Shown piece by piece: positions 1 to 64,000 of a stretch of 64,000 nt of DNA. The notes under the pieces were generated by a model that was given only the letters and a program-made list of their open reading frames with translations, had not been told where the DNA came from and searched no databases. Location: positions 384,001 through 448,000 of the forward strand of contig CAWGMK010000010.1 of NCBI GenBank assembly GCA_963823655.1. Reading direction: 5' to 3'. The translations under genes were made by a program, and so were the position numbers. Source of the stretch: an uncultured Bacillota bacterium (GTDB lineage Bacteria; Bacillota; DTU025; MWDF01). Positions within the stretch are counted from its first letter, which is position 1. Every line of letters begins with the position of its first letter.

Positions 1-1
1 C

Positions 2-571
2 AAGACCCTCAGAGGACCCAGGGGCGGCATGATCCTGTGCACCGAGGAGTGGGGCAAGAAGATAGATTCAGCGATATTCCCCGGAATTCAGGGCGGACCG
101 CTGATGCATATAATCGCCGCCAAGGCCGCGGCCTTCAAGGAAGCCCTCACCCCCGAGTTCAAGAGCTACCAGGTGCAGATAGTCAAGAATGCAATAGCTC
201 TTGCGACTGCGCTTACAGAGAAGGGCTACAGGCTGGTCTCGGGCGGCACCGACAACCACTTGATGCTCCTGAACCTGATGGGAACGGGCATAACCGGAAA
301 GCAGCTTGAGAAGGCATTGGATGCAGTCAATATCACAGTGAACAAGAACGGCGTCCCGTTCGATACGGAGAAGCCGACCATTACAAGCGGCATAAGGCTC
401 GGAACGCCTGCAGTTACCACGCGCGGCATGAAAGAACCGGAGATGCGCCGGATAGCAGGCTTTATCGACAGAGTCATTAAGAACATAAACGACCAGCCTG
501 AGCTCGATAAGGTGGCTTTGGAAGTGCTAAAGCTCACAAAGGACTTTCATTTATATGAGGAATATATATAA
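2..571 (+). CDS. glyA: serine hydroxymethyltransferase, 5'-truncated by window edge
   Basis: Frame reads KTLRGPRGG...[11 protein letters not shown]...SGGTDNHL...NKN...[14 protein letters not shown], all SHMT motifs. Confidence 0.97.
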
Positions 572-587
572 TTAATATGAGGCGGCT

Positions 588-612
588 AGGAGGGCCGGTG
601 ATCGGCCCTCCT
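588..612 (+). terminator. GC-rich hairpin after glyA, possible terminator without a U-tract
   Basis: AGGAGGGCCG-gtgat-CGGCCCTCCT inverted repeat. Confidence 0.4.
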
Positions 613-733
613 CCCGATACCCTGTCGTAGCTGGTGAAGCAATCAATGCATCATTGATGTGGATCATATGGCAACACTGGACAGGGATACCCCTGTCCTT
701 AGTATTGTATATATACCGAAAGGGGGAGAAGAA

Positions 734-1312
734 ATGGCAAAGCTTGTGGAGATACGCTGGCACAGTCGCGCAGGCCAGGGCGCCAAGACGGCAGCTCTGA
801 CCCTAGCCGAGGCCGCCATCGAATCCGGCAAGTACGCGCAGGCGTTCCCTGAATACGGCCCGGAACGTATGGGCGCACCCATGCAGGCGTTCAACAGGAT
901 CTCAGAGGATGAGATCACGGTTCACAGCAACGTACAGAACCCGACGATCGTAGTGATTCTCGACCCCAGCCTTATAGGGGCAACCAATGTATACGTAACG
1001 GGTGGCGTGCCCGAAGACGGCGTATACATAGTAAACACGCAGCTTCCGGCGGCAGAGATGAAGAAGAAGCTGGGAGTAGGCAAGGCGGCCAAGGTCTATA
1101 CCGTGGACGCGACGGCGATAAGCATCGACACCATCGGCAAGCCGATGCCGAACACGCCCATGATAGGCGCCCTGATCAAGATCACAAAGATGCTCGATTG
1201 GGACCTGGTAATCCATGAGACACGCGCCAAGCTGGGCAAGAAGTTCGGCAAGGACATAGTCGACAAGAATGTTATGGCCATGGAGAGGGCCTACAAGGAG
1301 GTGCGCTCCTGA
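734..1312 (+). CDS. porC: pyruvate/2-oxoacid:ferredoxin oxidoreductase gamma subunit
   Basis: EIRWHSRAGQG, AFPEYGPERMGAP, PNTPMIGA; ATG at 734 follows AGGGGGAG SD. Confidence 0.92.
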   Translation: MAKLVEIRWHSRAGQGAKTAALTLAEAAIESGKYAQAFPEYGPERMGAPMQAFNRISEDEITVHSNVQNPTIVVILDPSLIGATNVYVTGGVPEDGVYIVNTQLPAAEMKKKLGVGKAAKVYTVDATAISIDTIGKPMPNTPMIGALIKITKMLDWDLVIHETRAKLGKKFGKDIVDKNVMAMERAYKEVRS

Positions 1313-1629
1313 TGATACCCGATAAGAATAAGGGTTGGAAAGACGTACCGAAGGCCGGGCGCATCCTCGATGCGGGCTCGGCGAATGAATATGAAACCGG
1401 CGGCTGGAGGACCTACAGGCCAGTTTATACACCGGAGAACTGCATACAGTGCATGTTCTGCTGGATATACTGCCCTGACTGCGCCATCAAAGTCGTCGAC
1501 GGCAAGATGGCAGGCATAGACTATTCCCATTGCAAAGGCTGCGGCGTTTGTGTCAGGGAGTGCCCGACCAAGGCCGAGAAGCGCGCCCTTGTCCTCGTAA
1601 AAGAGGATGAGGCGAAGGGGAAGGAGTGA
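1312..1629 (+). CDS. porD: pyruvate/2-oxoacid:ferredoxin oxidoreductase delta subunit (2x[4Fe-4S])
   Basis: TGGWRTYRP followed by CIQCMFCWIYCP and CKGCGVCVRECP; TGATG overlap with porC. Confidence 0.93.
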   Translation: MIPDKNKGWKDVPKAGRILDAGSANEYETGGWRTYRPVYTPENCIQCMFCWIYCPDCAIKVVDGKMAGIDYSHCKGCGVCVRECPTKAEKRALVLVKEDEAKGKE

Positions 1630-1634
1630 CAGGA

Positions 1635-2813
1635 ATGACGAAGCTAACAGGAAAGACCGGTAATGAGGCAGTAGCCGAGGCCATGCGCCAGATCAATCCC
1701 GACGTAGTGGCCGCTTACCCGATCACTCCTCAGACCGAGATCGTGCAGATATATTCGAGCTTTGTGGCTAACGGCCAGTCAGATACCGAGATGGTTACAG
1801 TTGAATCCGAGCATTCGGCGATGAGCGCAACAATCGGTGCGGCCTCTGCGGGCGCAAGGGCGATGACCGCCACTTCCGCAAACGGCCTGGCGCTTATGTG
1901 GGAAGTCGTCTATATTTGCGCTTCGATGCGCCTTCCCGTCGTAATGCCCGTAGTCAACAGAGCCCTTTCCGGACCGATCAACATCCATAACGACCACTCG
2001 GACACCATGGGTGTAAGAGATTCCGGCTGGATACAGCTATACAGCGAGAACGCCCAGGAAGCCTACGACAACACGGTCATGGCCGCAAAGATCGCCGAGA
2101 ACAAGAAGGTTCTCCTTCCGGTCATGGTCATGATGGACGGCTTCATCATAAGCCACGCCCTCGAGGCGATGAGCATGCTCCCGGACGATGTCGTGAAGAA
2201 GTTCGTAGGGCCCTATAAGCCCGAAAATCCGCTCCTCGACGTAGATAATCCGCTTACCGTAGGACCTCTGGACCTCTTCGACTGGTACTTCGAGCACAAG
2301 AGGCAGCAGGCCCAGGCCATGATAGATTCAAAGGCAGTAATCCTCAAGGTCTCCAAGGACTTCGCGAAGCTCACCGGCAGGAGCTATGAGCTGTTCGAGA
2401 AGTACATGTTGGATGACGCCGAAGTAGCGATAGCGGTAATCGGCTCGACAGCCGGCACAGCACGCAAAGTCATCAACGACCTGCGCGCCGAGGGCATCAA
2501 GGCTGGCATGCTGAAAGTCCGCGTATTCAGGCCGTTCCCGACAGTGGAGCTGATCAAGGCGATCAAGGGCGTAAAGGCCTTCGGCGTCATGGACAAGGCT
2601 GATTCCTACGACGCAGTCGGAGGGCCTTTGTACAAGGACGTGCGCGCCGCAATGTACGGCAAGCGCGGCGGCAAGATCGTCAACTTCATCTACGGCCTTG
2701 GCGGCAGGGACGTAACCGAGCAGAACATACGCACGGTATTCGAGGACCTCAAGAAGATCGCTGACTCCGGCAAGGTGGCAAATCAGGTCACCTACCTGGG
2801 CGTCAGAGAGTAG
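1635..2813 (+). CDS. porA: pyruvate/2-oxoacid:ferredoxin oxidoreductase alpha subunit
   Basis: GNEAVA, AAYPITPQT, VESEHSAMS, NRALSGP, YGLGGRD. Confidence 0.93.
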   Translation: MTKLTGKTGNEAVAEAMRQINPDVVAAYPITPQTEIVQIYSSFVANGQSDTEMVTVESEHSAMSATIGAASAGARAMTATSANGLALMWEVVYICASMRLPVVMPVVNRALSGPINIHNDHSDTMGVRDSGWIQLYSENAQEAYDNTVMAAKIAENKKVLLPVMVMMDGFIISHALEAMSMLPDDVVKKFVGPYKPENPLLDVDNPLTVGPLDLFDWYFEHKRQQAQAMIDSKAVILKVSKDFAKLTGRSYELFEKYMLDDAEVAIAVIGSTAGTARKVINDLRAEGIKAGMLKVRVFRPFPTVELIKAIKGVKAFGVMDKADSYDAVGGPLYKDVRAAMYGKRGGKIVNFIYGLGGRDVTEQNIRTVFEDLKKIADSGKVANQVTYLGVRE

Positions 2814-2827
2814 GGGGTGGAAATAGG

Positions 2828-3757
2828 ATGGCAACTTTAAGGGAATTCGCTAAGAAGGAACTTGTGCTCTCATCAGGACATCGTGCCTGTGCGGGCTGCG
2901 GTTTCCCGACGATAATCAAACAGGTGGCCCTGGCATCCGACGCACCCCTTGTGGTCGGCTGCGCGACAGGTTGTATGGAAGTCACCACGACAATATATCC
3001 TTACACCGCGTGGAAGACCTCATTCATACATAACGCGTTCGAAAACGTCGCTGCCACTGTCAGCGGAGTAGAGGCGGCATATCAGTCGCTCAAGCGCCGC
3101 GGCAAGATAAAGAAGGACCAGAAGATCAACTTCGTCGCGTTCGGCGGCGATGGCGGCACCTATGACATCGGCTTCCAGTCGCTCTCAGGAGCTATGGAAA
3201 GAGGCCATGACATGGTATATGTCTGCTATGACAACCAGGCCTACATGAACACAGGCATACAGCGCTCATCAGCTACACCCAAGGGCGCCAACACCACGAC
3301 TTCCCCGGTCGGCTCAATGTCGACGGGCAAGCGCCAGTTCAGGAAGGACCTGACTGCTACCATGGTGGCGCACGACATACCATATGTGGCCCAGGCCAGC
3401 CCCTTCTTCTGGAATGACCTCACATCAAAGGCCAAGAAGGCCTTCGATGTAGAAGGACCGGCATTCCTGTGCGTAATCCAGCCCTGCGTATTGGGCTGGA
3501 AGTACGAGCCCAGCGAGTCGATGAGACTTGCAAAGCTCGCTGTAGAGACCTGCTACTGGCCTCTTTATGAGGTAGTAAACGGCGTCTACAAGCTCACCTA
3601 TAAGCCCAAGGAGAAGCTGCCCGTGGCGGAGTTCCTGAAGACCCAGGACCGCTTCAAGCACCTCTTCAAGCCGGAGAACGCCGCCTTGTTGCAGGAAATC
3701 CAGGATGACATCGATCTTAAGTGGAACAAGCTGCTGAAGCTCTGCGGCGAGATCTAG
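2828..3757 (+). CDS. porB: pyruvate/2-oxoacid:ferredoxin oxidoreductase beta subunit (TPP-binding)
   Basis: GHRACAGC, TGCMEV, GGDGGTYDIG, YDNQAYMNTGIQRS. Confidence 0.93.
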   Translation: MATLREFAKKELVLSSGHRACAGCGFPTIIKQVALASDAPLVVGCATGCMEVTTTIYPYTAWKTSFIHNAFENVAATVSGVEAAYQSLKRRGKIKKDQKINFVAFGGDGGTYDIGFQSLSGAMERGHDMVYVCYDNQAYMNTGIQRSSATPKGANTTTSPVGSMSTGKRQFRKDLTATMVAHDIPYVAQASPFFWNDLTSKAKKAFDVEGPAFLCVIQPCVLGWKYEPSESMRLAKLAVETCYWPLYEVVNGVYKLTYKPKEKLPVAEFLKTQDRFKHLFKPENAALLQEIQDDIDLKWNKLLKLCGEI

Positions 3758-3778
3758 GAATCGGACAAGTCATGATGT

Positions 3779-3810
3779 GCGCCAGAGGATAAGCCCTCTG
3801 GCGCCTTTTC
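3779..3810 (+). terminator. intrinsic terminator of the por operon
   Basis: GCGCCAGAGG-ataagc-CCTCTGGCGC followed by CTTTTC. Confidence 0.75.
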
Positions 3811-3844
3811 ATCTAAAGCGGGAAATTTCATACAACTATGTATA

Positions 3845-3873
3845 TTGACTATTAACATTCACAGTGGTAACAT
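3845..3873 (+). promoter_or_regulatory. sigmaA-type promoter for the T-box/serS transcript
   Basis: TTGACT-17 nt-TAACAT, about 10 nt before the T-box. Confidence 0.7.
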
Positions 3874-3883
3874 AACCTATACT

Positions 3884-4205
3884 AACGCGATGAATGGGAA
3901 CAGTAGACGAAGAAGCGCCCTACAGAGAGCCGGTAAAGCAATAGGCCTTCCAAAGAGACCAAGCAGGTAATGATGGGAAATGACCGATTTGCAAAAGGTG
4001 TGAGACCGGTGGGAGCAAGCGTCGAATCCGCCCAGGAGCGGCCGGCCGAACAAGAGTAGGCTGTGACGGGAGCGCCCGAAAAAGCGCAACGAGAGGGTAT
4101 GCTTAGGTAGGCGATTGGACCTACTTGGCATACCAAGCGGGGTGGTACCGCGAGTATCATGTAACTCGTCCCCGTGCGGCAGATGACCGCACGGTATTTT
4201 TTTAT
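3884..4205 (+). promoter_or_regulatory. T-box riboswitch, serine-specific
   Basis: GA motif GCGATGA, AGTA, AGAGAG bulge (3924), GGTGTGA loop (3997), specifier GAA-UCC (Ser, 4027-4029), T-box GGTGGTACCGCG (4141), terminator CCGTGCGG/CCGCACGG plus T-run; lies upstream of serS. Confidence 0.93.
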
Positions 4206-4234
4206 TCCGGCGGTCCTAAAGGGAGGCGCGGCAG

Positions 4235-5507
<1,273 letters not shown>

Positions 5508-5519
5508 GTACATTAGGAT

Positions 5520-5549
5520 TTGACGGGGCACCAGCCCTGATGTTAAAAT
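5520..5549 (+). promoter_or_regulatory. sigmaA-type promoter for the tRNA-Ser pair
   Basis: TTGACG-18 nt-TAAAAT with an extended TG. Confidence 0.55.
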
Positions 5550-5582
5550 CCAACTTGCTGATTCACTTCAGCCCACGGCCAC

Positions 5583-5671
5583 GGAGGGGTGTCCGAGCGG
5601 TTTATGGAGCTGGTCTTGAAAACCAGTGTCTCAGCAATGGGCCGTGGGTTCAAATCCCACCCCCTCCGCCA
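5583..5671 (+). tRNA. tRNA-Ser(TGA)
   Basis: GGAGGGG acceptor stem, anticodon arm CTGGT-CT TGA AA-ACCAG, long variable arm, TTCAAATC, encoded CCA. Confidence 0.96.
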
Positions 5672-5694
5672 TAATGCCTAATTGCCAGCTTTAC

Positions 5695-5785
5695 GGAGAG
5701 ATACCCAAGAGGCTGAAGGGGCCGGTTTGCTAAACCGGTAGTAGGGGAAACTCTAGCGCGGGTTCGAATCCCGCTCTCTCCGCCA
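5695..5785 (+). tRNA. tRNA-Ser(GCT)
   Basis: Anticodon arm CCGGT-TT GCT AA-ACCGG, long variable arm, GTTCGAATC, CCA. Confidence 0.96.
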
Positions 5786-5790
5786 GATAT

Positions 5791-5819
5791 GAAGGGGACC
5801 GGACGTACCGGTCCCCTTC
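5791..5819 (+). terminator. hairpin after the tRNA-Ser pair
   Basis: GAAGGGGACCGG-acgta-CCGGTCCCCTTC. Confidence 0.6.
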
Positions 5820-5886
5820 AACCTTGCTTATAGGGCCAAACGGCTTATAATAGCACTTAGAGGGCATAATAAGGGAGGCGATTAAC

Positions 5887-6603
5887 CTGGGTGAGAACAA
5901 GCTTGTCAACGAAATCCGCCTATATCTAGTAAGCAACTCCGATCCCAAAATCGCCGAGAAGTACAGGAAATACTTCGTCGAGGGGTACGATCCGTACGGC
6001 GTGGATGCGTCTCTAACAGTACGAAAGGCCGAGGAGCTCATAAAGAGCGGTATTAGCCTCGATGAGGCAATGTCCGTGTCGCTTGAGCTTGTATCCTCGG
6101 GCAAGTACGAGGAAGGGCACCTGGCTATAAGCCTCATCAAAAGGCTGCGCAAGCAGTATACCAAGGAGACCTTCAAGCAGATCGCCGGCTGGTTCCAAAA
6201 GGGCATCAGGAACTGGGCCCACGTAGACGGCCTGTCCGGGGATGTCGTATCTTCCTTCCTTATAGATGGCATCATAGGGCTGCACGAGATCTCCATATGG
6301 GAAACGTCAGAGTATAAGTATCAAAGGCGAACAGTGCCGGTATCCCTTATAAAGACCGTAGGCAAGACATTCACTTCGAACCAGGTCATTGATACGGTGG
6401 AGCCGCTCATGCTGGACCCTGAAAAGGTCGTCCAGCAGGGTATGGGCTGGCTGCTCAGGGAGATCTGGAAGAAGGATCCGGCCCCCGTGGAGGCCGTTCT
6501 TATGAAGTACAGGCTGACGGGCCCTCGTGTGATTTTCCAATATGCCACAGAGAAGATGACCCCCGAAAAGAAGGAAGAGTTCAGAAGGAAGGTCAAAGTC
6601 TGA
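5887..6603 (+). CDS. DNA alkylation repair protein (AlkD-like HEAT-repeat family), probable CTG start
   Basis: NWAHVD, W..S..YQRR, DPEKVVQQGMGWLLRE; the frame is open upstream of the 6001 GTG back to a CTG 8 nt after a GGAGG SD. Confidence 0.75.
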   Translation: MGENKLVNEIRLYLVSNSDPKIAEKYRKYFVEGYDPYGVDASLTVRKAEELIKSGISLDEAMSVSLELVSSGKYEEGHLAISLIKRLRKQYTKETFKQIAGWFQKGIRNWAHVDGLSGDVVSSFLIDGIIGLHEISIWETSEYKYQRRTVPVSLIKTVGKTFTSNQVIDTVEPLMLDPEKVVQQGMGWLLREIWKKDPAPVEAVLMKYRLTGPRVIFQYATEKMTPEKKEEFRRKVKV

Positions 6604-6605
6604 GG

Positions 6606-7415
6606 ATGATCGCACCGGTTACAAACGCAAAGCGGCTATTCATGCCGAAGACATACCATAACAGGCTGATCAAGGGCGTGATGCAGTTCGGGCTCATCAA
6701 GCCCGGCGATAGCATCCTTGTGGGCTTCTCCGGAGGGAAGGACAGCGCATTTCTGCTATATGCCCTGAAATGCCTGCAAAGCTACGGCAGCCTGGACTTT
6801 AGCCTCGGGGCAGCTACCGTGGACCTGGGATTCGAGAAGCCGCTTGAAGAGAAGCCGATTTCGGACTTCTGCGAGAGCCTCGGGATTAGCCACTCGTTCA
6901 TAAGGACAAAGGCCTATGACGTAATAATGGAGCGTTCCGAGGAATCCCCCTGCGCATGGTGCTCATATTTCAGGAGGGCCACCATAAACAGCTTCGCGGT
7001 GAAGAGCGGGTTCAACAAGGTGGCCTATGCGCATCACATGGACGATGCCATAGAGACCCTGCTTATGAACATGCTCTATTCGGGCAGGGGAGGCACTTTC
7101 CTTCCTTTGACCAAGCTGGAGAGAAGCGGTATAGAGGTAATAAGACCCCTGATCTACTTCGAGGAGAGGGACGTCGCCCGCTCACTGAAATTCATGGGTT
7201 TCGAGCCCGTGCCAAGCCCCTGCCCGTTCGGCGAGCAAACGGCAAGGGCCAAAGTGAAGGCCATGATTAAAGACCTACACAGAGAGAATAAAATGGTAAG
7301 GCCAAACCTTGAGGCCGTAGTCAGATCCGGCCTGTCGCAATACATAGTGTCGGACAAACCTAAAAAAGGCCAAAATGGTCATTTGTTGGCTTCAGGAGGA
7401 ACAACCGGCGCCTAG
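6606..7415 (+). CDS. ttcA: tRNA 2-thiocytidine biosynthesis protein, TtcA family (PP-loop)
   Basis: SGGKDS PP-loop, SPCAWCS, AHHMDD, VIRPL, PSPCP. Confidence 0.8.
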   Translation: MIAPVTNAKRLFMPKTYHNRLIKGVMQFGLIKPGDSILVGFSGGKDSAFLLYALKCLQSYGSLDFSLGAATVDLGFEKPLEEKPISDFCESLGISHSFIRTKAYDVIMERSEESPCAWCSYFRRATINSFAVKSGFNKVAYAHHMDDAIETLLMNMLYSGRGGTFLPLTKLERSGIEVIRPLIYFEERDVARSLKFMGFEPVPSPCPFGEQTARAKVKAMIKDLHRENKMVRPNLEAVVRSGLSQYIVSDKPKKGQNGHLLASGGTTGA

Positions 7416-7423
7416 AAAACGTA
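7398..7423 (+). promoter_or_regulatory. candidate ECF sigma-factor promoter
   Basis: GGAAC-N17-CGTA upstream of the LolA-like gene. Confidence 0.35.
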
Positions 7424-7444
7424 GAATATATATAGTCGGTTAAT

Positions 7445-7473
7445 TTGACGTCAAACTGGCATTAAAATATAAT
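7445..7473 (+). promoter_or_regulatory. sigmaA-type promoter of the LolA-RND operon
   Basis: TTGACG-17 nt-TATAAT; the -35 lies within the palindrome TTTGACGTCAAA. Confidence 0.75.
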
Positions 7474-7513
7474 CATATAAGTATGAAGTCTTAAGCTCTG
7501 GAGGCTGATTCCC

Positions 7514-8221
7514 ATGAGATTTAAAGCTAGCGCTGCATTGTCGGCTGCAGCCAGGATGTTGGCTGTAGCCGCATTAGTAATTATCATAGCAAGGGCAGCG
7601 CAGGCCGCCCCCTCAGGCGAGGAAATTGCCGCGAGAGTCAAGGCCAGCTATGAGAGCCTTAAGACAGTATCACTCATCACTGCAATAGAATATAAGGACG
7701 GCAAGAACCTTCTTGCCATGAAGGCCAGCGTTAGTGCGGATATGGCCACAGGCATCCTTCGCATAGAGATAACCGAACATCCCGTAATAGAAGGCCAGAT
7801 AGTAATCATAGACGGCACCAAGGGCATATCTACTGTTTATATGCCGGTAACAAGCCAGGCGTTCCGCGGGCCTTCAGCTAAAGTGGCTGCGGCCATCGGG
7901 CTTGACCTAAGCGCGATAGACCCGGAGCAGCTTTTGAACATCGACATCAACTCGGCACTATCCGTAAAGTATGTAAGGACGGAGAAAATCGACAGGTTCA
8001 ACTATTACGTGCTGGAAACTAGGCCTAAACAGGCTCCTGATACATATCAACTCGTATGGGTCGACGCGGAAAACTACAGCATCAAGCAAGTAGAGGCGTT
8101 CGACGCAGCTAAAGTAAGACTGGTCAAGGTCGTAATAGAAGACTACAAGCCGAATGTAAAGCTTGATCTAAAGAAGCTCGTTGAGCTGCCCAAGGGCACT
8201 AAGTTGACCGATATAAAATAA
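7514..8221 (+). CDS. secreted LolA-like (outer-membrane lipoprotein carrier fold) protein
   Basis: Signal peptide ending AQA-A; LolA-like pattern RIEI..HP..GQIVIIDG...YMP, YYVLETRPK, LVWVDAENY.I.QVE, PNVKLD....ELPKG. Confidence 0.65.
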   Translation: MRFKASAALSAAARMLAVAALVIIIARAAQAAPSGEEIAARVKASYESLKTVSLITAIEYKDGKNLLAMKASVSADMATGILRIEITEHPVIEGQIVIIDGTKGISTVYMPVTSQAFRGPSAKVAAAIGLDLSAIDPEQLLNIDINSALSVKYVRTEKIDRFNYYVLETRPKQAPDTYQLVWVDAENYSIKQVEAFDAAKVRLVKVVIEDYKPNVKLDLKKLVELPKGTKLTDIK

Positions 8222-8246
8222 TACCCGGTCTTCTGGAGGGAAATAT

Positions 8247-11200
8247 ATGAATCTTACGCTGTTCTCACTAAAAAGGCCGGTAACAGTCCTTATGACGATA
8301 CTGGCCATTCTTCTTTTCGGTCTGATCTCCTTCGGAAGATTAGGGCTTGAGATGCTGCCCAATCTTGATTTCCCGATGCTCGCGGTAGTAACGATATATC
8401 CGAACGCCGACGCTGAAACGGTCGAATCGACGGTTACCGTGCCGGTGGAAGCCTCCATACGATCTATTAGAGGAGTCAAGAATGTAAACTCCACCAGCAT
8501 GGAGAATGCCTCCATGATAATGATGGAGTTCGAATGGGGCACGAACCTCAGCGAAGTGGAATCGCTCGTGAAATCCGAGCTAGAAGCCAATGCGCTCTTC
8601 ATGCCCAGCGGAGCTCAGGCGCCCTTCATCATGAGGATGAACCCCAAATCTGTTTCTATGCTGATGATAAGCATAGGCCTCGAAGGCGACCCCGTGGATG
8701 TGACAGCCAGGATAAGAAGCGAGATACTCCCCGAGCTGAACAGGGTTCCGGGGGTTGCAGGCATAATCCTCAGCGGCGGAACGGATAAGATAATAACTGT
8801 CGAGTACGACCATGATAAACTAGTCGAAAACAGCGTCAATCCTTCGCTTTTGCAGCTTCTGATCCAGTATCAGAACATGTCCATTCCTGCAGGTACCATT
8901 GTTGAAGAGGGAGTAAGGTACCAGACCAAGGTGGGCTCGAAGCTCAAGAGCCTGGAGGATATCGAAAACCTCGTAATCGGACTTAAACAGAAGGATGAGG
9001 ACAGCGAGGGCGGCTCCGGAATATTGGGGCTTTCCATGCTGATGCCATCATTCCTTACAGTTGGCGACGTGGCGGATGTAAGAGTAGAGGGGCAGACGGC
9101 AGAGGGCTTCATGAGGATAAACGGGAAGTCCAGCGTCGTCATAATGATATACAAGCAGTCGGGCTACAATACAGTCCAGGTGGCAAGGGACGTCAAGGTA
9201 AAGATTGCCGAGCTGAGGGAGAAGTATCCCGAGATATCTCTTGGCTACATCTTCGACCAGTCGGAGTACATATCCCAAGTCGATTAGCGACCTAGGCTCA
9301 AGCGCTATACAGGGCGCATTCCTGGCCATGGCGATATTGCTCGTATACTTGAGAAGCATAAAGGCAACATTCGTAATCGGATTATCGATTCCGCTTTCCA
9401 TAGTTATCACTTTCGCCGTGATGCTTGCCACGAAAATGGAGCTAAACCTCCTTACTCTAGGAGGGCTTGCGCTGGGGATAGGAATGCTCGTGGACAACTC
9501 GATAGTTGTCCTCGAGAGCATATACCGAAGAAGAGAGATGGGCGACAGCATGTTCGATGCTGCCCTATACGGCACCAAGGAAGTTGCCTTGGCGATAATG
9601 GGCTCTACTCTTACGACAATCGGCGTATTCATTCCGGTAATATTCCTTTCAAGCCTTGCCGGGCAGCTCTTCAAGGACCTGGCCCTAACGGTCACTTATT
9701 CGCTGGCGGCATCGATTTTCGTCGCCTTGACGATAGTGCCTCTTGCAAGCCTCAAGCTGAATCTGAAGGCCCCCAAGAATGCCGCCTTGGAGCTTGAGGA
9801 ATCCAATCTATACCGAGAAGGAAAGGTATGAAAGGTACGGCAAGAAGAAGTCACTGAAGATATACGAAAATGCCGTCGGCTGGGGACTCAGGCATAAGTG
9901 GTATGTGATAGTCATTGGTGGCGGCTTCGGTCTTAATTTCGGTATTCCTGTATATGAATATGGACCAGGAGTTCCTGCCTAAGATGGACATGGGCAGGAT
10001 AGACGTAACATTGACCCTGCCTGCAGGTAGCCCCATCTCGGTTACCGATGCGGCTTCTAAGGAATTCGAGGCCATGCTGCTTGAGAAACCATGGGTAGAA
10101 TCAGTCTCGGCCCAGGTAGGAAGCATGGGAACTGGCTCATACCTGGCGCTTACCCTTTCGAATGCCGCCAATGAGGCGACTCTGGGCGTGAATATCCGTC
10201 AGGATGCGGAGAACATCCATATCGATAAGGCGAACGAGGAGGTAAGGCTTGCCGCGAATGCGATCAAGGCCAAATACCCCGGCTCCAACATTACTGTAGA
10301 CACATCTGGCTTCGGCTCCCTGTTGGGAGGGGTCGTCGACATCTTCGGCACCAAGATAACAGTCAGCATAACGGGCAATAACGATGAGAATATTTCGAAG
10401 TTCGCGGCCGAAATCACCGAGAAGCTAAGGGCAACAGAGGGCATAGTCGACGTGGTTTCGGACCTTGAGAATACTCAACCTGTCATGGTTCTGGATGTTA
10501 ACAGGACCAGGGCTCTTAATGGGAGGCCTTACGGTCGCCCAGATTGGTCTTGGTGTAAGGACCAGTTCGCTGGGAACCAACGTAACGTCCATCAACCTGG
10601 ACGGTGAGACAATTCAGGTGGTGGTCAAGCCTTCAACAGGAGACAACCCTGATTTGGCCTCTCTCATGGATCTTCCTGTTAGCAGTTCGATGTCCATCTT
10701 CGGAGGCGCGGATTCTTCGGCGACATCAACCGCCGCCGCCGCTAGCTCGCTGCTATCGCCGGTGACCGATGTATATGTCAACAAAGTAGCCACTGCAGTG
10801 CCTGAGACCGGGCCTGTACAGCTGCTGAGATTGAACGGCGAAAGGATTGTCCAGGTAAAGTACGCCTTCGAAGACTCACTGAAGGTGGGAAGGGCGCAGG
10901 AAATCGCCGAAGAGATCGCGGCCGGCATGGATATACCTGAGGGTGTAAACGTAAGCTTCGGAGGGGTATCCGAGTTTCTCACTGAGGGCTTCAACGACTT
11001 ATACTTCGCAGGGGCGCTTGCGATATTCATCGTCTATTTCATAATGGCGGTCCAATTCGAATCCTTCCTGTATCCGCTGATAATCCTGTTCACCGTCCCG
11101 TTGGCGTTGATAGGTGCCATCGCCATAATGTTCTTAACAGGCCAGGCGATTGGCATAAGTGCTCTGATAGGGATAATCATACTTATCGGGGTGGTCGTGA

Positions 11201-11523
11201 ATAACGGCATTGTAATGGTGGATTTCATACTACAGATGAAATCCAAGGGATTTACTACAGACGAGGCAATAGTAGTCGCCGGCCGCTCAAGGTTAAGGCC
11301 GATTCTGATGACGGCCCTGACTACAATACTCGGGTTGATCCCGATAGCTTTGTCTACCGGAAAGGGTTCCGAAATCAGCAAGGGAATGGCATTGGCGGTA
11401 ATTGGCGGCCTTACGGTGGCCACTTACCTAACACTTGTGGTAGTGCCTGTTGTGTTCAAGCTCTTCGACGAGCTGAAAAACTGGATCTCCAGGCGCAAGG
11501 AGGTAAAAACGAATGAAGCTTAG
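8247..11523 (+). CDS. RND family (AcrB-like) transporter permease, about 1090 aa, four apparent +1 indels near 9277, 9810, 9914 and 10518
   Basis: SLKRPV, E.LPNLDFP, GMLVDNSIVVLE (TM4), EFLPKMDMG, MAVQFES, GVVVNNGIVMVD, RLRPILMT across consecutive overlapping ORFs. Confidence 0.88.
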
Positions 11524-12571
11524 GATAGCGGTAATAGTTCTCTCTGCAATGGTTGCCTTCGCTGCTCTGCCGGGCTTGGCTGTTGCTGCCGGGGAGCCTT
11601 TCAGCCTGAAACTGCAGGAGGGCGGGTCCGTCGCGTTCATAAGGCTGAACACCGGCCTCGACGATGCAGACAAGCTTTACCTTGACCTCGATTGGACGGG
11701 GCTTGCCATCTCCATGGACCTCATGGGCGCATACCTAAGGCTAGGGGCGGCCGTGGATATCTGGGAAAAGGACGAAACTGCATCCAGCATCGGAGTAACA
11801 GCTGGTCTGGGCATCGAATGGACCGAGATCATAAGCCTTGTCGCGGTAGTGGAAACATCGGGCAACGCTTATTTCCAGAAGACGGAGGACGGCATCAGCG
11901 GGGCTTTGACGGCCCGCTTTGCGGCTAACACAGCCAAATTGGCGGTCGAGCTGAATGCAGGGGCAATATGGCCTGATTTCGATGCGTATCCGGCCAAGAT
12001 GCTCGGACAGCAGATATGGTCAGGCAAGGTCCTACAGATGGATCCTGGTCAGGGATGGCTCGACCTGGGGCTCGTATTCTTAAGCTCTAAAGGGCGCAAG
12101 GATGCGATCAAGCTGTCCTACTCGAGGGACATCGAAGAGGCGCTCAACAGGTTCGATGTCGGCTACAGCACAAGTTTCACGCCTGAAGGAACAGGTTTCA
12201 CGATGGGACTGTACACAGGCTTGGGCTTCGGGCAGCTGATACCCATACTTACAAGCGAGTTCTATGCGCAGTACGACATTACCGACAATATCGGCATGAT
12301 GGCAGCCATCGGGGCCCAGGGAGGGCTCTATCCGATGGCATGGTTCAGGGGAAAGGCTTGGGCGGAAATTGATGAGACAGCGATCATTGAGCTTGAGGGG
12401 AAGACCCCGATAATCGTCATCGACCCGCTAGCATCAAGGCTGTACCTAGAGGATCTTTCCAGGGAGATTAGCCTTGGAGTAACGTTCCCCAGGGCGCTGA
12501 TGAGCAAGGTTCTGCTTACCTATGATTTCAACGATGAGCAGTTCAGCCTTGAGTACTCGCTTAAGTTCTAA
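11513..12571 (+). CDS. hypothetical secreted protein, putative outer-membrane beta-barrel
   Basis: N-terminal signal peptide, many alternating amphipathic segments, C-terminal FSLEYSLKF resembling a beta-signal; start overlaps the RND stop. Confidence 0.5.
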   Translation: MKLRIAVIVLSAMVAFAALPGLAVAAGEPFSLKLQEGGSVAFIRLNTGLDDADKLYLDLDWTGLAISMDLMGAYLRLGAAVDIWEKDETASSIGVTAGLGIEWTEIISLVAVVETSGNAYFQKTEDGISGALTARFAANTAKLAVELNAGAIWPDFDAYPAKMLGQQIWSGKVLQMDPGQGWLDLGLVFLSSKGRKDAIKLSYSRDIEEALNRFDVGYSTSFTPEGTGFTMGLYTGLGFGQLIPILTSEFYAQYDITDNIGMMAAIGAQGGLYPMAWFRGKAWAEIDETAIIELEGKTPIIVIDPLASRLYLEDLSREISLGVTFPRALMSKVLLTYDFNDEQFSLEYSLKF

Positions 12572-12585
12572 TCCCGGAGGTTAGC

Positions 12586-14079
12586 ATGTCGGAAATGCCA
12601 ATACCAGAAGGTCCGGCCGAAATCGAAGCCGCGGCCTCGCCCGAAGAGGCCGCCAGGCCGGAGGGCGAGGCCTTTAAACATGTAAGGGCCGAAGCCAAGG
12701 CCAAATCGGTCATCCTCGACAAGGAGACCATAGAATTCGTCGAGGGGCACCCGGGGCGGTTGAAACCGCTCATCATGCGCCTTGCGCTACCTGCCATCGC
12801 TGAGAACATATTGGCGATGGCTACTCAAATGGCCGACATGATAATGGTCGGCAGGCTAGGGGCTAGCGCGATCGCATCGGTCGGGCTCAGCAACCAGCCT
12901 CTTTTCTTCATTCAGGGGCTTTTCATGGGGCTGGGAGTCGGCACCACTGCCATAGTGGCGAGGCTGTACGGGGCCGGAAGGCGTCGTGAGGCCAACCATG
13001 TAGCCCAGCAGTCCCTTCTTTTCGCATTCCTCTTCTCGGCCCTGGTCTGCAGCATTTGGTACGCCTTTGTCCCGCAGATAGTGGAGTTCATGGGTGCCCA
13101 GCCGGACGTGCTTAAGCTCGGCATCGGCTATATGAGGATCATAGTGCCAGGGTTGTTCCTGTTGACCTTGAACATCACCATGTCATCGGCTTTGAGAGGT
13201 GCCGGGGATACCAGATCGCCGATGATTGCCAACACCATAATCAACCTGATAAATATCGTGGGCAACTACGCCCTTATATTCGGACATTTCGGGATGCCGG
13301 CCCTCGGCGTTAACGGGGCTGCGATCTCAACCTCTGTTTCCAGAGGAATCGGCACTCTCATCCTCTTCTACATAATGGTGGCCGGTAAAGGGGTGGTTGA
13401 GCTAAGCCTTGCCGACGGGATCAAGCTTGATACAGGCACTATAAAAAGGGTGCTTAAGGTCGGGCTTCCGACCGCTGCAGAAAGAGTGAGCCTGAGCCTG
13501 GGTATGACCTTCTATACAAGGATTGTGGCATCTCTGGGCACAGTTACATATGCTGCGCACCAGATAGCCCTAAATGCCGAGCAGATATCCTATATGCCGG
13601 GCTTCGGCTTTGCTACCGCTGCCACCGCACTTGTGGGCCAGGCTTTGGGGGCGGGCAGCAAAAAGATGGCAGAGCGCTCAGGATGGACAGCCTGGAAGAT
13701 GAGCGCCTGGCTTGCCGGAATCATGGGCATTGTGCTGCTCATATGGCCAGAGTATCTGATGAGGCTTTATGTGAGCGACCCTGAGATCATAAAAATCGGC
13801 GCGCTTTGCCTGAGGATAATGGCATTCGCCCAGATCCCGATGTCCGCAGGATTTACCATAGTAGGCGCACTTCGCGGCGCAGGCGACACCAAGGCTGTGC
13901 TTTACTTGACCATATTCAGCGTATGGGTAGTAAGGCTGACCGGAACCTGGTTTGCAGTCAAGGTCCTCGGCCTGGGGTTAGTCGGAGCGTGGCTGGTGAT
14001 GGCGCTGGATTGGTTCACAAGGGCAACGGTATTCATCATCAGGTGGAAGGCGGGCCATTGGAAGGAAAGAAAGGTATAG
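12586..14079 (+). CDS. MATE family (MOP superfamily) transporter
   Basis: LALPA, DMIMVGRLG, LRGAGDTRSP and LRGAGDTK repeats, GVNGAAIST; about 12 TM segments. Confidence 0.92.
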   Translation: MSEMPIPEGPAEIEAAASPEEAARPEGEAFKHVRAEAKAKSVILDKETIEFVEGHPGRLKPLIMRLALPAIAENILAMATQMADMIMVGRLGASAIASVGLSNQPLFFIQGLFMGLGVGTTAIVARLYGAGRRREANHVAQQSLLFAFLFSALVCSIWYAFVPQIVEFMGAQPDVLKLGIGYMRIIVPGLFLLTLNITMSSALRGAGDTRSPMIANTIINLINIVGNYALIFGHFGMPALGVNGAAISTSVSRGIGTLILFYIMVAGKGVVELSLADGIKLDTGTIKRVLKVGLPTAAERVSLSLGMTFYTRIVASLGTVTYAAHQIALNAEQISYMPGFGFATAATALVGQALGAGSKKMAERSGWTAWKMSAWLAGIMGIVLLIWPEYLMRLYVSDPEIIKIGALCLRIMAFAQIPMSAGFTIVGALRGAGDTKAVLYLTIFSVWVVRLTGTWFAVKVLGLGLVGAWLVMALDWFTRATVFIIRWKAGHWKERKV

Positions 14080-14123
14080 TACGGCGAACAAGCTTTCCAT
14101 AAGATAGTATGTCCATATGCATT

Positions 14124-14148
14124 AAGCAGGCCGTCATGGCCTGCTTTA
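14124..14148 (+). terminator. terminator after the MATE gene
   Basis: AAGCAGGCC-gtcat-GGCCTGCTTT. Confidence 0.6.
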
Positions 14149-14294
14149 AGATTCCTATTGGTTTTCTTCCCAATATGATATAAAATGCATCTGTGTTATA
14201 TTAAGCAAATCTTAATATTGCACTATATAGCACAAATAAGGTTATTGATAATGGATTAAGGGATAATCATAACGAGCGGAGGTAGCAAAGACCG

Positions 14295-15159
14295 ATGAAC
14301 GAAGGCTTAAAAAAGATTGGAATATTAACAGATACGATTTCCGACCTGCCGGAAAGCATCTCAAAGAAATTCGGAATAGAAGTCATACCGGTGAAAATCC
14401 ACATAGACGAGAAGACTTACCTTGATAAGGTGGAGATCACCGACGAGGAGTTCTTCAAGCTCCTTCAGGACCCGAGCATACATGCCAAGACCTCGCAACC
14501 GAGCCCCTACGACTTCCAGGTAATCTTCGAGAAGATGCTCACAAAGTACGAGACCGTTAGTCGCAATACACGCGTCTTCCGAGCTGAGCGGCACATTCCA
14601 GTCCGCTTTGATGGCAAAGGAAGCCATTGGCCAGAAGTTTTCGGACAGACTTGTGCTCATCGACACGAAACAGGCCTCGATGGGTGAGGGGATAATGGTA
14701 CTTAGGGCTGCGGAAATGGTGGCAGAAGGGGCCCTGGTCCCCGAAATCGTAAAGGAGCTGGACAGGATCTCAGGGGTAATAAAGACCAGGTTCGTGCCCG
14801 ATACGCTTACATACCTGCAAAGGGGCGGACGCATAGGAAAAGCAAGCGCGTTTCTTGGCAACATCCTGAATATAAAGCCTTTGCTGGGCGTAGATAAGGT
14901 AGTCTATCCGGTAGAGAAGATCAGAGGAAGCAAGAACGTGGTTCCCAAGCTCATTGAGCAGCTTAAGCAGAGCCTTAAGCCAACGGACAAGTTCAAGGCG
15001 TGCATACTAAGCCTTAACATGCCTGAAGACGCTGCTGCGCTGGAAAATCAGATCAATGAGGACGCAAGGGTACAGGAGATAGTCCATGCCAAAGTCGGAC
15101 CCTCTATCGGATGCCATGTCGGGCCCAAAGTGATCGGGCTGATCTGGTATACGCTGTAA
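14295..15159 (+). CDS. DegV family fatty-acid-binding protein (FakB-like), one apparent +1 indel near 14559
   Basis: ILTDTISDLP, KTSQPS, SSELSGT, DTLTYLQRGGRIG, LNIKPLL, HVGP. Confidence 0.9.
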
Positions 15160-15178
15160 AAGGAAGCATCAGTTATCC

Positions 15179-15214
15179 GGGGCTGCTTTGATGAAAAGCA
15201 GCCCCATTCTTTTT
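15179..15214 (+). terminator. intrinsic terminator after the DegV gene
   Basis: GGGGCTGCTTT-gatga-AAAGCAGCCCC followed by ATTCTTTTT. Confidence 0.75.
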
Positions 15215-15504
15215 AACATCGAGGTGTTCAAATGGCCATACGCCTTAAAGTCTTTGCTATTCATATTCTTTGGGTATTTCATGATGCCGGAAGGATTGGC
15301 CCGATATCTAAAGAAAATTAGAAAAAGGCGCATGCCGGGCGAATAGGCGAGGACGATGATTTGGTGGCCCTCAGGGCGAGCATGTTGCATATAAATGGCT
15401 GTGACGCTATGAAAAAACGCCCCTTGGGCGTCGTTTTCCTCGATATAAAACCCCTAATGGTTGAAAAAGGCGGGCAAACAGTGCTACATATCTATTAGTT
15501 AGGT

Positions 15505-15580
15505 TGGTGGCCCAGGCAGGAATTGAACCTGCGGCCAACGGTTTAGGAAACCGCTGCTCTATCCCCTGAGCTACTGGGCC
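15505..15580 (-). tRNA. tRNA-Arg(CCT)
   Basis: Reverse complement GGCCCAGTAGCTCAG...GCGGT-TT CCT AA-ACCGT...GTTCAATTCC...CTGGGCCACCA. Confidence 0.95.
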
Positions 15581-15588
15581 ACGTTTAT

Positions 15589-15664
15589 TGGCGCGCCTGG
15601 CAGGATTTGAACCTGCGACCTGCGGATTCGTAGTCCGTCACTCTATCCACTGAGCTACAGGCGC
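15589..15664 (-). tRNA. tRNA-Arg(ACG)
   Basis: Reverse complement GCGCCTGTAGCTCAG...ACGGA-CT ACG AA-TCCGC...GTTCAAATCC...GCGCGCCA. Confidence 0.95.
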
Positions 15665-15675
15665 CTGACTTTTAT

Positions 15676-15704
15676 ATATTACATCCGTGGGACGGCATAG
15701 TCAA
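15676..15704 (-). promoter_or_regulatory. sigmaA-type promoter for the tRNA-Arg pair
   Basis: Minus strand TTGACT-17 nt-TAATAT, about 11 nt before tRNA-Arg(ACG). Confidence 0.65.
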
Positions 15705-15727
15705 TAACGGCCGGTGCCGGAAAGGTT

Positions 15728-16954
15728 GTGCAGGTCATGCTGCCAAATACGGAAAAGCAGATGCGAGAGTATCTCCAGCTGCTTCTTCAGGACTCGAAAA
15801 TCCAGCGGCTTTTCAAATACATAGAAAATGACCATATAAACACGGTAAATGAGCAGTGTGACATTGCGCTTATCGAGGCGCCGCCCCTTTTCGAGGACGC
15901 GAGGGCTGCCGATATCGCCGAACGCTTTGGGGAACTAGGCTTAATTGGCGCTCGCGTAGATGAGCATAAGAACGCGGTTGCCCTGCTTCCTGGCAGCGGC
16001 AAGCATGGGGACCTGCTTATAGAAGCCCACCTCGACACGGTCTTCCCGTTCGGCACTGTCAAAGGCATCAAGATGAGCGAAGGAAGGATCGAAGCGCCGG
16101 GAATTTGCGACAACTGCAGGGGCCTTGCTGCGATTCTGTGCATTATAAGGGCGATGAACCATGCGGGCATCGCACTTAAGAAGGACGTTACTTTCGCAGG
16201 CACATCCGGGGAGGAAGGCATCGGGGATCTCAAAGGCATGAGGGGGCTCTTCGCCTTCGGCCAAAGGAAGTACGACTACTGTTTGAGCGTAGATGGGCAC
16301 GGCAAAGGAGATTTCGTCTTCGACGGCACAGGCAGCCGCAGGTATGAAGTCGTTTTCGAAACAGCCGGCGGGCACAGCTGGACTGACTTCGGCAAGCCGA
16401 GCGCAATACACGCTATGGGAAGGGCGATATCGAAGATAGCTGCCATAGGTGCCAAAGATGGCCCCAAGACCACTTATAATGTCGGGCTTATTAAAGGAGG
16501 CACTTCCGTCAACGCAATCGCCCAATCAGCGTCAATGACCGTGGATATGCGTTCGGAATCCCCGGAACACCTTGAGGAGCTGGAGAGGGCATTCATGGAA
16601 TTGGTAAATGCCGCGTGCGATGAGGAGGTCAAAGCTGCCAGCATCAAGGCCGAAGTGAAGGCGTCATTCAGAAAAGTTGGCGACAGGCCTGCGGGGCGCC
16701 AGCCTGAGGGCTCCCCCATGCCATTGGCTGCGTCCATCGGCTGCGAGCTTCTTGGAATCAAATATGAGAGGACCGGGGCATCAAGCACGAATGCGAACAT
16801 CCCCATATCCTACGGGGTGCCCAGCCTTTGTATGGGAGCAGGGGGCGATGGCGGAGGAATCCATACCGTGGAGGAGTGGTTCCTGCCCTCCGATGGTTGG
16901 AGGGCCATACAGCTATGTGCACTGCTTCTTATCGCATGTGCAGGGCTTGCCTGA
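15728..16954 (+). CDS. M20/M25/M40 family metallo-hydrolase (alternative start 15737)
   Basis: AHLDTVFP, PGICDN, GEEG, GGHSW, GGTSVNAI, STNAN, HTVEEW. Confidence 0.88.
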   Translation: MQVMLPNTEKQMREYLQLLLQDSKIQRLFKYIENDHINTVNEQCDIALIEAPPLFEDARAADIAERFGELGLIGARVDEHKNAVALLPGSGKHGDLLIEAHLDTVFPFGTVKGIKMSEGRIEAPGICDNCRGLAAILCIIRAMNHAGIALKKDVTFAGTSGEEGIGDLKGMRGLFAFGQRKYDYCLSVDGHGKGDFVFDGTGSRRYEVVFETAGGHSWTDFGKPSAIHAMGRAISKIAAIGAKDGPKTTYNVGLIKGGTSVNAIAQSASMTVDMRSESPEHLEELERAFMELVNAACDEEVKAASIKAEVKASFRKVGDRPAGRQPEGSPMPLAASIGCELLGIKYERTGASSTNANIPISYGVPSLCMGAGGDGGGIHTVEEWFLPSDGWRAIQLCALLLIACAGLA

Positions 16955-16969
16955 TTAGATAGTGAATTT

Positions 16970-17001
16970 GCGGCCGCACCAAATGGACCAGGTGCGGCCG
17001 C
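16970..17001. terminator. hairpin between convergent genes
   Basis: GCGGCCGCACC-10 nt-GGTGCGGCCGC. Confidence 0.6.
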
Positions 17002-17007
17002 CTCCTC

Positions 17008-17754
17008 TTACTTAGATATCTTACCGACAGGGGCAATATATACTGTGAATTCATCCTCGCCGTCGACACCGATCAGACGGTCCATCAGCACCTGGTCGTA
17101 CGCTGCAATTGCGCATGTGCCGAAGCCGATGGATTCTGCCGCCAGGTACATGTTCTGGCATACGTGCCCTGCATCAAGCAGCAGGATCTTGTGAGCGGTC
17201 GAAGGATAGCGCCATTCGCTCCTGTACGGGATTACAGTCCATGCGAAAGTAGCCGCGGCCTTTCCGGCGAAGGCCTGGTTCAGGCATCCTTCGGCAAGGG
17301 GCCCGGCAAGCTGGTCTGACTCTTTTATCAGCTCGAGCTTGTTTTCAAGCGGCAGATAACGGTATAGCCCCTTGTTAAGCCCGGTTACGTTAAGCGCGAA
17401 TATATAGGTTTCGAAGGCATGCCGGGATCCGGCAGAAGGCACCGTACGCCTTGTTGCCACCCCGTTCTTGAAGACTTCATGAACCCCCTGGGTAGCCCAG
17501 AGAAGCCATGAGAGCTGCTCAAGGCTCATCGGCTCGGGACCGTATTCCCTTCTGCTCTTTCTGCCTAATATGAGAGACTTCAGGTCGCTGTTGACAAGCG
17601 CTGCTGAATCCCACGCCGGAAGGTCTACCATAAGCCCTTGTGCTGGCTTCTGTAACGGCGGAGGAGGCATTCCCTGCTGCTGATCGCTTTTGACCGACCT
17701 TGCCATAAGAAAAGCGGACTTCAAGTTATTCCTTAATTCCCTTATCTGGTCCAT
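17008..17754 (-). CDS. SagB/ThcOx-like FMN-dependent dehydrogenase (nitroreductase superfamily)
   Basis: RKSRREY, LLWATQG, RTVPSAGSRH, WRY, LDAGHVCQN.YL, GTCAIAAYD. Confidence 0.85.
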   Translation of the reverse strand: MDQIRELRNNLKSAFLMARSVKSDQQQGMPPPPLQKPAQGLMVDLPAWDSAALVNSDLKSLILGRKSRREYGPEPMSLEQLSWLLWATQGVHEVFKNGVATRRTVPSAGSRHAFETYIFALNVTGLNKGLYRYLPLENKLELIKESDQLAGPLAEGCLNQAFAGKAAATFAWTVIPYRSEWRYPSTAHKILLLDAGHVCQNMYLAAESIGFGTCAIAAYDQVLMDRLIGVDGEDEFTVYIAPVGKISK

Positions 17755-17850
17755 ATTGACCCTCCGTTCCTTTGATTGGCCGGGAATAGCTGATTTGATT
17801 ATACTATCATTGTAATATATGCGCTAAATCAGGCGGGCGAGGCAAAAGCA

Positions 17851-18312
17851 ATGGAAGCGCGAGCAGGAATGCACGAAAACTATATGCGCATTGCGCTGGA
17901 TGAGGCAAAAAAGGCTCTGGAAATGGGAGAAGTCCCTGTAGGTGCCTGTATTATCCACGAAGGCCAGGTCATCGCGAAGGCCGGAAATAGGCGGGAAGCG
18001 GACAATGATCCGACCGCCCATGCTGAGATTCTCGCGATAAAGCATGCATCCGCGGCATTGGGCAAGTGGCGCCTCTCAGATTGCACGCTATATGTTAGCC
18101 TGGAACCTTGCACTATGTGCGCGGGCGCGATATTACAGGCAAGGTTGGGCTCCCTAATCTTCGGCGCTTTTGACGATAAGGCCGGCGCCTGCGGAAGCCT
18201 CTATGACATACCGAGGGATTTCCGGCTGAACCACTTCGTCGAAGTCATTCCCGGAGTCCTTGAGAAGGAATCGACCTTGCTTCTTAAGGAATTCTTCAAA
18301 CAGAAAAGATAA
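17851..18312 (+). CDS. tadA: tRNA-specific adenosine deaminase (alternative start 17869)
   Basis: EVPVGA, PTAHAE, LEPCTMC, LKEFF; syntenic position upstream of ffs-dnaX. Confidence 0.92.
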   Translation: MEARAGMHENYMRIALDEAKKALEMGEVPVGACIIHEGQVIAKAGNRREADNDPTAHAEILAIKHASAALGKWRLSDCTLYVSLEPCTMCAGAILQARLGSLIFGAFDDKAGACGSLYDIPRDFRLNHFVEVIPGVLEKESTLLLKEFFKQKR

Positions 18313-18330
18313 TCTTGCAACTTAAAGCGA

Positions 18331-18366
18331 AGGCGGAGGCCCGCGTAAGCCTCCGCCTCTTTTCAT
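18331..18366. terminator. terminator between convergent tadA and the M14 peptidase gene
   Basis: AGGCGGAGGC-8 nt-GCCTCCGCCT plus T-run. Confidence 0.7.
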
Positions 18367-18377
18367 TTTAAGTGGGT

Positions 18378-20966
18378 TTACTTGGCAGTTGCATAGAAGA
18401 TGGAGTTGAAGAACAGCTTGAAGGTGCCGTGCGGCTGTCCGCGATGCTGCGGGCGGAAGCCGATCATGATCGCGCGGCCCTTGCCATAGCTGTACTCAAG
18501 CAGATTAGCCTTACCCTGAATATACTGCGGACCCATAAGCCATCCGGACATCAGCGGATTCCTGTCAGCGGGATACGCTGCAAGAATCTTGACGCCGGGG
18601 CCTGTGACTTCGAAAGTCGGGCTCGCTACGAAGTAGGCGCCGAACTTCTCATCCATGCCGAAGGTCACGGGGCTTGTCTTATCGACAAGATCCGCCTCAA
18701 GTACTGAGCCGGGGCAGTAGAAATTGGCGCTGGTCACTCCCGTAAGGGCATTCTTGACAGGAGCGCCGAGAATCGTTGTGGCGAAGTCGAAGATGCTGTC
18801 GAACAGTATCAATGTGCCACCGGCATTGACGAACTCCTTAAGGTTGGCAAGGCCTGCATCTCCCATGCCGCCCGCGAACTCGGCAGGGTAGGTATTGGCG
18901 CTGATGCCGTTCTTAAGGCTGTTCGTGGACGTATCGGGCAGTATGATCGCGTCGAACTTGTCGATCAGTTTGCCGGCTTTTATGTCGCCATCGCGCAAGA
19001 AAGTGTAAGGAATCTCGAATTTGTCGAATATCAGCCTTGTCCATCCGGCATCGGCATTTCCGCCCCAGTTCTCGTAGATGCCGACTTTTGGATTCGAAAG
19101 GGTCGTCATCTTAACTGCGGGTGCTGCCGCTACAGGGTAGAATGTTGAGGAATACTTGGTCGCCATTTCGAAAAGCTTGGTCTCAAGGCCGGGGGCTGCC
19201 AGTACTATTGTTGTGCCCGCGGGCAGTTCGGTACCGCCCACCTTTGCGGGTTCCATCATCCACTTAAGCTTGAAACCTGCGGCAAGAAGCTTGCTGCGGA
19301 CAGTGGCGCTGTAGTTTGCCTCGGGCCTGAATGCGAAGCCGTAGCTGGCATCTCCGGATACGAACGCCCCGGAGACTCTGCTGAATGTGTTAACAAGGAC
19401 CAGTTCGGCCTCAAATTGCTTCTCGACTCTTATGCACTCCACTCCCATCTGCATGGGAAGTGTCCAACCGGCGACATCGTATGGAGCCTCAGCCGGTCCG
19501 CCCGGGTACTGCAACCTGTCGGGGTACTGCTGCTTTTCCAGCAGTGCCATGACGTTGGGCCTGTAGGGCTGAGCTGTGAGTATCACAAATGTGCCGGCGG
19601 GGTAATTCTTGCCGTCCGCAACGAATGCCTTAGCCGCCTTGTGGACTTCCACACCCTGGAAGTCAAGGACTTCGAGCATCCAGTTCAGCGTGGCGGGATC
19701 ATTGGGATCAACCGGCAGCACGAAGGCCGACGGCGATTCCGTTAGGCCTCTGTATACGGCATCTTGGCCCATCTGCACGAAGTTGCTTACGAAGTCCTCC
19801 TTAAACCTGGAAAGGCCCTTCGCGAAAGAGTAGATTACCAATTCGGGATAGGCTACTACATCCTCGAAGGTCCATAGGCCGCCCGGCCATGGCTCGGGGA
19901 ATGTCTGCACCCTGGTCTGCGCATTGGCAAGGCCCCTGGTGCTTGAGGTAAGCTTGTCGAACCCGATTGTTATCGGAGTTGCTATATTGACACTTGCGGT
20001 CTCAGTGAGGAAGCCGACCATGTTGTGATAATACGGGCCGCTCCTCATACCGCCGTGCCACCAGGTGTCGTACATGGCATTGGTGACAACGCCGGTCATC
20101 TTCTGGGCCGAAAGGTCGGTAGTCGCGATGCCGCCCAGCAGCATGATCTCCCTGAAGATGATAGAAGGTATCTCGGGATTCGGCGGATCGAAGAACGGGG
20201 GTACGAAGAGCCTTGCTCCGTTGGAGCCCATCTGGTGGATGTCATATACCACTTCAGGGAACCAATCAGTATAGAGCACCTTTCCCACGTTCCTGCTTTC
20301 GGGCAGGTTGAACATGAACCAGTCGCGGTTGTTGTCATGCCCGGTGTAGTAATGGTACAGATACGGAGGCGCTGTGCCCTCATACTTGGTTCCGAGGTAC
20401 TTGCTGTACCAATCAACGACCATGACATGTCCGTCCGGGTTCAAAGACGGCACGAACAGCATGATCACGTCGTCAAGTACTTCTTCGAGCTCCTTGTCTT
20501 CGGTGATCGCGTATGTGAATATTGCATTTAGTATCGCGTGCACGCCACCGATTTCGGTTGAGTGTATGGAGCCGCCGACCAGGTAGACGGCCTTGGCTTG
20601 AGATTCCAGGGCCTCGATTTCGGTCTGGGACAGCCCGCGGGGATCTGCCAGCTTCTTTTGTATCATCTTGTAGTATTCGAGGTTGGCTATATTCTCCTCC
20701 GAGCTGACTATCGCCATTATCTGGCGGTCGCCGAGCACCGTCGGGCCTATGTCCTGGTAGACTACCCTGGCAGATTCCTTATCCAGGAGCTGCAGGTAGG
20801 TTTTGATATCGGGCCAGGAACACAACTTGCTGCTTGTACCCGGTTTGAAACCAAAGAAATCCACCGGTGAGGTTAGGATTGGGCCTTCGGCTGATACCGT
20901 ACCGCCGATTAGGACCACAGCGATAAGCAAGACCGACAGGATTGCGAACAACCTTCTGCTTGTCAT
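18378..20966 (-). CDS. secreted M14 zinc carboxypeptidase with C-terminal class I glutamine-amidotransferase-like domain
   Basis: Signal peptide; IHSTE (HxxE), PSLNPDG, GHDNNRD, DIHQMG; C-terminal DAIILPD...FVNAGGTLI...GFRPQHR. Confidence 0.85.
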   Translation of the reverse strand: MTSRRLFAILSVLLIAVVLIGGTVSAEGPILTSPVDFFGFKPGTSSKLCSWPDIKTYLQLLDKESARVVYQDIGPTVLGDRQIMAIVSSEENIANLEYYKMIQKKLADPRGLSQTEIEALESQAKAVYLVGGSIHSTEIGGVHAILNAIFTYAITEDKELEEVLDDVIMLFVPSLNPDGHVMVVDWYSKYLGTKYEGTAPPYLYHYYTGHDNNRDWFMFNLPESRNVGKVLYTDWFPEVVYDIHQMGSNGARLFVPPFFDPPNPEIPSIIFREIMLLGGIATTDLSAQKMTGVVTNAMYDTWWHGGMRSGPYYHNMVGFLTETASVNIATPITIGFDKLTSSTRGLANAQTRVQTFPEPWPGGLWTFEDVVAYPELVIYSFAKGLSRFKEDFVSNFVQMGQDAVYRGLTESPSAFVLPVDPNDPATLNWMLEVLDFQGVEVHKAAKAFVADGKNYPAGTFVILTAQPYRPNVMALLEKQQYPDRLQYPGGPAEAPYDVAGWTLPMQMGVECIRVEKQFEAELVLVNTFSRVSGAFVSGDASYGFAFRPEANYSATVRSKLLAAGFKLKWMMEPAKVGGTELPAGTTIVLAAPGLETKLFEMATKYSSTFYPVAAAPAVKMTTLSNPKVGIYENWGGNADAGWTRLIFDKFEIPYTFLRDGDIKAGKLIDKFDAIILPDTSTNSLKNGISANTYPAEFAGGMGDAGLANLKEFVNAGGTLILFDSIFDFATTILGAPVKNALTGVTSANFYCPGSVLEADLVDKTSPVTFGMDEKFGAYFVASPTFEVTGPGVKILAAYPADRNPLMSGWLMGPQYIQGKANLLEYSYGKGRAIMIGFRPQHRGQPHGTFKLFFNSIFYATAK

Positions 20967-21280
20967 CGAAGCACCTCCCTATTGATTTAGACACTGGGAA
21001 TTTGGCATATGCTGCCCCAAACCTTACAAAATATGGCTATCAGACAGCAATGATTAATTTTCAACATTATTGATTCTTATCCTTCATCATTCCACGCATA
21101 CGCAAATGAATATTAATATGGCCGGTTATGTGTAGGATTAATATGTTTTGCAACCTTATGCGGTTCCGGATGTATAAGAGAGGGATAGAGGAAGCCATAT
21201 TGCGGTTGATTCAACTGACCGGATGCTATAAAATAAAATTTGCCGTCAAAAAGAGACGACCAATCAGCGACGGTGTACAC

Positions 21281-21370
21281 GGAGAGATGGCTGAGCGGTC
21301 AAAAGCGCTCGCCTCGAAAGCGAGTGGGCCAGAAATGGCCCCGTGAGTTCGAATCTCACTCTCTCCGCCA
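21281..21370 (+). tRNA. tRNA-Ser(CGA)
   Basis: CTCGC-CT CGA AA-GCGAG, long variable arm, GTTCGAATC, CCA. Confidence 0.96.
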
Positions 21371-21423
21371 TAAAAGAATAGTCCTTCCGGATTGACGCGC
21401 AATCGGTGCGCCGGGCCGGACGC

Positions 21424-21516
21424 GGAGAGGTGGTTGAGTGGTCTAAGGCGCTCGCCTGGAGAGCGAGTAGGCAGATGACCTCTGCCTCGTGGGTTCAAAT
21501 CCCACCCTCTCCGCCA
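21424..21516 (+). tRNA. tRNA-Ser(GGA)
   Basis: CTCGC-CT GGA GA-GCGAG, long variable arm, GTTCAAATC, CCA. Confidence 0.96.
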
Positions 21517-21531
21517 TTAATTGTCCAACTT

Positions 21532-21800
21532 TGGCCGCGCTAGGCGGGGAGTTAGCGGTGCCCTGTACTCGCAATCCGCTGCAGCGAGGCTTAATTCCTG
21601 CCCCAGGCCCTCATTTTTGAGGCAGCCCGGCGCAAGTGGCATTGATATCCGGGTCTTGCGCAATGCGGACCTGTGAACCCCGTCAGGATCGGAAGATAGC
21701 AGCGGTAAACAGGAAACCGCATGTGCCGCGGGGCAGCCTGGAGGGAGTCGGCTACGTCGGTCCCGCTCGGAAGTGCGTGTCGAAGGCAGGTGCGCGGCCA
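21532..21800 (+). ncRNA. ffs: signal recognition particle RNA, large Bacillus/Clostridium type with Alu domain
   Basis: Ends pair (TGGCCGCGC/GCGCGGCCA); Alu-like GGGGAGTTAGCGGTGCCCTGT...CGCAATCCGCT; helix 8 TCAGGATCGGAAGATAGCAGC; upstream of dnaX. Confidence 0.93.
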
Positions 21801-21808
21801 TTCTTTGG

Positions 21809-21841
21809 GGGCGGGCTTATAATGAAGCCCGCCCATTTTTC
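21809..21841 (+). terminator. terminator after SRP RNA
   Basis: GGGCGGGCTT-ataatg-AAGCCCGCCC-ATTTTTT. Confidence 0.75.
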
Positions 21842-21904
21842 ATACTTCGGTTGCAAGGTCAAAGGGCAGGACCTGAAGAACTATAAACAGAAACGGAGGC
21901 AGAC

Positions 21905-23683
21905 ATGTCTTACTTATCTTTGTACAGGCAATGGCGGCCTCAGACATTCGAGGACATCGTAGGGCAGGAGCATATAGTCCGCACGCTGAGAAACGCGATT
22001 TCAAACTCGCGCGTCGTACACGCCTATATGTTTGCCGGCCCCAGGGGCACGGGGAAGACTTCGACTGCGAAGGTATTTGCGAAGGCCCTGAACTGCTCCG
22101 AAGGGCCCACGATCAAGCCTTGCGGGGTTTGCGTGTCCTGCGTCGCGGTCAAAGAGGGCAACGCCCTTGATGTAATCGAAATTGACGCTGCATCCAACAG
22201 GGGAATAGATGAGATTCGAGACCTAAGGGACAAGGTCAGGTTCTCGCCTGCCCAGGGCCGCTACAAGGTCTATATAATTGATGAAGTCCACATGCTGACC
22301 ATGGAAGCTTTCAACGCCCTGTTAAAGACGCTTGAGGAGCCTCCATCGCATGCAATATTCATATTGGCCACTACAGAAGCCAACAGGGTTCCTTCCACAA
22401 TATTGTCCAGATGCCAGAGGTTCGACTTCAACCGCCTTAATGTGACGCAGCTGTCGGCACATCTTAAAAGGATATGCGACGAGATAGGGGTCAAGTACGA
22501 AGCGGATGCGCTAACGCTCATCGCAAGGCGCGCCGAGGGAAGCGCCAGAGACTCGTTAGGCCTCCTGGAGCAGGTAAGCGCCGCAGGCGAAAAGATTACC
22601 ACCGGCATGATAGCCGATATGCTGGGTGCTACGAATTTCGACCGCCTTACCGATATAGCCGAAGCCATCGCAAACTCCGATACAGGAAAGCTATATCCCC
22701 TGATATCCGATACGCTTTCCTCGGGCACTGACCCAAGGCAGCTTCTGGGCGAGATGGGCGAGCACTTCATGGACCTGATGCTCGCATCCGAATGCCCCGA
22801 CAGGAAAGATCTGCTGCATTCAGGCGAGGAGAGATTCCCTCAGCTGTCAAAAGCGGCAGCAATGTTCCGTAAAGGAAGGCTGCATTCGATAATAAAGTCG
22901 ATAGGGTTGGGGCTCGCCGAGATAGGCAAAGCACACAACCCCAGGCTTACGCTCGAACTGTTCCTCGCAAGGCTGATCCAGGACGCATCCGCAGCCATTT
23001 CTCCGGAAGCCGCAGTAGAAGTCGCCGGACCTAGAACGGGAGAGGGGCAAGCGACAGTCCCCGCCCCCACGAAGAGGCAGCAGTCTGCGACCCAGGCATC
23101 AGAGAAGGTACACCCTGCCTCCGAGAAATCGGAGAAGGCCGAGAAGGCCGGAGAGCAGGCAGTTCAGCCGAATAAGCAGGAAGCGACGGAAATCGCCGAC
23201 GTAAAGACGTCCGAGGCGCAGCCCCAAGGCACAACGCAGATATGGAATAAGGTGCTTGAGCAGCTAAGAAGAAGGAATGTGCGCGTCGAGGCCTTTGCCA
23301 GGCAGGCGGTACCACACTTCGACGGCGCTGCACTCACACTTGAGTACACTTCGGATTGGTTCTTCCATCATCAGAAGATGAAGGAGGAGGCCAATGAGGC
23401 CCTTATGAAGGAGATAGTCAAGGAAGTCGCGGGCCCGTCAGTGGAATACAGATGCCTGCTGCTTAAAGAGGGCGAAAAGCCCTCCTCAGAGGCTTCTGCG
23501 GCGAAAAAGCCTGCTAAGCAGGCCCATAAGCAGGAGTCAACCGTAGTAAAGCCAGGCGATGAGGGAGCAGCCTCAAAGGCGGACGATGGGACCAAAATCA
23601 AGGACGAAGAGAAAGTTCAAAAGAGCCTAGACAAGCTCAAGGCGCTTTTCAGCGAAGTTGAGATAAAGATAGTAGAGGAATAG
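21905..23683 (+). CDS. dnaX: DNA polymerase III subunit gamma/tau
   Basis: LYRQWRP, GPRGTGKT, EIDAAS, IIDEVHML, NALLKTLEEPP, SRC. Confidence 0.96.
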   Translation: MSYLSLYRQWRPQTFEDIVGQEHIVRTLRNAISNSRVVHAYMFAGPRGTGKTSTAKVFAKALNCSEGPTIKPCGVCVSCVAVKEGNALDVIEIDAASNRGIDEIRDLRDKVRFSPAQGRYKVYIIDEVHMLTMEAFNALLKTLEEPPSHAIFILATTEANRVPSTILSRCQRFDFNRLNVTQLSAHLKRICDEIGVKYEADALTLIARRAEGSARDSLGLLEQVSAAGEKITTGMIADMLGATNFDRLTDIAEAIANSDTGKLYPLISDTLSSGTDPRQLLGEMGEHFMDLMLASECPDRKDLLHSGEERFPQLSKAAAMFRKGRLHSIIKSIGLGLAEIGKAHNPRLTLELFLARLIQDASAAISPEAAVEVAGPRTGEGQATVPAPTKRQQSATQASEKVHPASEKSEKAEKAGEQAVQPNKQEATEIADVKTSEAQPQGTTQIWNKVLEQLRRRNVRVEAFARQAVPHFDGAALTLEYTSDWFFHHQKMKEEANEALMKEIVKEVAGPSVEYRCLLLKEGEKPSSEASAAKKPAKQAHKQESTVVKPGDEGAASKADDGTKIKDEEKVQKSLDKLKALFSEVEIKIVEE

Positions 23684-23702
23684 TGATTCGGAGGTATTCG
23701 AA

Positions 23703-24020
23703 ATGGGCATGAACATGCAGAACATGATGAAACAGGTCCAGAAGATGCAAAAGGACGTAGCAAGGGTCCAAGCTGAGCTGGCCGAGACCAAAGTGGAGGG
23801 GACTGCGGGCGGCGGCGCCGTCAAAGCGGTCTTCACATGCGCAAAAGAGCCTGTGGAGTTCAAGATCGACCCTTCTGCCGTTGATCCGGATGATGTGGAA
23901 ATGCTTGAGGAGCTAATCCTTGCGGCCACCAAAGAGGCTCTCAAGGCGGCCGAGGATGTAGCCCAGAAGCAGATGTCGCGCGTTACCGGAGGGATGAACA
24001 TCCCAGGTATGGGCTTCTAG
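23703..24020 (+). CDS. ybaB: YbaB/EbfC nucleoid-associated protein
   Basis: MMKQVQKMQ, GTAGGGAV, DPDDVEMLEELI; lies between dnaX and recR. Confidence 0.93.
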   Translation: MGMNMQNMMKQVQKMQKDVARVQAELAETKVEGTAGGGAVKAVFTCAKEPVEFKIDPSAVDPDDVEMLEELILAATKEALKAAEDVAQKQMSRVTGGMNIPGMGF

Positions 24021-24028
24021 GAGGGCGC

Positions 24029-24625
24029 ATGAAATCTCCCGAATCCATGGTCAAACTGGTGGAAGAGCTAAGGAAGCTGCCCGGCGTCGGGCCTAAGACG
24101 GCAGGCCGCCTCGCTCTATATATAATAGGCATGGACTCAGAGTCAGTTACCGGCCTTGCGGATGCGATGGTAGCAGCCAAGCAGAAGATGCACGCTTGTC
24201 CGCGCTGCTACAACCTGACCGACGAGGACATATGCGGAGTATGCTCGGATGATGGCCGTGAAAAAGGGATGATTTGCGTAGTAGAAGGCCCCGAGGACGT
24301 CATAGCGCTTGAGCGTATGGGCGAATACAATGGCCTCTATCATGTGCTTGGAGGCAACATATCCCCCATGAACGGCACCGGACCCGATGACGTAAGGCTC
24401 AGGGAGCTGCTGGAAAGGTTGAAGGAAGGCAATATTACGGAGGTAATACTTGCCACCGACCCGGACGTCGAAGGGGAAGCCACATCCATGTACATCGCAA
24501 GGCTTATCGATTCTTCGGGAATCAAGGTCACCAGGCTGGCCAGAGGGCTTCCTGTAGGAGGAGACCTGGAATATGCCGACGAGGTGACTCTCGCAAGGGC
24601 CATGGAAGGTAGAAGGAAGCTATAA
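24029..24625 (+). CDS. recR: recombination mediator RecR
   Basis: LPGVGPKTA, C4 zinc finger, YHVLGG, EGEAT, RLARGLPVGGDLEYAD. Confidence 0.96.
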   Translation: MKSPESMVKLVEELRKLPGVGPKTAGRLALYIIGMDSESVTGLADAMVAAKQKMHACPRCYNLTDEDICGVCSDDGREKGMICVVEGPEDVIALERMGEYNGLYHVLGGNISPMNGTGPDDVRLRELLERLKEGNITEVILATDPDVEGEATSMYIARLIDSSGIKVTRLARGLPVGGDLEYADEVTLARAMEGRRKL

Positions 24626-24690
24626 ATCGGCCTGTTTAGCTGTTAAAAAAGGAAACCTGGTATTTCGGCTGTTTTTTATGGATTTTCCTG

Positions 24691-24760
24691 TTGACTTAGC
24701 CATTCGGTAATGATAAATTATTCATTGTCGCGTCTAACGAGCGGCGGCTCTTTGAAAACC
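24691..24760 (+). promoter_or_regulatory. rrn promoter and boxA antitermination element
   Basis: TTGACT-17 nt-TAAATT; boxA-like GCTCTTTGAAAAC at 24748, with a second copy GCTCTTTGGCAAC in the ITS at 26619. Confidence 0.7.
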
Positions 24761-24910
24761 GGGAATAGGGAAGGACAGCAAACGAGGAAAGAAGAGAGAG
24801 AAAGAGACTCTAAATAAGCGAGCGGGCGAAGAGGATCTTTGAGAAACTTGTCAGCGGATGAAAAAAAGCTAGGTTAGAGCAGACCTCTAATGGGGTTTAG
24901 CGATAAACTT

Positions 24911-26453
<1,543 letters not shown>

Positions 26454-26749
26454 TTAGGCAAAGCGCTTAGGCGCCGAGCCGAAGACTTCAGGTCGATGAT
26501 CAATTCGTCCATCAAAGCTCGCGCCGGTGGCTGACAAGCCGGCGGGTCAATGACTCTCTCAGACAACTCGTAAGTTCAACTTCCATGTTCCCGGTTTCCA
26601 GGGAGTCTTCCTTGGAGTGCTCTTTGGCAACCGCATAAGGGAAAAGTGAAGAGGAAAGAAAAAAAGGGTAACAAAAGGCAAGTGTATACAGTCCAGGCGA
26701 ATACCTGGGAAAAGATAGAAGAAGCGCGTAAAGGGAAATAAAGACAATT

Positions 26750-29694
<2,945 letters not shown>

Positions 29695-29813
29695 TTTCAT
29701 AGCGGACTTCTGCTTAGGAACAGATATCCGCCGTGACTGTAGCTTGCCCAACCCATTACCCCAAAATCCATCCTCTTCTTCAATTCACCTTTTGCGGTTG
29801 CCAAAGGGCATTT

Positions 29814-29929
29814 TCCGGTGGCAATGGCGGAGGGGCCACACCTGTTCCCATTCCGAACACAGTAGTTAAGCCCTCCAGCGCCGATGGTACTCGGCTGGCA
29901 ACGGCCCGGGAGAGTAGGACGCCGCCGGA
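29814..29929 (+). rRNA. rrf: 5S ribosomal RNA
   Basis: TCCGGTGG...CCCATTCCGAACAC...GATGGTACT...GAGAGTAGGACGCCGCCGGA. Confidence 0.97.
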
Positions 29930-29938
29930 TCTTTAGTT

Positions 29939-29972
29939 AAAGGCCTTCGCTTATCGCGAGGGCCTTTTTCTT
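29939..29972 (+). terminator. rrn terminator
   Basis: AAAGGCCTTCGC-ttatc-GCGAGGGCCTTTTTCTTT. Confidence 0.8.
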
Positions 29973-30057
29973 TGCGCAAAATCGCCGAAATTGAACCTTA
30001 TACTGCCAATATCTGATAGAATATTCGCGGGATAAAAGAAGCAAGGAGTTGTTAATC

Positions 30058-31447
30058 TTGTCATCTACGGTAACGCCTGTGTCCCCCAAAGCATTGGAAT
30101 CCGCAAATGTACTAAGAAGGCTGGTTAAATGGATCCTCATAGGAGTGCTGGCCGGATTGCTTTCTGCAATAGGGATTATCGCCTTCTTGAAGCTTCTTAT
30201 ATACCGGAATCGAGTATGCCCATGAGGCGGGCGACTTCTGGTGGCTGTTGCTGCCAGTGGGCGGCTTCATAAGCACATTATTGATAATGAACGTTGCGCC
30301 GCAGGCGTTCGGGCATGGCACCGAAGCTGTAATAAGGTCGGTCAACCAGGGCAACGGGAACATCCCGTTCATAGTAGCGCCTGTTAAGGCAATCGCCACC
30401 GTAATATCCATATCCGCCGGCGCATCCCTGGGCAAGGAAGGCCCTTCAGCGCAGATAGGCGGGGCTATAACATCCACTCTAGGAAAGCTTCTAAGGCTCG
30501 AGAAAGAGGATCTGAGAAGATTGACGCTCTGCGGCATGGCGGCCGGCTTCTCAATAGTAAGCGGCGCCCCGATCGCCGGTGCGATATTCGCGACTGAGGC
30601 GCTGGTGCTGGGCTCCCTGAACTACACTTACCTTCTTCCCAGCCTGATTACCTCCGTGACCTCTGTGTATGCCGCAAGGCTATTCGATCAGAGGTTCGAG
30701 CTTCACATCTACCATCCATTGTGGGACATAGTCGAAAGGGGCGAGCTGTGGAAGGGCGTTGAGGAATTCTCACTTGCCAGTTCCATGCCTTTGCTGCTTC
30801 TTACCATACTCGGCGCTGTAGTAATTGGCCTCGCAGCCCTGCTGTTCACGAAGGCGGCCGAAGTATCGGAGACCGTCTTCCACAAGATCAAGCTCTGGAT
30901 GCCTTTGAAGACCGCCCTTGGCGGCATCGTACTCGTTGTGCTCGCCCTGGTATTCGGCAGGGAGTATCTGGGCCTCGGGATGCATGAGCTGTGCGATCCC
31001 GCATTAGCCGGCGAGCAGGTCTCCTATTTCGCCTTCGCGCTGAAGATCCTGTTCGTCGCAGTGAGCCTCGGATGCGGTTTCAGCGGAGGCGCCATGACCC
31101 CCATATTCGTAATCGGCTCAGTAGCAGGTGCTGCCTTCGGCAGGGCTTTAGGGCTGGACATACAGTTTGCGGCCGGCATCGGCATAGTGGCGTTCCTCGC
31201 GGGCGCGGCCAACACTCCCATTACCGCCGCGGTCCTCGGACTTGAACTTTTCGGCCCGTCATTCGGCATATATGGGGCGATTGCGGCCCTCATCGGCTAC
31301 ACAGTCTCGGGGCATACCAGCATAAATGCCAGCCAGATATTCGGCGGCCCGAAGATCTGCTCAGGGGACGATTGCCCGGGCCTTGGCAAGTCATTCGAGG
31401 AGATACAGTGGGAGCACCACTCGCATAACTGGCGGCAGAATCCTTAA
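30058..31447 (+). CDS. ClC (EriC-like) chloride channel/antiporter, one apparent +1 indel near 30199
   Basis: GHGTE, GASLGKEGP, CGMAAG, GFSGGAMTP, NTPITA; N-terminal TM (KWILIGVLAG) sits in the adjacent frame from a TTG after an AAGGAG SD. Confidence 0.85.
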
Positions 31448-31577
31448 GAAGCGGCCTTGCCTTAGGGCGGGGCCGCTATTTGCTGCACTTTTCACAAAAT
31501 AGCGAAATGTTAACATCAATAGGCCCAAGTCGTTATATAATTATTAAAATACATGAGATTGAACTGGAGGAGAAAGA

Positions 31578-34893
<3,316 letters not shown>

Positions 34894-34919
34894 AAGCCGG
34901 CGCGAAGGAGGCAGGACTA

Positions 34920-36171
34920 ATGAAAGCTTTCAGGAACGCGACTCTAATGGCATTGATTGCGGCCATGATCCTAAGCATCGGAGCGGCCGCGGGCTCGGCA
35001 CCGAATGTAAACAGCATAATAATCAACCCCAACCCGCCTTACCAGTCGAGCATCTGGTCGGACAGGGCGAACTATTCCATAGGGGATAAGATCGGCATCG
35101 GCTTCAGGGTCAACAAGGATTCCTACGCCTATGTGTTCTCGATAGACGCAACCGGGGTTGTAAGGCTCATATTCCCGAACATTTACTCGTCGGACAACAA
35201 GGTTAAGGCGAACAGGGCCTATTCCCTGCCCGACAACAACAAGTACAATTTCACGATCGGCGGCCCTGCGGGCACTGACCAGCTGGTGCTCATAAGCACC
35301 CCCAACAAGATAGATGACACGGACTGGCTGAGAAGGTCCCTGCAGCAGAACAGCTTCGCCCCGCAGGTGAACATCAATATTGCGGCGGACGGCTTCATGG
35401 CGCAGATCAAGAGCGTGATTATCACCCCTGTTTTCAAGAATGAGTGGTCCAGCGCTTATGCCACATATACAGTGGGCGGATGGGTCAACATCCCGACGCC
35501 GGTGACGCCTCCCGTAGTTGTGGTGCCGCCTGTTGTGGTAAACCCGCCAGTTATAGTGAACCCTCCGGTTATCAACCCGGTATTGCTGTACGGCAGGATC
35601 AATGTCTCGACTAACCCGGCGGGCGCAAAGGTATACCTTAACGGCGTGGACCAGGGCAGCAGCCCTTCAAGCATCGCGAACCTCAGGTTCGGCGAATATG
35701 AAGTGACTGTCGTATATCCCGGCTACTACACCGCCACCAGGCGCGTACAGGTAAACGGGACTGCAACGCAAAGCGTCGCAATCACCATGGACCGCATTGT
35801 AGACAGGGCCGCGGGAACTGCAGTGTTCACTAAGCTTGTGGACATGGGCTGGCCTTCCTCAGGGCCTGTTACACGAAGTCTTCTCGTACTACGGCTACAA
35901 CGGCAGCATCAACTTGAGGGCCGACGTGATACTGGGCATGATCTCAAGGATACAGGCCACGGCAACCGTACAGGGCCAGTCGGTGCAGTTCGCGGAGCTG
36001 ACGGGCTCAGGCCAGGATGCAGCTTATGCCGGCAAGGTAGTGGAGTATCTTTTCAGGCCCTTTACCATAAGGCTTACGGTCGTTAGCGTAAACAATGTGA
36101 CAGGTTCGCTTACAGGCGCAAGCTACATCGAATCGATCAAGCTCTACATAGAGGTGTTCTACGTAGGCTAG
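34920..36171 (+). CDS. secreted DUF4384 + PEGA domain protein, one apparent +1 indel near 35872
   Basis: Signal peptide; YSIGDKI..FRVNKDSYAYVFSIDATG..RLIFPN...GPAGTD (DUF4384-like); PPVV linker; GRINVSTNPAGAKVYLNG..G.SP (PEGA). Confidence 0.75.
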
Positions 36172-36201
36172 CCTTGATGGCAACTAAGAGCATGGATATT
36201 G

Positions 36202-36230
36202 GCGGCGGGGGGATGCCCTCCGCCGCTTTT
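36202..36230 (+). terminator. terminator after the PEGA gene
   Basis: GCGGCGGGGG...CCTCCGCCGC-TTTT. Confidence 0.65.
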
Positions 36231-36306
36231 CCCGCTTCTTTTACAGGAAATCGGCCAAGTTGCTATAATATAGTATTAGCTGCATGAAAAACAGGAGGTG
36301 GGCCGC

Positions 36307-37602
36307 ATGGCCTCATTGGCCACAATAGCGGGAATCGGGAGGTTCCAGGATCAAGAAGTAGAACTCAGAGGCTGGCTTTACAACAAAAGATCCAGCGGAA
36401 AGATCCATTTCCTCGAGCTCAGGGACGGAACAGGCTTCATACAGTGCGTAGTGGTCAAAGGCGAAGTAACCGACGAGGTCTTCGAGGCCGCAGGATCGCT
36501 TACGCAAGAATCGTCTTTCAAACTGATCGGCCGCGTGAGGGCCGATGCTAGGGCGAAGGGCGGCTTCGAGGTAACTGTAAGCTCACTCACGGTGTTCCAG
36601 ATAGCACAGGACTATCCGATTACGCCCAAAGAGCACGGCACGGACTTCCTGATGGACAACCGCCACCTTTGGATTAGGCATAAGAGGCAGCACGCGCTGC
36701 TTACTATAAGGCATGAGGTAATTGCCTCTGCCCAGCAATTCCTGAACGAAAACGGTTTCTTGAGGATAGACTCGCCGATTTTGACGCCGGCGGCCTGCGA
36801 GGGCACGACGACGCTCTTTGAAACCGAGTATTTCGAGGAGAAGGCATACCTGAGCCAGTCCGGCCAGCTCTATAACGAGGCGGACGCCATGGCTTTCGGC
36901 AAAGTATACTGCTTCGGCCCGACTTTCAGGGCCGAGAAGTCGAAGACCAGGAGGCATTTGATCGAATTCTGGATGCTCGAGCCGGAGATGGCATGGTGCG
37001 ACCAGGAGGAGAACCAGCAGGTGCAGGAGCAGCTGGTCTCGTTCATCGTACAGAAAGTTGTCGAGAAGAGAAGGCCGGAACTTGAACTGCTGGAAAGGGA
37101 TATCAAGAAGCTTGAGAACATCAAGCCGCCTTTCCCCAGGCTGTCCTATGACGACGCGATAGCCATGCTTAAGGCGGAAGGGCACGAAGTCCAGTGGGGC
37201 GACGATTTCGGGGCCCCGGACGAGACTTTGATCTCGAACAAGTTCGACAGGCCGGTGTTCGTGACCAATTACCCGACCTCGATAAAGGCATTCTACATGC
37301 AGCCCGCCCCGGGCAGGCCCGAGGTTGTGAAATGCGCTGACATGCTGGCGCCGGAAGGCTACGGCGAGATAATCGGCGGCAGCGAGAGGATACATGATCC
37401 GGCGCTTATGCAGGAGCGTATGAGGCAACATAGCCTGAGCGATGAAGCTTATGGCTGGTATATGCAGCTTAGGAAGTACGGCACGGTGCCTCATTCCGGT
37501 TTCGGAATAGGCATCGAAAGGACTGTCGCGTGGATTACGGGCTCCGAGCACATCAGGGAGATGATAGCGTTCCCCAGGCTTTTAAACAGGCTGCGCCCGT
37601 AA
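36307..37602 (+). CDS. asnS: asparagine--tRNA ligase
   Basis: [63 protein letters not shown]. Confidence 0.95.
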
Positions 37603-37618
37603 ATTCCTGACGGCGAGG

Positions 37619-37646
37619 CGAACCAAACGTCTCTGTCGTCGTCTAA
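37619..37646 (+). promoter_or_regulatory. candidate ECF sigma-factor promoter
   Basis: CGAAC-N16-CGTCTAA, 40 nt upstream of the giant surface-protein gene. Confidence 0.45.
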
Positions 37647-37685
37647 TTATTGAATTGGACAAATCAATCTAAGGGGGGATAGACC

Positions 37686-40600
37686 ATGCGTACTAGAAGG
37701 CCGATGGCACTTATAGTCACAGCTGTTGTCGTCTTCACATTGTTCATCGGTGCAGGCTCGGCGATGGCGCAGATAAGCACACATCTGCAAAATGGCGAGA
37801 GATTTATAACCGAGGGCAATTGGGCATCAGCAGTTATTGAGTTCAGGAATGCCCTGAGCTATGAAGCACAGAATACAACGGCCTGGTATGGCCTTGGCAG
37901 AGCCTATGAGGGCCTGTCTGGGGCGAAAGGCGCATTCGATCGGAAGATCGAAGGTCTTACGGGAATCGCCGAGTCAAGCGACTGGGCGCTGACCGCTGAG
38001 GCATCATCCAACCTGAATGAAGCAGTCAAGGCGTTTACGAATGCCGTTTCTAATTTCCCTTCGAACGTTTCGGCCATAGCGCCTTTGGCAAGGGCGCAGT
38101 TCATGCTGGGACGCACGCAGGAGGCGCTGCTTACGCTGGAGAAGGCAATCAGCCCGTTCCAGCTCAACAACGACGCGCTGGCGCATATGCTGTACATCGG
38201 TACGCTTTCCGGCGATGCGCAGAGAGTGGCATACTACGCACAGATAGCAAGGGCCAACCAGCAGGCCATGTCAGATCCTGCGGTCCTGCACGCCCTCTCG
38301 GCCATCGAGTACGCCAAGGGCGACTATAAAGCGGCCGAAGCCATACTGACTCCGCTTATGTACAGATACGACATAGGCTACATTCCGCTTAAGGCCATGG
38401 GAGATGTCTTGCTCGCACAGGGCAGGCCACTGGAAGCGGTCAACTTCTACAGGTACGCGGCCGGCCTAAACGACAAGGCATCCGGCGCGTGGTTAATGTA
38501 TGCGGATATCATGTCCCTGTCAGGGGACGCGGTAAATGCGGCCTCTGCATACAGGTCGGCGTTGCTGGCCAACCCGTCATCTGTCTGGGCCAAGTTCGGC
38601 CTCGCCAGAAGCCTTGCCGAGACCAACGACCCCAACGGGGCGCTGGGGCTTCTAAAAGACATCGTCGAGACGGGCAATGCCGCAAACCTCGACAGCATAT
38701 ATACCTATAAGGGTCAGGTCGAAAGGACCTTGGGCCAGCTGCAGCAGGCAGAGATTTCCCTTAAGTCCGCCCTGGTCCTGAATTCGGCAAACTCAGTAGC
38801 CGCGAACTACCTGAACCTGGTACAAGGCGAGATGCGCACAAGGGGCATGTCCAGCCTTCAGTTCGACGGCGTATCCATACCTGCTTTCGACGGCTTCGTG
38901 ATCAACGGCGGTGCCGCGTTCACGAACAACCGCAAAGTAGTCCTCAATGTCAACACTTCGGCCAGCTATGTGGCCTTCAAGAACGAGAACTCGGACTACT
39001 CCGCGATGAACTTCAAGTTCGGGAGCACCGCCTCGTACGATTGGCTCCTGTCCGACATCGACGGCAAGAAATCCGTTCAGATGAGGACAAGGGAAGGCCT
39101 CTTCTCCGTAGCGAAGGACGGCCCGGTCAAGGAGATAATGCTTGATTCGACCGCCCCGGTGATCTCCTTCAAGGAGACCAAGTTCAGCTCGGGCAACGTC
39201 TTCCTTATGACGCTGCAGGCGACAGACGCTGCGACCGGCATAGGCTCGTTCTGGCTCTCCGTAGACGGCATAGATTGGAAATACTATAGATGGATTGGCG
39301 GCTCGTTCCCCTTCAGTCTGACGAACGTGCCTGCTAACAAGATAGTATCCGGCGCTATAGTAGACGGGGCGGGCAATTTCATGCCCTTCCAGTCCGATCT
39401 CGGCTCGACTGTCCCGGGACCTGTTATCACTAATGTGACAGTACAGGAGACCGGCACGGGCAAAGTCACGGTGAAATGGAACACCGACAGGCTGGCAGAC
39501 AGCTATGTGGAGTATAAGCTCGGCCAGGCCGCCAACACTGTGGGAGCCCCTACATCGACCAAGACCCACAGCGTGGACATCACAGGGCTTGTCACCGGCC
39601 AGACATACCAGTTCAAACCGATTTCCACCGACAGCTACGGCTTAAGGGCCGAAGGGCAGCCGGTAAGCCTTCTGATAAGCATGCCAGCTTCAGGGCCCGT
39701 CATAAGCAACATCAACGTTACCAACGTGTCAGCAAGCGCCGCCACTATCTCATGGACGACGAATGTGGCAGCTTACGGCTATGTGGTTTATACCTCAGCC
39801 GGGCAGCAGTTCACCTCCCAGCAGGTGGGCCCGTCGCAGTCGGCGCAGGTATCGCTTACGGGCTTAACCCAGATAGCCAGCTACCAATACCAGATAGTCG
39901 CCTGGGATGCAGCAGGGCGCCAGTCCTACTCCGACCCCAGGACGTTTACAACGCTCTCATCCGACAGGGTGGCACCCGTAATCTCCACGCTTAGGATCAG
40001 CGGCGGAGTTACGACTACGGGCAACCGCAATGTCGGCATAGAGCTGTTCGCGACCGATGATTCGGGATATGTCACCGAGATGAGCTTCAGGGATGACGCG
40101 ACAAGCTGGGGTGCCTGGCAGACGTACAACTCCTATGCAAGCTTCATCCTCAGCGACAAGGACGGCCAAAGGACGATATACGCAAGGGTAAGGGATACCC
40201 AGGGCAACATATCGGCCGAGGCGTCCGTAAGGGTCACACTGGACAGGACCGCCCCCAAGATCAGCTGGGTCGGCGCCCAGGTTGGCTCAGATATGGCGGA
40301 TGTGACATGGGATACCGATGAGAACGCCAATTCGTGGGTGCTCTTCGGCTCCTCACAATTCTCGCTCAACAGCACCATGGGGCAGGCAGACTCCACAAGG
40401 TCGCATAAGGTGATGCTCACCGGCCTGCTTTCCAATACGACCTACTTCTACAAGGTAATGTCGCGCGATGCGACCGGCAACTCCTCGGAGAGCTCAGTGA
40501 GCTCCTTCAGGACTCAAGCCGCGGTGCAGTCTGACACCAAGGCGCCTACCGGCTCCATCACGATCAATGACAATTCGCAATATACAAGGTCCAGATACCT

Positions 40601-43600
40601 CTACTTGAACTTGTACGCCACCGACGACAGGTCCCAGCAGGGCGAGATACAGTTCAGGGTGGGCGAGGGGACCAGCTCATTCAACATCAGCTGGGGCAGC
40701 TGGCAGCAGTACGCGCAGATGGTGCAGTACACTCTTGCGGCAGGAGACGGCCAGAGGAACATATGGGTCAGCTTCAGAGACGTCGCAGGCAATGTATCGC
40801 AGCCCTACAGCGCAAGCATAATGCTTGATACCAGGACCCCTTCCATAACCGGCCTGCAGGCTTACAACATAACCACGACAAGCGCGGTCATCGGCTTCAG
40901 CACGAACGAGCCCTCGTTCGGTAGCGTGGAGTACGGCACGAGCTCGTTCTCGCTGATCCTGTCCGTGGGAGACGGCGAGGCGAAATCAGCGTCAGTAAGC
41001 TCCGTTGCGCCAAGCTCGGTCATCATAACACCGAACCCCGTCGCGACAAGGCCGGGCATGACCAGTTTCAACGTAAACATCACTGGCCTCAAGGCGAGCA
41101 CAACTTACTATTACAGGGCAGTGGCGACCGACCTTGCCGGCAATACGTCGGTAACCCAGGTCATGAACTTCAGGACACAGGATCCAGTAGTGGCAGATAC
41201 CCAGGCGCCTACGGGGTCAATAAGCATAAATGACGGTTCACAGTACACAAGGTCCAGATATATCTATCTCAACTTGTTCGCGCAGGACAACAGGTCGCAA
41301 CAGGGAGAGCTCCAGTTCAGGATAGGCGAGGGCATTAGCACCTTCAACATCAACTGGGGCAGCTGGCAGCAGTTCAACTCCAAGGTGCTATACACCCTGG
41401 CGGCGGGCGACGGCCAGAGGAACATATGGATTACCTACAGGGATGCTCAAGGCAATGTGTCGCAGCCATACTCGGCCTCTGTAGTCCTGGACACCAGGGC
41501 TCCCGGCATATCGGGCCTGCAGGCATACAATATTACGACGACCTCTGCAATCGTCGGCTTCAATACGAACGAGCCGGCCTTTGCAAGCGTCGAATACGGC
41601 ACATCCTCCTTCTCCTTGAGCCTGGTATCGGGCGAAGGCGATGTGAGATCGGCGTCCATAAGCTCCGTTGAGCCAAGCTCGGTCATAATCACGCCGAATC
41701 CAGTAGCGTCCAGGCCGGGCATGACGAGCTTCAATGTCAACATAACAGGGCTTAAGGCCAACACGACTTACTACTACAGGGCTGTGGCCATGGACATCGC
41801 CGGCAATACGACGGCGTCCCAGGTCATGAGCTTCCAGACGAGCGCGCCTGTGCCGACGGATACGACGGCGCCGGCAGGTACGATCGTGATAAACGACGGC
41901 ACCAACTACACAAGGTCCAGGTACGTCTACTTGAACCTCTCGGCGAATGACAACATCACACAGCAGGCCCAGTTGCAGTTTAGAATCGGCGAGGGAGCCA
42001 ACAGCGTCAACATCAGCTGGGGCAGCTGGCAGCAGTACACATCAAGGGCATCTTATGCGATGACTGCAGGTGACGGCCAGAAGAACATATGGATCACCTA
42101 CAGGGATGCGGCCGGCAACATCTCTCAGCCTGCCGTAGACTCGATAGTCCTCGATACTAGAGCGCCTTCCATAACGAACCTGACGGCGGGCAACATTAGC
42201 CAGAGCTCGGCGGTGGTGAGCTTCAATACCAGCGAGCCGGCCTATGCAAGCGTCGAATACGGCACGTCCTCATTCTCCCTGAGCCTGGTATCCGGAGAGG
42301 GCGACGTGAGGTCCGCATCGATAAGCTCAGTTGAGCCCAGCTCGGTCATAATCACGCCGAACCCGCCGGCAACAAGGCCCGGGATGACGAGCTTCAGCGT
42401 GAACCTCACAGGGCTCAATGCGAATACTACTTACTACTACAGGGCCGTTGCGATGGATATCGCGGGCAACACCACGGCATCCCAGGTAATGAACTTCAGG
42501 ACGGGTGCACCCGTGCCTACCGACAGTACGGCGCCAACGGGTTCGATAAGCATCAACGACGGTACAAGGTACACAAGGTCCAGGTACGTCTACTTGAACC
42601 TGCTCGCACAGGACAACATGACGCAGCAGGCTGCGCTTCAGTACAGGGTGGGCGAGGGGACCAACAGCTCCAACATCGGATGGGGCAGCTGGCAGCAGTT
42701 CTCGGCCAAAGTCGCGTTCACAATGTCCGCGACCAACGGCCAGAAGAACGTGTGGGTAAGCTACATGGATGCTGCCGGTAACACTTCCCAGCCTTACGTG
42801 GCGTCGATAATCCTGGACACCATAGCCCCTTCGATAAGCAACCTGACGGCAAGCGCCATAACGCAGTCATCGGCGACGATCAGCTGGAACACGAACGAAC
42901 CCACGCTCGGCAGCGTAGAGTTCGGGAGCAGCCCGTCATCGCTCAATTCGGTATCGGGAGATGCAAGCGTAAGGTCCGCTGCTGTAAGCTCAGTACAGCC
43001 CAGCACAGTGATAATTACGCCTCAGACAATCTCCTCGAAGACGGGCAATACGTCTTTCAGCCTCAATATCACAGGGCTTACGGCGAATACTACGTACTAC
43101 TACAAGGCCGTTGCAATGGACCTTGCAGGAAACGCCACGGCATCGCAGACGGCAAGCTTCAGGACCTCGTCGATATCGGCGCCCCCTGTTGTGACCCCGC
43201 CTGTCATCACGCCTCCAGTCGTAGTACCGCCCATAGTGCAGCCGCCTGTGGTAACGCCTCCCGTAGTAGTGCCGGGTTCGCCTACGGCTCTGATTAACCT
43301 CGCGGGCAAGTCGCAAGGGGCGAAGGCGGACTCCAACGCATGGAACAGCGGCAATGTAGCGAGCATGGCGAACGACGAGAGCGCATCCTCCTTCTGGGAA
43401 TCCGGCTCGACCCCTGATGATTCAGGTTCCGAGAGGCTAATCATTAATTTCGGCAAGTCCGTCACATTGAATACGGTAATACTGAAAGTCTCAGCCGCTG
43501 GCTATCCGAAGGCCTTCCGCCTGATGGCAGTCCTGAACAACAAGTGGACCCAGGTGGCCGAATTCAAGGACGGCAAGGTCAAGGGCAACACCAACGCACT

Positions 43601-43721
43601 CGAATTGCTCACGTTGAGCTTCAATGCGATAACGACCACATCCATAAGAATTGAGTTCCTCGATGTGGTGAAGAAGGGCGATCTGGTAAGGATATACGAA
43701 ATAGAAGCATATAAGAAGTAA
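37686..43721 (+). CDS. 2011-aa secreted protein: TPR array, alternating Ig-like/fibronectin type III domains, Pro/Val linker, C-terminal discoidin (F5/8 type C)-like domain
   Basis: Signal peptide; AWYGLGRAY-type TPRs; repeated D..APTGSI.INDG and W.T.E...VEYG...LTGL.A.TTYYY domains; C-terminal NLA..A.A.S..MAND...FWES...LIINFG...IYEIEAY. Confidence 0.8.
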   Translation: MRTRRPMALIVTAVVVFTLFIGAGSAMAQISTHLQNGERFITEGNWASAVIEFRNALSYEAQNTTAWYGLGRAYEGLSGAKGAFDRKIEGLTGIAESSDWALTAEASSNLNEAVKAFTNAVSNFPSNVSAIAPLARAQFMLGRTQEALLTLEKAISPFQLNNDALAHMLYIGTLSGDAQRVAYYAQIARANQQAMSDPAVLHALSAIEYAKGDYKAAEAILTPLMYRYDIGYIPLKAMGDVLLAQGRPLEAVNFYRYAAGLNDKASGAWLMYADIMSLSGDAVNAASAYRSALLANPSSVWAKFGLARSLAETNDPNGALGLLKDIVETGNAANLDSIYTYKGQVERTLGQLQQAEISLKSALVLNSANSVAANYLNLVQGEMRTRGMSSLQFDGVSIPAFDGFVINGGAAFTNNRKVVLNVNTSASYVAFKNENSDYSAMNFKFGSTASYDWLLSDIDGKKSVQMRTREGLFSVAKDGPVKEIMLDSTAPVISFKETKFSSGNVFLMTLQATDAATGIGSFWLSVDGIDWKYYRWIGGSFPFSLTNVPANKIVSGAIVDGAGNFMPFQSDLGSTVPGPVITNVTVQETGTGKVTVKWNTDRLADSYVEYKLGQAANTVGAPTSTKTHSVDITGLVTGQTYQFKPISTDSYGLRAEGQPVSLLISMPASGPVISNINVTNVSASAATISWTTNVAAYGYVVYTSAGQQFTSQQVGPSQSAQVSLTGLTQIASYQYQIVAWDAAGRQSYSDPRTFTTLSSDRVAPVISTLRISGGVTTTGNRNVGIELFATDDSGYVTEMSFRDDATSWGAWQTYNSYASFILSDKDGQRTIYARVRDTQGNISAEASVRVTLDRTAPKISWVGAQVGSDMADVTWDTDENANSWVLFGSSQFSLNSTMGQADSTRSHKVMLTGLLSNTTYFYKVMSRDATGNSSESSVSSFRTQAAVQSDTKAPTGSITINDNSQYTRSRYLYLNLYATDDRSQQGEIQFRVGEGTSSFNISWGSWQQYAQMVQYTLAAGDGQRNIWVSFRDVAGNVSQPYSASIMLDTRTPSITGLQAYNITTTSAVIGFSTNEPSFGSVEYGTSSFSLILSVGDGEAKSASVSSVAPSSVIITPNPVATRPGMTSFNVNITGLKASTTYYYRAVATDLAGNTSVTQVMNFRTQDPVVADTQAPTGSISINDGSQYTRSRYIYLNLFAQDNRSQQGELQFRIGEGISTFNINWGSWQQFNSKVLYTLAAGDGQRNIWITYRDAQGNVSQPYSASVVLDTRAPGISGLQAYNITTTSAIVGFNTNEPAFASVEYGTSSFSLSLVSGEGDVRSASISSVEPSSVIITPNPVASRPGMTSFNVNITGLKANTTYYYRAVAMDIAGNTTASQVMSFQTSAPVPTDTTAPAGTIVINDGTNYTRSRYVYLNLSANDNITQQAQLQFRIGEGANSVNISWGSWQQYTSRASYAMTAGDGQKNIWITYRDAAGNISQPAVDSIVLDTRAPSITNLTAGNISQSSAVVSFNTSEPAYASVEYGTSSFSLSLVSGEGDVRSASISSVEPSSVIITPNPPATRPGMTSFSVNLTGLNANTTYYYRAVAMDIAGNTTASQVMNFRTGAPVPTDSTAPTGSISINDGTRYTRSRYVYLNLLAQDNMTQQAALQYRVGEGTNSSNIGWGSWQQFSAKVAFTMSATNGQKNVWVSYMDAAGNTSQPYVASIILDTIAPSISNLTASAITQSSATISWNTNEPTLGSVEFGSSPSSLNSVSGDASVRSAAVSSVQPSTVIITPQTISSKTGNTSFSLNITGLTANTTYYYKAVAMDLAGNATASQTASFRTSSISAPPVVTPPVITPPVVVPPIVQPPVVTPPVVVPGSPTALINLAGKSQGAKADSNAWNSGNVASMANDESASSFWESGSTPDDSGSERLIINFGKSVTLNTVILKVSAAGYPKAFRLMAVLNNKWTQVAEFKDGKVKGNTNALELLTLSFNAITTTSIRIEFLDVVKKGDLVRIYEIEAYKK
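40533..43184 (+). repeat. four tandem 663-bp (221-aa) intragenic repeats, each an Ig-like + Fn3 pair
   Basis: Units start at 40533, 41196, 41859 and 42522 (exact 663-nt period); protein highly similar, many synonymous differences. Confidence 0.92.
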
Positions 43722-43739
43722 CTGTATAGACTATGAATG

Positions 43740-43779
43740 GCGCCGCGGGGCGGGAAGCCGTCCCGCGGCGCGTTCCTTT
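43740..43779 (+). terminator. terminator after the giant protein gene
   Basis: GCGCCGCGGG...CCCGCGGCGC-GTTCCTTT. Confidence 0.6.
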
Positions 43780-43791
43780 GGAGGGTTTACA

Positions 43792-44963
43792 TTGGGAGTC
43801 ATAAAACTTCAAAATGGCAGGGACAAAAGGGTCAGGGCGGGGCATCTCTGGATATTCGACGGTGAGATCGAATTCTATAAAGGACGCCCTTCCGGGAGAC
43901 ATCGCCGAAGTTGTCGGCAGCCACGGAACATTCCTGGGCAAGGCGATGATCAGCGGATCATCGAGCCTGAAAGCGCGCATGATGACGAAGCTCAACGTCG
44001 ATGTCGACGACGCTTTCTATATGAGGGCGCTAAAAAGCTGCATCGCGCACAGGAAGGCCGTGGCAGGGGGCGCATCCTGCTACAGGGCGGTCAACAGCGA
44101 AGGGGACATGCTTCCCGGCCTTATAGTGGACGTATATGAGGACGTATTCGTGCTTCAGGCGACGACTCTGGGAATGGACATGAGGAAGGCCAAGCTTTCG
44201 AGGATGCTTTCGGAGCTTTTGGGGCTAAAGAAGGCCTATGAGCGCAGCGACATGCCGATTTGCAGGTACGAGGGCCTTGAGCCGGTCGCAGGTTTCATAT
44301 CCGAGCCTTTCGACACGAAAGTCAGGATGCACGAAAACGGCATCATGATGGACATTGATGTGGCGACCGGGCAGAAGACGGGCTATTATCTCGACCAGAG
44401 GGAGAACAGGCTCGCCGCCTCCCAGTACACAAACGGCGGGGATGTGCTCGACGCCTTCTGCTACAACGGAAGCTTCGGCCTTTTAGCGGGGCTTAAAGGG
44501 CGCAAGAAGCGTACACTTCCTGGACATGAGCGAGCCGGCCGTCGAACAGGCCAAGGCCAATGCCGCCTTAAACGGGCTTGAGGGGATAAGCAGCTTCAAG
44601 GCCGCGAATGCCTTCGACGAGCTCAACCACCTCGTCAAGGAGGGCGCCTCATACGACCTGGTCATGCTGGATCCGCCTCCTTTCACCAGGAACAAGGAGG
44701 CCATCGAAGGGGCGATACGAGGCTACAAGGAGATCAACCTCAGAGGCATGAAGCTGACAAAGCCAGGAGGCTACCTTGTGACTTCGAGCTGCTCGCAGCA
44801 CATAGGCATCGAGCTTTTCAAGGAAGTCATCGCCATGGCGGCGGCGGACGCCGGAAGGTATCTCCAGCTTGTAGAGTCAAGATCGCAGGCGAGGGATCAT
44901 ACGGTACTGCTTTCGATGACGGAGACCGACTATCTGAAGTGCCTGATATTCAGAGTAATTTAA
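43792..44963 (+). CDS. RlmI/RlmK-like class I SAM-dependent rRNA methyltransferase, two apparent +1 indels near 43873 and 44498
   Basis: GHLWIF PUA start, SEGDMLPGLIVD, GQKTGYYLDQRENR, VLDAFCYNGSF, YDLVMLDPP, TSSCS, ETDYLK. Confidence 0.88.
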
Positions 44964-45061
44964 ATGGGAGGCAGCCCTTCCATTATCGAGCCGCTATATG
45001 TTATAATCCTTCTTGCTTTATGTCGAAGAGATAACTCCTTCTCTTTGTGGAGGTGTACAGA

Positions 45062-45259
45062 ATGAAGGAAAAGATACATCCAAAGTACAAGTTAACCAAG
45101 GTTACTTGCGCTTGTGGGGAGACTTTCGAGGTAGGATCAACAGCCGAAAACCTCAGAGTCGAGATCTGCTCCAAGTGCCACCCGTTCACTACCGGCGTCC
45201 AGAGAATAGTAGACACCGGCGGCAGGGTGGAGAAGTTCCGCAAAAAGCATAACCTTTAG
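45062..45259 (+). CDS. rpmE: 50S ribosomal protein L31, zinc-binding type
   Basis: [29 protein letters not shown]. Confidence 0.96.
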
Positions 45260-45390
45260 CAGTCCGGGCGGAGCCGAAGCTCTGCTTCAGCTTTGCCCAG
45301 ATCGCGAATATGTCGGAGCCTTGCTATATGCTAAGGCTCCGACATTATTTTATAATGAGTTGGACAAGCTTTATTTGGGGGTTGTTTCTG

Positions 45391-45978
45391 ATGGATATGA
45401 GAGGAAACCATCCGGGCGGCTGGATAGAGGTCATCTGCGGCTCCATGTTCTCCGGCAAGAGCGAGGAGCTCATCAGGCGGGTGAAGCGGGCGCGGATAGC
45501 AAAGCAGAAGGTGGTTGTCCTCAAACATTCCATAGACGACAGGTTCTCTTCCAAGGAAGTCGTCTCCCACGACGGCGACAAGCTTGAAAGCATCCCGGTT
45601 GCCAACTCAAAGGACATATTCTCCATAGTCCCGCTCGGGACGCATGTAGTGGCAATAGACGAGGCCCAGTTTTTTGACGAGGGCCTGGTGGGAATCTGCG
45701 ATACATTGGCCGCCAACGGCGTTAGGGTAATAGTGGCGGGCCTTGATACCAACTTCAGAGGAGATCCATTCGGCCCCATGCCGATGCTTTTGGCGCTTGC
45801 GGAGGACGTCAGCAAGCTTAACGCCATCTGCATGAAATGCGGAGCCCCGGCGTCGAGGACGCAGAGGCTGGTAAACGGCAAGCCCGCCAAATACGACGAT
45901 CCGGTCGTAATGATCGGGGCCAGCGAGTCCTACGAAGCCAGATGCCGGAGGTGCCACGAGGTCCCCGGCAGACCATAA
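45391..45978 (+). CDS. tdk: thymidine kinase
   Basis: [27 protein letters not shown], zinc ligands CMKC and CRRC. Confidence 0.95.
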
Positions 45979-45997
45979 TCCCATGTGAGGTGTATTT

Positions 45998-46903
45998 ATG
46001 AGCGAGAAACACAGCTACGGCGGCCAGGCGGTGCTCGAGGGCGTCATGATGAGAGGGCGCAAGGGCATAGCGGTGGCCGTAAGGAAGCCTGACGGTCAGA
46101 TAAGCATGTACAAGAAGCTGATGAAAGAGGACAAGAAGCCGGCGCTGTTCAAGATGCCCGTAATCAGGGGAGTTGTGAACTTCGTCGAGACGCTGGTAAT
46201 CGGCATGGACGCGCTCATGTTCTCAGCGAACGAGGCGACAGGACAGGACGAGAAGCTTACAAGCTGGGAAGTGGCGCTGACCTTACTAGCGTCTTTCGGA
46301 CTCTTTGTGGGCCTTTTCATTGTTCTTCCCAATGTCCTCGTGTCCATCATATCGAGGTATTTCGCAAGCATTTTCGTCATCAACCTTATAGAAGGCGCGC
46401 TCAGGCTCGCGATATTCGGCCTCTACCTGTACGGGATATCCTACATGAAGGACATAAAGAGGCTCTTCGCATACCATGGGGCGGAGCATAAAGTCATAGC
46501 CGCCTATGAAGCTGATGAACCTCTGGACACAGCGCACATCCAGGCCCATACGACGATGCATACCAGATGCGGCACCAACTTCCTTCTCATAGTCATGTTC
46601 GTTTCGATACTGATTTACTCGGTGCTGGGCAGGCAGACGATACTCGCCCGCATCGCGACAAGGATAGTATTGCTGCCCGTAATCGCAGGCCTTGCCTATG
46701 AGCTGTTCAAGCTGGCCGCCAAAAAGCGCGACAGCGCAATACTAAGGGCCGTCTCGTACCCCGGCTTGCAGCTGCAGAAGCTTACGACCAAGCAGCCGGA
46801 CAACGATATGGTGGAAGTGGCGCTTGCGGCGTTCAAAGGAGCACTTGAGATGGACGGGGAGCCTGTGCCTGCGATTGAGGCCGGCACGGTTCAGGAAGGA
46901 TAA
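45998..46903 (+). CDS. DUF1385 domain membrane protein (YqhQ-like)
   Basis: [35 protein letters not shown]. Confidence 0.88.
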
Positions 46904-46911
46904 ATTTCCAA

Positions 46912-47979
46912 ATGGTTGAGAAGCTCTTAGACGTCGAGAAGAGATATGAGGAGCTAGAAAGAAGCCTCTCCTCACCCGATGTCGTATCCGACATGGATCA
47001 ATTCAGGAAGCTCTCGAAGGCCCATTCGTCCCTGACTCCGATAGTGGAGAACTTCAGGGAGCTCAGGACGGTCGAGGAGCAGCTTGCAGGCGCAAATGAT
47101 ATGCTCTGGCACGAGGATGACCCCGAGCTTAAGCAGATGGCCTCGGAGGAAGTAAGCTCCCTGCAAAAAAGGCAGGAGCAGCTCAACGACAAGCTTAAGC
47201 TGCTGCTTCTCCCCAAGGACCCACTCGATGAGAAGAACGTAATCCTCGAGATTAGGGCGGGAACCGGCGGCGAGGAGGCGGCCCTTTTCGGAGGGGACCT
47301 GCTTCGCATGTACGGCAGGTACGCCGAGCGCAGAGGATGGGCACTTGAGCCCATGAGCATGTCAGAAACGGGCCTGGGAGGCTTTAAAGAGGCCATCGTG
47401 ATGATCTCGGGCGACCAGGTTTACTCGCGCCTGAAGTTCGAATCAGGGGCCCACAGGGTGCAGCGCATCCCTGAGACCGAGGCGCAGGGCAGGATACACA
47501 CATCCGCCGCCACGGTAGCTGTCATGCCAGAAGCAGAGGAAGTGGACGTTGAGATCAACCCGAACGATCTTAGAGTCGACGTCTTCAGAGCAGGCGGGCA
47601 CGGCGGCCAGGGCGTAAACATGACGGACTCAGCCGTAAGGATTACCCATATGCCTTCAGGGCTGGTAGTACAGTGCCAGGACGAAAGGTCGCAGCTTAAG
47701 AACAAGGAGAAGGCGATGAAGGTGCTTCGCTCAAGGCTGCTGGAAAAGACCATAGAGGAGCAGCAGTCGAAGTACTCGCAGCAGAGGAAGAGCCTTGTCG
47801 GAAGCGGCGACAGGTCCGAGCGCATAAGGACATACAATTTCCCGCAAAACCGCATGACGGACCACAGGATAGGCCTTACGCTGCATAAGCTGGATATGAT
47901 AGTCGACGGCGACCTTGACGAGATAATTGACGCGCTGATACTCAAGGAACAGAGCGAAAGGCTAAAGAAGGATGAGTAG
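46912..47979 (+). CDS. prfA: peptide chain release factor 1
   Basis: [21 protein letters not shown] (PxT), [19 protein letters not shown]. Confidence 0.97.
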
Positions 47980-48844
47980 GCAGGATGGAGGGCACACTGT
48001 GCTCGACCTCCTGAACAAATCGGCGGGCTACCTCGCCCAGAAGGGGTCACCCTCGCCAAGGCTTGATGCAGAGCTCCTGCTTGCCAACGTATTGGGCTGC
48101 AGCAGGATATCCTTGTATGTAGGATTCGACAAGCCCCTTGGCGAAGATGAAGTGAACTCTTACCGGCAGCTTGTAATGCGCAGGGGACGCAGGGAGCCGG
48201 TAGCCTATATAATCGGCAAGAAGGAATTCATGGGGCGCGATTTCGCAGTCCAAGCCGGGGCCCTGGTCCCAAGGCCTGAGACCGAGCTGATGGCGGAGCG
48301 CGGCATTGAGGCTATACGCAGCGCAGATGAGCCTCTGGCGGCCGAGCTGTGCTGCGGAAGCGGGGCGGCTGGCATATGCCTTGCCCTGGCCCGCAAGGAG
48401 TGCAGGCTGCTGCTGACCGACATCTCGGACGAATGCCTCTCGGTGGCAAGGGCGAATGTCGAGGCCCACAAGCTGTCCGACAGGGCAGAAGTATTGAAAA
48501 GTGACCTTTTTGAATCGTGGCCGGCCCATTATGCAGGGCAATTTTCGGTGATCATCGCAAACCCGCCGTATATACCCTCGGCGGAGATAGACGGCCTGGA
48601 GCCCGAAGTGTCGCTGCATGAGCCAAGGCTGGCCCTGGACGGCGGCCCCGACGGGCTGGACCTTTACAGAAGGATAGCCCGGGAAGCTTCGCATTGGCTC
48701 AAGGCACAGGGCGTGCTTGTGCTGGAAGTCGGGCACGATCAGTCTCGCGACGTCGGTAAGCTCCTGGTTGATGCCGGTTTAAAGGATGTACGCTACCACA
48801 AGGACCTTCAGGATTATGAGAGGGTAGTCGAGGCTATCGCTTAA
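47972..48844 (+). CDS. prmC: release factor glutamine methyltransferase
   Basis: [31 protein letters not shown]. Confidence 0.95.
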
Positions 48845-48856
48845 GGGGGGCTTCCT

Positions 48857-49954
48857 ATGAACACCGTGTTTGTGAACATGGCGTCGGGCATCAAGGAAGA
48901 ATACATAGCGAAAGCGGCCGAGATCATAAGATCCGGAGGGCTCGTAGCATTCCCCACGGAGACAGTGTACGGTCTGGGAGCCAGCGGCTTCGACCCGCAG
49001 GCGGTGGCCAAGATCTTCAAGGCGAAGGGCAGGCCGCAGGACAATCCGCTCATCTTGCACATATCCAAGCTGGACGACCTTTTTGAGCTGGCCAGCGAAG
49101 TGCCGCCGGAGGCGATCAAGCTTGCCAACTTGTTCTGGCCGGGCCCGTTGACCATGGTGCTCAAGAAGAAGCCGATAGTGCCCGACACCGTAACCGCGGG
49201 CCTTCAGACCGTGGCCATACGCATGCCCGCGAACGACATCGCATTGAGGCTCATAGAAGCCTCCGGTGTGCCCATCGCCGCCCCCAGCGCCAACGTCTCA
49301 GGAAGGCCCAGCCCCACATCGGCGGAGCATGTCATGAGCGACCTGTCAGGAGTAATTGACATGGTAATCGACGGGGGGCCGACGAGAATAGGCGTAGAAT
49401 CCACAGTGCTGGACATAAGCGACGCCACGCCGGTGCTCTTAAGGCCGGGAGGGTTGGGGCTTGAGGATTTAAAACTTGTCCTTCCCGATATCGAGATGGG
49501 AATGGACAATCCGGACGGGCCTGCGAAATCGCCGGGGCTCAGGCACAAGCACTATGCGCCCAAAGCGCCCCTGTTTCTTTATAAAGGCCCGGTCGACGAG
49601 CAGATAGCCACAATCAGCCAGGAGATGGTCTCGCTCGCTAGAAACGGCAGCAGGGTGGGCGTTTTGGCGGCGGCTGGCGAACTGGAGGCCATAAGGAAGA
49701 GCGCGCGACTTGCCGGCCTTTCGGCAAACGACGCCCCGTGCGGCGAATCGGACATCGTGTATGCGGCAACGGGCAGGCGGGATCGGATGTATGAGATCGC
49801 CTCATCGCTTTTCGCATGCCTCAGGCAGCTTGATGCCTCGGACGTGTCAATTATTCTGGCGACATCATATATTGAAGAAGGGCTCGGTTACGCGGTCATG
49901 AACCGGCTGGTGCGCGCAAGCGACGGCAGGGTCCTAATGGTTGAGGAAAGATGA
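48857..49954 (+). CDS. sua5: threonylcarbamoyl-AMP synthase (Sua5/YwlC)
   Basis: [50 protein letters not shown]. Confidence 0.93.
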
Positions 49955-49970
49955 TTTCGGAGGTGCTCGG

Positions 49971-51056
49971 ATGAATATTTCTATAGGTTGCGACCATGCC
50001 GGCATTGAGCTGAAGACGGCGCTTATCGGAAGGATCGCCTCACTGGGGCATACTGTCCGCGACAGGGGGACTCATGCTACCACTTCGGTGGACTACCCGG
50101 ATTTCGCTTCCATAGTCTGTGCGGACGTGGCATCGGGCCAGTCTGACAGGGGCGTGCTCATATGCGGCACGGGCATCGGGATGTCGATGGCCGCCAACAA
50201 GATAAAAGGCATAAGGGCGGCGCTCGTATACGATATGGACACCGCGCGCCTGTCAAGGGCTCATAACGACGCCAATGTGCTCTGCCTGGGCGCCAGGACC
50301 CCTAGCGCAGCCATTGCGCCTGAGATACTGGAGCTGTGGCTTGCCACAGCTTTTGACGACGGCAGGCACAGCCGCAGGGTATGCAAGATAGATGCGCTGG
50401 CCATTGCCAGAGAGGGCTGGGAGGGGCTCAATAACGTACATGTGATCAACCACCCTCTCATACAGCACAAGCTGTCGCTCATAAGGCAGAAGCAGACCGA
50501 GCCGCGCCATTTCAGGGACCTGGTTTCGGAGATCGCAAAGCTCATGGCATACGAAGTCACAAGGGATGTACCGCTTGCGGAAATCGAGATCGAGACGCCG
50601 ATCTGCTCCGCCAAGGGCAAGGTCATGGCCGGCAAGCACTTCGGCATCGTTGCAATATTAAGAGCAGGCCTTGCGATGGCAGAATCAATACTCGAGATAA
50701 TGCCCGGCGCAAGGATGGGCCATATCGGCCTCTACAGGGATCCCTGCACGCTAAAGCCCGTGCAGTACTACTCGAAGCTTCCCCAGGACACAGCAGACCG
50801 GAGCATGATACTAGTCGACCCCATGCTTGCGACCGGAGGCACGATAATAAAGGGCATCGACCTGCTCAAGCAGGCAGGCGCCAAGGGTATCAAGGTGGTC
50901 AGCATCGTCTCCGCCCCTATCGGGATCAGGAACATCGTCCAGGCCCATCCGGATGTGGAGATCTTCGTGGCTTCAGTCGACGAGAAGCTAAACGACCACG
51001 GCTACATAGTCCCCGGGCTGGGGGATGCGGGCGACAGGCTTTACGGCACCAAGTAA
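49971..51056 (+). CDS. rpiB-upp: in-frame RpiB (ribose-5-phosphate isomerase B) - Upp (uracil phosphoribosyltransferase) fusion as sequenced
   Basis: N-half GCDHAG, SVDYPD, CGTGIG, HNDAN, RHSRR; C-half [34 protein letters not shown]; no stop between them. Confidence 0.8.
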
Positions 51057-51059
51057 GGG

Positions 51060-51536
51060 GTGGACAGGATGGTCGACAGGCCCAGCTGGGACAGATACTT
51101 CATGGATATAGCGGTGATGGTCGCGACTAGGTCCACCTGCATGAGAAGAAGCGTAGGTGCCATCGCTGTGAACAACAGGCGGATACTCGCCACAGGCTAC
51201 AATGGCACGCCAAAGGGGCTCAGGCATTGCACCGAAGTGGGCTGCATAAGGCAGGAGCTGGGCATACCGTCGGGCCAGAGGCACGAGCTTTGCCGCGGCC
51301 TGCATGCGGAGCAGAACTGCATAATACAAGCGGCGGTCCACGGAGTGCAGCTGGACGGCTCGACCATATACTGTACTTTCCAACCCTGCGCAGTGTGCGC
51401 CAAGATGCTCATAAACGCCGGCATATCGGAGGTCGTCTACGAGGGGGGTTACCCCGACGAGATGGCTGTGTCGATGCTTAATGAGGCGGGGGTAAAGCTA
51501 AGAAGGCTAGAGCCGGAAGCGGAGGTTGGCGGCTGA
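51060..51536 (+). CDS. dCMP deaminase family protein
   Basis: [33 protein letters not shown]. Confidence 0.92.
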
Positions 51537-52585
51537 TGAATTTAATATTGATCGCCTTTTTCCTTGCGACGGCACTGTCGCTGGCATTGACTCCGGCGGT
51601 CGGATACCTTGCCAGGAAGACCGGGGTAGTCGACGTTCCGCGCGGAAGGCACGCGCATGAGAAGCCAATACCGCTGATGGGCGGCCTTGCCATTTTCATC
51701 GCCTTCGTGGCAACCGTACTTATGAGGCTTGGCGTTACAGGCTGGGTCCTGGGGCTTATCCTGGGAAGCAGCGTGATCATGCTCACAGGCATAGTAGATG
51801 ACATCTTCGAGCTGAAGCCGCTTGCGAAGCTTGCAGGCCAGATAACAGGCGCCGTCGTCATGGTGGCGATGGGAGTGCGCATGGAATTCGTGTCCAACCC
51901 GTTCGGCGGGATAGTGCACTTAAGCTGGCTTTCCTATCCTTTCAGCGTAATTTGGATACTGTCTTTCGTCAATGCCATTAACCTCATCGACGGGCTGGAT
52001 GGGCTAGCCTCGGGCGTAGTCGGCATAGGCTCGATGTCGCTGGGCCTCATCGCTTTCAGCAAAGGGCACATAGATGTCGCGATACTCGCAGTCATCCTTT
52101 CAGGCTCCTGCATCGGCTTCCTATGGCACAACTTCAACCCCGCCCAGATTTTCATGGGGGATACGGGAGCGCTCTTCATAGGCTCGGTCATGGGAGGAAT
52201 CAGCGCGGTCGGAGCCATAAAGGGCCCTGCCACGATGACTATCGCCGTCCCGGTCGTGATATTGGGCGTTGCCGTAGTGGATACGGCACTTGCCATATTA
52301 AGGCGCATCGAGAACAACGTGAGCATAGGCGAGGGAGATTATGACCACTTCCATTACTGGCTGGTTAAGCACGGCCTAACGGTCAGACAGGCGGTCGGCA
52401 TAATCTATGCGCTGACTATTGCCCTTTCAGTAGTCGCCTACTTCATATCCAGCCAGAAATCGACCCCCGCGGGCTGGTTTATTGCCTTCGGCGCGTTTGC
52501 GGTGCTCATCATCGCAGGTGCGATGGTGGGGATGATAAAGCTCGGCAGGCTGGGCAGATGGATCAAGGAAAGGCGGAAATCCTAG
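51536..52585 (+). CDS. undecaprenyl-phosphate GlcNAc-1-phosphate transferase (WecA/TagO, MraY family)
   Basis: D.P..RH.H..P.P..GG, GIVDD, NAINLIDGLDGLA, NFNPAQIFMGDTG, D.DHFH. Confidence 0.92.
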   Translation: MNLILIAFFLATALSLALTPAVGYLARKTGVVDVPRGRHAHEKPIPLMGGLAIFIAFVATVLMRLGVTGWVLGLILGSSVIMLTGIVDDIFELKPLAKLAGQITGAVVMVAMGVRMEFVSNPFGGIVHLSWLSYPFSVIWILSFVNAINLIDGLDGLASGVVGIGSMSLGLIAFSKGHIDVAILAVILSGSCIGFLWHNFNPAQIFMGDTGALFIGSVMGGISAVGAIKGPATMTIAVPVVILGVAVVDTALAILRRIENNVSIGEGDYDHFHYWLVKHGLTVRQAVGIIYALTIALSVVAYFISSQKSTPAGWFIAFGAFAVLIIAGAMVGMIKLGRLGRWIKERRKS

Positions 52586-53728
52586 ATGCCAAGGGTCATG
52601 GCGGTATTCGGAACCAGGCCGGACACCATAAAGATGATGCCTGTCATAGAGGCCATAAAGGCGCATCCAGCAGATTTCGAGCTGTTCTCATTGTCGACCG
52701 GCCAGCACAGGCAGATGCTTGACGACGTCCTGAGGGTGTTCGGCGTGGAGCCGGACCTCGACTTGGACATCATGAGGCCGGACCAGACCCTAAGCGACAT
52801 CGTTACCAGGGGGCTTCCGGCCATAGGCGCTGTTATCAAGGACATTTCACCCGATCTGGTGCTTGTGCACGGCGATACCTCCACGGGCTTTACCGCCTCT
52901 CTTGCGGCGTTCTACGCAGGCGTCAAATCGGCCCATGTAGAGGCCGGCTTGAGGACATTCGATAAATGGAACCCATTCCCCGAGGAGATGAACAGGAAGC
53001 TCATAGGTTCCCTTGCCGACTTGCACTTCGCGCCGCTAAAAACCCACAGGGCGAACCTGCTGGCAGAGGGCGTAAAGCCCGATGGCATCTACGTGACGGG
53101 AAACACTGCGGTCGACGCCGTACTGAGGACGTCCGAGAAGGTCAAAGACCTCGAGAATGCCGAGCTGGAAGGCGCGATATATGGCTCCGGAAGGCTGATA
53201 CTGGTAACCGCGCACAGAAGAGAGAGCATCGGCGCAGGGATCGAGGGCATATGCCTTGCCGTGAAGAGGATACTGGGCAAATACCGGGATGTCAGGATAT
53301 TGTTCCCCGTGCATCCTAACCCCAGGGTCTCCGGTACAGTCCACAGGATACTCGACGGCGAAAACCGGTGCCACCTGGTGAGCCCGATGTCCTATCCGGA
53401 CATGGTGCTTGCCATGAAGAGCTCGTACTTCTGCATGAGCGATTTGGGCGGCATACAGGAGGAGGCGCCTTCCCTTGGAAAGCCCGTCCTTGTGCTGCGG
53501 GAGTGCACCGAAAGGCCCGAGGGGCTGGCCGCAGGCACGCTAAAGCTTGCCGGCGTATCGCCCGACAGGATATTCGAGCTGGCAAGCCTGCTTCTTGAGG
53601 ATGAGGGCGAATACAGGAAGATGGCGGCAAGCCGCAACCCGTTTGGCGACGGCAAAGCCTCGGACAGGATAATACAGGCGATTTTACACAGCGCGGGCCA
53701 GGCCTCAAGGCCGGCAGATTACGAATAG
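52586..53728 (+). CDS. wecB: UDP-N-acetylglucosamine 2-epimerase (non-hydrolysing)
   Basis: FGTRP, TGQH, VHGDT, HVEAGLR, PFPEEMNR, TAHRRE, GGIQEEAP, TERPEG, NPFGDG. Confidence 0.93.
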   Translation: MPRVMAVFGTRPDTIKMMPVIEAIKAHPADFELFSLSTGQHRQMLDDVLRVFGVEPDLDLDIMRPDQTLSDIVTRGLPAIGAVIKDISPDLVLVHGDTSTGFTASLAAFYAGVKSAHVEAGLRTFDKWNPFPEEMNRKLIGSLADLHFAPLKTHRANLLAEGVKPDGIYVTGNTAVDAVLRTSEKVKDLENAELEGAIYGSGRLILVTAHRRESIGAGIEGICLAVKRILGKYRDVRILFPVHPNPRVSGTVHRILDGENRCHLVSPMSYPDMVLAMKSSYFCMSDLGGIQEEAPSLGKPVLVLRECTERPEGLAAGTLKLAGVSPDRIFELASLLLEDEGEYRKMAASRNPFGDGKASDRIIQAILHSAGQASRPADYE

Positions 53729-53741
53729 TCAACCGAAAGGC

Positions 53742-55007
53742 GTGAACGATATGGAACTTAGCACCTTGATCGTCGAAGGCGGAAGGAGAATGGAAGGAAG
53801 CGTGAGGGTGGGCGGGGCCAAAAACTCGTCTCTGCCCCTTATAGCCGCAGCTTTGCTTCCAAACGGCGTGTCCGTCATTGAGGACGTACCGAGGCTTAAG
53901 GATATAGAGACGATGCGAGGCGTCATCGAGGCGCTCGGGGCGAGGATAATCATGGACGGCAATGTGATGTCTGTGGACTCCTCCGGCATCAACGGCAACG
54001 AGCCCCCCTACGAGATGGTGAGATCCATGCGGGCATCTTTCCTTGTGATGGGCCCGCTTCTTGCCAGGATGGGCAGCGCCCACATATTCCAGCCGGGCGG
54101 CTGCGCGATAGGCGCAAGGCCCATTGACCTGCACCTGAAGGGCTTCGCCGCCCTTGGCGCAAGCGTTGATATGAGCGGAGGCGTCGTCAAGGCAAGCGTT
54201 GCCGGAAGGCTTAAGGGCGAGAGGGTCTACCTGGACTTTCCTAGCGTGGGCGCCACGGAGAACATAATGATGGCGGCAGCTACAGCCGACGGCAGGACCT
54301 TAATTGAAAACGCAGCGAGGGAGCCTGAAATCGTTGACCTGGCCAACTTCCTGAATAAAATGGGCGGCAAGGTCAGAGGCGCCGGCACCCCTGTTATAAG
54401 AATTGACGGAGTCGAAAACCTGGCTCCGACCTCCCATACGGTCATACCCGACAGGATAGAAGCGGGCACTTTCATGATAATCGCAGCTACGACGCAAGGC
54501 AGCCTCTACATAGACAATGTCGTCAGCGAACACTTGAAGCCACTGGAGGCAAAGCTATTGGAGGCGGGAGCCCAGATAGAGAACTTCGAAGGCGCCATAA
54601 AAGTGAGCGCCGACAAGAGGCTCAAAGCCGTCGATATTACGACGATGCCCTACCCCGGTTTCCCGACCGACATGCAAGCGCAGCTTATGGCACTTCTTTG
54701 CACGGCGGACGGAACATCCCAGGTCACCGAGAACGTCTTCGAGAACAGATTTATGCACGCCCCGGAGCTTTCAAGGATGGGCGCTAATGTCAAGATAACC
54801 GGAAGGACCGCCATAGTCGAAGGCGTACCGAAGCTCACCGGCGCACATGTGAACGCGACTGATTTGAGGGCCTCCGCGTCGCTTGTTACCGCGGCCCTGG
54901 TGGCCGAAGGAGAGACCCACATACACAACATTTCGCATCTGGACAGGGGATATGAGAACTTCGAGGGGCGGCTTGCCAAATGCGGCGCCAGGATGAGAAG
55001 GGAGTAG
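53742..55007 (+). CDS. murA: UDP-N-acetylglucosamine 1-carboxyvinyltransferase
   Basis: GAKNS, MRAS, PGGCAIGARP (catalytic Cys), SVGATEN, PDRIEAGT, PGFPTDMQ, DLRA, LDRGYE. Confidence 0.97.
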   Translation: MNDMELSTLIVEGGRRMEGSVRVGGAKNSSLPLIAAALLPNGVSVIEDVPRLKDIETMRGVIEALGARIIMDGNVMSVDSSGINGNEPPYEMVRSMRASFLVMGPLLARMGSAHIFQPGGCAIGARPIDLHLKGFAALGASVDMSGGVVKASVAGRLKGERVYLDFPSVGATENIMMAAATADGRTLIENAAREPEIVDLANFLNKMGGKVRGAGTPVIRIDGVENLAPTSHTVIPDRIEAGTFMIIAATTQGSLYIDNVVSEHLKPLEAKLLEAGAQIENFEGAIKVSADKRLKAVDITTMPYPGFPTDMQAQLMALLCTADGTSQVTENVFENRFMHAPELSRMGANVKITGRTAIVEGVPKLTGAHVNATDLRASASLVTAALVAEGETHIHNISHLDRGYENFEGRLAKCGARMRRE

Positions 55008-55012
55008 ATTTG

Positions 55013-56700
55013 ATGCGCAAGCCCAAAATTAACTCCCTGATGCTCCTGCTGGCCGGGCTAATGGCAATTTCGCTGGCTGCAGTGTCCAATGCCGCGCCCA
55101 GCTATATGGACCCGAAGGACGCGAAGGCGGGCATGTCGGGCGAGGGGTTGACCGTATTCTATGGAAGTGAGCCATCGCCTTTCAGCTTCAGGGTGATTGC
55201 AGTCACAAAAGGAGATTCCGGCCTTTCGGACCTTATTATCATCAAGGTGGGTGGCAAGCAGGTGGACGAGATTGGCGGCATCGCGGCGGGAATGAGCGGG
55301 AGCCCATGTTACATCAGGCGACAGGCTCCTGGGGCGCTGTCGCATGTGCTTGAGGGCCCGGATGCCAGCATTGGAATAATCACTCCCATGAGCCAGATGG
55401 TCAAAATACTGGAAGCCTACAAGTTCGCAAGCCTGTACGAGACTATAGAGGTAGAAGGCTGGGGGACATTCAAACCTGCGGCCGGGCCCATGTGGGTGGG
55501 AGGACTTAATTCCAGGGGTTTGGGCCTTCTGCAGTCCCGCCTTGGGGTTTTGGGCTTCGCAGCTGCCCCTCTTCCGCTCGGCACAGGCATCAGCATAGGC
55601 CAGAATACGCCCTATGCTGCAGGCTCTTCCATAGCGGTGCAGTTGTGCAACGGAGACATAGAGGCCGGAAGCATCGGCACTGTGACATGGTCGGACGGCA
55701 AGAGCTTCCTTGCCATGGGCCATCCCTTCATGAACCTCGGCGAAGTGGGATTCCCGATGTCGAAATCCCAGGTGCTTGCAGTGCTCCCTTCGGATGATTT
55801 TCCCTTCAAGCTGGGAACTTTCGAGAATCCCGGAGCTATAGTGACCCAAGACCGGGCCTCAGGCATAGCGGGGCTCATCGGACTTGAGGCACAGATGACG
55901 CAAGTGCAGATCACAGTAAACGACATGCAGACCGGCAGGAAGAGCACCTCCAATTTCAGCTGCGTGCCGGATGCCAGGCTCATCGAGGGGCTAATAAGCT
56001 CCGGGCTCCTATCGGTCGTGGACAGCACGATCATGAGGGTGGGAGAGGGGACGGCATTCATAACGGTATCCATGGACGTATCGGGAATGAAGCTTCTCAG
56101 GGAAGATATGGTATGGTCTGCCTCGGACATTGCAGGCTACGCATCCTTCGAGCTGTCGGACATATTAAGCATGATTCTTGGAAATGACGTCGACGAGCCT
56201 GCAATAGCAGACATTTCGGTAAGCCTGGACATCGCGCCCGTCAGGCTGACATCCTCGATACTGGAATTGAAGCTTCCGGAAGGGGGCTTCAAGGCCGGCG
56301 AATCTAGCTCGGATCGGAGTAGTGATAAGGCCCTTCCGTGAAGTAGCCTATACGGAATATGTCGAAATCGAGATCCCTCAGGGGGTTCAACCCGGAAATA
56401 TCGTAGTCGTTGTACGAGGAGGTTCCTCCGAGGACGATGCGGAAGTATATACTATTGTGGATAAGGTCGGCGAAACCGAAGGCGTAGCGCTAGTAGACAT
56501 GCTGGAGGCAATAGAAGGCGCCGAGCAGAACAACGAGCTGATAATCGAGATCAGATACGCCCTTGACGAGGAGTCGACTGGCACTGACGAAGGTTATGTG
56601 GAAACGGAATCCGAGGAGGAGGAGCCCCTCTACTCCGCGGGAATTGTGATTTCAGAGCATCATAAGAGGGTATGTTTCAGTGGAATCAGAGATAAAATAG
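55013..56700 (+). CDS. secreted SpoIVB-like peptidase S55 domain protein; compensating indels near 55317-55345 and further indels near 56304 and 56660; end inferred
   Basis: Signal peptide; GGIAAGMSGSP, GSIGTVT, FLAMGHPF, PFKLG, QDRASGIAG; IRPFR...EIPQ...VVRGG continues in the next frame. Confidence 0.72.
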
Positions 56701-56718
56701 GGGCTGAATCGATAAACG

Positions 56719-56745
56719 GGAACGGACTCGGTCCTTCCAGACGTT
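56719..56745 (+). promoter_or_regulatory. candidate ECF sigma-factor promoter upstream of bamA
   Basis: GGAAC-N18-CGTT. Confidence 0.3.
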
Positions 56746-56829
56746 TCTTCTTTAGTGACTTTAAGCTTAAGAGGAGCCGTATGAGCCGGGACCGGACAAA
56801 AGTTAGCGCAACCGTCAGGAGGTACTAAG

Positions 56830-58539
56830 ATGATAAGAGGCGGCAAAGGCAGGGCAGTCATAATCCTTTTGGCAGCCATGGGTCTAGTCGTAGCAGCGTC
56901 TGCTCTGGCATCGGCCCAGTCTTACGGCAGGCTTGCCAGCATAGAGATCGAAGGCAACAGGAAACTGGATGCCGAATTTATAAAAAGCCTGATGCCATTG
57001 ACCATAGGGATGGATTTGACACAGGAGGACCTGGACAAGACCTTCGCGGCGATGCAGGCAAGCGGATATTTCGCCGATCTGGGGGCGCGTTCGCAGTCTT
57101 TCCTGGGCGGAATCAAGCTCATTGTCACGGTGGAGGAATTCCCGGACCTCAATACGATAGCAATCTCCGGCAATACGCTAATAAGCACGGAGCAGCTGCT
57201 ATCTCGCATGAAGTCCACTGTTGGCAAGATGATCAACATAAACACCGTCAAGGAGGACCTGGACGGGATAATCGCCCTCTACAAGGAGGATAACAGGATT
57301 GCCACCGTCCAACCCGACATCAGCATGGACGGGGTGCTGACCATAGTTATAATCGAATGGAAGGTCGGCTTGGTACAGATTACCGGAAACGAGAAGACGA
57401 AAGAGGAGATTATCAGGAGGAACATCAGGGTAACAGAAGGCGACTTCATCGATACCCAGGTCCTTTCTGATGACAGCCGCCGCATATACAACACGGCGAT
57501 ATTCGAGGATGTGGGAGTCGAGCTTCTGCCCAAAGACGAGGGCCCGTATGCCGACATCACATTCGTGGTCACGGAGACTAAGACGGGGCTTTTCAATGTC
57601 GGCGCAACTTACAACTCGGCTGAAGGCCTCATCGGCTACATAGAAGTATCCGACAAGAACGTATTCGGCTACGGCATCACAGTTTCCGGCAAGCTGGAGG
57701 CGGGCGGCAAGGAGAAGCAGATCCTCGGCGAATTCAGCATATCTACGCCGTACCTGTTCACAGACAAGCTCAGCGGAGGCCTCGAAGTGTACCGCAAGAT
57801 GGCCAACAAGACCATAGACATAGATGAGGACGAAGAGGAGAACGACCTCGACGATCTCATCTACAAGCAGTACAGGACCGGCGGCAGCATATGGATGGGA
57901 TACAATTTCGACCTGTACACCAAGGCGGGTGCGTCTTTCAGGGTCGATTTCATTGAGAACCAGTCTGAGTTGCCATCTCCCGCAGTGCCGGCCGATACAT
58001 CCACCAGGAGCATCACGCTGTCTCTTAACAGGGATACCAGGAACGACTTCATTAACCCCACCAAGGGATACACCATCTTCGCCTCTACGGAGTTCGCAGG
58101 CGGCATTCTAGGCGGGGACGACAATTTCACCAAGCTCTTCACCCAGCTGACGGGCTACTATGAGTTCAAGGACGGCCAGGTGATAGCGGGGCGCCTCGGC
58201 GCTGGCGCCGGTATAAAGCCGCTTCCCTCACATGTTAAGTTCCTGCTTGGCGGCGGGGACAACCTAAGAGGCCTCAAAGAGCCCATAGAGGGCGACTATA
58301 TAGTATTCGGCAATGCCGAGTACAGGTTCCGCATCTATGAGGAGATCGTCGGCGGCGTGGTATTCTTCGACCTCGGCCAGGCCTGGAACAAGGGCGAGGG
58401 CTTCACATTGGACGGGATGAAGTACGGCGTCGGCATAGGCGCAAGGGTCACAATACCGATGCTCGGGATGATAAGGCTCGACTACGGCATCTCAAACGGT
58501 CAGGGCCGGGTGTATTTCGGCTTCGGTCATACGTTCTAA
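56830..58539 (+). CDS. bamA: Omp85/BamA outer-membrane protein assembly factor (about 3 POTRA domains + barrel)
   Basis: Signal peptide; POTRA-like IEIEGN, IAISGN, VQITGNEKTK; DTRNDFINPTKG, LGGGDNLRG, NAEYRF, FFDLGQAW, IRLDYG, terminal FGFGHTF. Confidence 0.9.
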   Translation: MIRGGKGRAVIILLAAMGLVVAASALASAQSYGRLASIEIEGNRKLDAEFIKSLMPLTIGMDLTQEDLDKTFAAMQASGYFADLGARSQSFLGGIKLIVTVEEFPDLNTIAISGNTLISTEQLLSRMKSTVGKMININTVKEDLDGIIALYKEDNRIATVQPDISMDGVLTIVIIEWKVGLVQITGNEKTKEEIIRRNIRVTEGDFIDTQVLSDDSRRIYNTAIFEDVGVELLPKDEGPYADITFVVTETKTGLFNVGATYNSAEGLIGYIEVSDKNVFGYGITVSGKLEAGGKEKQILGEFSISTPYLFTDKLSGGLEVYRKMANKTIDIDEDEEENDLDDLIYKQYRTGGSIWMGYNFDLYTKAGASFRVDFIENQSELPSPAVPADTSTRSITLSLNRDTRNDFINPTKGYTIFASTEFAGGILGGDDNFTKLFTQLTGYYEFKDGQVIAGRLGAGAGIKPLPSHVKFLLGGGDNLRGLKEPIEGDYIVFGNAEYRFRIYEEIVGGVVFFDLGQAWNKGEGFTLDGMKYGVGIGARVTIPMLGMIRLDYGISNGQGRVYFGFGHTF

Positions 58540-58624
58540 TATATGAATGACAACTCAGGCAACTGAGAATTATAATTAAATATGTTGTCATAAATTATCT
58601 AAATGAGAGGATGGTCAGTCCCAG

Positions 58625-59083
58625 ATGAAGAACCTTTTTAGAAACACGACGGCAGTAATAATGGCAATCGCTTTGGTGGCAGTGGCCGCTACAATCAGCA
58701 ACCTTACGACAGGCAAGGCAGGCGCCGCCCCCGACTACGCGGTAATAGGCCATATAGATACCGACAAGCTCAACTCCGATTTCCCGATGCTCAAGACGGC
58801 ATGGGAGGCGGTCGCGGCCAAGAAGGCAGAGCTTGAGAAGGAACTTAACAAGAAGGCCGAAGGGCAGGACGCCGACGCTAAGGCGAAGCTTGTTGAGCAG
58901 TTCAACGTGCTTTACAACGACTACGCCAAGAAGACACTCGATCCCGCCTACGCCAAGCTCGAGACGACAGTCAAGGAAGTGGCCAAGGAAAAGGGAGTGA
59001 CCGTGATCCTCAACAGCTCGATAGTCATCGAGGGCGGCGTCGACATGACCGATGCAGTCCTGGCTAAGGGCGGCCTTAAGTAG
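58625..59083 (+). CDS. ompH: OmpH/Skp periplasmic chaperone
   Basis: IGHIDTDKL, coiled coil, VAKEKGVTVILN, GGVDMTDAVL; directly after bamA. Confidence 0.82.
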   Translation: MKNLFRNTTAVIMAIALVAVAATISNLTTGKAGAAPDYAVIGHIDTDKLNSDFPMLKTAWEAVAAKKAELEKELNKKAEGQDADAKAKLVEQFNVLYNDYAKKTLDPAYAKLETTVKEVAKEKGVTVILNSSIVIEGGVDMTDAVLAKGGLK

Positions 59084-59101
59084 TATTCGCCAACTGTACA
59101 G

Positions 59102-59130
59102 AAAGGGGCGCGTTTAGGCGCCCCTTTATT
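59102..59130 (+). terminator. terminator after ompH
   Basis: AAAGGGGCGC-gttta-GGCGCCCCTTTATT. Confidence 0.7.
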
Positions 59131-59155
59131 CACATAAGTGACAGGAGTTGCCTCA

Positions 59156-62100
59156 ATGAGGAAGCTTGACCGGTATGTGGCGCGGGAGTTCCTAGGCCCA
59201 TTCTTTGCCGCAATAACCGCGTTCATCGTCATATCCCTCAGCGTCCAGCTCTTCTGGCTGGCCGAAATGGTCGTGGTCAAGCACACCCCCCTTGCGACCG
59301 TATTGAAGCTCATACTCTACAACATACCCACAGCACTGGTACAAGTTCTCCCCTTCGCCACCCTTTTTGCGGTCCTGCTAGGATTGGGCAGGCTAAGCCG
59401 GGACAGCGAGCTTTCGATAATGAGAGCCGCAGGCCTCAGGCTTTCCAGGATCGCAGCCCCCATGATATTCATAGCGCTTCTTATCAGCGCATTCGGCTTC
59501 TATATGGGCGACCAGGTGGCCCCCAAGGCCAATTTGGAATCGCGCAACATCGTAAACAGGATGATCCTGGGCGACAGCATACCGGGGATTGAGAACAACG
59601 TCTTCTTCCGCGGGCCCGACAACAAGTTCTTCTATATCGGCCGGGTGAGCGAGGACAGGGCGACTGTCCAGGACATCATGATATATGACATCGGATACGG
59701 GAAGTACCCGCAGCTGATAACAGCGGCCAAGGGGCAGGCGGACTCTGGAGTATGGGTATTCCTCGACGGCAACATCCATGAGTGCGGTTCGGACGGAAGG
59801 GTAGTATCGACGGCCCATTTCGATTCGCTGGAAATCAGGATGGAGCGCGCGGTCACAGATTATACGAATTCCGGCAGGACAACCTCCGAAATGTCGATGA
59901 AGCAGCTTAAAGAGAGCATCTCGCTCTTCACGAAAAGCGGCATCAAGGCCAAGAACCTTCTCATAGACTACTACCTCAAGATCGCCCAGCCCATCTCATC
60001 CCTGATTTTTGCAATACTGGCAGTGCCTCTTGCAGTACGAAGCCCCAGGCGCGGAGGGGCCGTCTACAGCATCGCCGCCGGCATACTTATCGTTACCTTG
60101 TACTTCATATTCGAATCGGTGATACGCTCGTACGGAATGCTCCAGGCGACAAGGCTTCAGCCCTGGATGGCGGCATGGTCCGCTGACATCATCTTTATGG
60201 TGGTGGCCCTCATCCTTCTTATAAGGGCGGATTCGAAGAGGATGAGAAAGCGCATCCGTAAGCCCAAAGGGCCGGCAACAGCCATTATCCTGCTCATAGC
60301 CCTCGTACTTCTTCTGCAGCCGTCAATTGCGGCTGCGGCCGGGACGAATGTCAAGGTAACAGCCGAAAGGCTGGTTTATGAGGGCTCGGACATATGGCGC
60401 GCCGAGGGCAAGGTTGAGGTTTCCTTCGATGATGTCGTGGTGAGGGCTGATACCGCAAGAATCGACCTTACGACGAACAAGGCCGAGCTCACAGGATCGG
60501 TTACAGTAGAAATGAAGGGCAGCGTCATCTCCTCGGGCCTTGCCGTCGTGGACATAAAGACTAAGGAAGTCACTTTCGGGGCGTTCGAAGGGCGGGTAAG
60601 CGACGAGCGGGTAGAAGGGTACATCTACATCAACGGGGCCGGGTTCACCGAGAAGGACGGAGACTACAAGCTGACGGATGGCTATCTGACCACATGCGAC
60701 CTGCCTCAGCCTCACTACAGGATAGAGGCCAAAAGCATAGAGTTCACCGAAGCTGACGTCATAGTCGCAAAAGACGTTTCATACTTCGAGGGCAATATTA
60801 GGCTCCTGCGCCTTCCTTCGCTGACCATACCTCTTAGGGAGGAGGACAGGATCATCCTTCCTGAGTTCGGCTGGAGCGGAATAGACGGCGCATACATCAA
60901 AACTACGATGAAAAGGCAGCTTAACGAGGACAACAGGCTGACACTAAGGCTGGATTTCTTCACGGTAAGCGGCCTGGGGCTGGGCCTGAAGCACGAGTAC
61001 GGCATAGAACGGCAAAGGTGAATGGATACTACTCCCTGTATGTGCTAAAAAGCCTGATGAACCCCGCCTCCGACTGGACCGCCGAGATCTCGCAGACGCT
61101 TAAGCTGCCTTTGGATATCATAGCGACCGGCAAGTATTCTTACAGGAATACAACAAATGCGAGCCTTGCCAAATCGGAGGAGCACTTCGCCGAGCTCAAA
61201 CTGAACAGGAGCGTGGAGGACGACAAGACCGCGATTGCCGCATCTTACCGATACAAGGACGCAGTAGCCGATACATCCACCTTGAACTTGTCTGCATCCC
61301 ACTCCATGACGCTCTTAGAGGATATCAAGCTGTCGGGAAGCGTAAGCTACAGGAGGACCGAGATAAACGACGCTTTGAATTTCGAGAGCATGACTTACAA
61401 GGCAACTTTGTCCCACCAGACGGAACAGGGAAGGCTTACGCTAAACGTCCAGGCCTCCGAAACGATGAACGAAAGCCAGGAAGTAGTCGTCGCTTCGTTG
61501 AAAAGGCTGCCTGAGCTGCAAATAGAGCTTTTCAAGATGCCTATCGGGAAGCTGCCTTTAAACATCGGCGTCAAGATGACTGCCGGCAGGTACGTGGAGA
61601 GGATTCTCAATACTGACCCGATAGAGTTCTCTGGATGCGGGCAAGGGCGAGGCTGATATTAGCCTTGCCATCGACAGGGTGGACCTTTGGGGATTCGCCA
61701 CATACGATCTGGCCGGCACATTTATCGGCAGCCTCTACTCTACCGGGGATTCAAGGGCGTACCTTGGCGTAGCGACTTCGCTGAATGTGACTCCGATAAA
61801 GGGATGGGGCATAAAGCTGTCGTACGATTACTTGAAGGGCTTCGGTTCGAGCCCATACAGGTTCGACGCGCTTAACGAGAAGAACAAGATTGCCCTGTCT
61901 ACTTCCGCTTCGTTCTACGGCGTAACTGCTTCTGCTTCGTCGGGCTACGACTTCATCAAACTGAAGTACGACAGCCTCTCCGCGGGGCTAGGCTACAAAT
62001 TTGAGGACAAGTACCAGGCGGATGTCACAGCGAAGCTTTCCCTGCCGGATTTCGGGATACAGACTATTGTAGGAAGGCTCACCATAAGCCCTATCGAGGA

Positions 62101-62398
62101 AGTAAGCCTGAAGTTCGGCCTAGAGTACAATGGTTCGCTCAACAAGATTAGCAAGATCGAGACGAGCGGGAGCCTTAGCATACTCAAGGAGTGGAAGGTA
62201 GGCTGGGCGGTAATATACGATGTGGCGAGGGAAGGCTTGAGGAAGGCGGACTTCGCGCTGACAAAGGATTTGCACTGCAGGGAGATAACGGCAGGCTACC
62301 AGGTCGTTGACAAGAGGTTCTTCGTCAACTTCAAGTTCAAGGCCTTCCCTGACATACCGATCGGGATCGGCTCGGACGACTGGAGCCTATTTAACTAG
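59156..62398 (+). CDS. LptF/LptG (YjgP/YjgQ) permease in frame with an LptD-like jellyroll + beta-barrel, about 1080 aa; indels near 61009 (-1) and 61629 (+1)
   Basis: LDRYVAREFL, LPFATL, RLSRDSEL..MRAAG, LQPWMAAW (LptF/G); then VTAERL, GKVEV, LTTCDLPQPHYRIEA, ILPEFGWS..DG (LptD N-domain) and DLHCRE near the barrel end. Confidence 0.75.
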
Positions 62399-62425
62399 AA
62401 ACCGCAAGGAAGGAGGGCTTACGTC

Positions 62426-63070
62426 GTGAATACCAGGGTGGGGATAGCGATATTCCTGATTTTCGCAGCTCTCGTGGGCGTGTCCTACTATTACGGTTTC
62501 GTTAGGCAGGAGCCCTCAATAGAGGCGGCGCAAGAGGCGGTTGACGACAAGGACCTTCCTGAAGTGCTCATAAAGGGGCTTACGATATCTAGCTGGACCG
62601 GCGGCGCAAGGGTTTGGGAGATGAAAGCCGACAGCATGGAGCTGCCCCGATTCGGCAGGAACGCCACGCTCACAGGCATCAAGGAAGGCACCATATTTAG
62701 GGATGATGTAGCTTATCTGGGCTTTTCCGCGGGCAGGGCGGCCGTCGACGGCAGGAACAGGATGCAGTTTTCGGAAGGCGTGCTGATCATGTCTCAGGGC
62801 AAACCCCTGATGGTAACCGAGTCGATGGTATGGGACCCTGTGACGCAGCTGGTCAACATCCCCGGAGAGACCGAGATAACGGCGGACGGCAGCAAGGTGA
62901 CGGCGAAGAACCTTACGGTGGACCTTAAGGACGAGTACATTTCTACGACCGGCGATATAATCGCCCAGCAGGGCGACAGCGTAAAGATAACGGCAGGGAA
63001 CATGAGGTATTCGGTCACCAGGCGCGAGATGGAGATCATCGGGCCTTTGACGATAACGATAGACCTCTAG
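62426..63070 (+). CDS. lptC: LptC-like membrane-anchored jellyroll protein
   Basis: N-terminal TM anchor, G.RVWEMKADS, TESMVWDP, beta-rich; lies before lptA-lptB. Confidence 0.65.
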   Translation: MNTRVGIAIFLIFAALVGVSYYYGFVRQEPSIEAAQEAVDDKDLPEVLIKGLTISSWTGGARVWEMKADSMELPRFGRNATLTGIKEGTIFRDDVAYLGFSAGRAAVDGRNRMQFSEGVLIMSQGKPLMVTESMVWDPVTQLVNIPGETEITADGSKVTAKNLTVDLKDEYISTTGDIIAQQGDSVKITAGNMRYSVTRREMEIIGPLTITIDL

Positions 63071-63085
63071 GAAAGGGGTGCACAG

Positions 63086-63748
63086 ATGATAAAGAGCAGA
63101 TCAAGAACGGCAATCGCCGCGGCACTGATCATCCTGGTACTGGCCTCTACGGCGCTTGCGGCCAAACAGGTCAAGATCACAGCCTCCAAGAAGCTCAGCT
63201 ACCAGGGCGCCAAAGGCGACGCAATGGTAGAGGGCGACGTAAAAATCGAATACGACACTACCCTGATTACAGCCGATAAAGTGATTTTCAACAGCGACAA
63301 CAAAACGGCTAGGGTGGACAGCGGCGTGCGCATAGTGCAGGACAATATCGTCATCACGGCCAATGTCATGAACGCCGACTTTAAAACCGAGAAAGTCATG
63401 GTCAGCGGCAATGTTAAGCTGGAGATGACAGAGACTCTTGCCGAGAAGGATGCCAACGGCGTCGCAAAGAAGGATGTCGTGCTGCTTTTAACTTCAAGCA
63501 TGACTATTGATATCAATACAAACGACTTCACGGCGTCCGGCGGAATAATAATAACCAAGGACAAACAGAAGGCACAGTCCGGAAGCGCTGCATACATCGA
63601 GGCTGAGAAGAAGATAACCCTTACGGGAAATGTCAGTATCGAGACCAGCGACGGCGATACCGTAAAGGCCGAAAAAGCGGTCATCTATACGGACAAGGAT
63701 ACTTTCGAAGCCGAGGGCGAACGCATAGAGATCAACTTCATCGTATAG
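63086..63748 (+). CDS. lptA: LptA/OstA-like periplasmic bridge protein
   Basis: Signal peptide ALA-A; repeated ITA, EGDVKI, SGNVKL, LTGNVSI jellyroll motifs. Confidence 0.72.
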   Translation: MIKSRSRTAIAAALIILVLASTALAAKQVKITASKKLSYQGAKGDAMVEGDVKIEYDTTLITADKVIFNSDNKTARVDSGVRIVQDNIVITANVMNADFKTEKVMVSGNVKLEMTETLAEKDANGVAKKDVVLLLTSSMTIDINTNDFTASGGIIITKDKQKAQSGSAAYIEAEKKITLTGNVSIETSDGDTVKAEKAVIYTDKDTFEAEGERIEINFIV

Positions 63749-63764
63749 CGTTATCGGAGGCAAC

Positions 63765-64000
63765 ATGGGAATTAGGGCGGTCAAGCTTACGAAGTCGTTC
63801 TCCGGCCGGAATGTGGTGGACGGGGTCGACATCAACCTGGAGCGCGGGGAGGCAGTGGGACTTTTCGGACCCAACGGGGCCGGGAAGACCACGACCTTCT
63901 ACATGCTCCTGGGGCTTGAAGTGCCCGATTCCGGCCTTATCGAAGTGGACGGCCGCGACGTCACCGAATTGCCCGTTCACATGAGGGCCCAGCTTGGCAT
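63765..64000 (+). CDS. lptB: LPS-export ABC ATPase LptB, 3'-truncated by window edge
   Basis: MGIRAVKLTKSFSGRNVVDGV...GE.VGL.GPNGAGKTTTFYM...DVTELP.H.RA.LG, after a GGAGG SD. Confidence 0.88.
   Translation, partial: MGIRAVKLTKSFSGRNVVDGVDINLERGEAVGLFGPNGAGKTTTFYMLLGLEVPDSGLIEVDGRDVTELPVHMRAQLG

Follow-up and report, generated by a model that had tools for sequence, protein, structure and literature searches.

We analysed a 64,000-nucleotide stretch of DNA (hereafter, the window) and focused on a gene that runs from an LptF/G permease into an LptD-type protein; its features and neighbours are listed in Table 1. The gene encodes, in this order, the permease, a basic loop, a hydrophobic segment that ends in IAAAA, a jellyroll of the LptD type and a large beta-barrel. 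It is free of stop codons from the conserved start codon, ATG 59156 (MRKLDRY), up to the first frame break. The permease, the basic loop, the ATGA at 60242–60245, both cysteines and the barrel were all found where a preliminary description of this DNA had placed them.

Table 1. Coordinates of the fused gene, its parts and its neighbours in the window.
Feature	Position	Strand	Remarks
bamA, Omp85 with POTRA repeats	56830..58539	+	upstream neighbour
skp/ompH chaperone	58625..59083	+	upstream neighbour
Shine-Dalgarno-like AGGAG	59143..59147	+	8 nt 5' of start; anti-SD motif duplex −6.9 kcal/mol
Whole lptF/G-lptD fusion gene	59156..62398	+	1079 codons with three surplus single bases omitted
LptF/G permease domain	59171..60226	+	6 TM helices, periplasmic jellyroll between TM3 and TM4
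Basic cytoplasmic loop RADSKRMRKRIRKPK	60224..60268	+	net +8; n-region equivalent
Putative internal signal peptide, h-region and c-region GPATAIILLIALVLLLQPSIAAAA	60269..60340	+	ends LQPSIAAAA; delimited by eye
LptD N-terminal beta-jellyroll	60341..60847	+	invariant Cys (TTCD) 60695–60697; Foldseek to full-length LptD
LptD-type large beta-barrel	60848..62395	+	invariant Cys (DLHC) 62276–62278; AF2 and Foldseek
Frame break 1	61010..61020	+	two surplus single bases compared with the contig of a related strain
Frame break 2	61629..61629	+	one surplus base relative to contigs from two runs
lptC, TM anchor and jellyroll	62426..63070	+	PF06835, E 3.9e-12
lptA, own N-terminal signal peptide (ALA/AKQ)	63086..63748	+	PF03968, E 1.3e-9
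lptB ATPase	63765..64000	+	runs past window end; complete in L071 765-1484

The reading frame and its two halves

In the window the gene is divided among three ORF pieces. The first (59138..61021, 627 aa) continues without a stop past LptF/G, and the remainder is read in different frames, at 61018..61656 and at 61679..62398. All three were colinear with residues 1–618, 622–830 and 841–1079 of an intact ortholog of 1079 aa; intact orthologs ranged from 1079 to 1110 aa. In the aligned contigs a single base was missing at 61010 and another at 61020 (run X2), and a third at 61629 (both X1 and X2). When these three bases were taken out, the frame was open over 1079 aa and showed 68% identity to the ortholog with 0 gaps. 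The corrected length of about 1080 aa given in the preliminary description was thus obtained; of its two indels the two sites stand but the count does not, the surplus being three single bases. The share of words matched by any one sequencing run was at most 0.34, and no contig covered the entire gene; therefore, the aligned contigs derive from related strains and not from the source sample. Other neighbouring genes in the window also appear split.

The permease half matched the LptF_LptG profile (PF03739) at residues 12–363 of the first ORF piece (E 1.4e-85; 287.9 bits, cut-off 27.9), over profile positions 1–353 of 353. The same profile matched 19/19 orthologs. The AF2 model of ortholog L006 placed helices at residues 2–141, strands at 149–228 and helices at 248–360, and a Foldseek comparison of the permease with LptG (6mjp_G) gave E 1e-16 and a TM-score on the target of 0.66. 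Exactly one PF03739 locus was found per genome in all 21 genomes of the order, and the window's own genome (97% complete) has a single PF03739 place genome-wide, in agreement with the single LptF/G noted earlier. Because there is one LptF/G copy per genome, we infer that the permease forms a homodimer, which had been raised as a possibility in the preliminary description. A complex prediction for two permease parts (residues 1–362), run without controls, scored 0.01 and counts neither for nor against this.

LptD profiles fell below cut-off in the window pieces: LptD_N (PF03968) reached 17 bits against 20.4, a weak match with E 0.0073, and LptD (PF04453) reached 16.3 against 22.4. Each of these two profiles matched 5 of 19 orthologs, and DUF3769 matched 8 of 19 (E 0.01 or better). 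In the AF2 model the barrel had a pLDDT of 80–95 over residues 565–1063, with about 26–30 strands. Foldseek aligned LptD 5iv9_A over 802 columns (E 3.8e-25), and the best 14 matches listed were LptD chains throughout. Two cysteines, C514 and C1040, were invariant in 19/19 orthologs. LptE had been reported missing from the window, and its profile (PF04390) found no match in the whole genome (97% complete) either.

Conservation of the fused gene across the order

Of the 20 further genomes from this order, 19 had a frame open through the joint, despite loops of variable length; in the twentieth (G020) the locus is cut by a contig end. A total of 20 distinct orthologs could be aligned across the joint. 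Two contigs from one study (X1 record 2 and X2 record 11) bridge positions 60215–60245 with 0 gaps, and X4 record 19, which ends 5 bases beyond the ATGA, was not counted as bridging. We concluded that lptF/G-lptD is a genuine gene conserved throughout the order, and that the single ORF proposed earlier, in which a signal-peptide-like segment connects LptF/G with LptD, is real and order-wide. The preliminary description had cautioned that one spurious base might have created the fusion, and that separate genes in relatives together with an indel at the joint would speak against it; the open and gapless joint removes the caution, and neither separate genes within the order nor an indel in the bridging contigs was found.

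A sequencing error that joins two genes, or a pseudogene, is a very improbable explanation of the locus. Three frame-breaking bases do lie within the window gene, and neighbouring genes are split as well, but the joint is open in those 19 other genomes and spanned without gaps by two contigs. Moreover, the breaks sit away from the joint and are missing from the contigs of related strains, and a full-length frame appears once the three bases are omitted.

The same layout was present in 24 fused representatives of other lineages, and the fusion architecture is widespread in protein databases. Word-index protein searches returned 7 and 17 proteins, with little besides close relatives. We found no paper describing this fusion in Bacillota or Limnochordia in a literature search confined to main articles. 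The annotation of the fused genes is 'LptF/LptG family permease' only, so LptD may seem to be missing from genomes in which the fused gene carries that name.

The joint and its proposed processing

By eye, the segment behind the permease has the n-, h- and c-regions of a Sec-type signal peptide. It is found at residues 357–395, after six TM helices and not at the N-terminus of the putative precursor, and the predicted signal peptidase I site is at about 60338–60343 (IAAAA/G). The loop contains ATG 60242, the first three bases of the ATGA, which is likely the ancestral lptD start. Loops of the 20 distinct orthologs varied in length and were net positive (+2 to +10), as delimited by a script that was off for L013 and L018. 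Inspection by eye of the fused hydrophobic segments showed Ala at −1 and A, V, S, I or T at −3, in many cases preceded by Pro, Gly or Ser 4–6 residues earlier, and the first jellyroll strand followed the c-region at a distance of 0–5 residues. The hydrophobic stretch measured about 19–22 residues in some orthologs, which is enough for a stable anchor. In the AF2 model the junction had a pLDDT below 50 and was not packed against the permease.

At all 14 unfused loci examined, lptD lies 3' of lptF/G on the same strand. In all 14, the LptD N-terminus also showed, by eye, a basic/hydrophobic/AxA succession immediately ahead of the corresponding first strand of the jellyroll; the internal segment is homologous in position to this N-terminal signal peptide. 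LptA of the same genomes has a c-region of the same type, whereas the LptC anchor ends in YYYGFV without one. The AxA-type c-region was preserved between lineages at about 30% identity. A small-x-small pattern rule was tried as a cleavage test and dropped, because it passed most LptC anchors too and did not discriminate; it passed 42 of 44 fused proteins, and the two misses, L020 (an offset) and P0064 (a Lys in the c-region), were script failures. One signal peptidase I gene (PF10502) is present. Literature searches for bacterial polyproteins with internal signal peptides found only viral and unrelated work.

The C-terminus of LptF/G is cytoplasmic in LptB2FG structures; this and the fold match mean that the topology fits a model in which a loop is followed by a signal peptide. 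We lean towards the interpretation that the gene encodes a precursor, which signal peptidase I would cut into a seven-helix homodimeric LptF/G and an ordinary outer-membrane LptD, and we infer the cleavage from the sequence of the joint. Adjacent lptF/G and lptD genes would have fused, with the N-terminal signal peptide of LptD retained as the linker. The six-helix permease would insert in the inner membrane and end on the cytoplasmic side, the basic loop would remain inside, and the former signal peptide would insert N-in/C-out as a seventh helix, thereby initiating export of the LptD part. Signal peptidase I would then cleave behind the small-x-Ala motif (IAAAA/G in the window), leaving LptF/G with seven TM helices and releasing LptD, about 685 aa long. 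Skp and BamA, whose genes lie immediately upstream, would assemble LptD into the outer membrane, while the homodimeric permease would act with LptB, and the separate LptC and LptA would complete the bridge. The preliminary description had proposed that such a polyprotein fixes stoichiometry, which is doubtful because a homodimer of fusions would give two LptD per transporter.

The chain might instead remain uncut as a trans-envelope protein, in which the seventh helix is permanent and one chain in both membranes ties LptD to the pump. The frame is continuous in all orthologs, and some of them have a hydrophobic stretch as long as about 22 residues. There is also precedent, in the available text of the reports concerned, in MlaD, a single chain from inner to outer membrane in diderm Firmicutes (PMC10665443), and in the Thermotoga fusion, which is treated as one protein (PMC10160955). 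We nevertheless consider an uncut chain unlikely. Since the c-region is only 0–5 residues from the first strand, the jellyroll would be pinned to the inner membrane, although the barrel must reach the outer one. In the E. coli bridge, the N-terminal edge of the LptD jellyroll must be free for pairing with LptA, and separate LptC and LptA have been kept here. The AxA-type c-region has likewise been kept at about 30% identity, and an anchor would have no need for one.

Alternatively, LptD could be translated also, or mainly, from ATG 60242, with the read-through fusion as a by-product. This ATG is present in the window and in 6/6 other orthologs of the genus, and the SD-like AAGGG or GAGGG upstream gave energies of −4.7 to −7.2 kcal/mol, compared with −4.4 to −6.9 kcal/mol for the true start, in a scan of SD energies and internal starts that covered 13 of 18 loci. 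However, the SD-like run lies far off, 12–15 nt upstream, and Lys and Arg codons alone generate such purine runs. Between TM6 and the hydrophobic stretch, ortholog L010 lacks any in-frame ATG, GTG or TTG, the loops of L009 and L014 contain no in-frame start codon, and the order-wide missing stop codon would be left unexplained. We give internal initiation little credence.

The LptC helix of E. coli acts at the permease gate. If the fused chain were uncut or only partly cut, it could form a hard-wired conduit through both membranes for a lipid or lipoprotein other than LPS, with its seventh helix at the permease gate like that of LptC, and atypical diderms would have arrived at such a conduit on at least three occasions; we regard this as an outside chance. 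The cleaved precursor remains our preferred interpretation. Its conserved internal signal peptide would offer a simple model in which signal peptidase divides a membrane polyprotein in bacteria.

Cargo and comparison with known systems

Lipid A genes were sought in the 21 genomes of the order, of which 12 were at least 90% complete; the lack of a match in these MAGs is not proof of absence. LpxC was matched in 0/21 genomes of the order, against 5/5 unfused diderm families and 4/4 unfused Bacillota genomes; one unfused Atribacterota genome (completeness not given) had no LpxC match either. The LpxA C-domain was matched in 0/21 genomes of the order and in 5/5 unfused diderm families. Full-length LpxB was found only in the 5 unfused diderm families, whereas the order gave weak partial matches in 10/21 genomes (none in G000), with E 1e-4 to 5e-8, covering about 70–130 of 374 profile positions; the matched proteins were about 420 aa long. 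The match was on the lpt contig, 8–9 kb past the lptF/G match, in G007, G009, G010, G012, G015 and G018. We rejected the identity of these weak partial matches as LpxB and read them as another glycosyltransferase. KdtA (PF04413) was uninformative, with a match in 1/41 genomes and none even in LPS-positive relatives.

What is new here is that none of the order's 21 genomes yielded LpxC or LpxA, and that LpxB matches were weak and partial. Since searches for the lipid A pathway gave this result, Lpt in this order probably carries a lipid or lipoprotein that is not LPS, as judged from gene content; the association of fusion with LPS loss comes from one clade and represents one event. A whole order of uncultured Bacillota thus retains BamA, Skp and a full Lpt bridge, while no lipid A synthesis gene was identified in it. 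Thermotoga and Borrelia present a parallel, and the question arises which cargo Lpt has in this order.

The E. coli Lpt system (LptB2FGC-LptA-LptDE) resembles the one described here in the folds of both halves and in the neighbouring lptC, lptA and lptB. It differs in that the order has one LptF/G and not two, fused to LptD, with LptE not found, LpxA and LpxC not found, and LpxB represented by weak partial matches only. LptD carries interdomain disulfides; similarly, the invariant Cys pair here, one in the jellyroll and one at the barrel end, may form a disulfide. The Bradyrhizobium FbcH cytochrome b/c1 precursor, whose function is unrelated, is described as a membrane polyprotein that is divided at an internal segment resembling a signal peptide.

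Among diderm Firmicutes, Acetonema longum and the Negativicutes/Halanaerobiales share with this order a single LptF/G, no LptE and an outer-membrane cluster with bamA and skp, according to the available text of two reports (PMC13018214, PMC5007114), and for A. longum a homodimer of the single LptF/G is reported (PMC13018214). Those bacteria make LPS and have a separate LptD, whereas LptD here is fused; A. longum LptD is reported with 16 strands, and the barrel here is large (PMC13018214, PMC5007114). Veillonella parvula MlaD, a lipid-transport protein of a diderm Firmicute, also has its inner-membrane part and its outer-membrane barrel encoded by one gene, and this single chain was shown to fractionate with both membranes. 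MlaD has a long helical spacer, whereas the fused gene has no spacer and a signal-peptidase-type motif at the joint (PMC10665443, available text). LPS-free Borrelia is reported to keep an LptD homolog with surface lipoproteins as cargo; its phylum is unrelated and its Lpt-like genes are separate, in contrast to the fusion here (10.1101/2022.12.21.521298, PMC10353723).

The closest likeness is to Thermotoga maritima, for which the fusion design is already published (PMC10160955), so that the long Thermotogae proteins mentioned in the preliminary description are real. In the available text of that paper, the 'pABC permease' G4FGC1 is one polypeptide with LptF/G, a jellyroll and an LptD-like barrel, as in the ORF described here, and the bacterium has an outer layer and lacks LPS synthesis genes. 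The same text names an LptA-like part as well, gives the fusion as a single protein enriched in the outer layer, and mentions neither cleavage nor an internal signal peptide. Used as a control in our searches, T. maritima gave a PF03739 match and no LpxC match. Thermotoga belongs to a different phylum; judged by the branching order of the LptF/G-domain tree, fused forms fell in at least three clades, and the order was sister to unfused Bacillota, which suggests that its fusion may have arisen separately from that of Thermotoga. A model of splitting by signal peptidase could nonetheless apply to the published Thermotoga protein too.

Layout of the gene and its frame breaks

In the window the fused gene was read as three consecutive open reading frames, whose positions are listed below with the landmarks of the gene. 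A profile search matched PF03739 (LptF_LptG) over the whole profile to residues 12–363 of the first ORF (E 1.4e-85); the rest of the gene after the permease gave only sub-threshold matches to LptD_N (E 0.0073) and LptD (E 0.0064). The start kept among orthologs was ATG 59156 (MRKLDRY), with AGGAG 8 nt 5' of it. Reading of the sequence confirmed the basic loop, the hydrophobic segment with its c-region, the ATGA and both cysteines where the preliminary description had placed them.

Features of the lptF/G-lptD gene and its cluster (window positions)
Feature	Position	Remark	Source
ORF 1, permease and start of LptD part	59138..61021	627 aa	ORF listing
ORF 2, other frame	61018..61656	continues ORF 1	ORF listing
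ORF 3, other frame	61679..62398	continues ORF 2	ORF listing
Basic loop	60224-60268		sequence read
Hydrophobic segment and c-region	60269-60340	ends IAAAA	sequence read
ATGA	60242-60245		sequence read
TTCD Cys	60695		sequence read
DLHC Cys	62276		sequence read
Gene order in cluster		murA, SpoIVB-like gene, bamA, skp, lptF/G-lptD, lptC, lptA, lptB, DUF3084, SLH protein (the last two beyond the window)	

The three pieces were colinear with residues 1–618, 622–830 and 841–1079 of L006, an intact 1079-aa ortholog from the same genus. Contigs of related strains, 90–99% alike and drawn from four runs of three studies, were aligned to the gene; no sequencing run contained more than 0.34 of the sampled words. 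Bases 61010 and 61020 each had no counterpart in run X2 (one contig), and base 61629 had none in runs X1 and X2 (one contig each). Removal of these three bases gave an open frame of 1079 codons with 68% identity to L006 and no gaps. We concluded that the frame breaks are most likely assembly errors, comprising three extra bases at two sites, where the preliminary description had counted two indels.

Other ORFs in the window bear on the state of the assembly. A PUA-like ORF (43814-44578) overlaps a methyltransferase-like ORF (44526-44960) in a different frame, and the pair resembles a single RNA methyltransferase gene broken by an indel, in keeping with an assembly prone to indels. Between murA and bamA, a SpoIVB-related ORF (54980-56341; peptidase S55, weak match) is followed by an overlapping family-less ORF (56322-56828), and the two may represent a single gene interrupted by a further indel. 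Positions 37686-43721 hold a 2011-aa ORF with TPR repeats, fn3, Big_13 and several PhoD/purple-acid-phosphatase N-terminal-type domains.

Conservation, folds and spread of the fusion

A protein search over 41 genomes, the window's own (G000) among them, found a match in every one of the 20 further genomes of the order (four families, eight genera). In 19 of these 20 the match extended, in a frame free of stops, from the permease past the joint to around query residue 620; the last, G020, was cut inside the permease by a contig end and is uninformative on the joint. Open frames measured 1049–1142 aa where the contig allowed and 683–1056 aa where a contig end cut them (G003, G014, G017, G019). 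Two contigs of one study (X1 record 2, X2 record 11) spanned 60215–60245 without a gap. The fusion proposed in the preliminary description therefore holds, and its caveat, that one spurious base before the ATGA might conceal two genes, is answered by these contigs together with the open joint in 19 genomes. TGA 60243 was not kept even within the genus, L006 having AAG ATG GGC there. Seventeen fused loci in a named genome collection had joint segments identical to ones already in the set; they added names ('Bacillota bacterium', 'Firmicutes bacterium', 'uncultured Clostridia bacterium', all MAGs), not independent cases. An lptF/G-lptD locus in a MAG titled 'Betaproteobacteria bacterium' (L045, record JBLNCC010000089.1) was near-identical to the Bacillota MAG loci L047, L048 and L062, and its label or binning looks wrong.

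In an AlphaFold2 model of L006, built with an alignment of 19 fused orthologs (mean pLDDT 75.8), six helices came first, the third and fourth of them flanking a jellyroll. The joint (residues 362–396) had pLDDT below 50 and a short helix at 375–385; a second jellyroll followed it, and past residue 565 came about 26–30 strands at pLDDT 80–95. In a Foldseek search of the PDB the top-ranked structures were LptD chains from LptDE complexes (5iv9_A, E 3.8e-25, 802 columns), and LptD filled the best 14 rows listed; LptG and LptF of LptB2FG came next (6mjp_G, E 1e-16). C514 (TTCD) and C1040 (DLHC) were invariant in 19/19 orthologs. By sequence alone the LptD half was marginal, with matches at E ≤0.01 to PF03968 in 5/19, PF04453 in 5/19 and DUF3769 in 8/19 orthologs.

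Each of the order's 21 examined genomes, 12 of them at least 90% complete, had exactly one PF03739 locus; of the second matches, that in G006 was a below-cut-off fragment and that in G007 the gene's own masked start. LptE (PF04390) was not found in a profile search of the whole G000 genome. Both the single LptF/G and the missing LptE, first noticed in the window, were thus borne out at these wider scopes. Four of the five other diderm families of the phylum had two LptF/G-like places. The available text of two papers already reports a single, presumably homodimeric LptF/G and no LptE in diderm Firmicutes (PMC13018214, PMC5007114).

Searched with a profile, 1.84 billion representatives yielded 29,858 matches at E ≤0.001, among which we examined 27 of 150 listed representatives. 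All 27 were 1004–1218 aa long and covered permease, joint region and barrel; three belonged to this order, and the other 24 had a hydrophobic segment and a small-residue c-region at the joint. ESM Atlas clusters that combine LptF_LptG and LptD_N in 1077–1424 aa, under the labels Bipolaricaulota and Thermotogota, serve as leads only. The fused form, which the preliminary description had proposed to seek in relatives, thus occurs in the same order and in other lineages. In a midpoint-rooted FastTree of 124 LptF/G domains (full permease domain only; two fused rows were mislabelled by script), fused forms were spread over three or more clades, and this order stood beside unfused Bacillota, a pattern that suggests a repeated origin of the fusion. 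Many 750–850-aa proteins among the matches listed (e.g., P0043, P0065, P0068) carried two LptF/G domains in tandem; such a single LptF-LptG chain is a different kind of Lpt fusion.

The architecture itself is already known, from the T. maritima protein G4FGC1 (PMC10160955, in its available text) and from public database entries named 'LptF/LptG family permease'. A literature search of open-access main texts found no paper describing the fusion in Bacillota and none on the internal signal peptide of such fusions.

Origin and probable processing of the linker

Unfused genes were seen at 14 loci examined in more distant relatives (nine Bacillota-type MAGs, one Limnochordia, four Atribacterota): lptF/G stopped shortly past TM6 (…RSEKVR or …AEKK), and lptD followed separately on the same strand, its first possible start lying 3–17 nt past the lptF/G stop in nine and 88–392 nt in five. 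By eye, all 14 unfused LptD started with a basic, hydrophobic, AxA-type signal peptide directly before the same first jellyroll strand. For this reason we read the internal segment of the fused genes, from sequence comparison, as LptD's old signal peptide.

Among 20 distinct fused orthologs, the loop after TM6 had a net charge of +2 to +10 (script-delimited, with the delimitation off for L013 and L018). By eye, a hydrophobic stretch followed this loop, and then a c-region with Ala at −1, A, V, S, I or T at −3 and, in many cases, Pro, Gly or Ser a few residues before that (AMA/R, AAA/Q, ASA/A, ALA/A, AVA/K, VFA/G), 0–5 residues ahead of the first jellyroll strand. LptA of the same genomes had a like c-region (ALA/AKQ), and the LptC anchor ended YYYGFV without one. 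Of 44 fused proteins, 42 satisfied a mechanical cleavage-site pattern rule, but so did most LptC anchors, and the rule was rejected as a discriminating test. G000 had one signal peptidase I gene.

We favored the reading that the fusion is probably a precursor that signal peptidase I cleaves in two. The LptF/G end is cytoplasmic, a topology that would suit export of the LptD part by the former signal peptide; the peptidase would cut at the linker, and the former signal peptide would then stay on LptF/G as a seventh helix. Cleavage is favored because the topology is right, because the linker derives from a signal peptide and still has its c-region in proteins about 30% identical overall, because no spacer separates linker from jellyroll, and because LptC and LptA remain separate genes. 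A single uncleaved chain tethering the permease to the LptD part has a precedent in V. parvula MlaD (available text of PMC10665443), and we judged it rather unlikely here. In this genus translation might also begin internally, at the old lptD start, but that cannot be general, since in some families the loop lacks any start codon; we hold it unlikely. That the gene is an artefact or dead, with its joint open in 19 other genomes of the order, seemed very improbable.

Lipid A genes and the cargo of the pathway

LpxC (PF03331) was found in 0/21 genomes of the order and in 5/5 families of the phylum with unfused lpt genes; among genomes reached through loci, 4/4 unfused Bacillota/Limnochordia and 0/1 Atribacterota were positive. 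The LpxA C-terminal domain (PF13720) was found in 0/21 genomes versus 5/5 comparison families, and full-length LpxB in these five families only, the order giving no more than weak partial matches, in 10 of its 21 genomes. KdtA (PF04413), matched in 1/41 genomes in all, was uninformative. Although LpxC and LpxA were not found in G000 or its 20 relatives within the order, bamA, skp, lptC, lptA and lptB were present there; the murA-to-SLH cluster held no lpx genes. On these grounds, the order looks like diderm Bacillota without LPS, and its 'Lpt' cargo is probably something else. The same literature search found no paper on a Bacillota order keeping BamA and Lpt without lipid A genes; PMC11448272, in its available text, covers only Bacillota without both.

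Six genomes (G007, G009, G010, G012, G015, G018), from families f2 and f4 of the order, encoded a ~420-aa protein with a weak partial LpxB-like match on the lpt contig, 8–9 kb past the lptF/G match; G000 had no such match and its genus only one, below cut-off. The stretch immediately 5' of murA and the outer-membrane cluster, 51536-53728, encodes a family-4 glycosyltransferase (TagO/WecA-like) and a UDP-GlcNAc 2-epimerase, which may mark the start of a pathway for a secondary cell-wall polymer of possible use to SLH-domain tethers. Past the window, 3' of lptB, locus L071 encodes a DUF3084 protein (1497-2837) and an SLH-domain protein (3100-4194), a possible OmpM-like outer-membrane tether, followed by several ORFs of 130-726 aa without a Pfam family.

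All fused Bacillota form one clade, so any link of the fusion with the loss of LPS amounts to a single event, and the Atribacterota genome, with unfused genes and no LpxC match, is a counter-example to a strict rule. T. maritima is without LPS synthesis genes according to the available text of PMC10160955, and our control genome of this species gave a PF03739 match and no LpxC match. T. maritima and this Bacillota order are alike in having kept LptF/G where LPS synthesis genes were not found.
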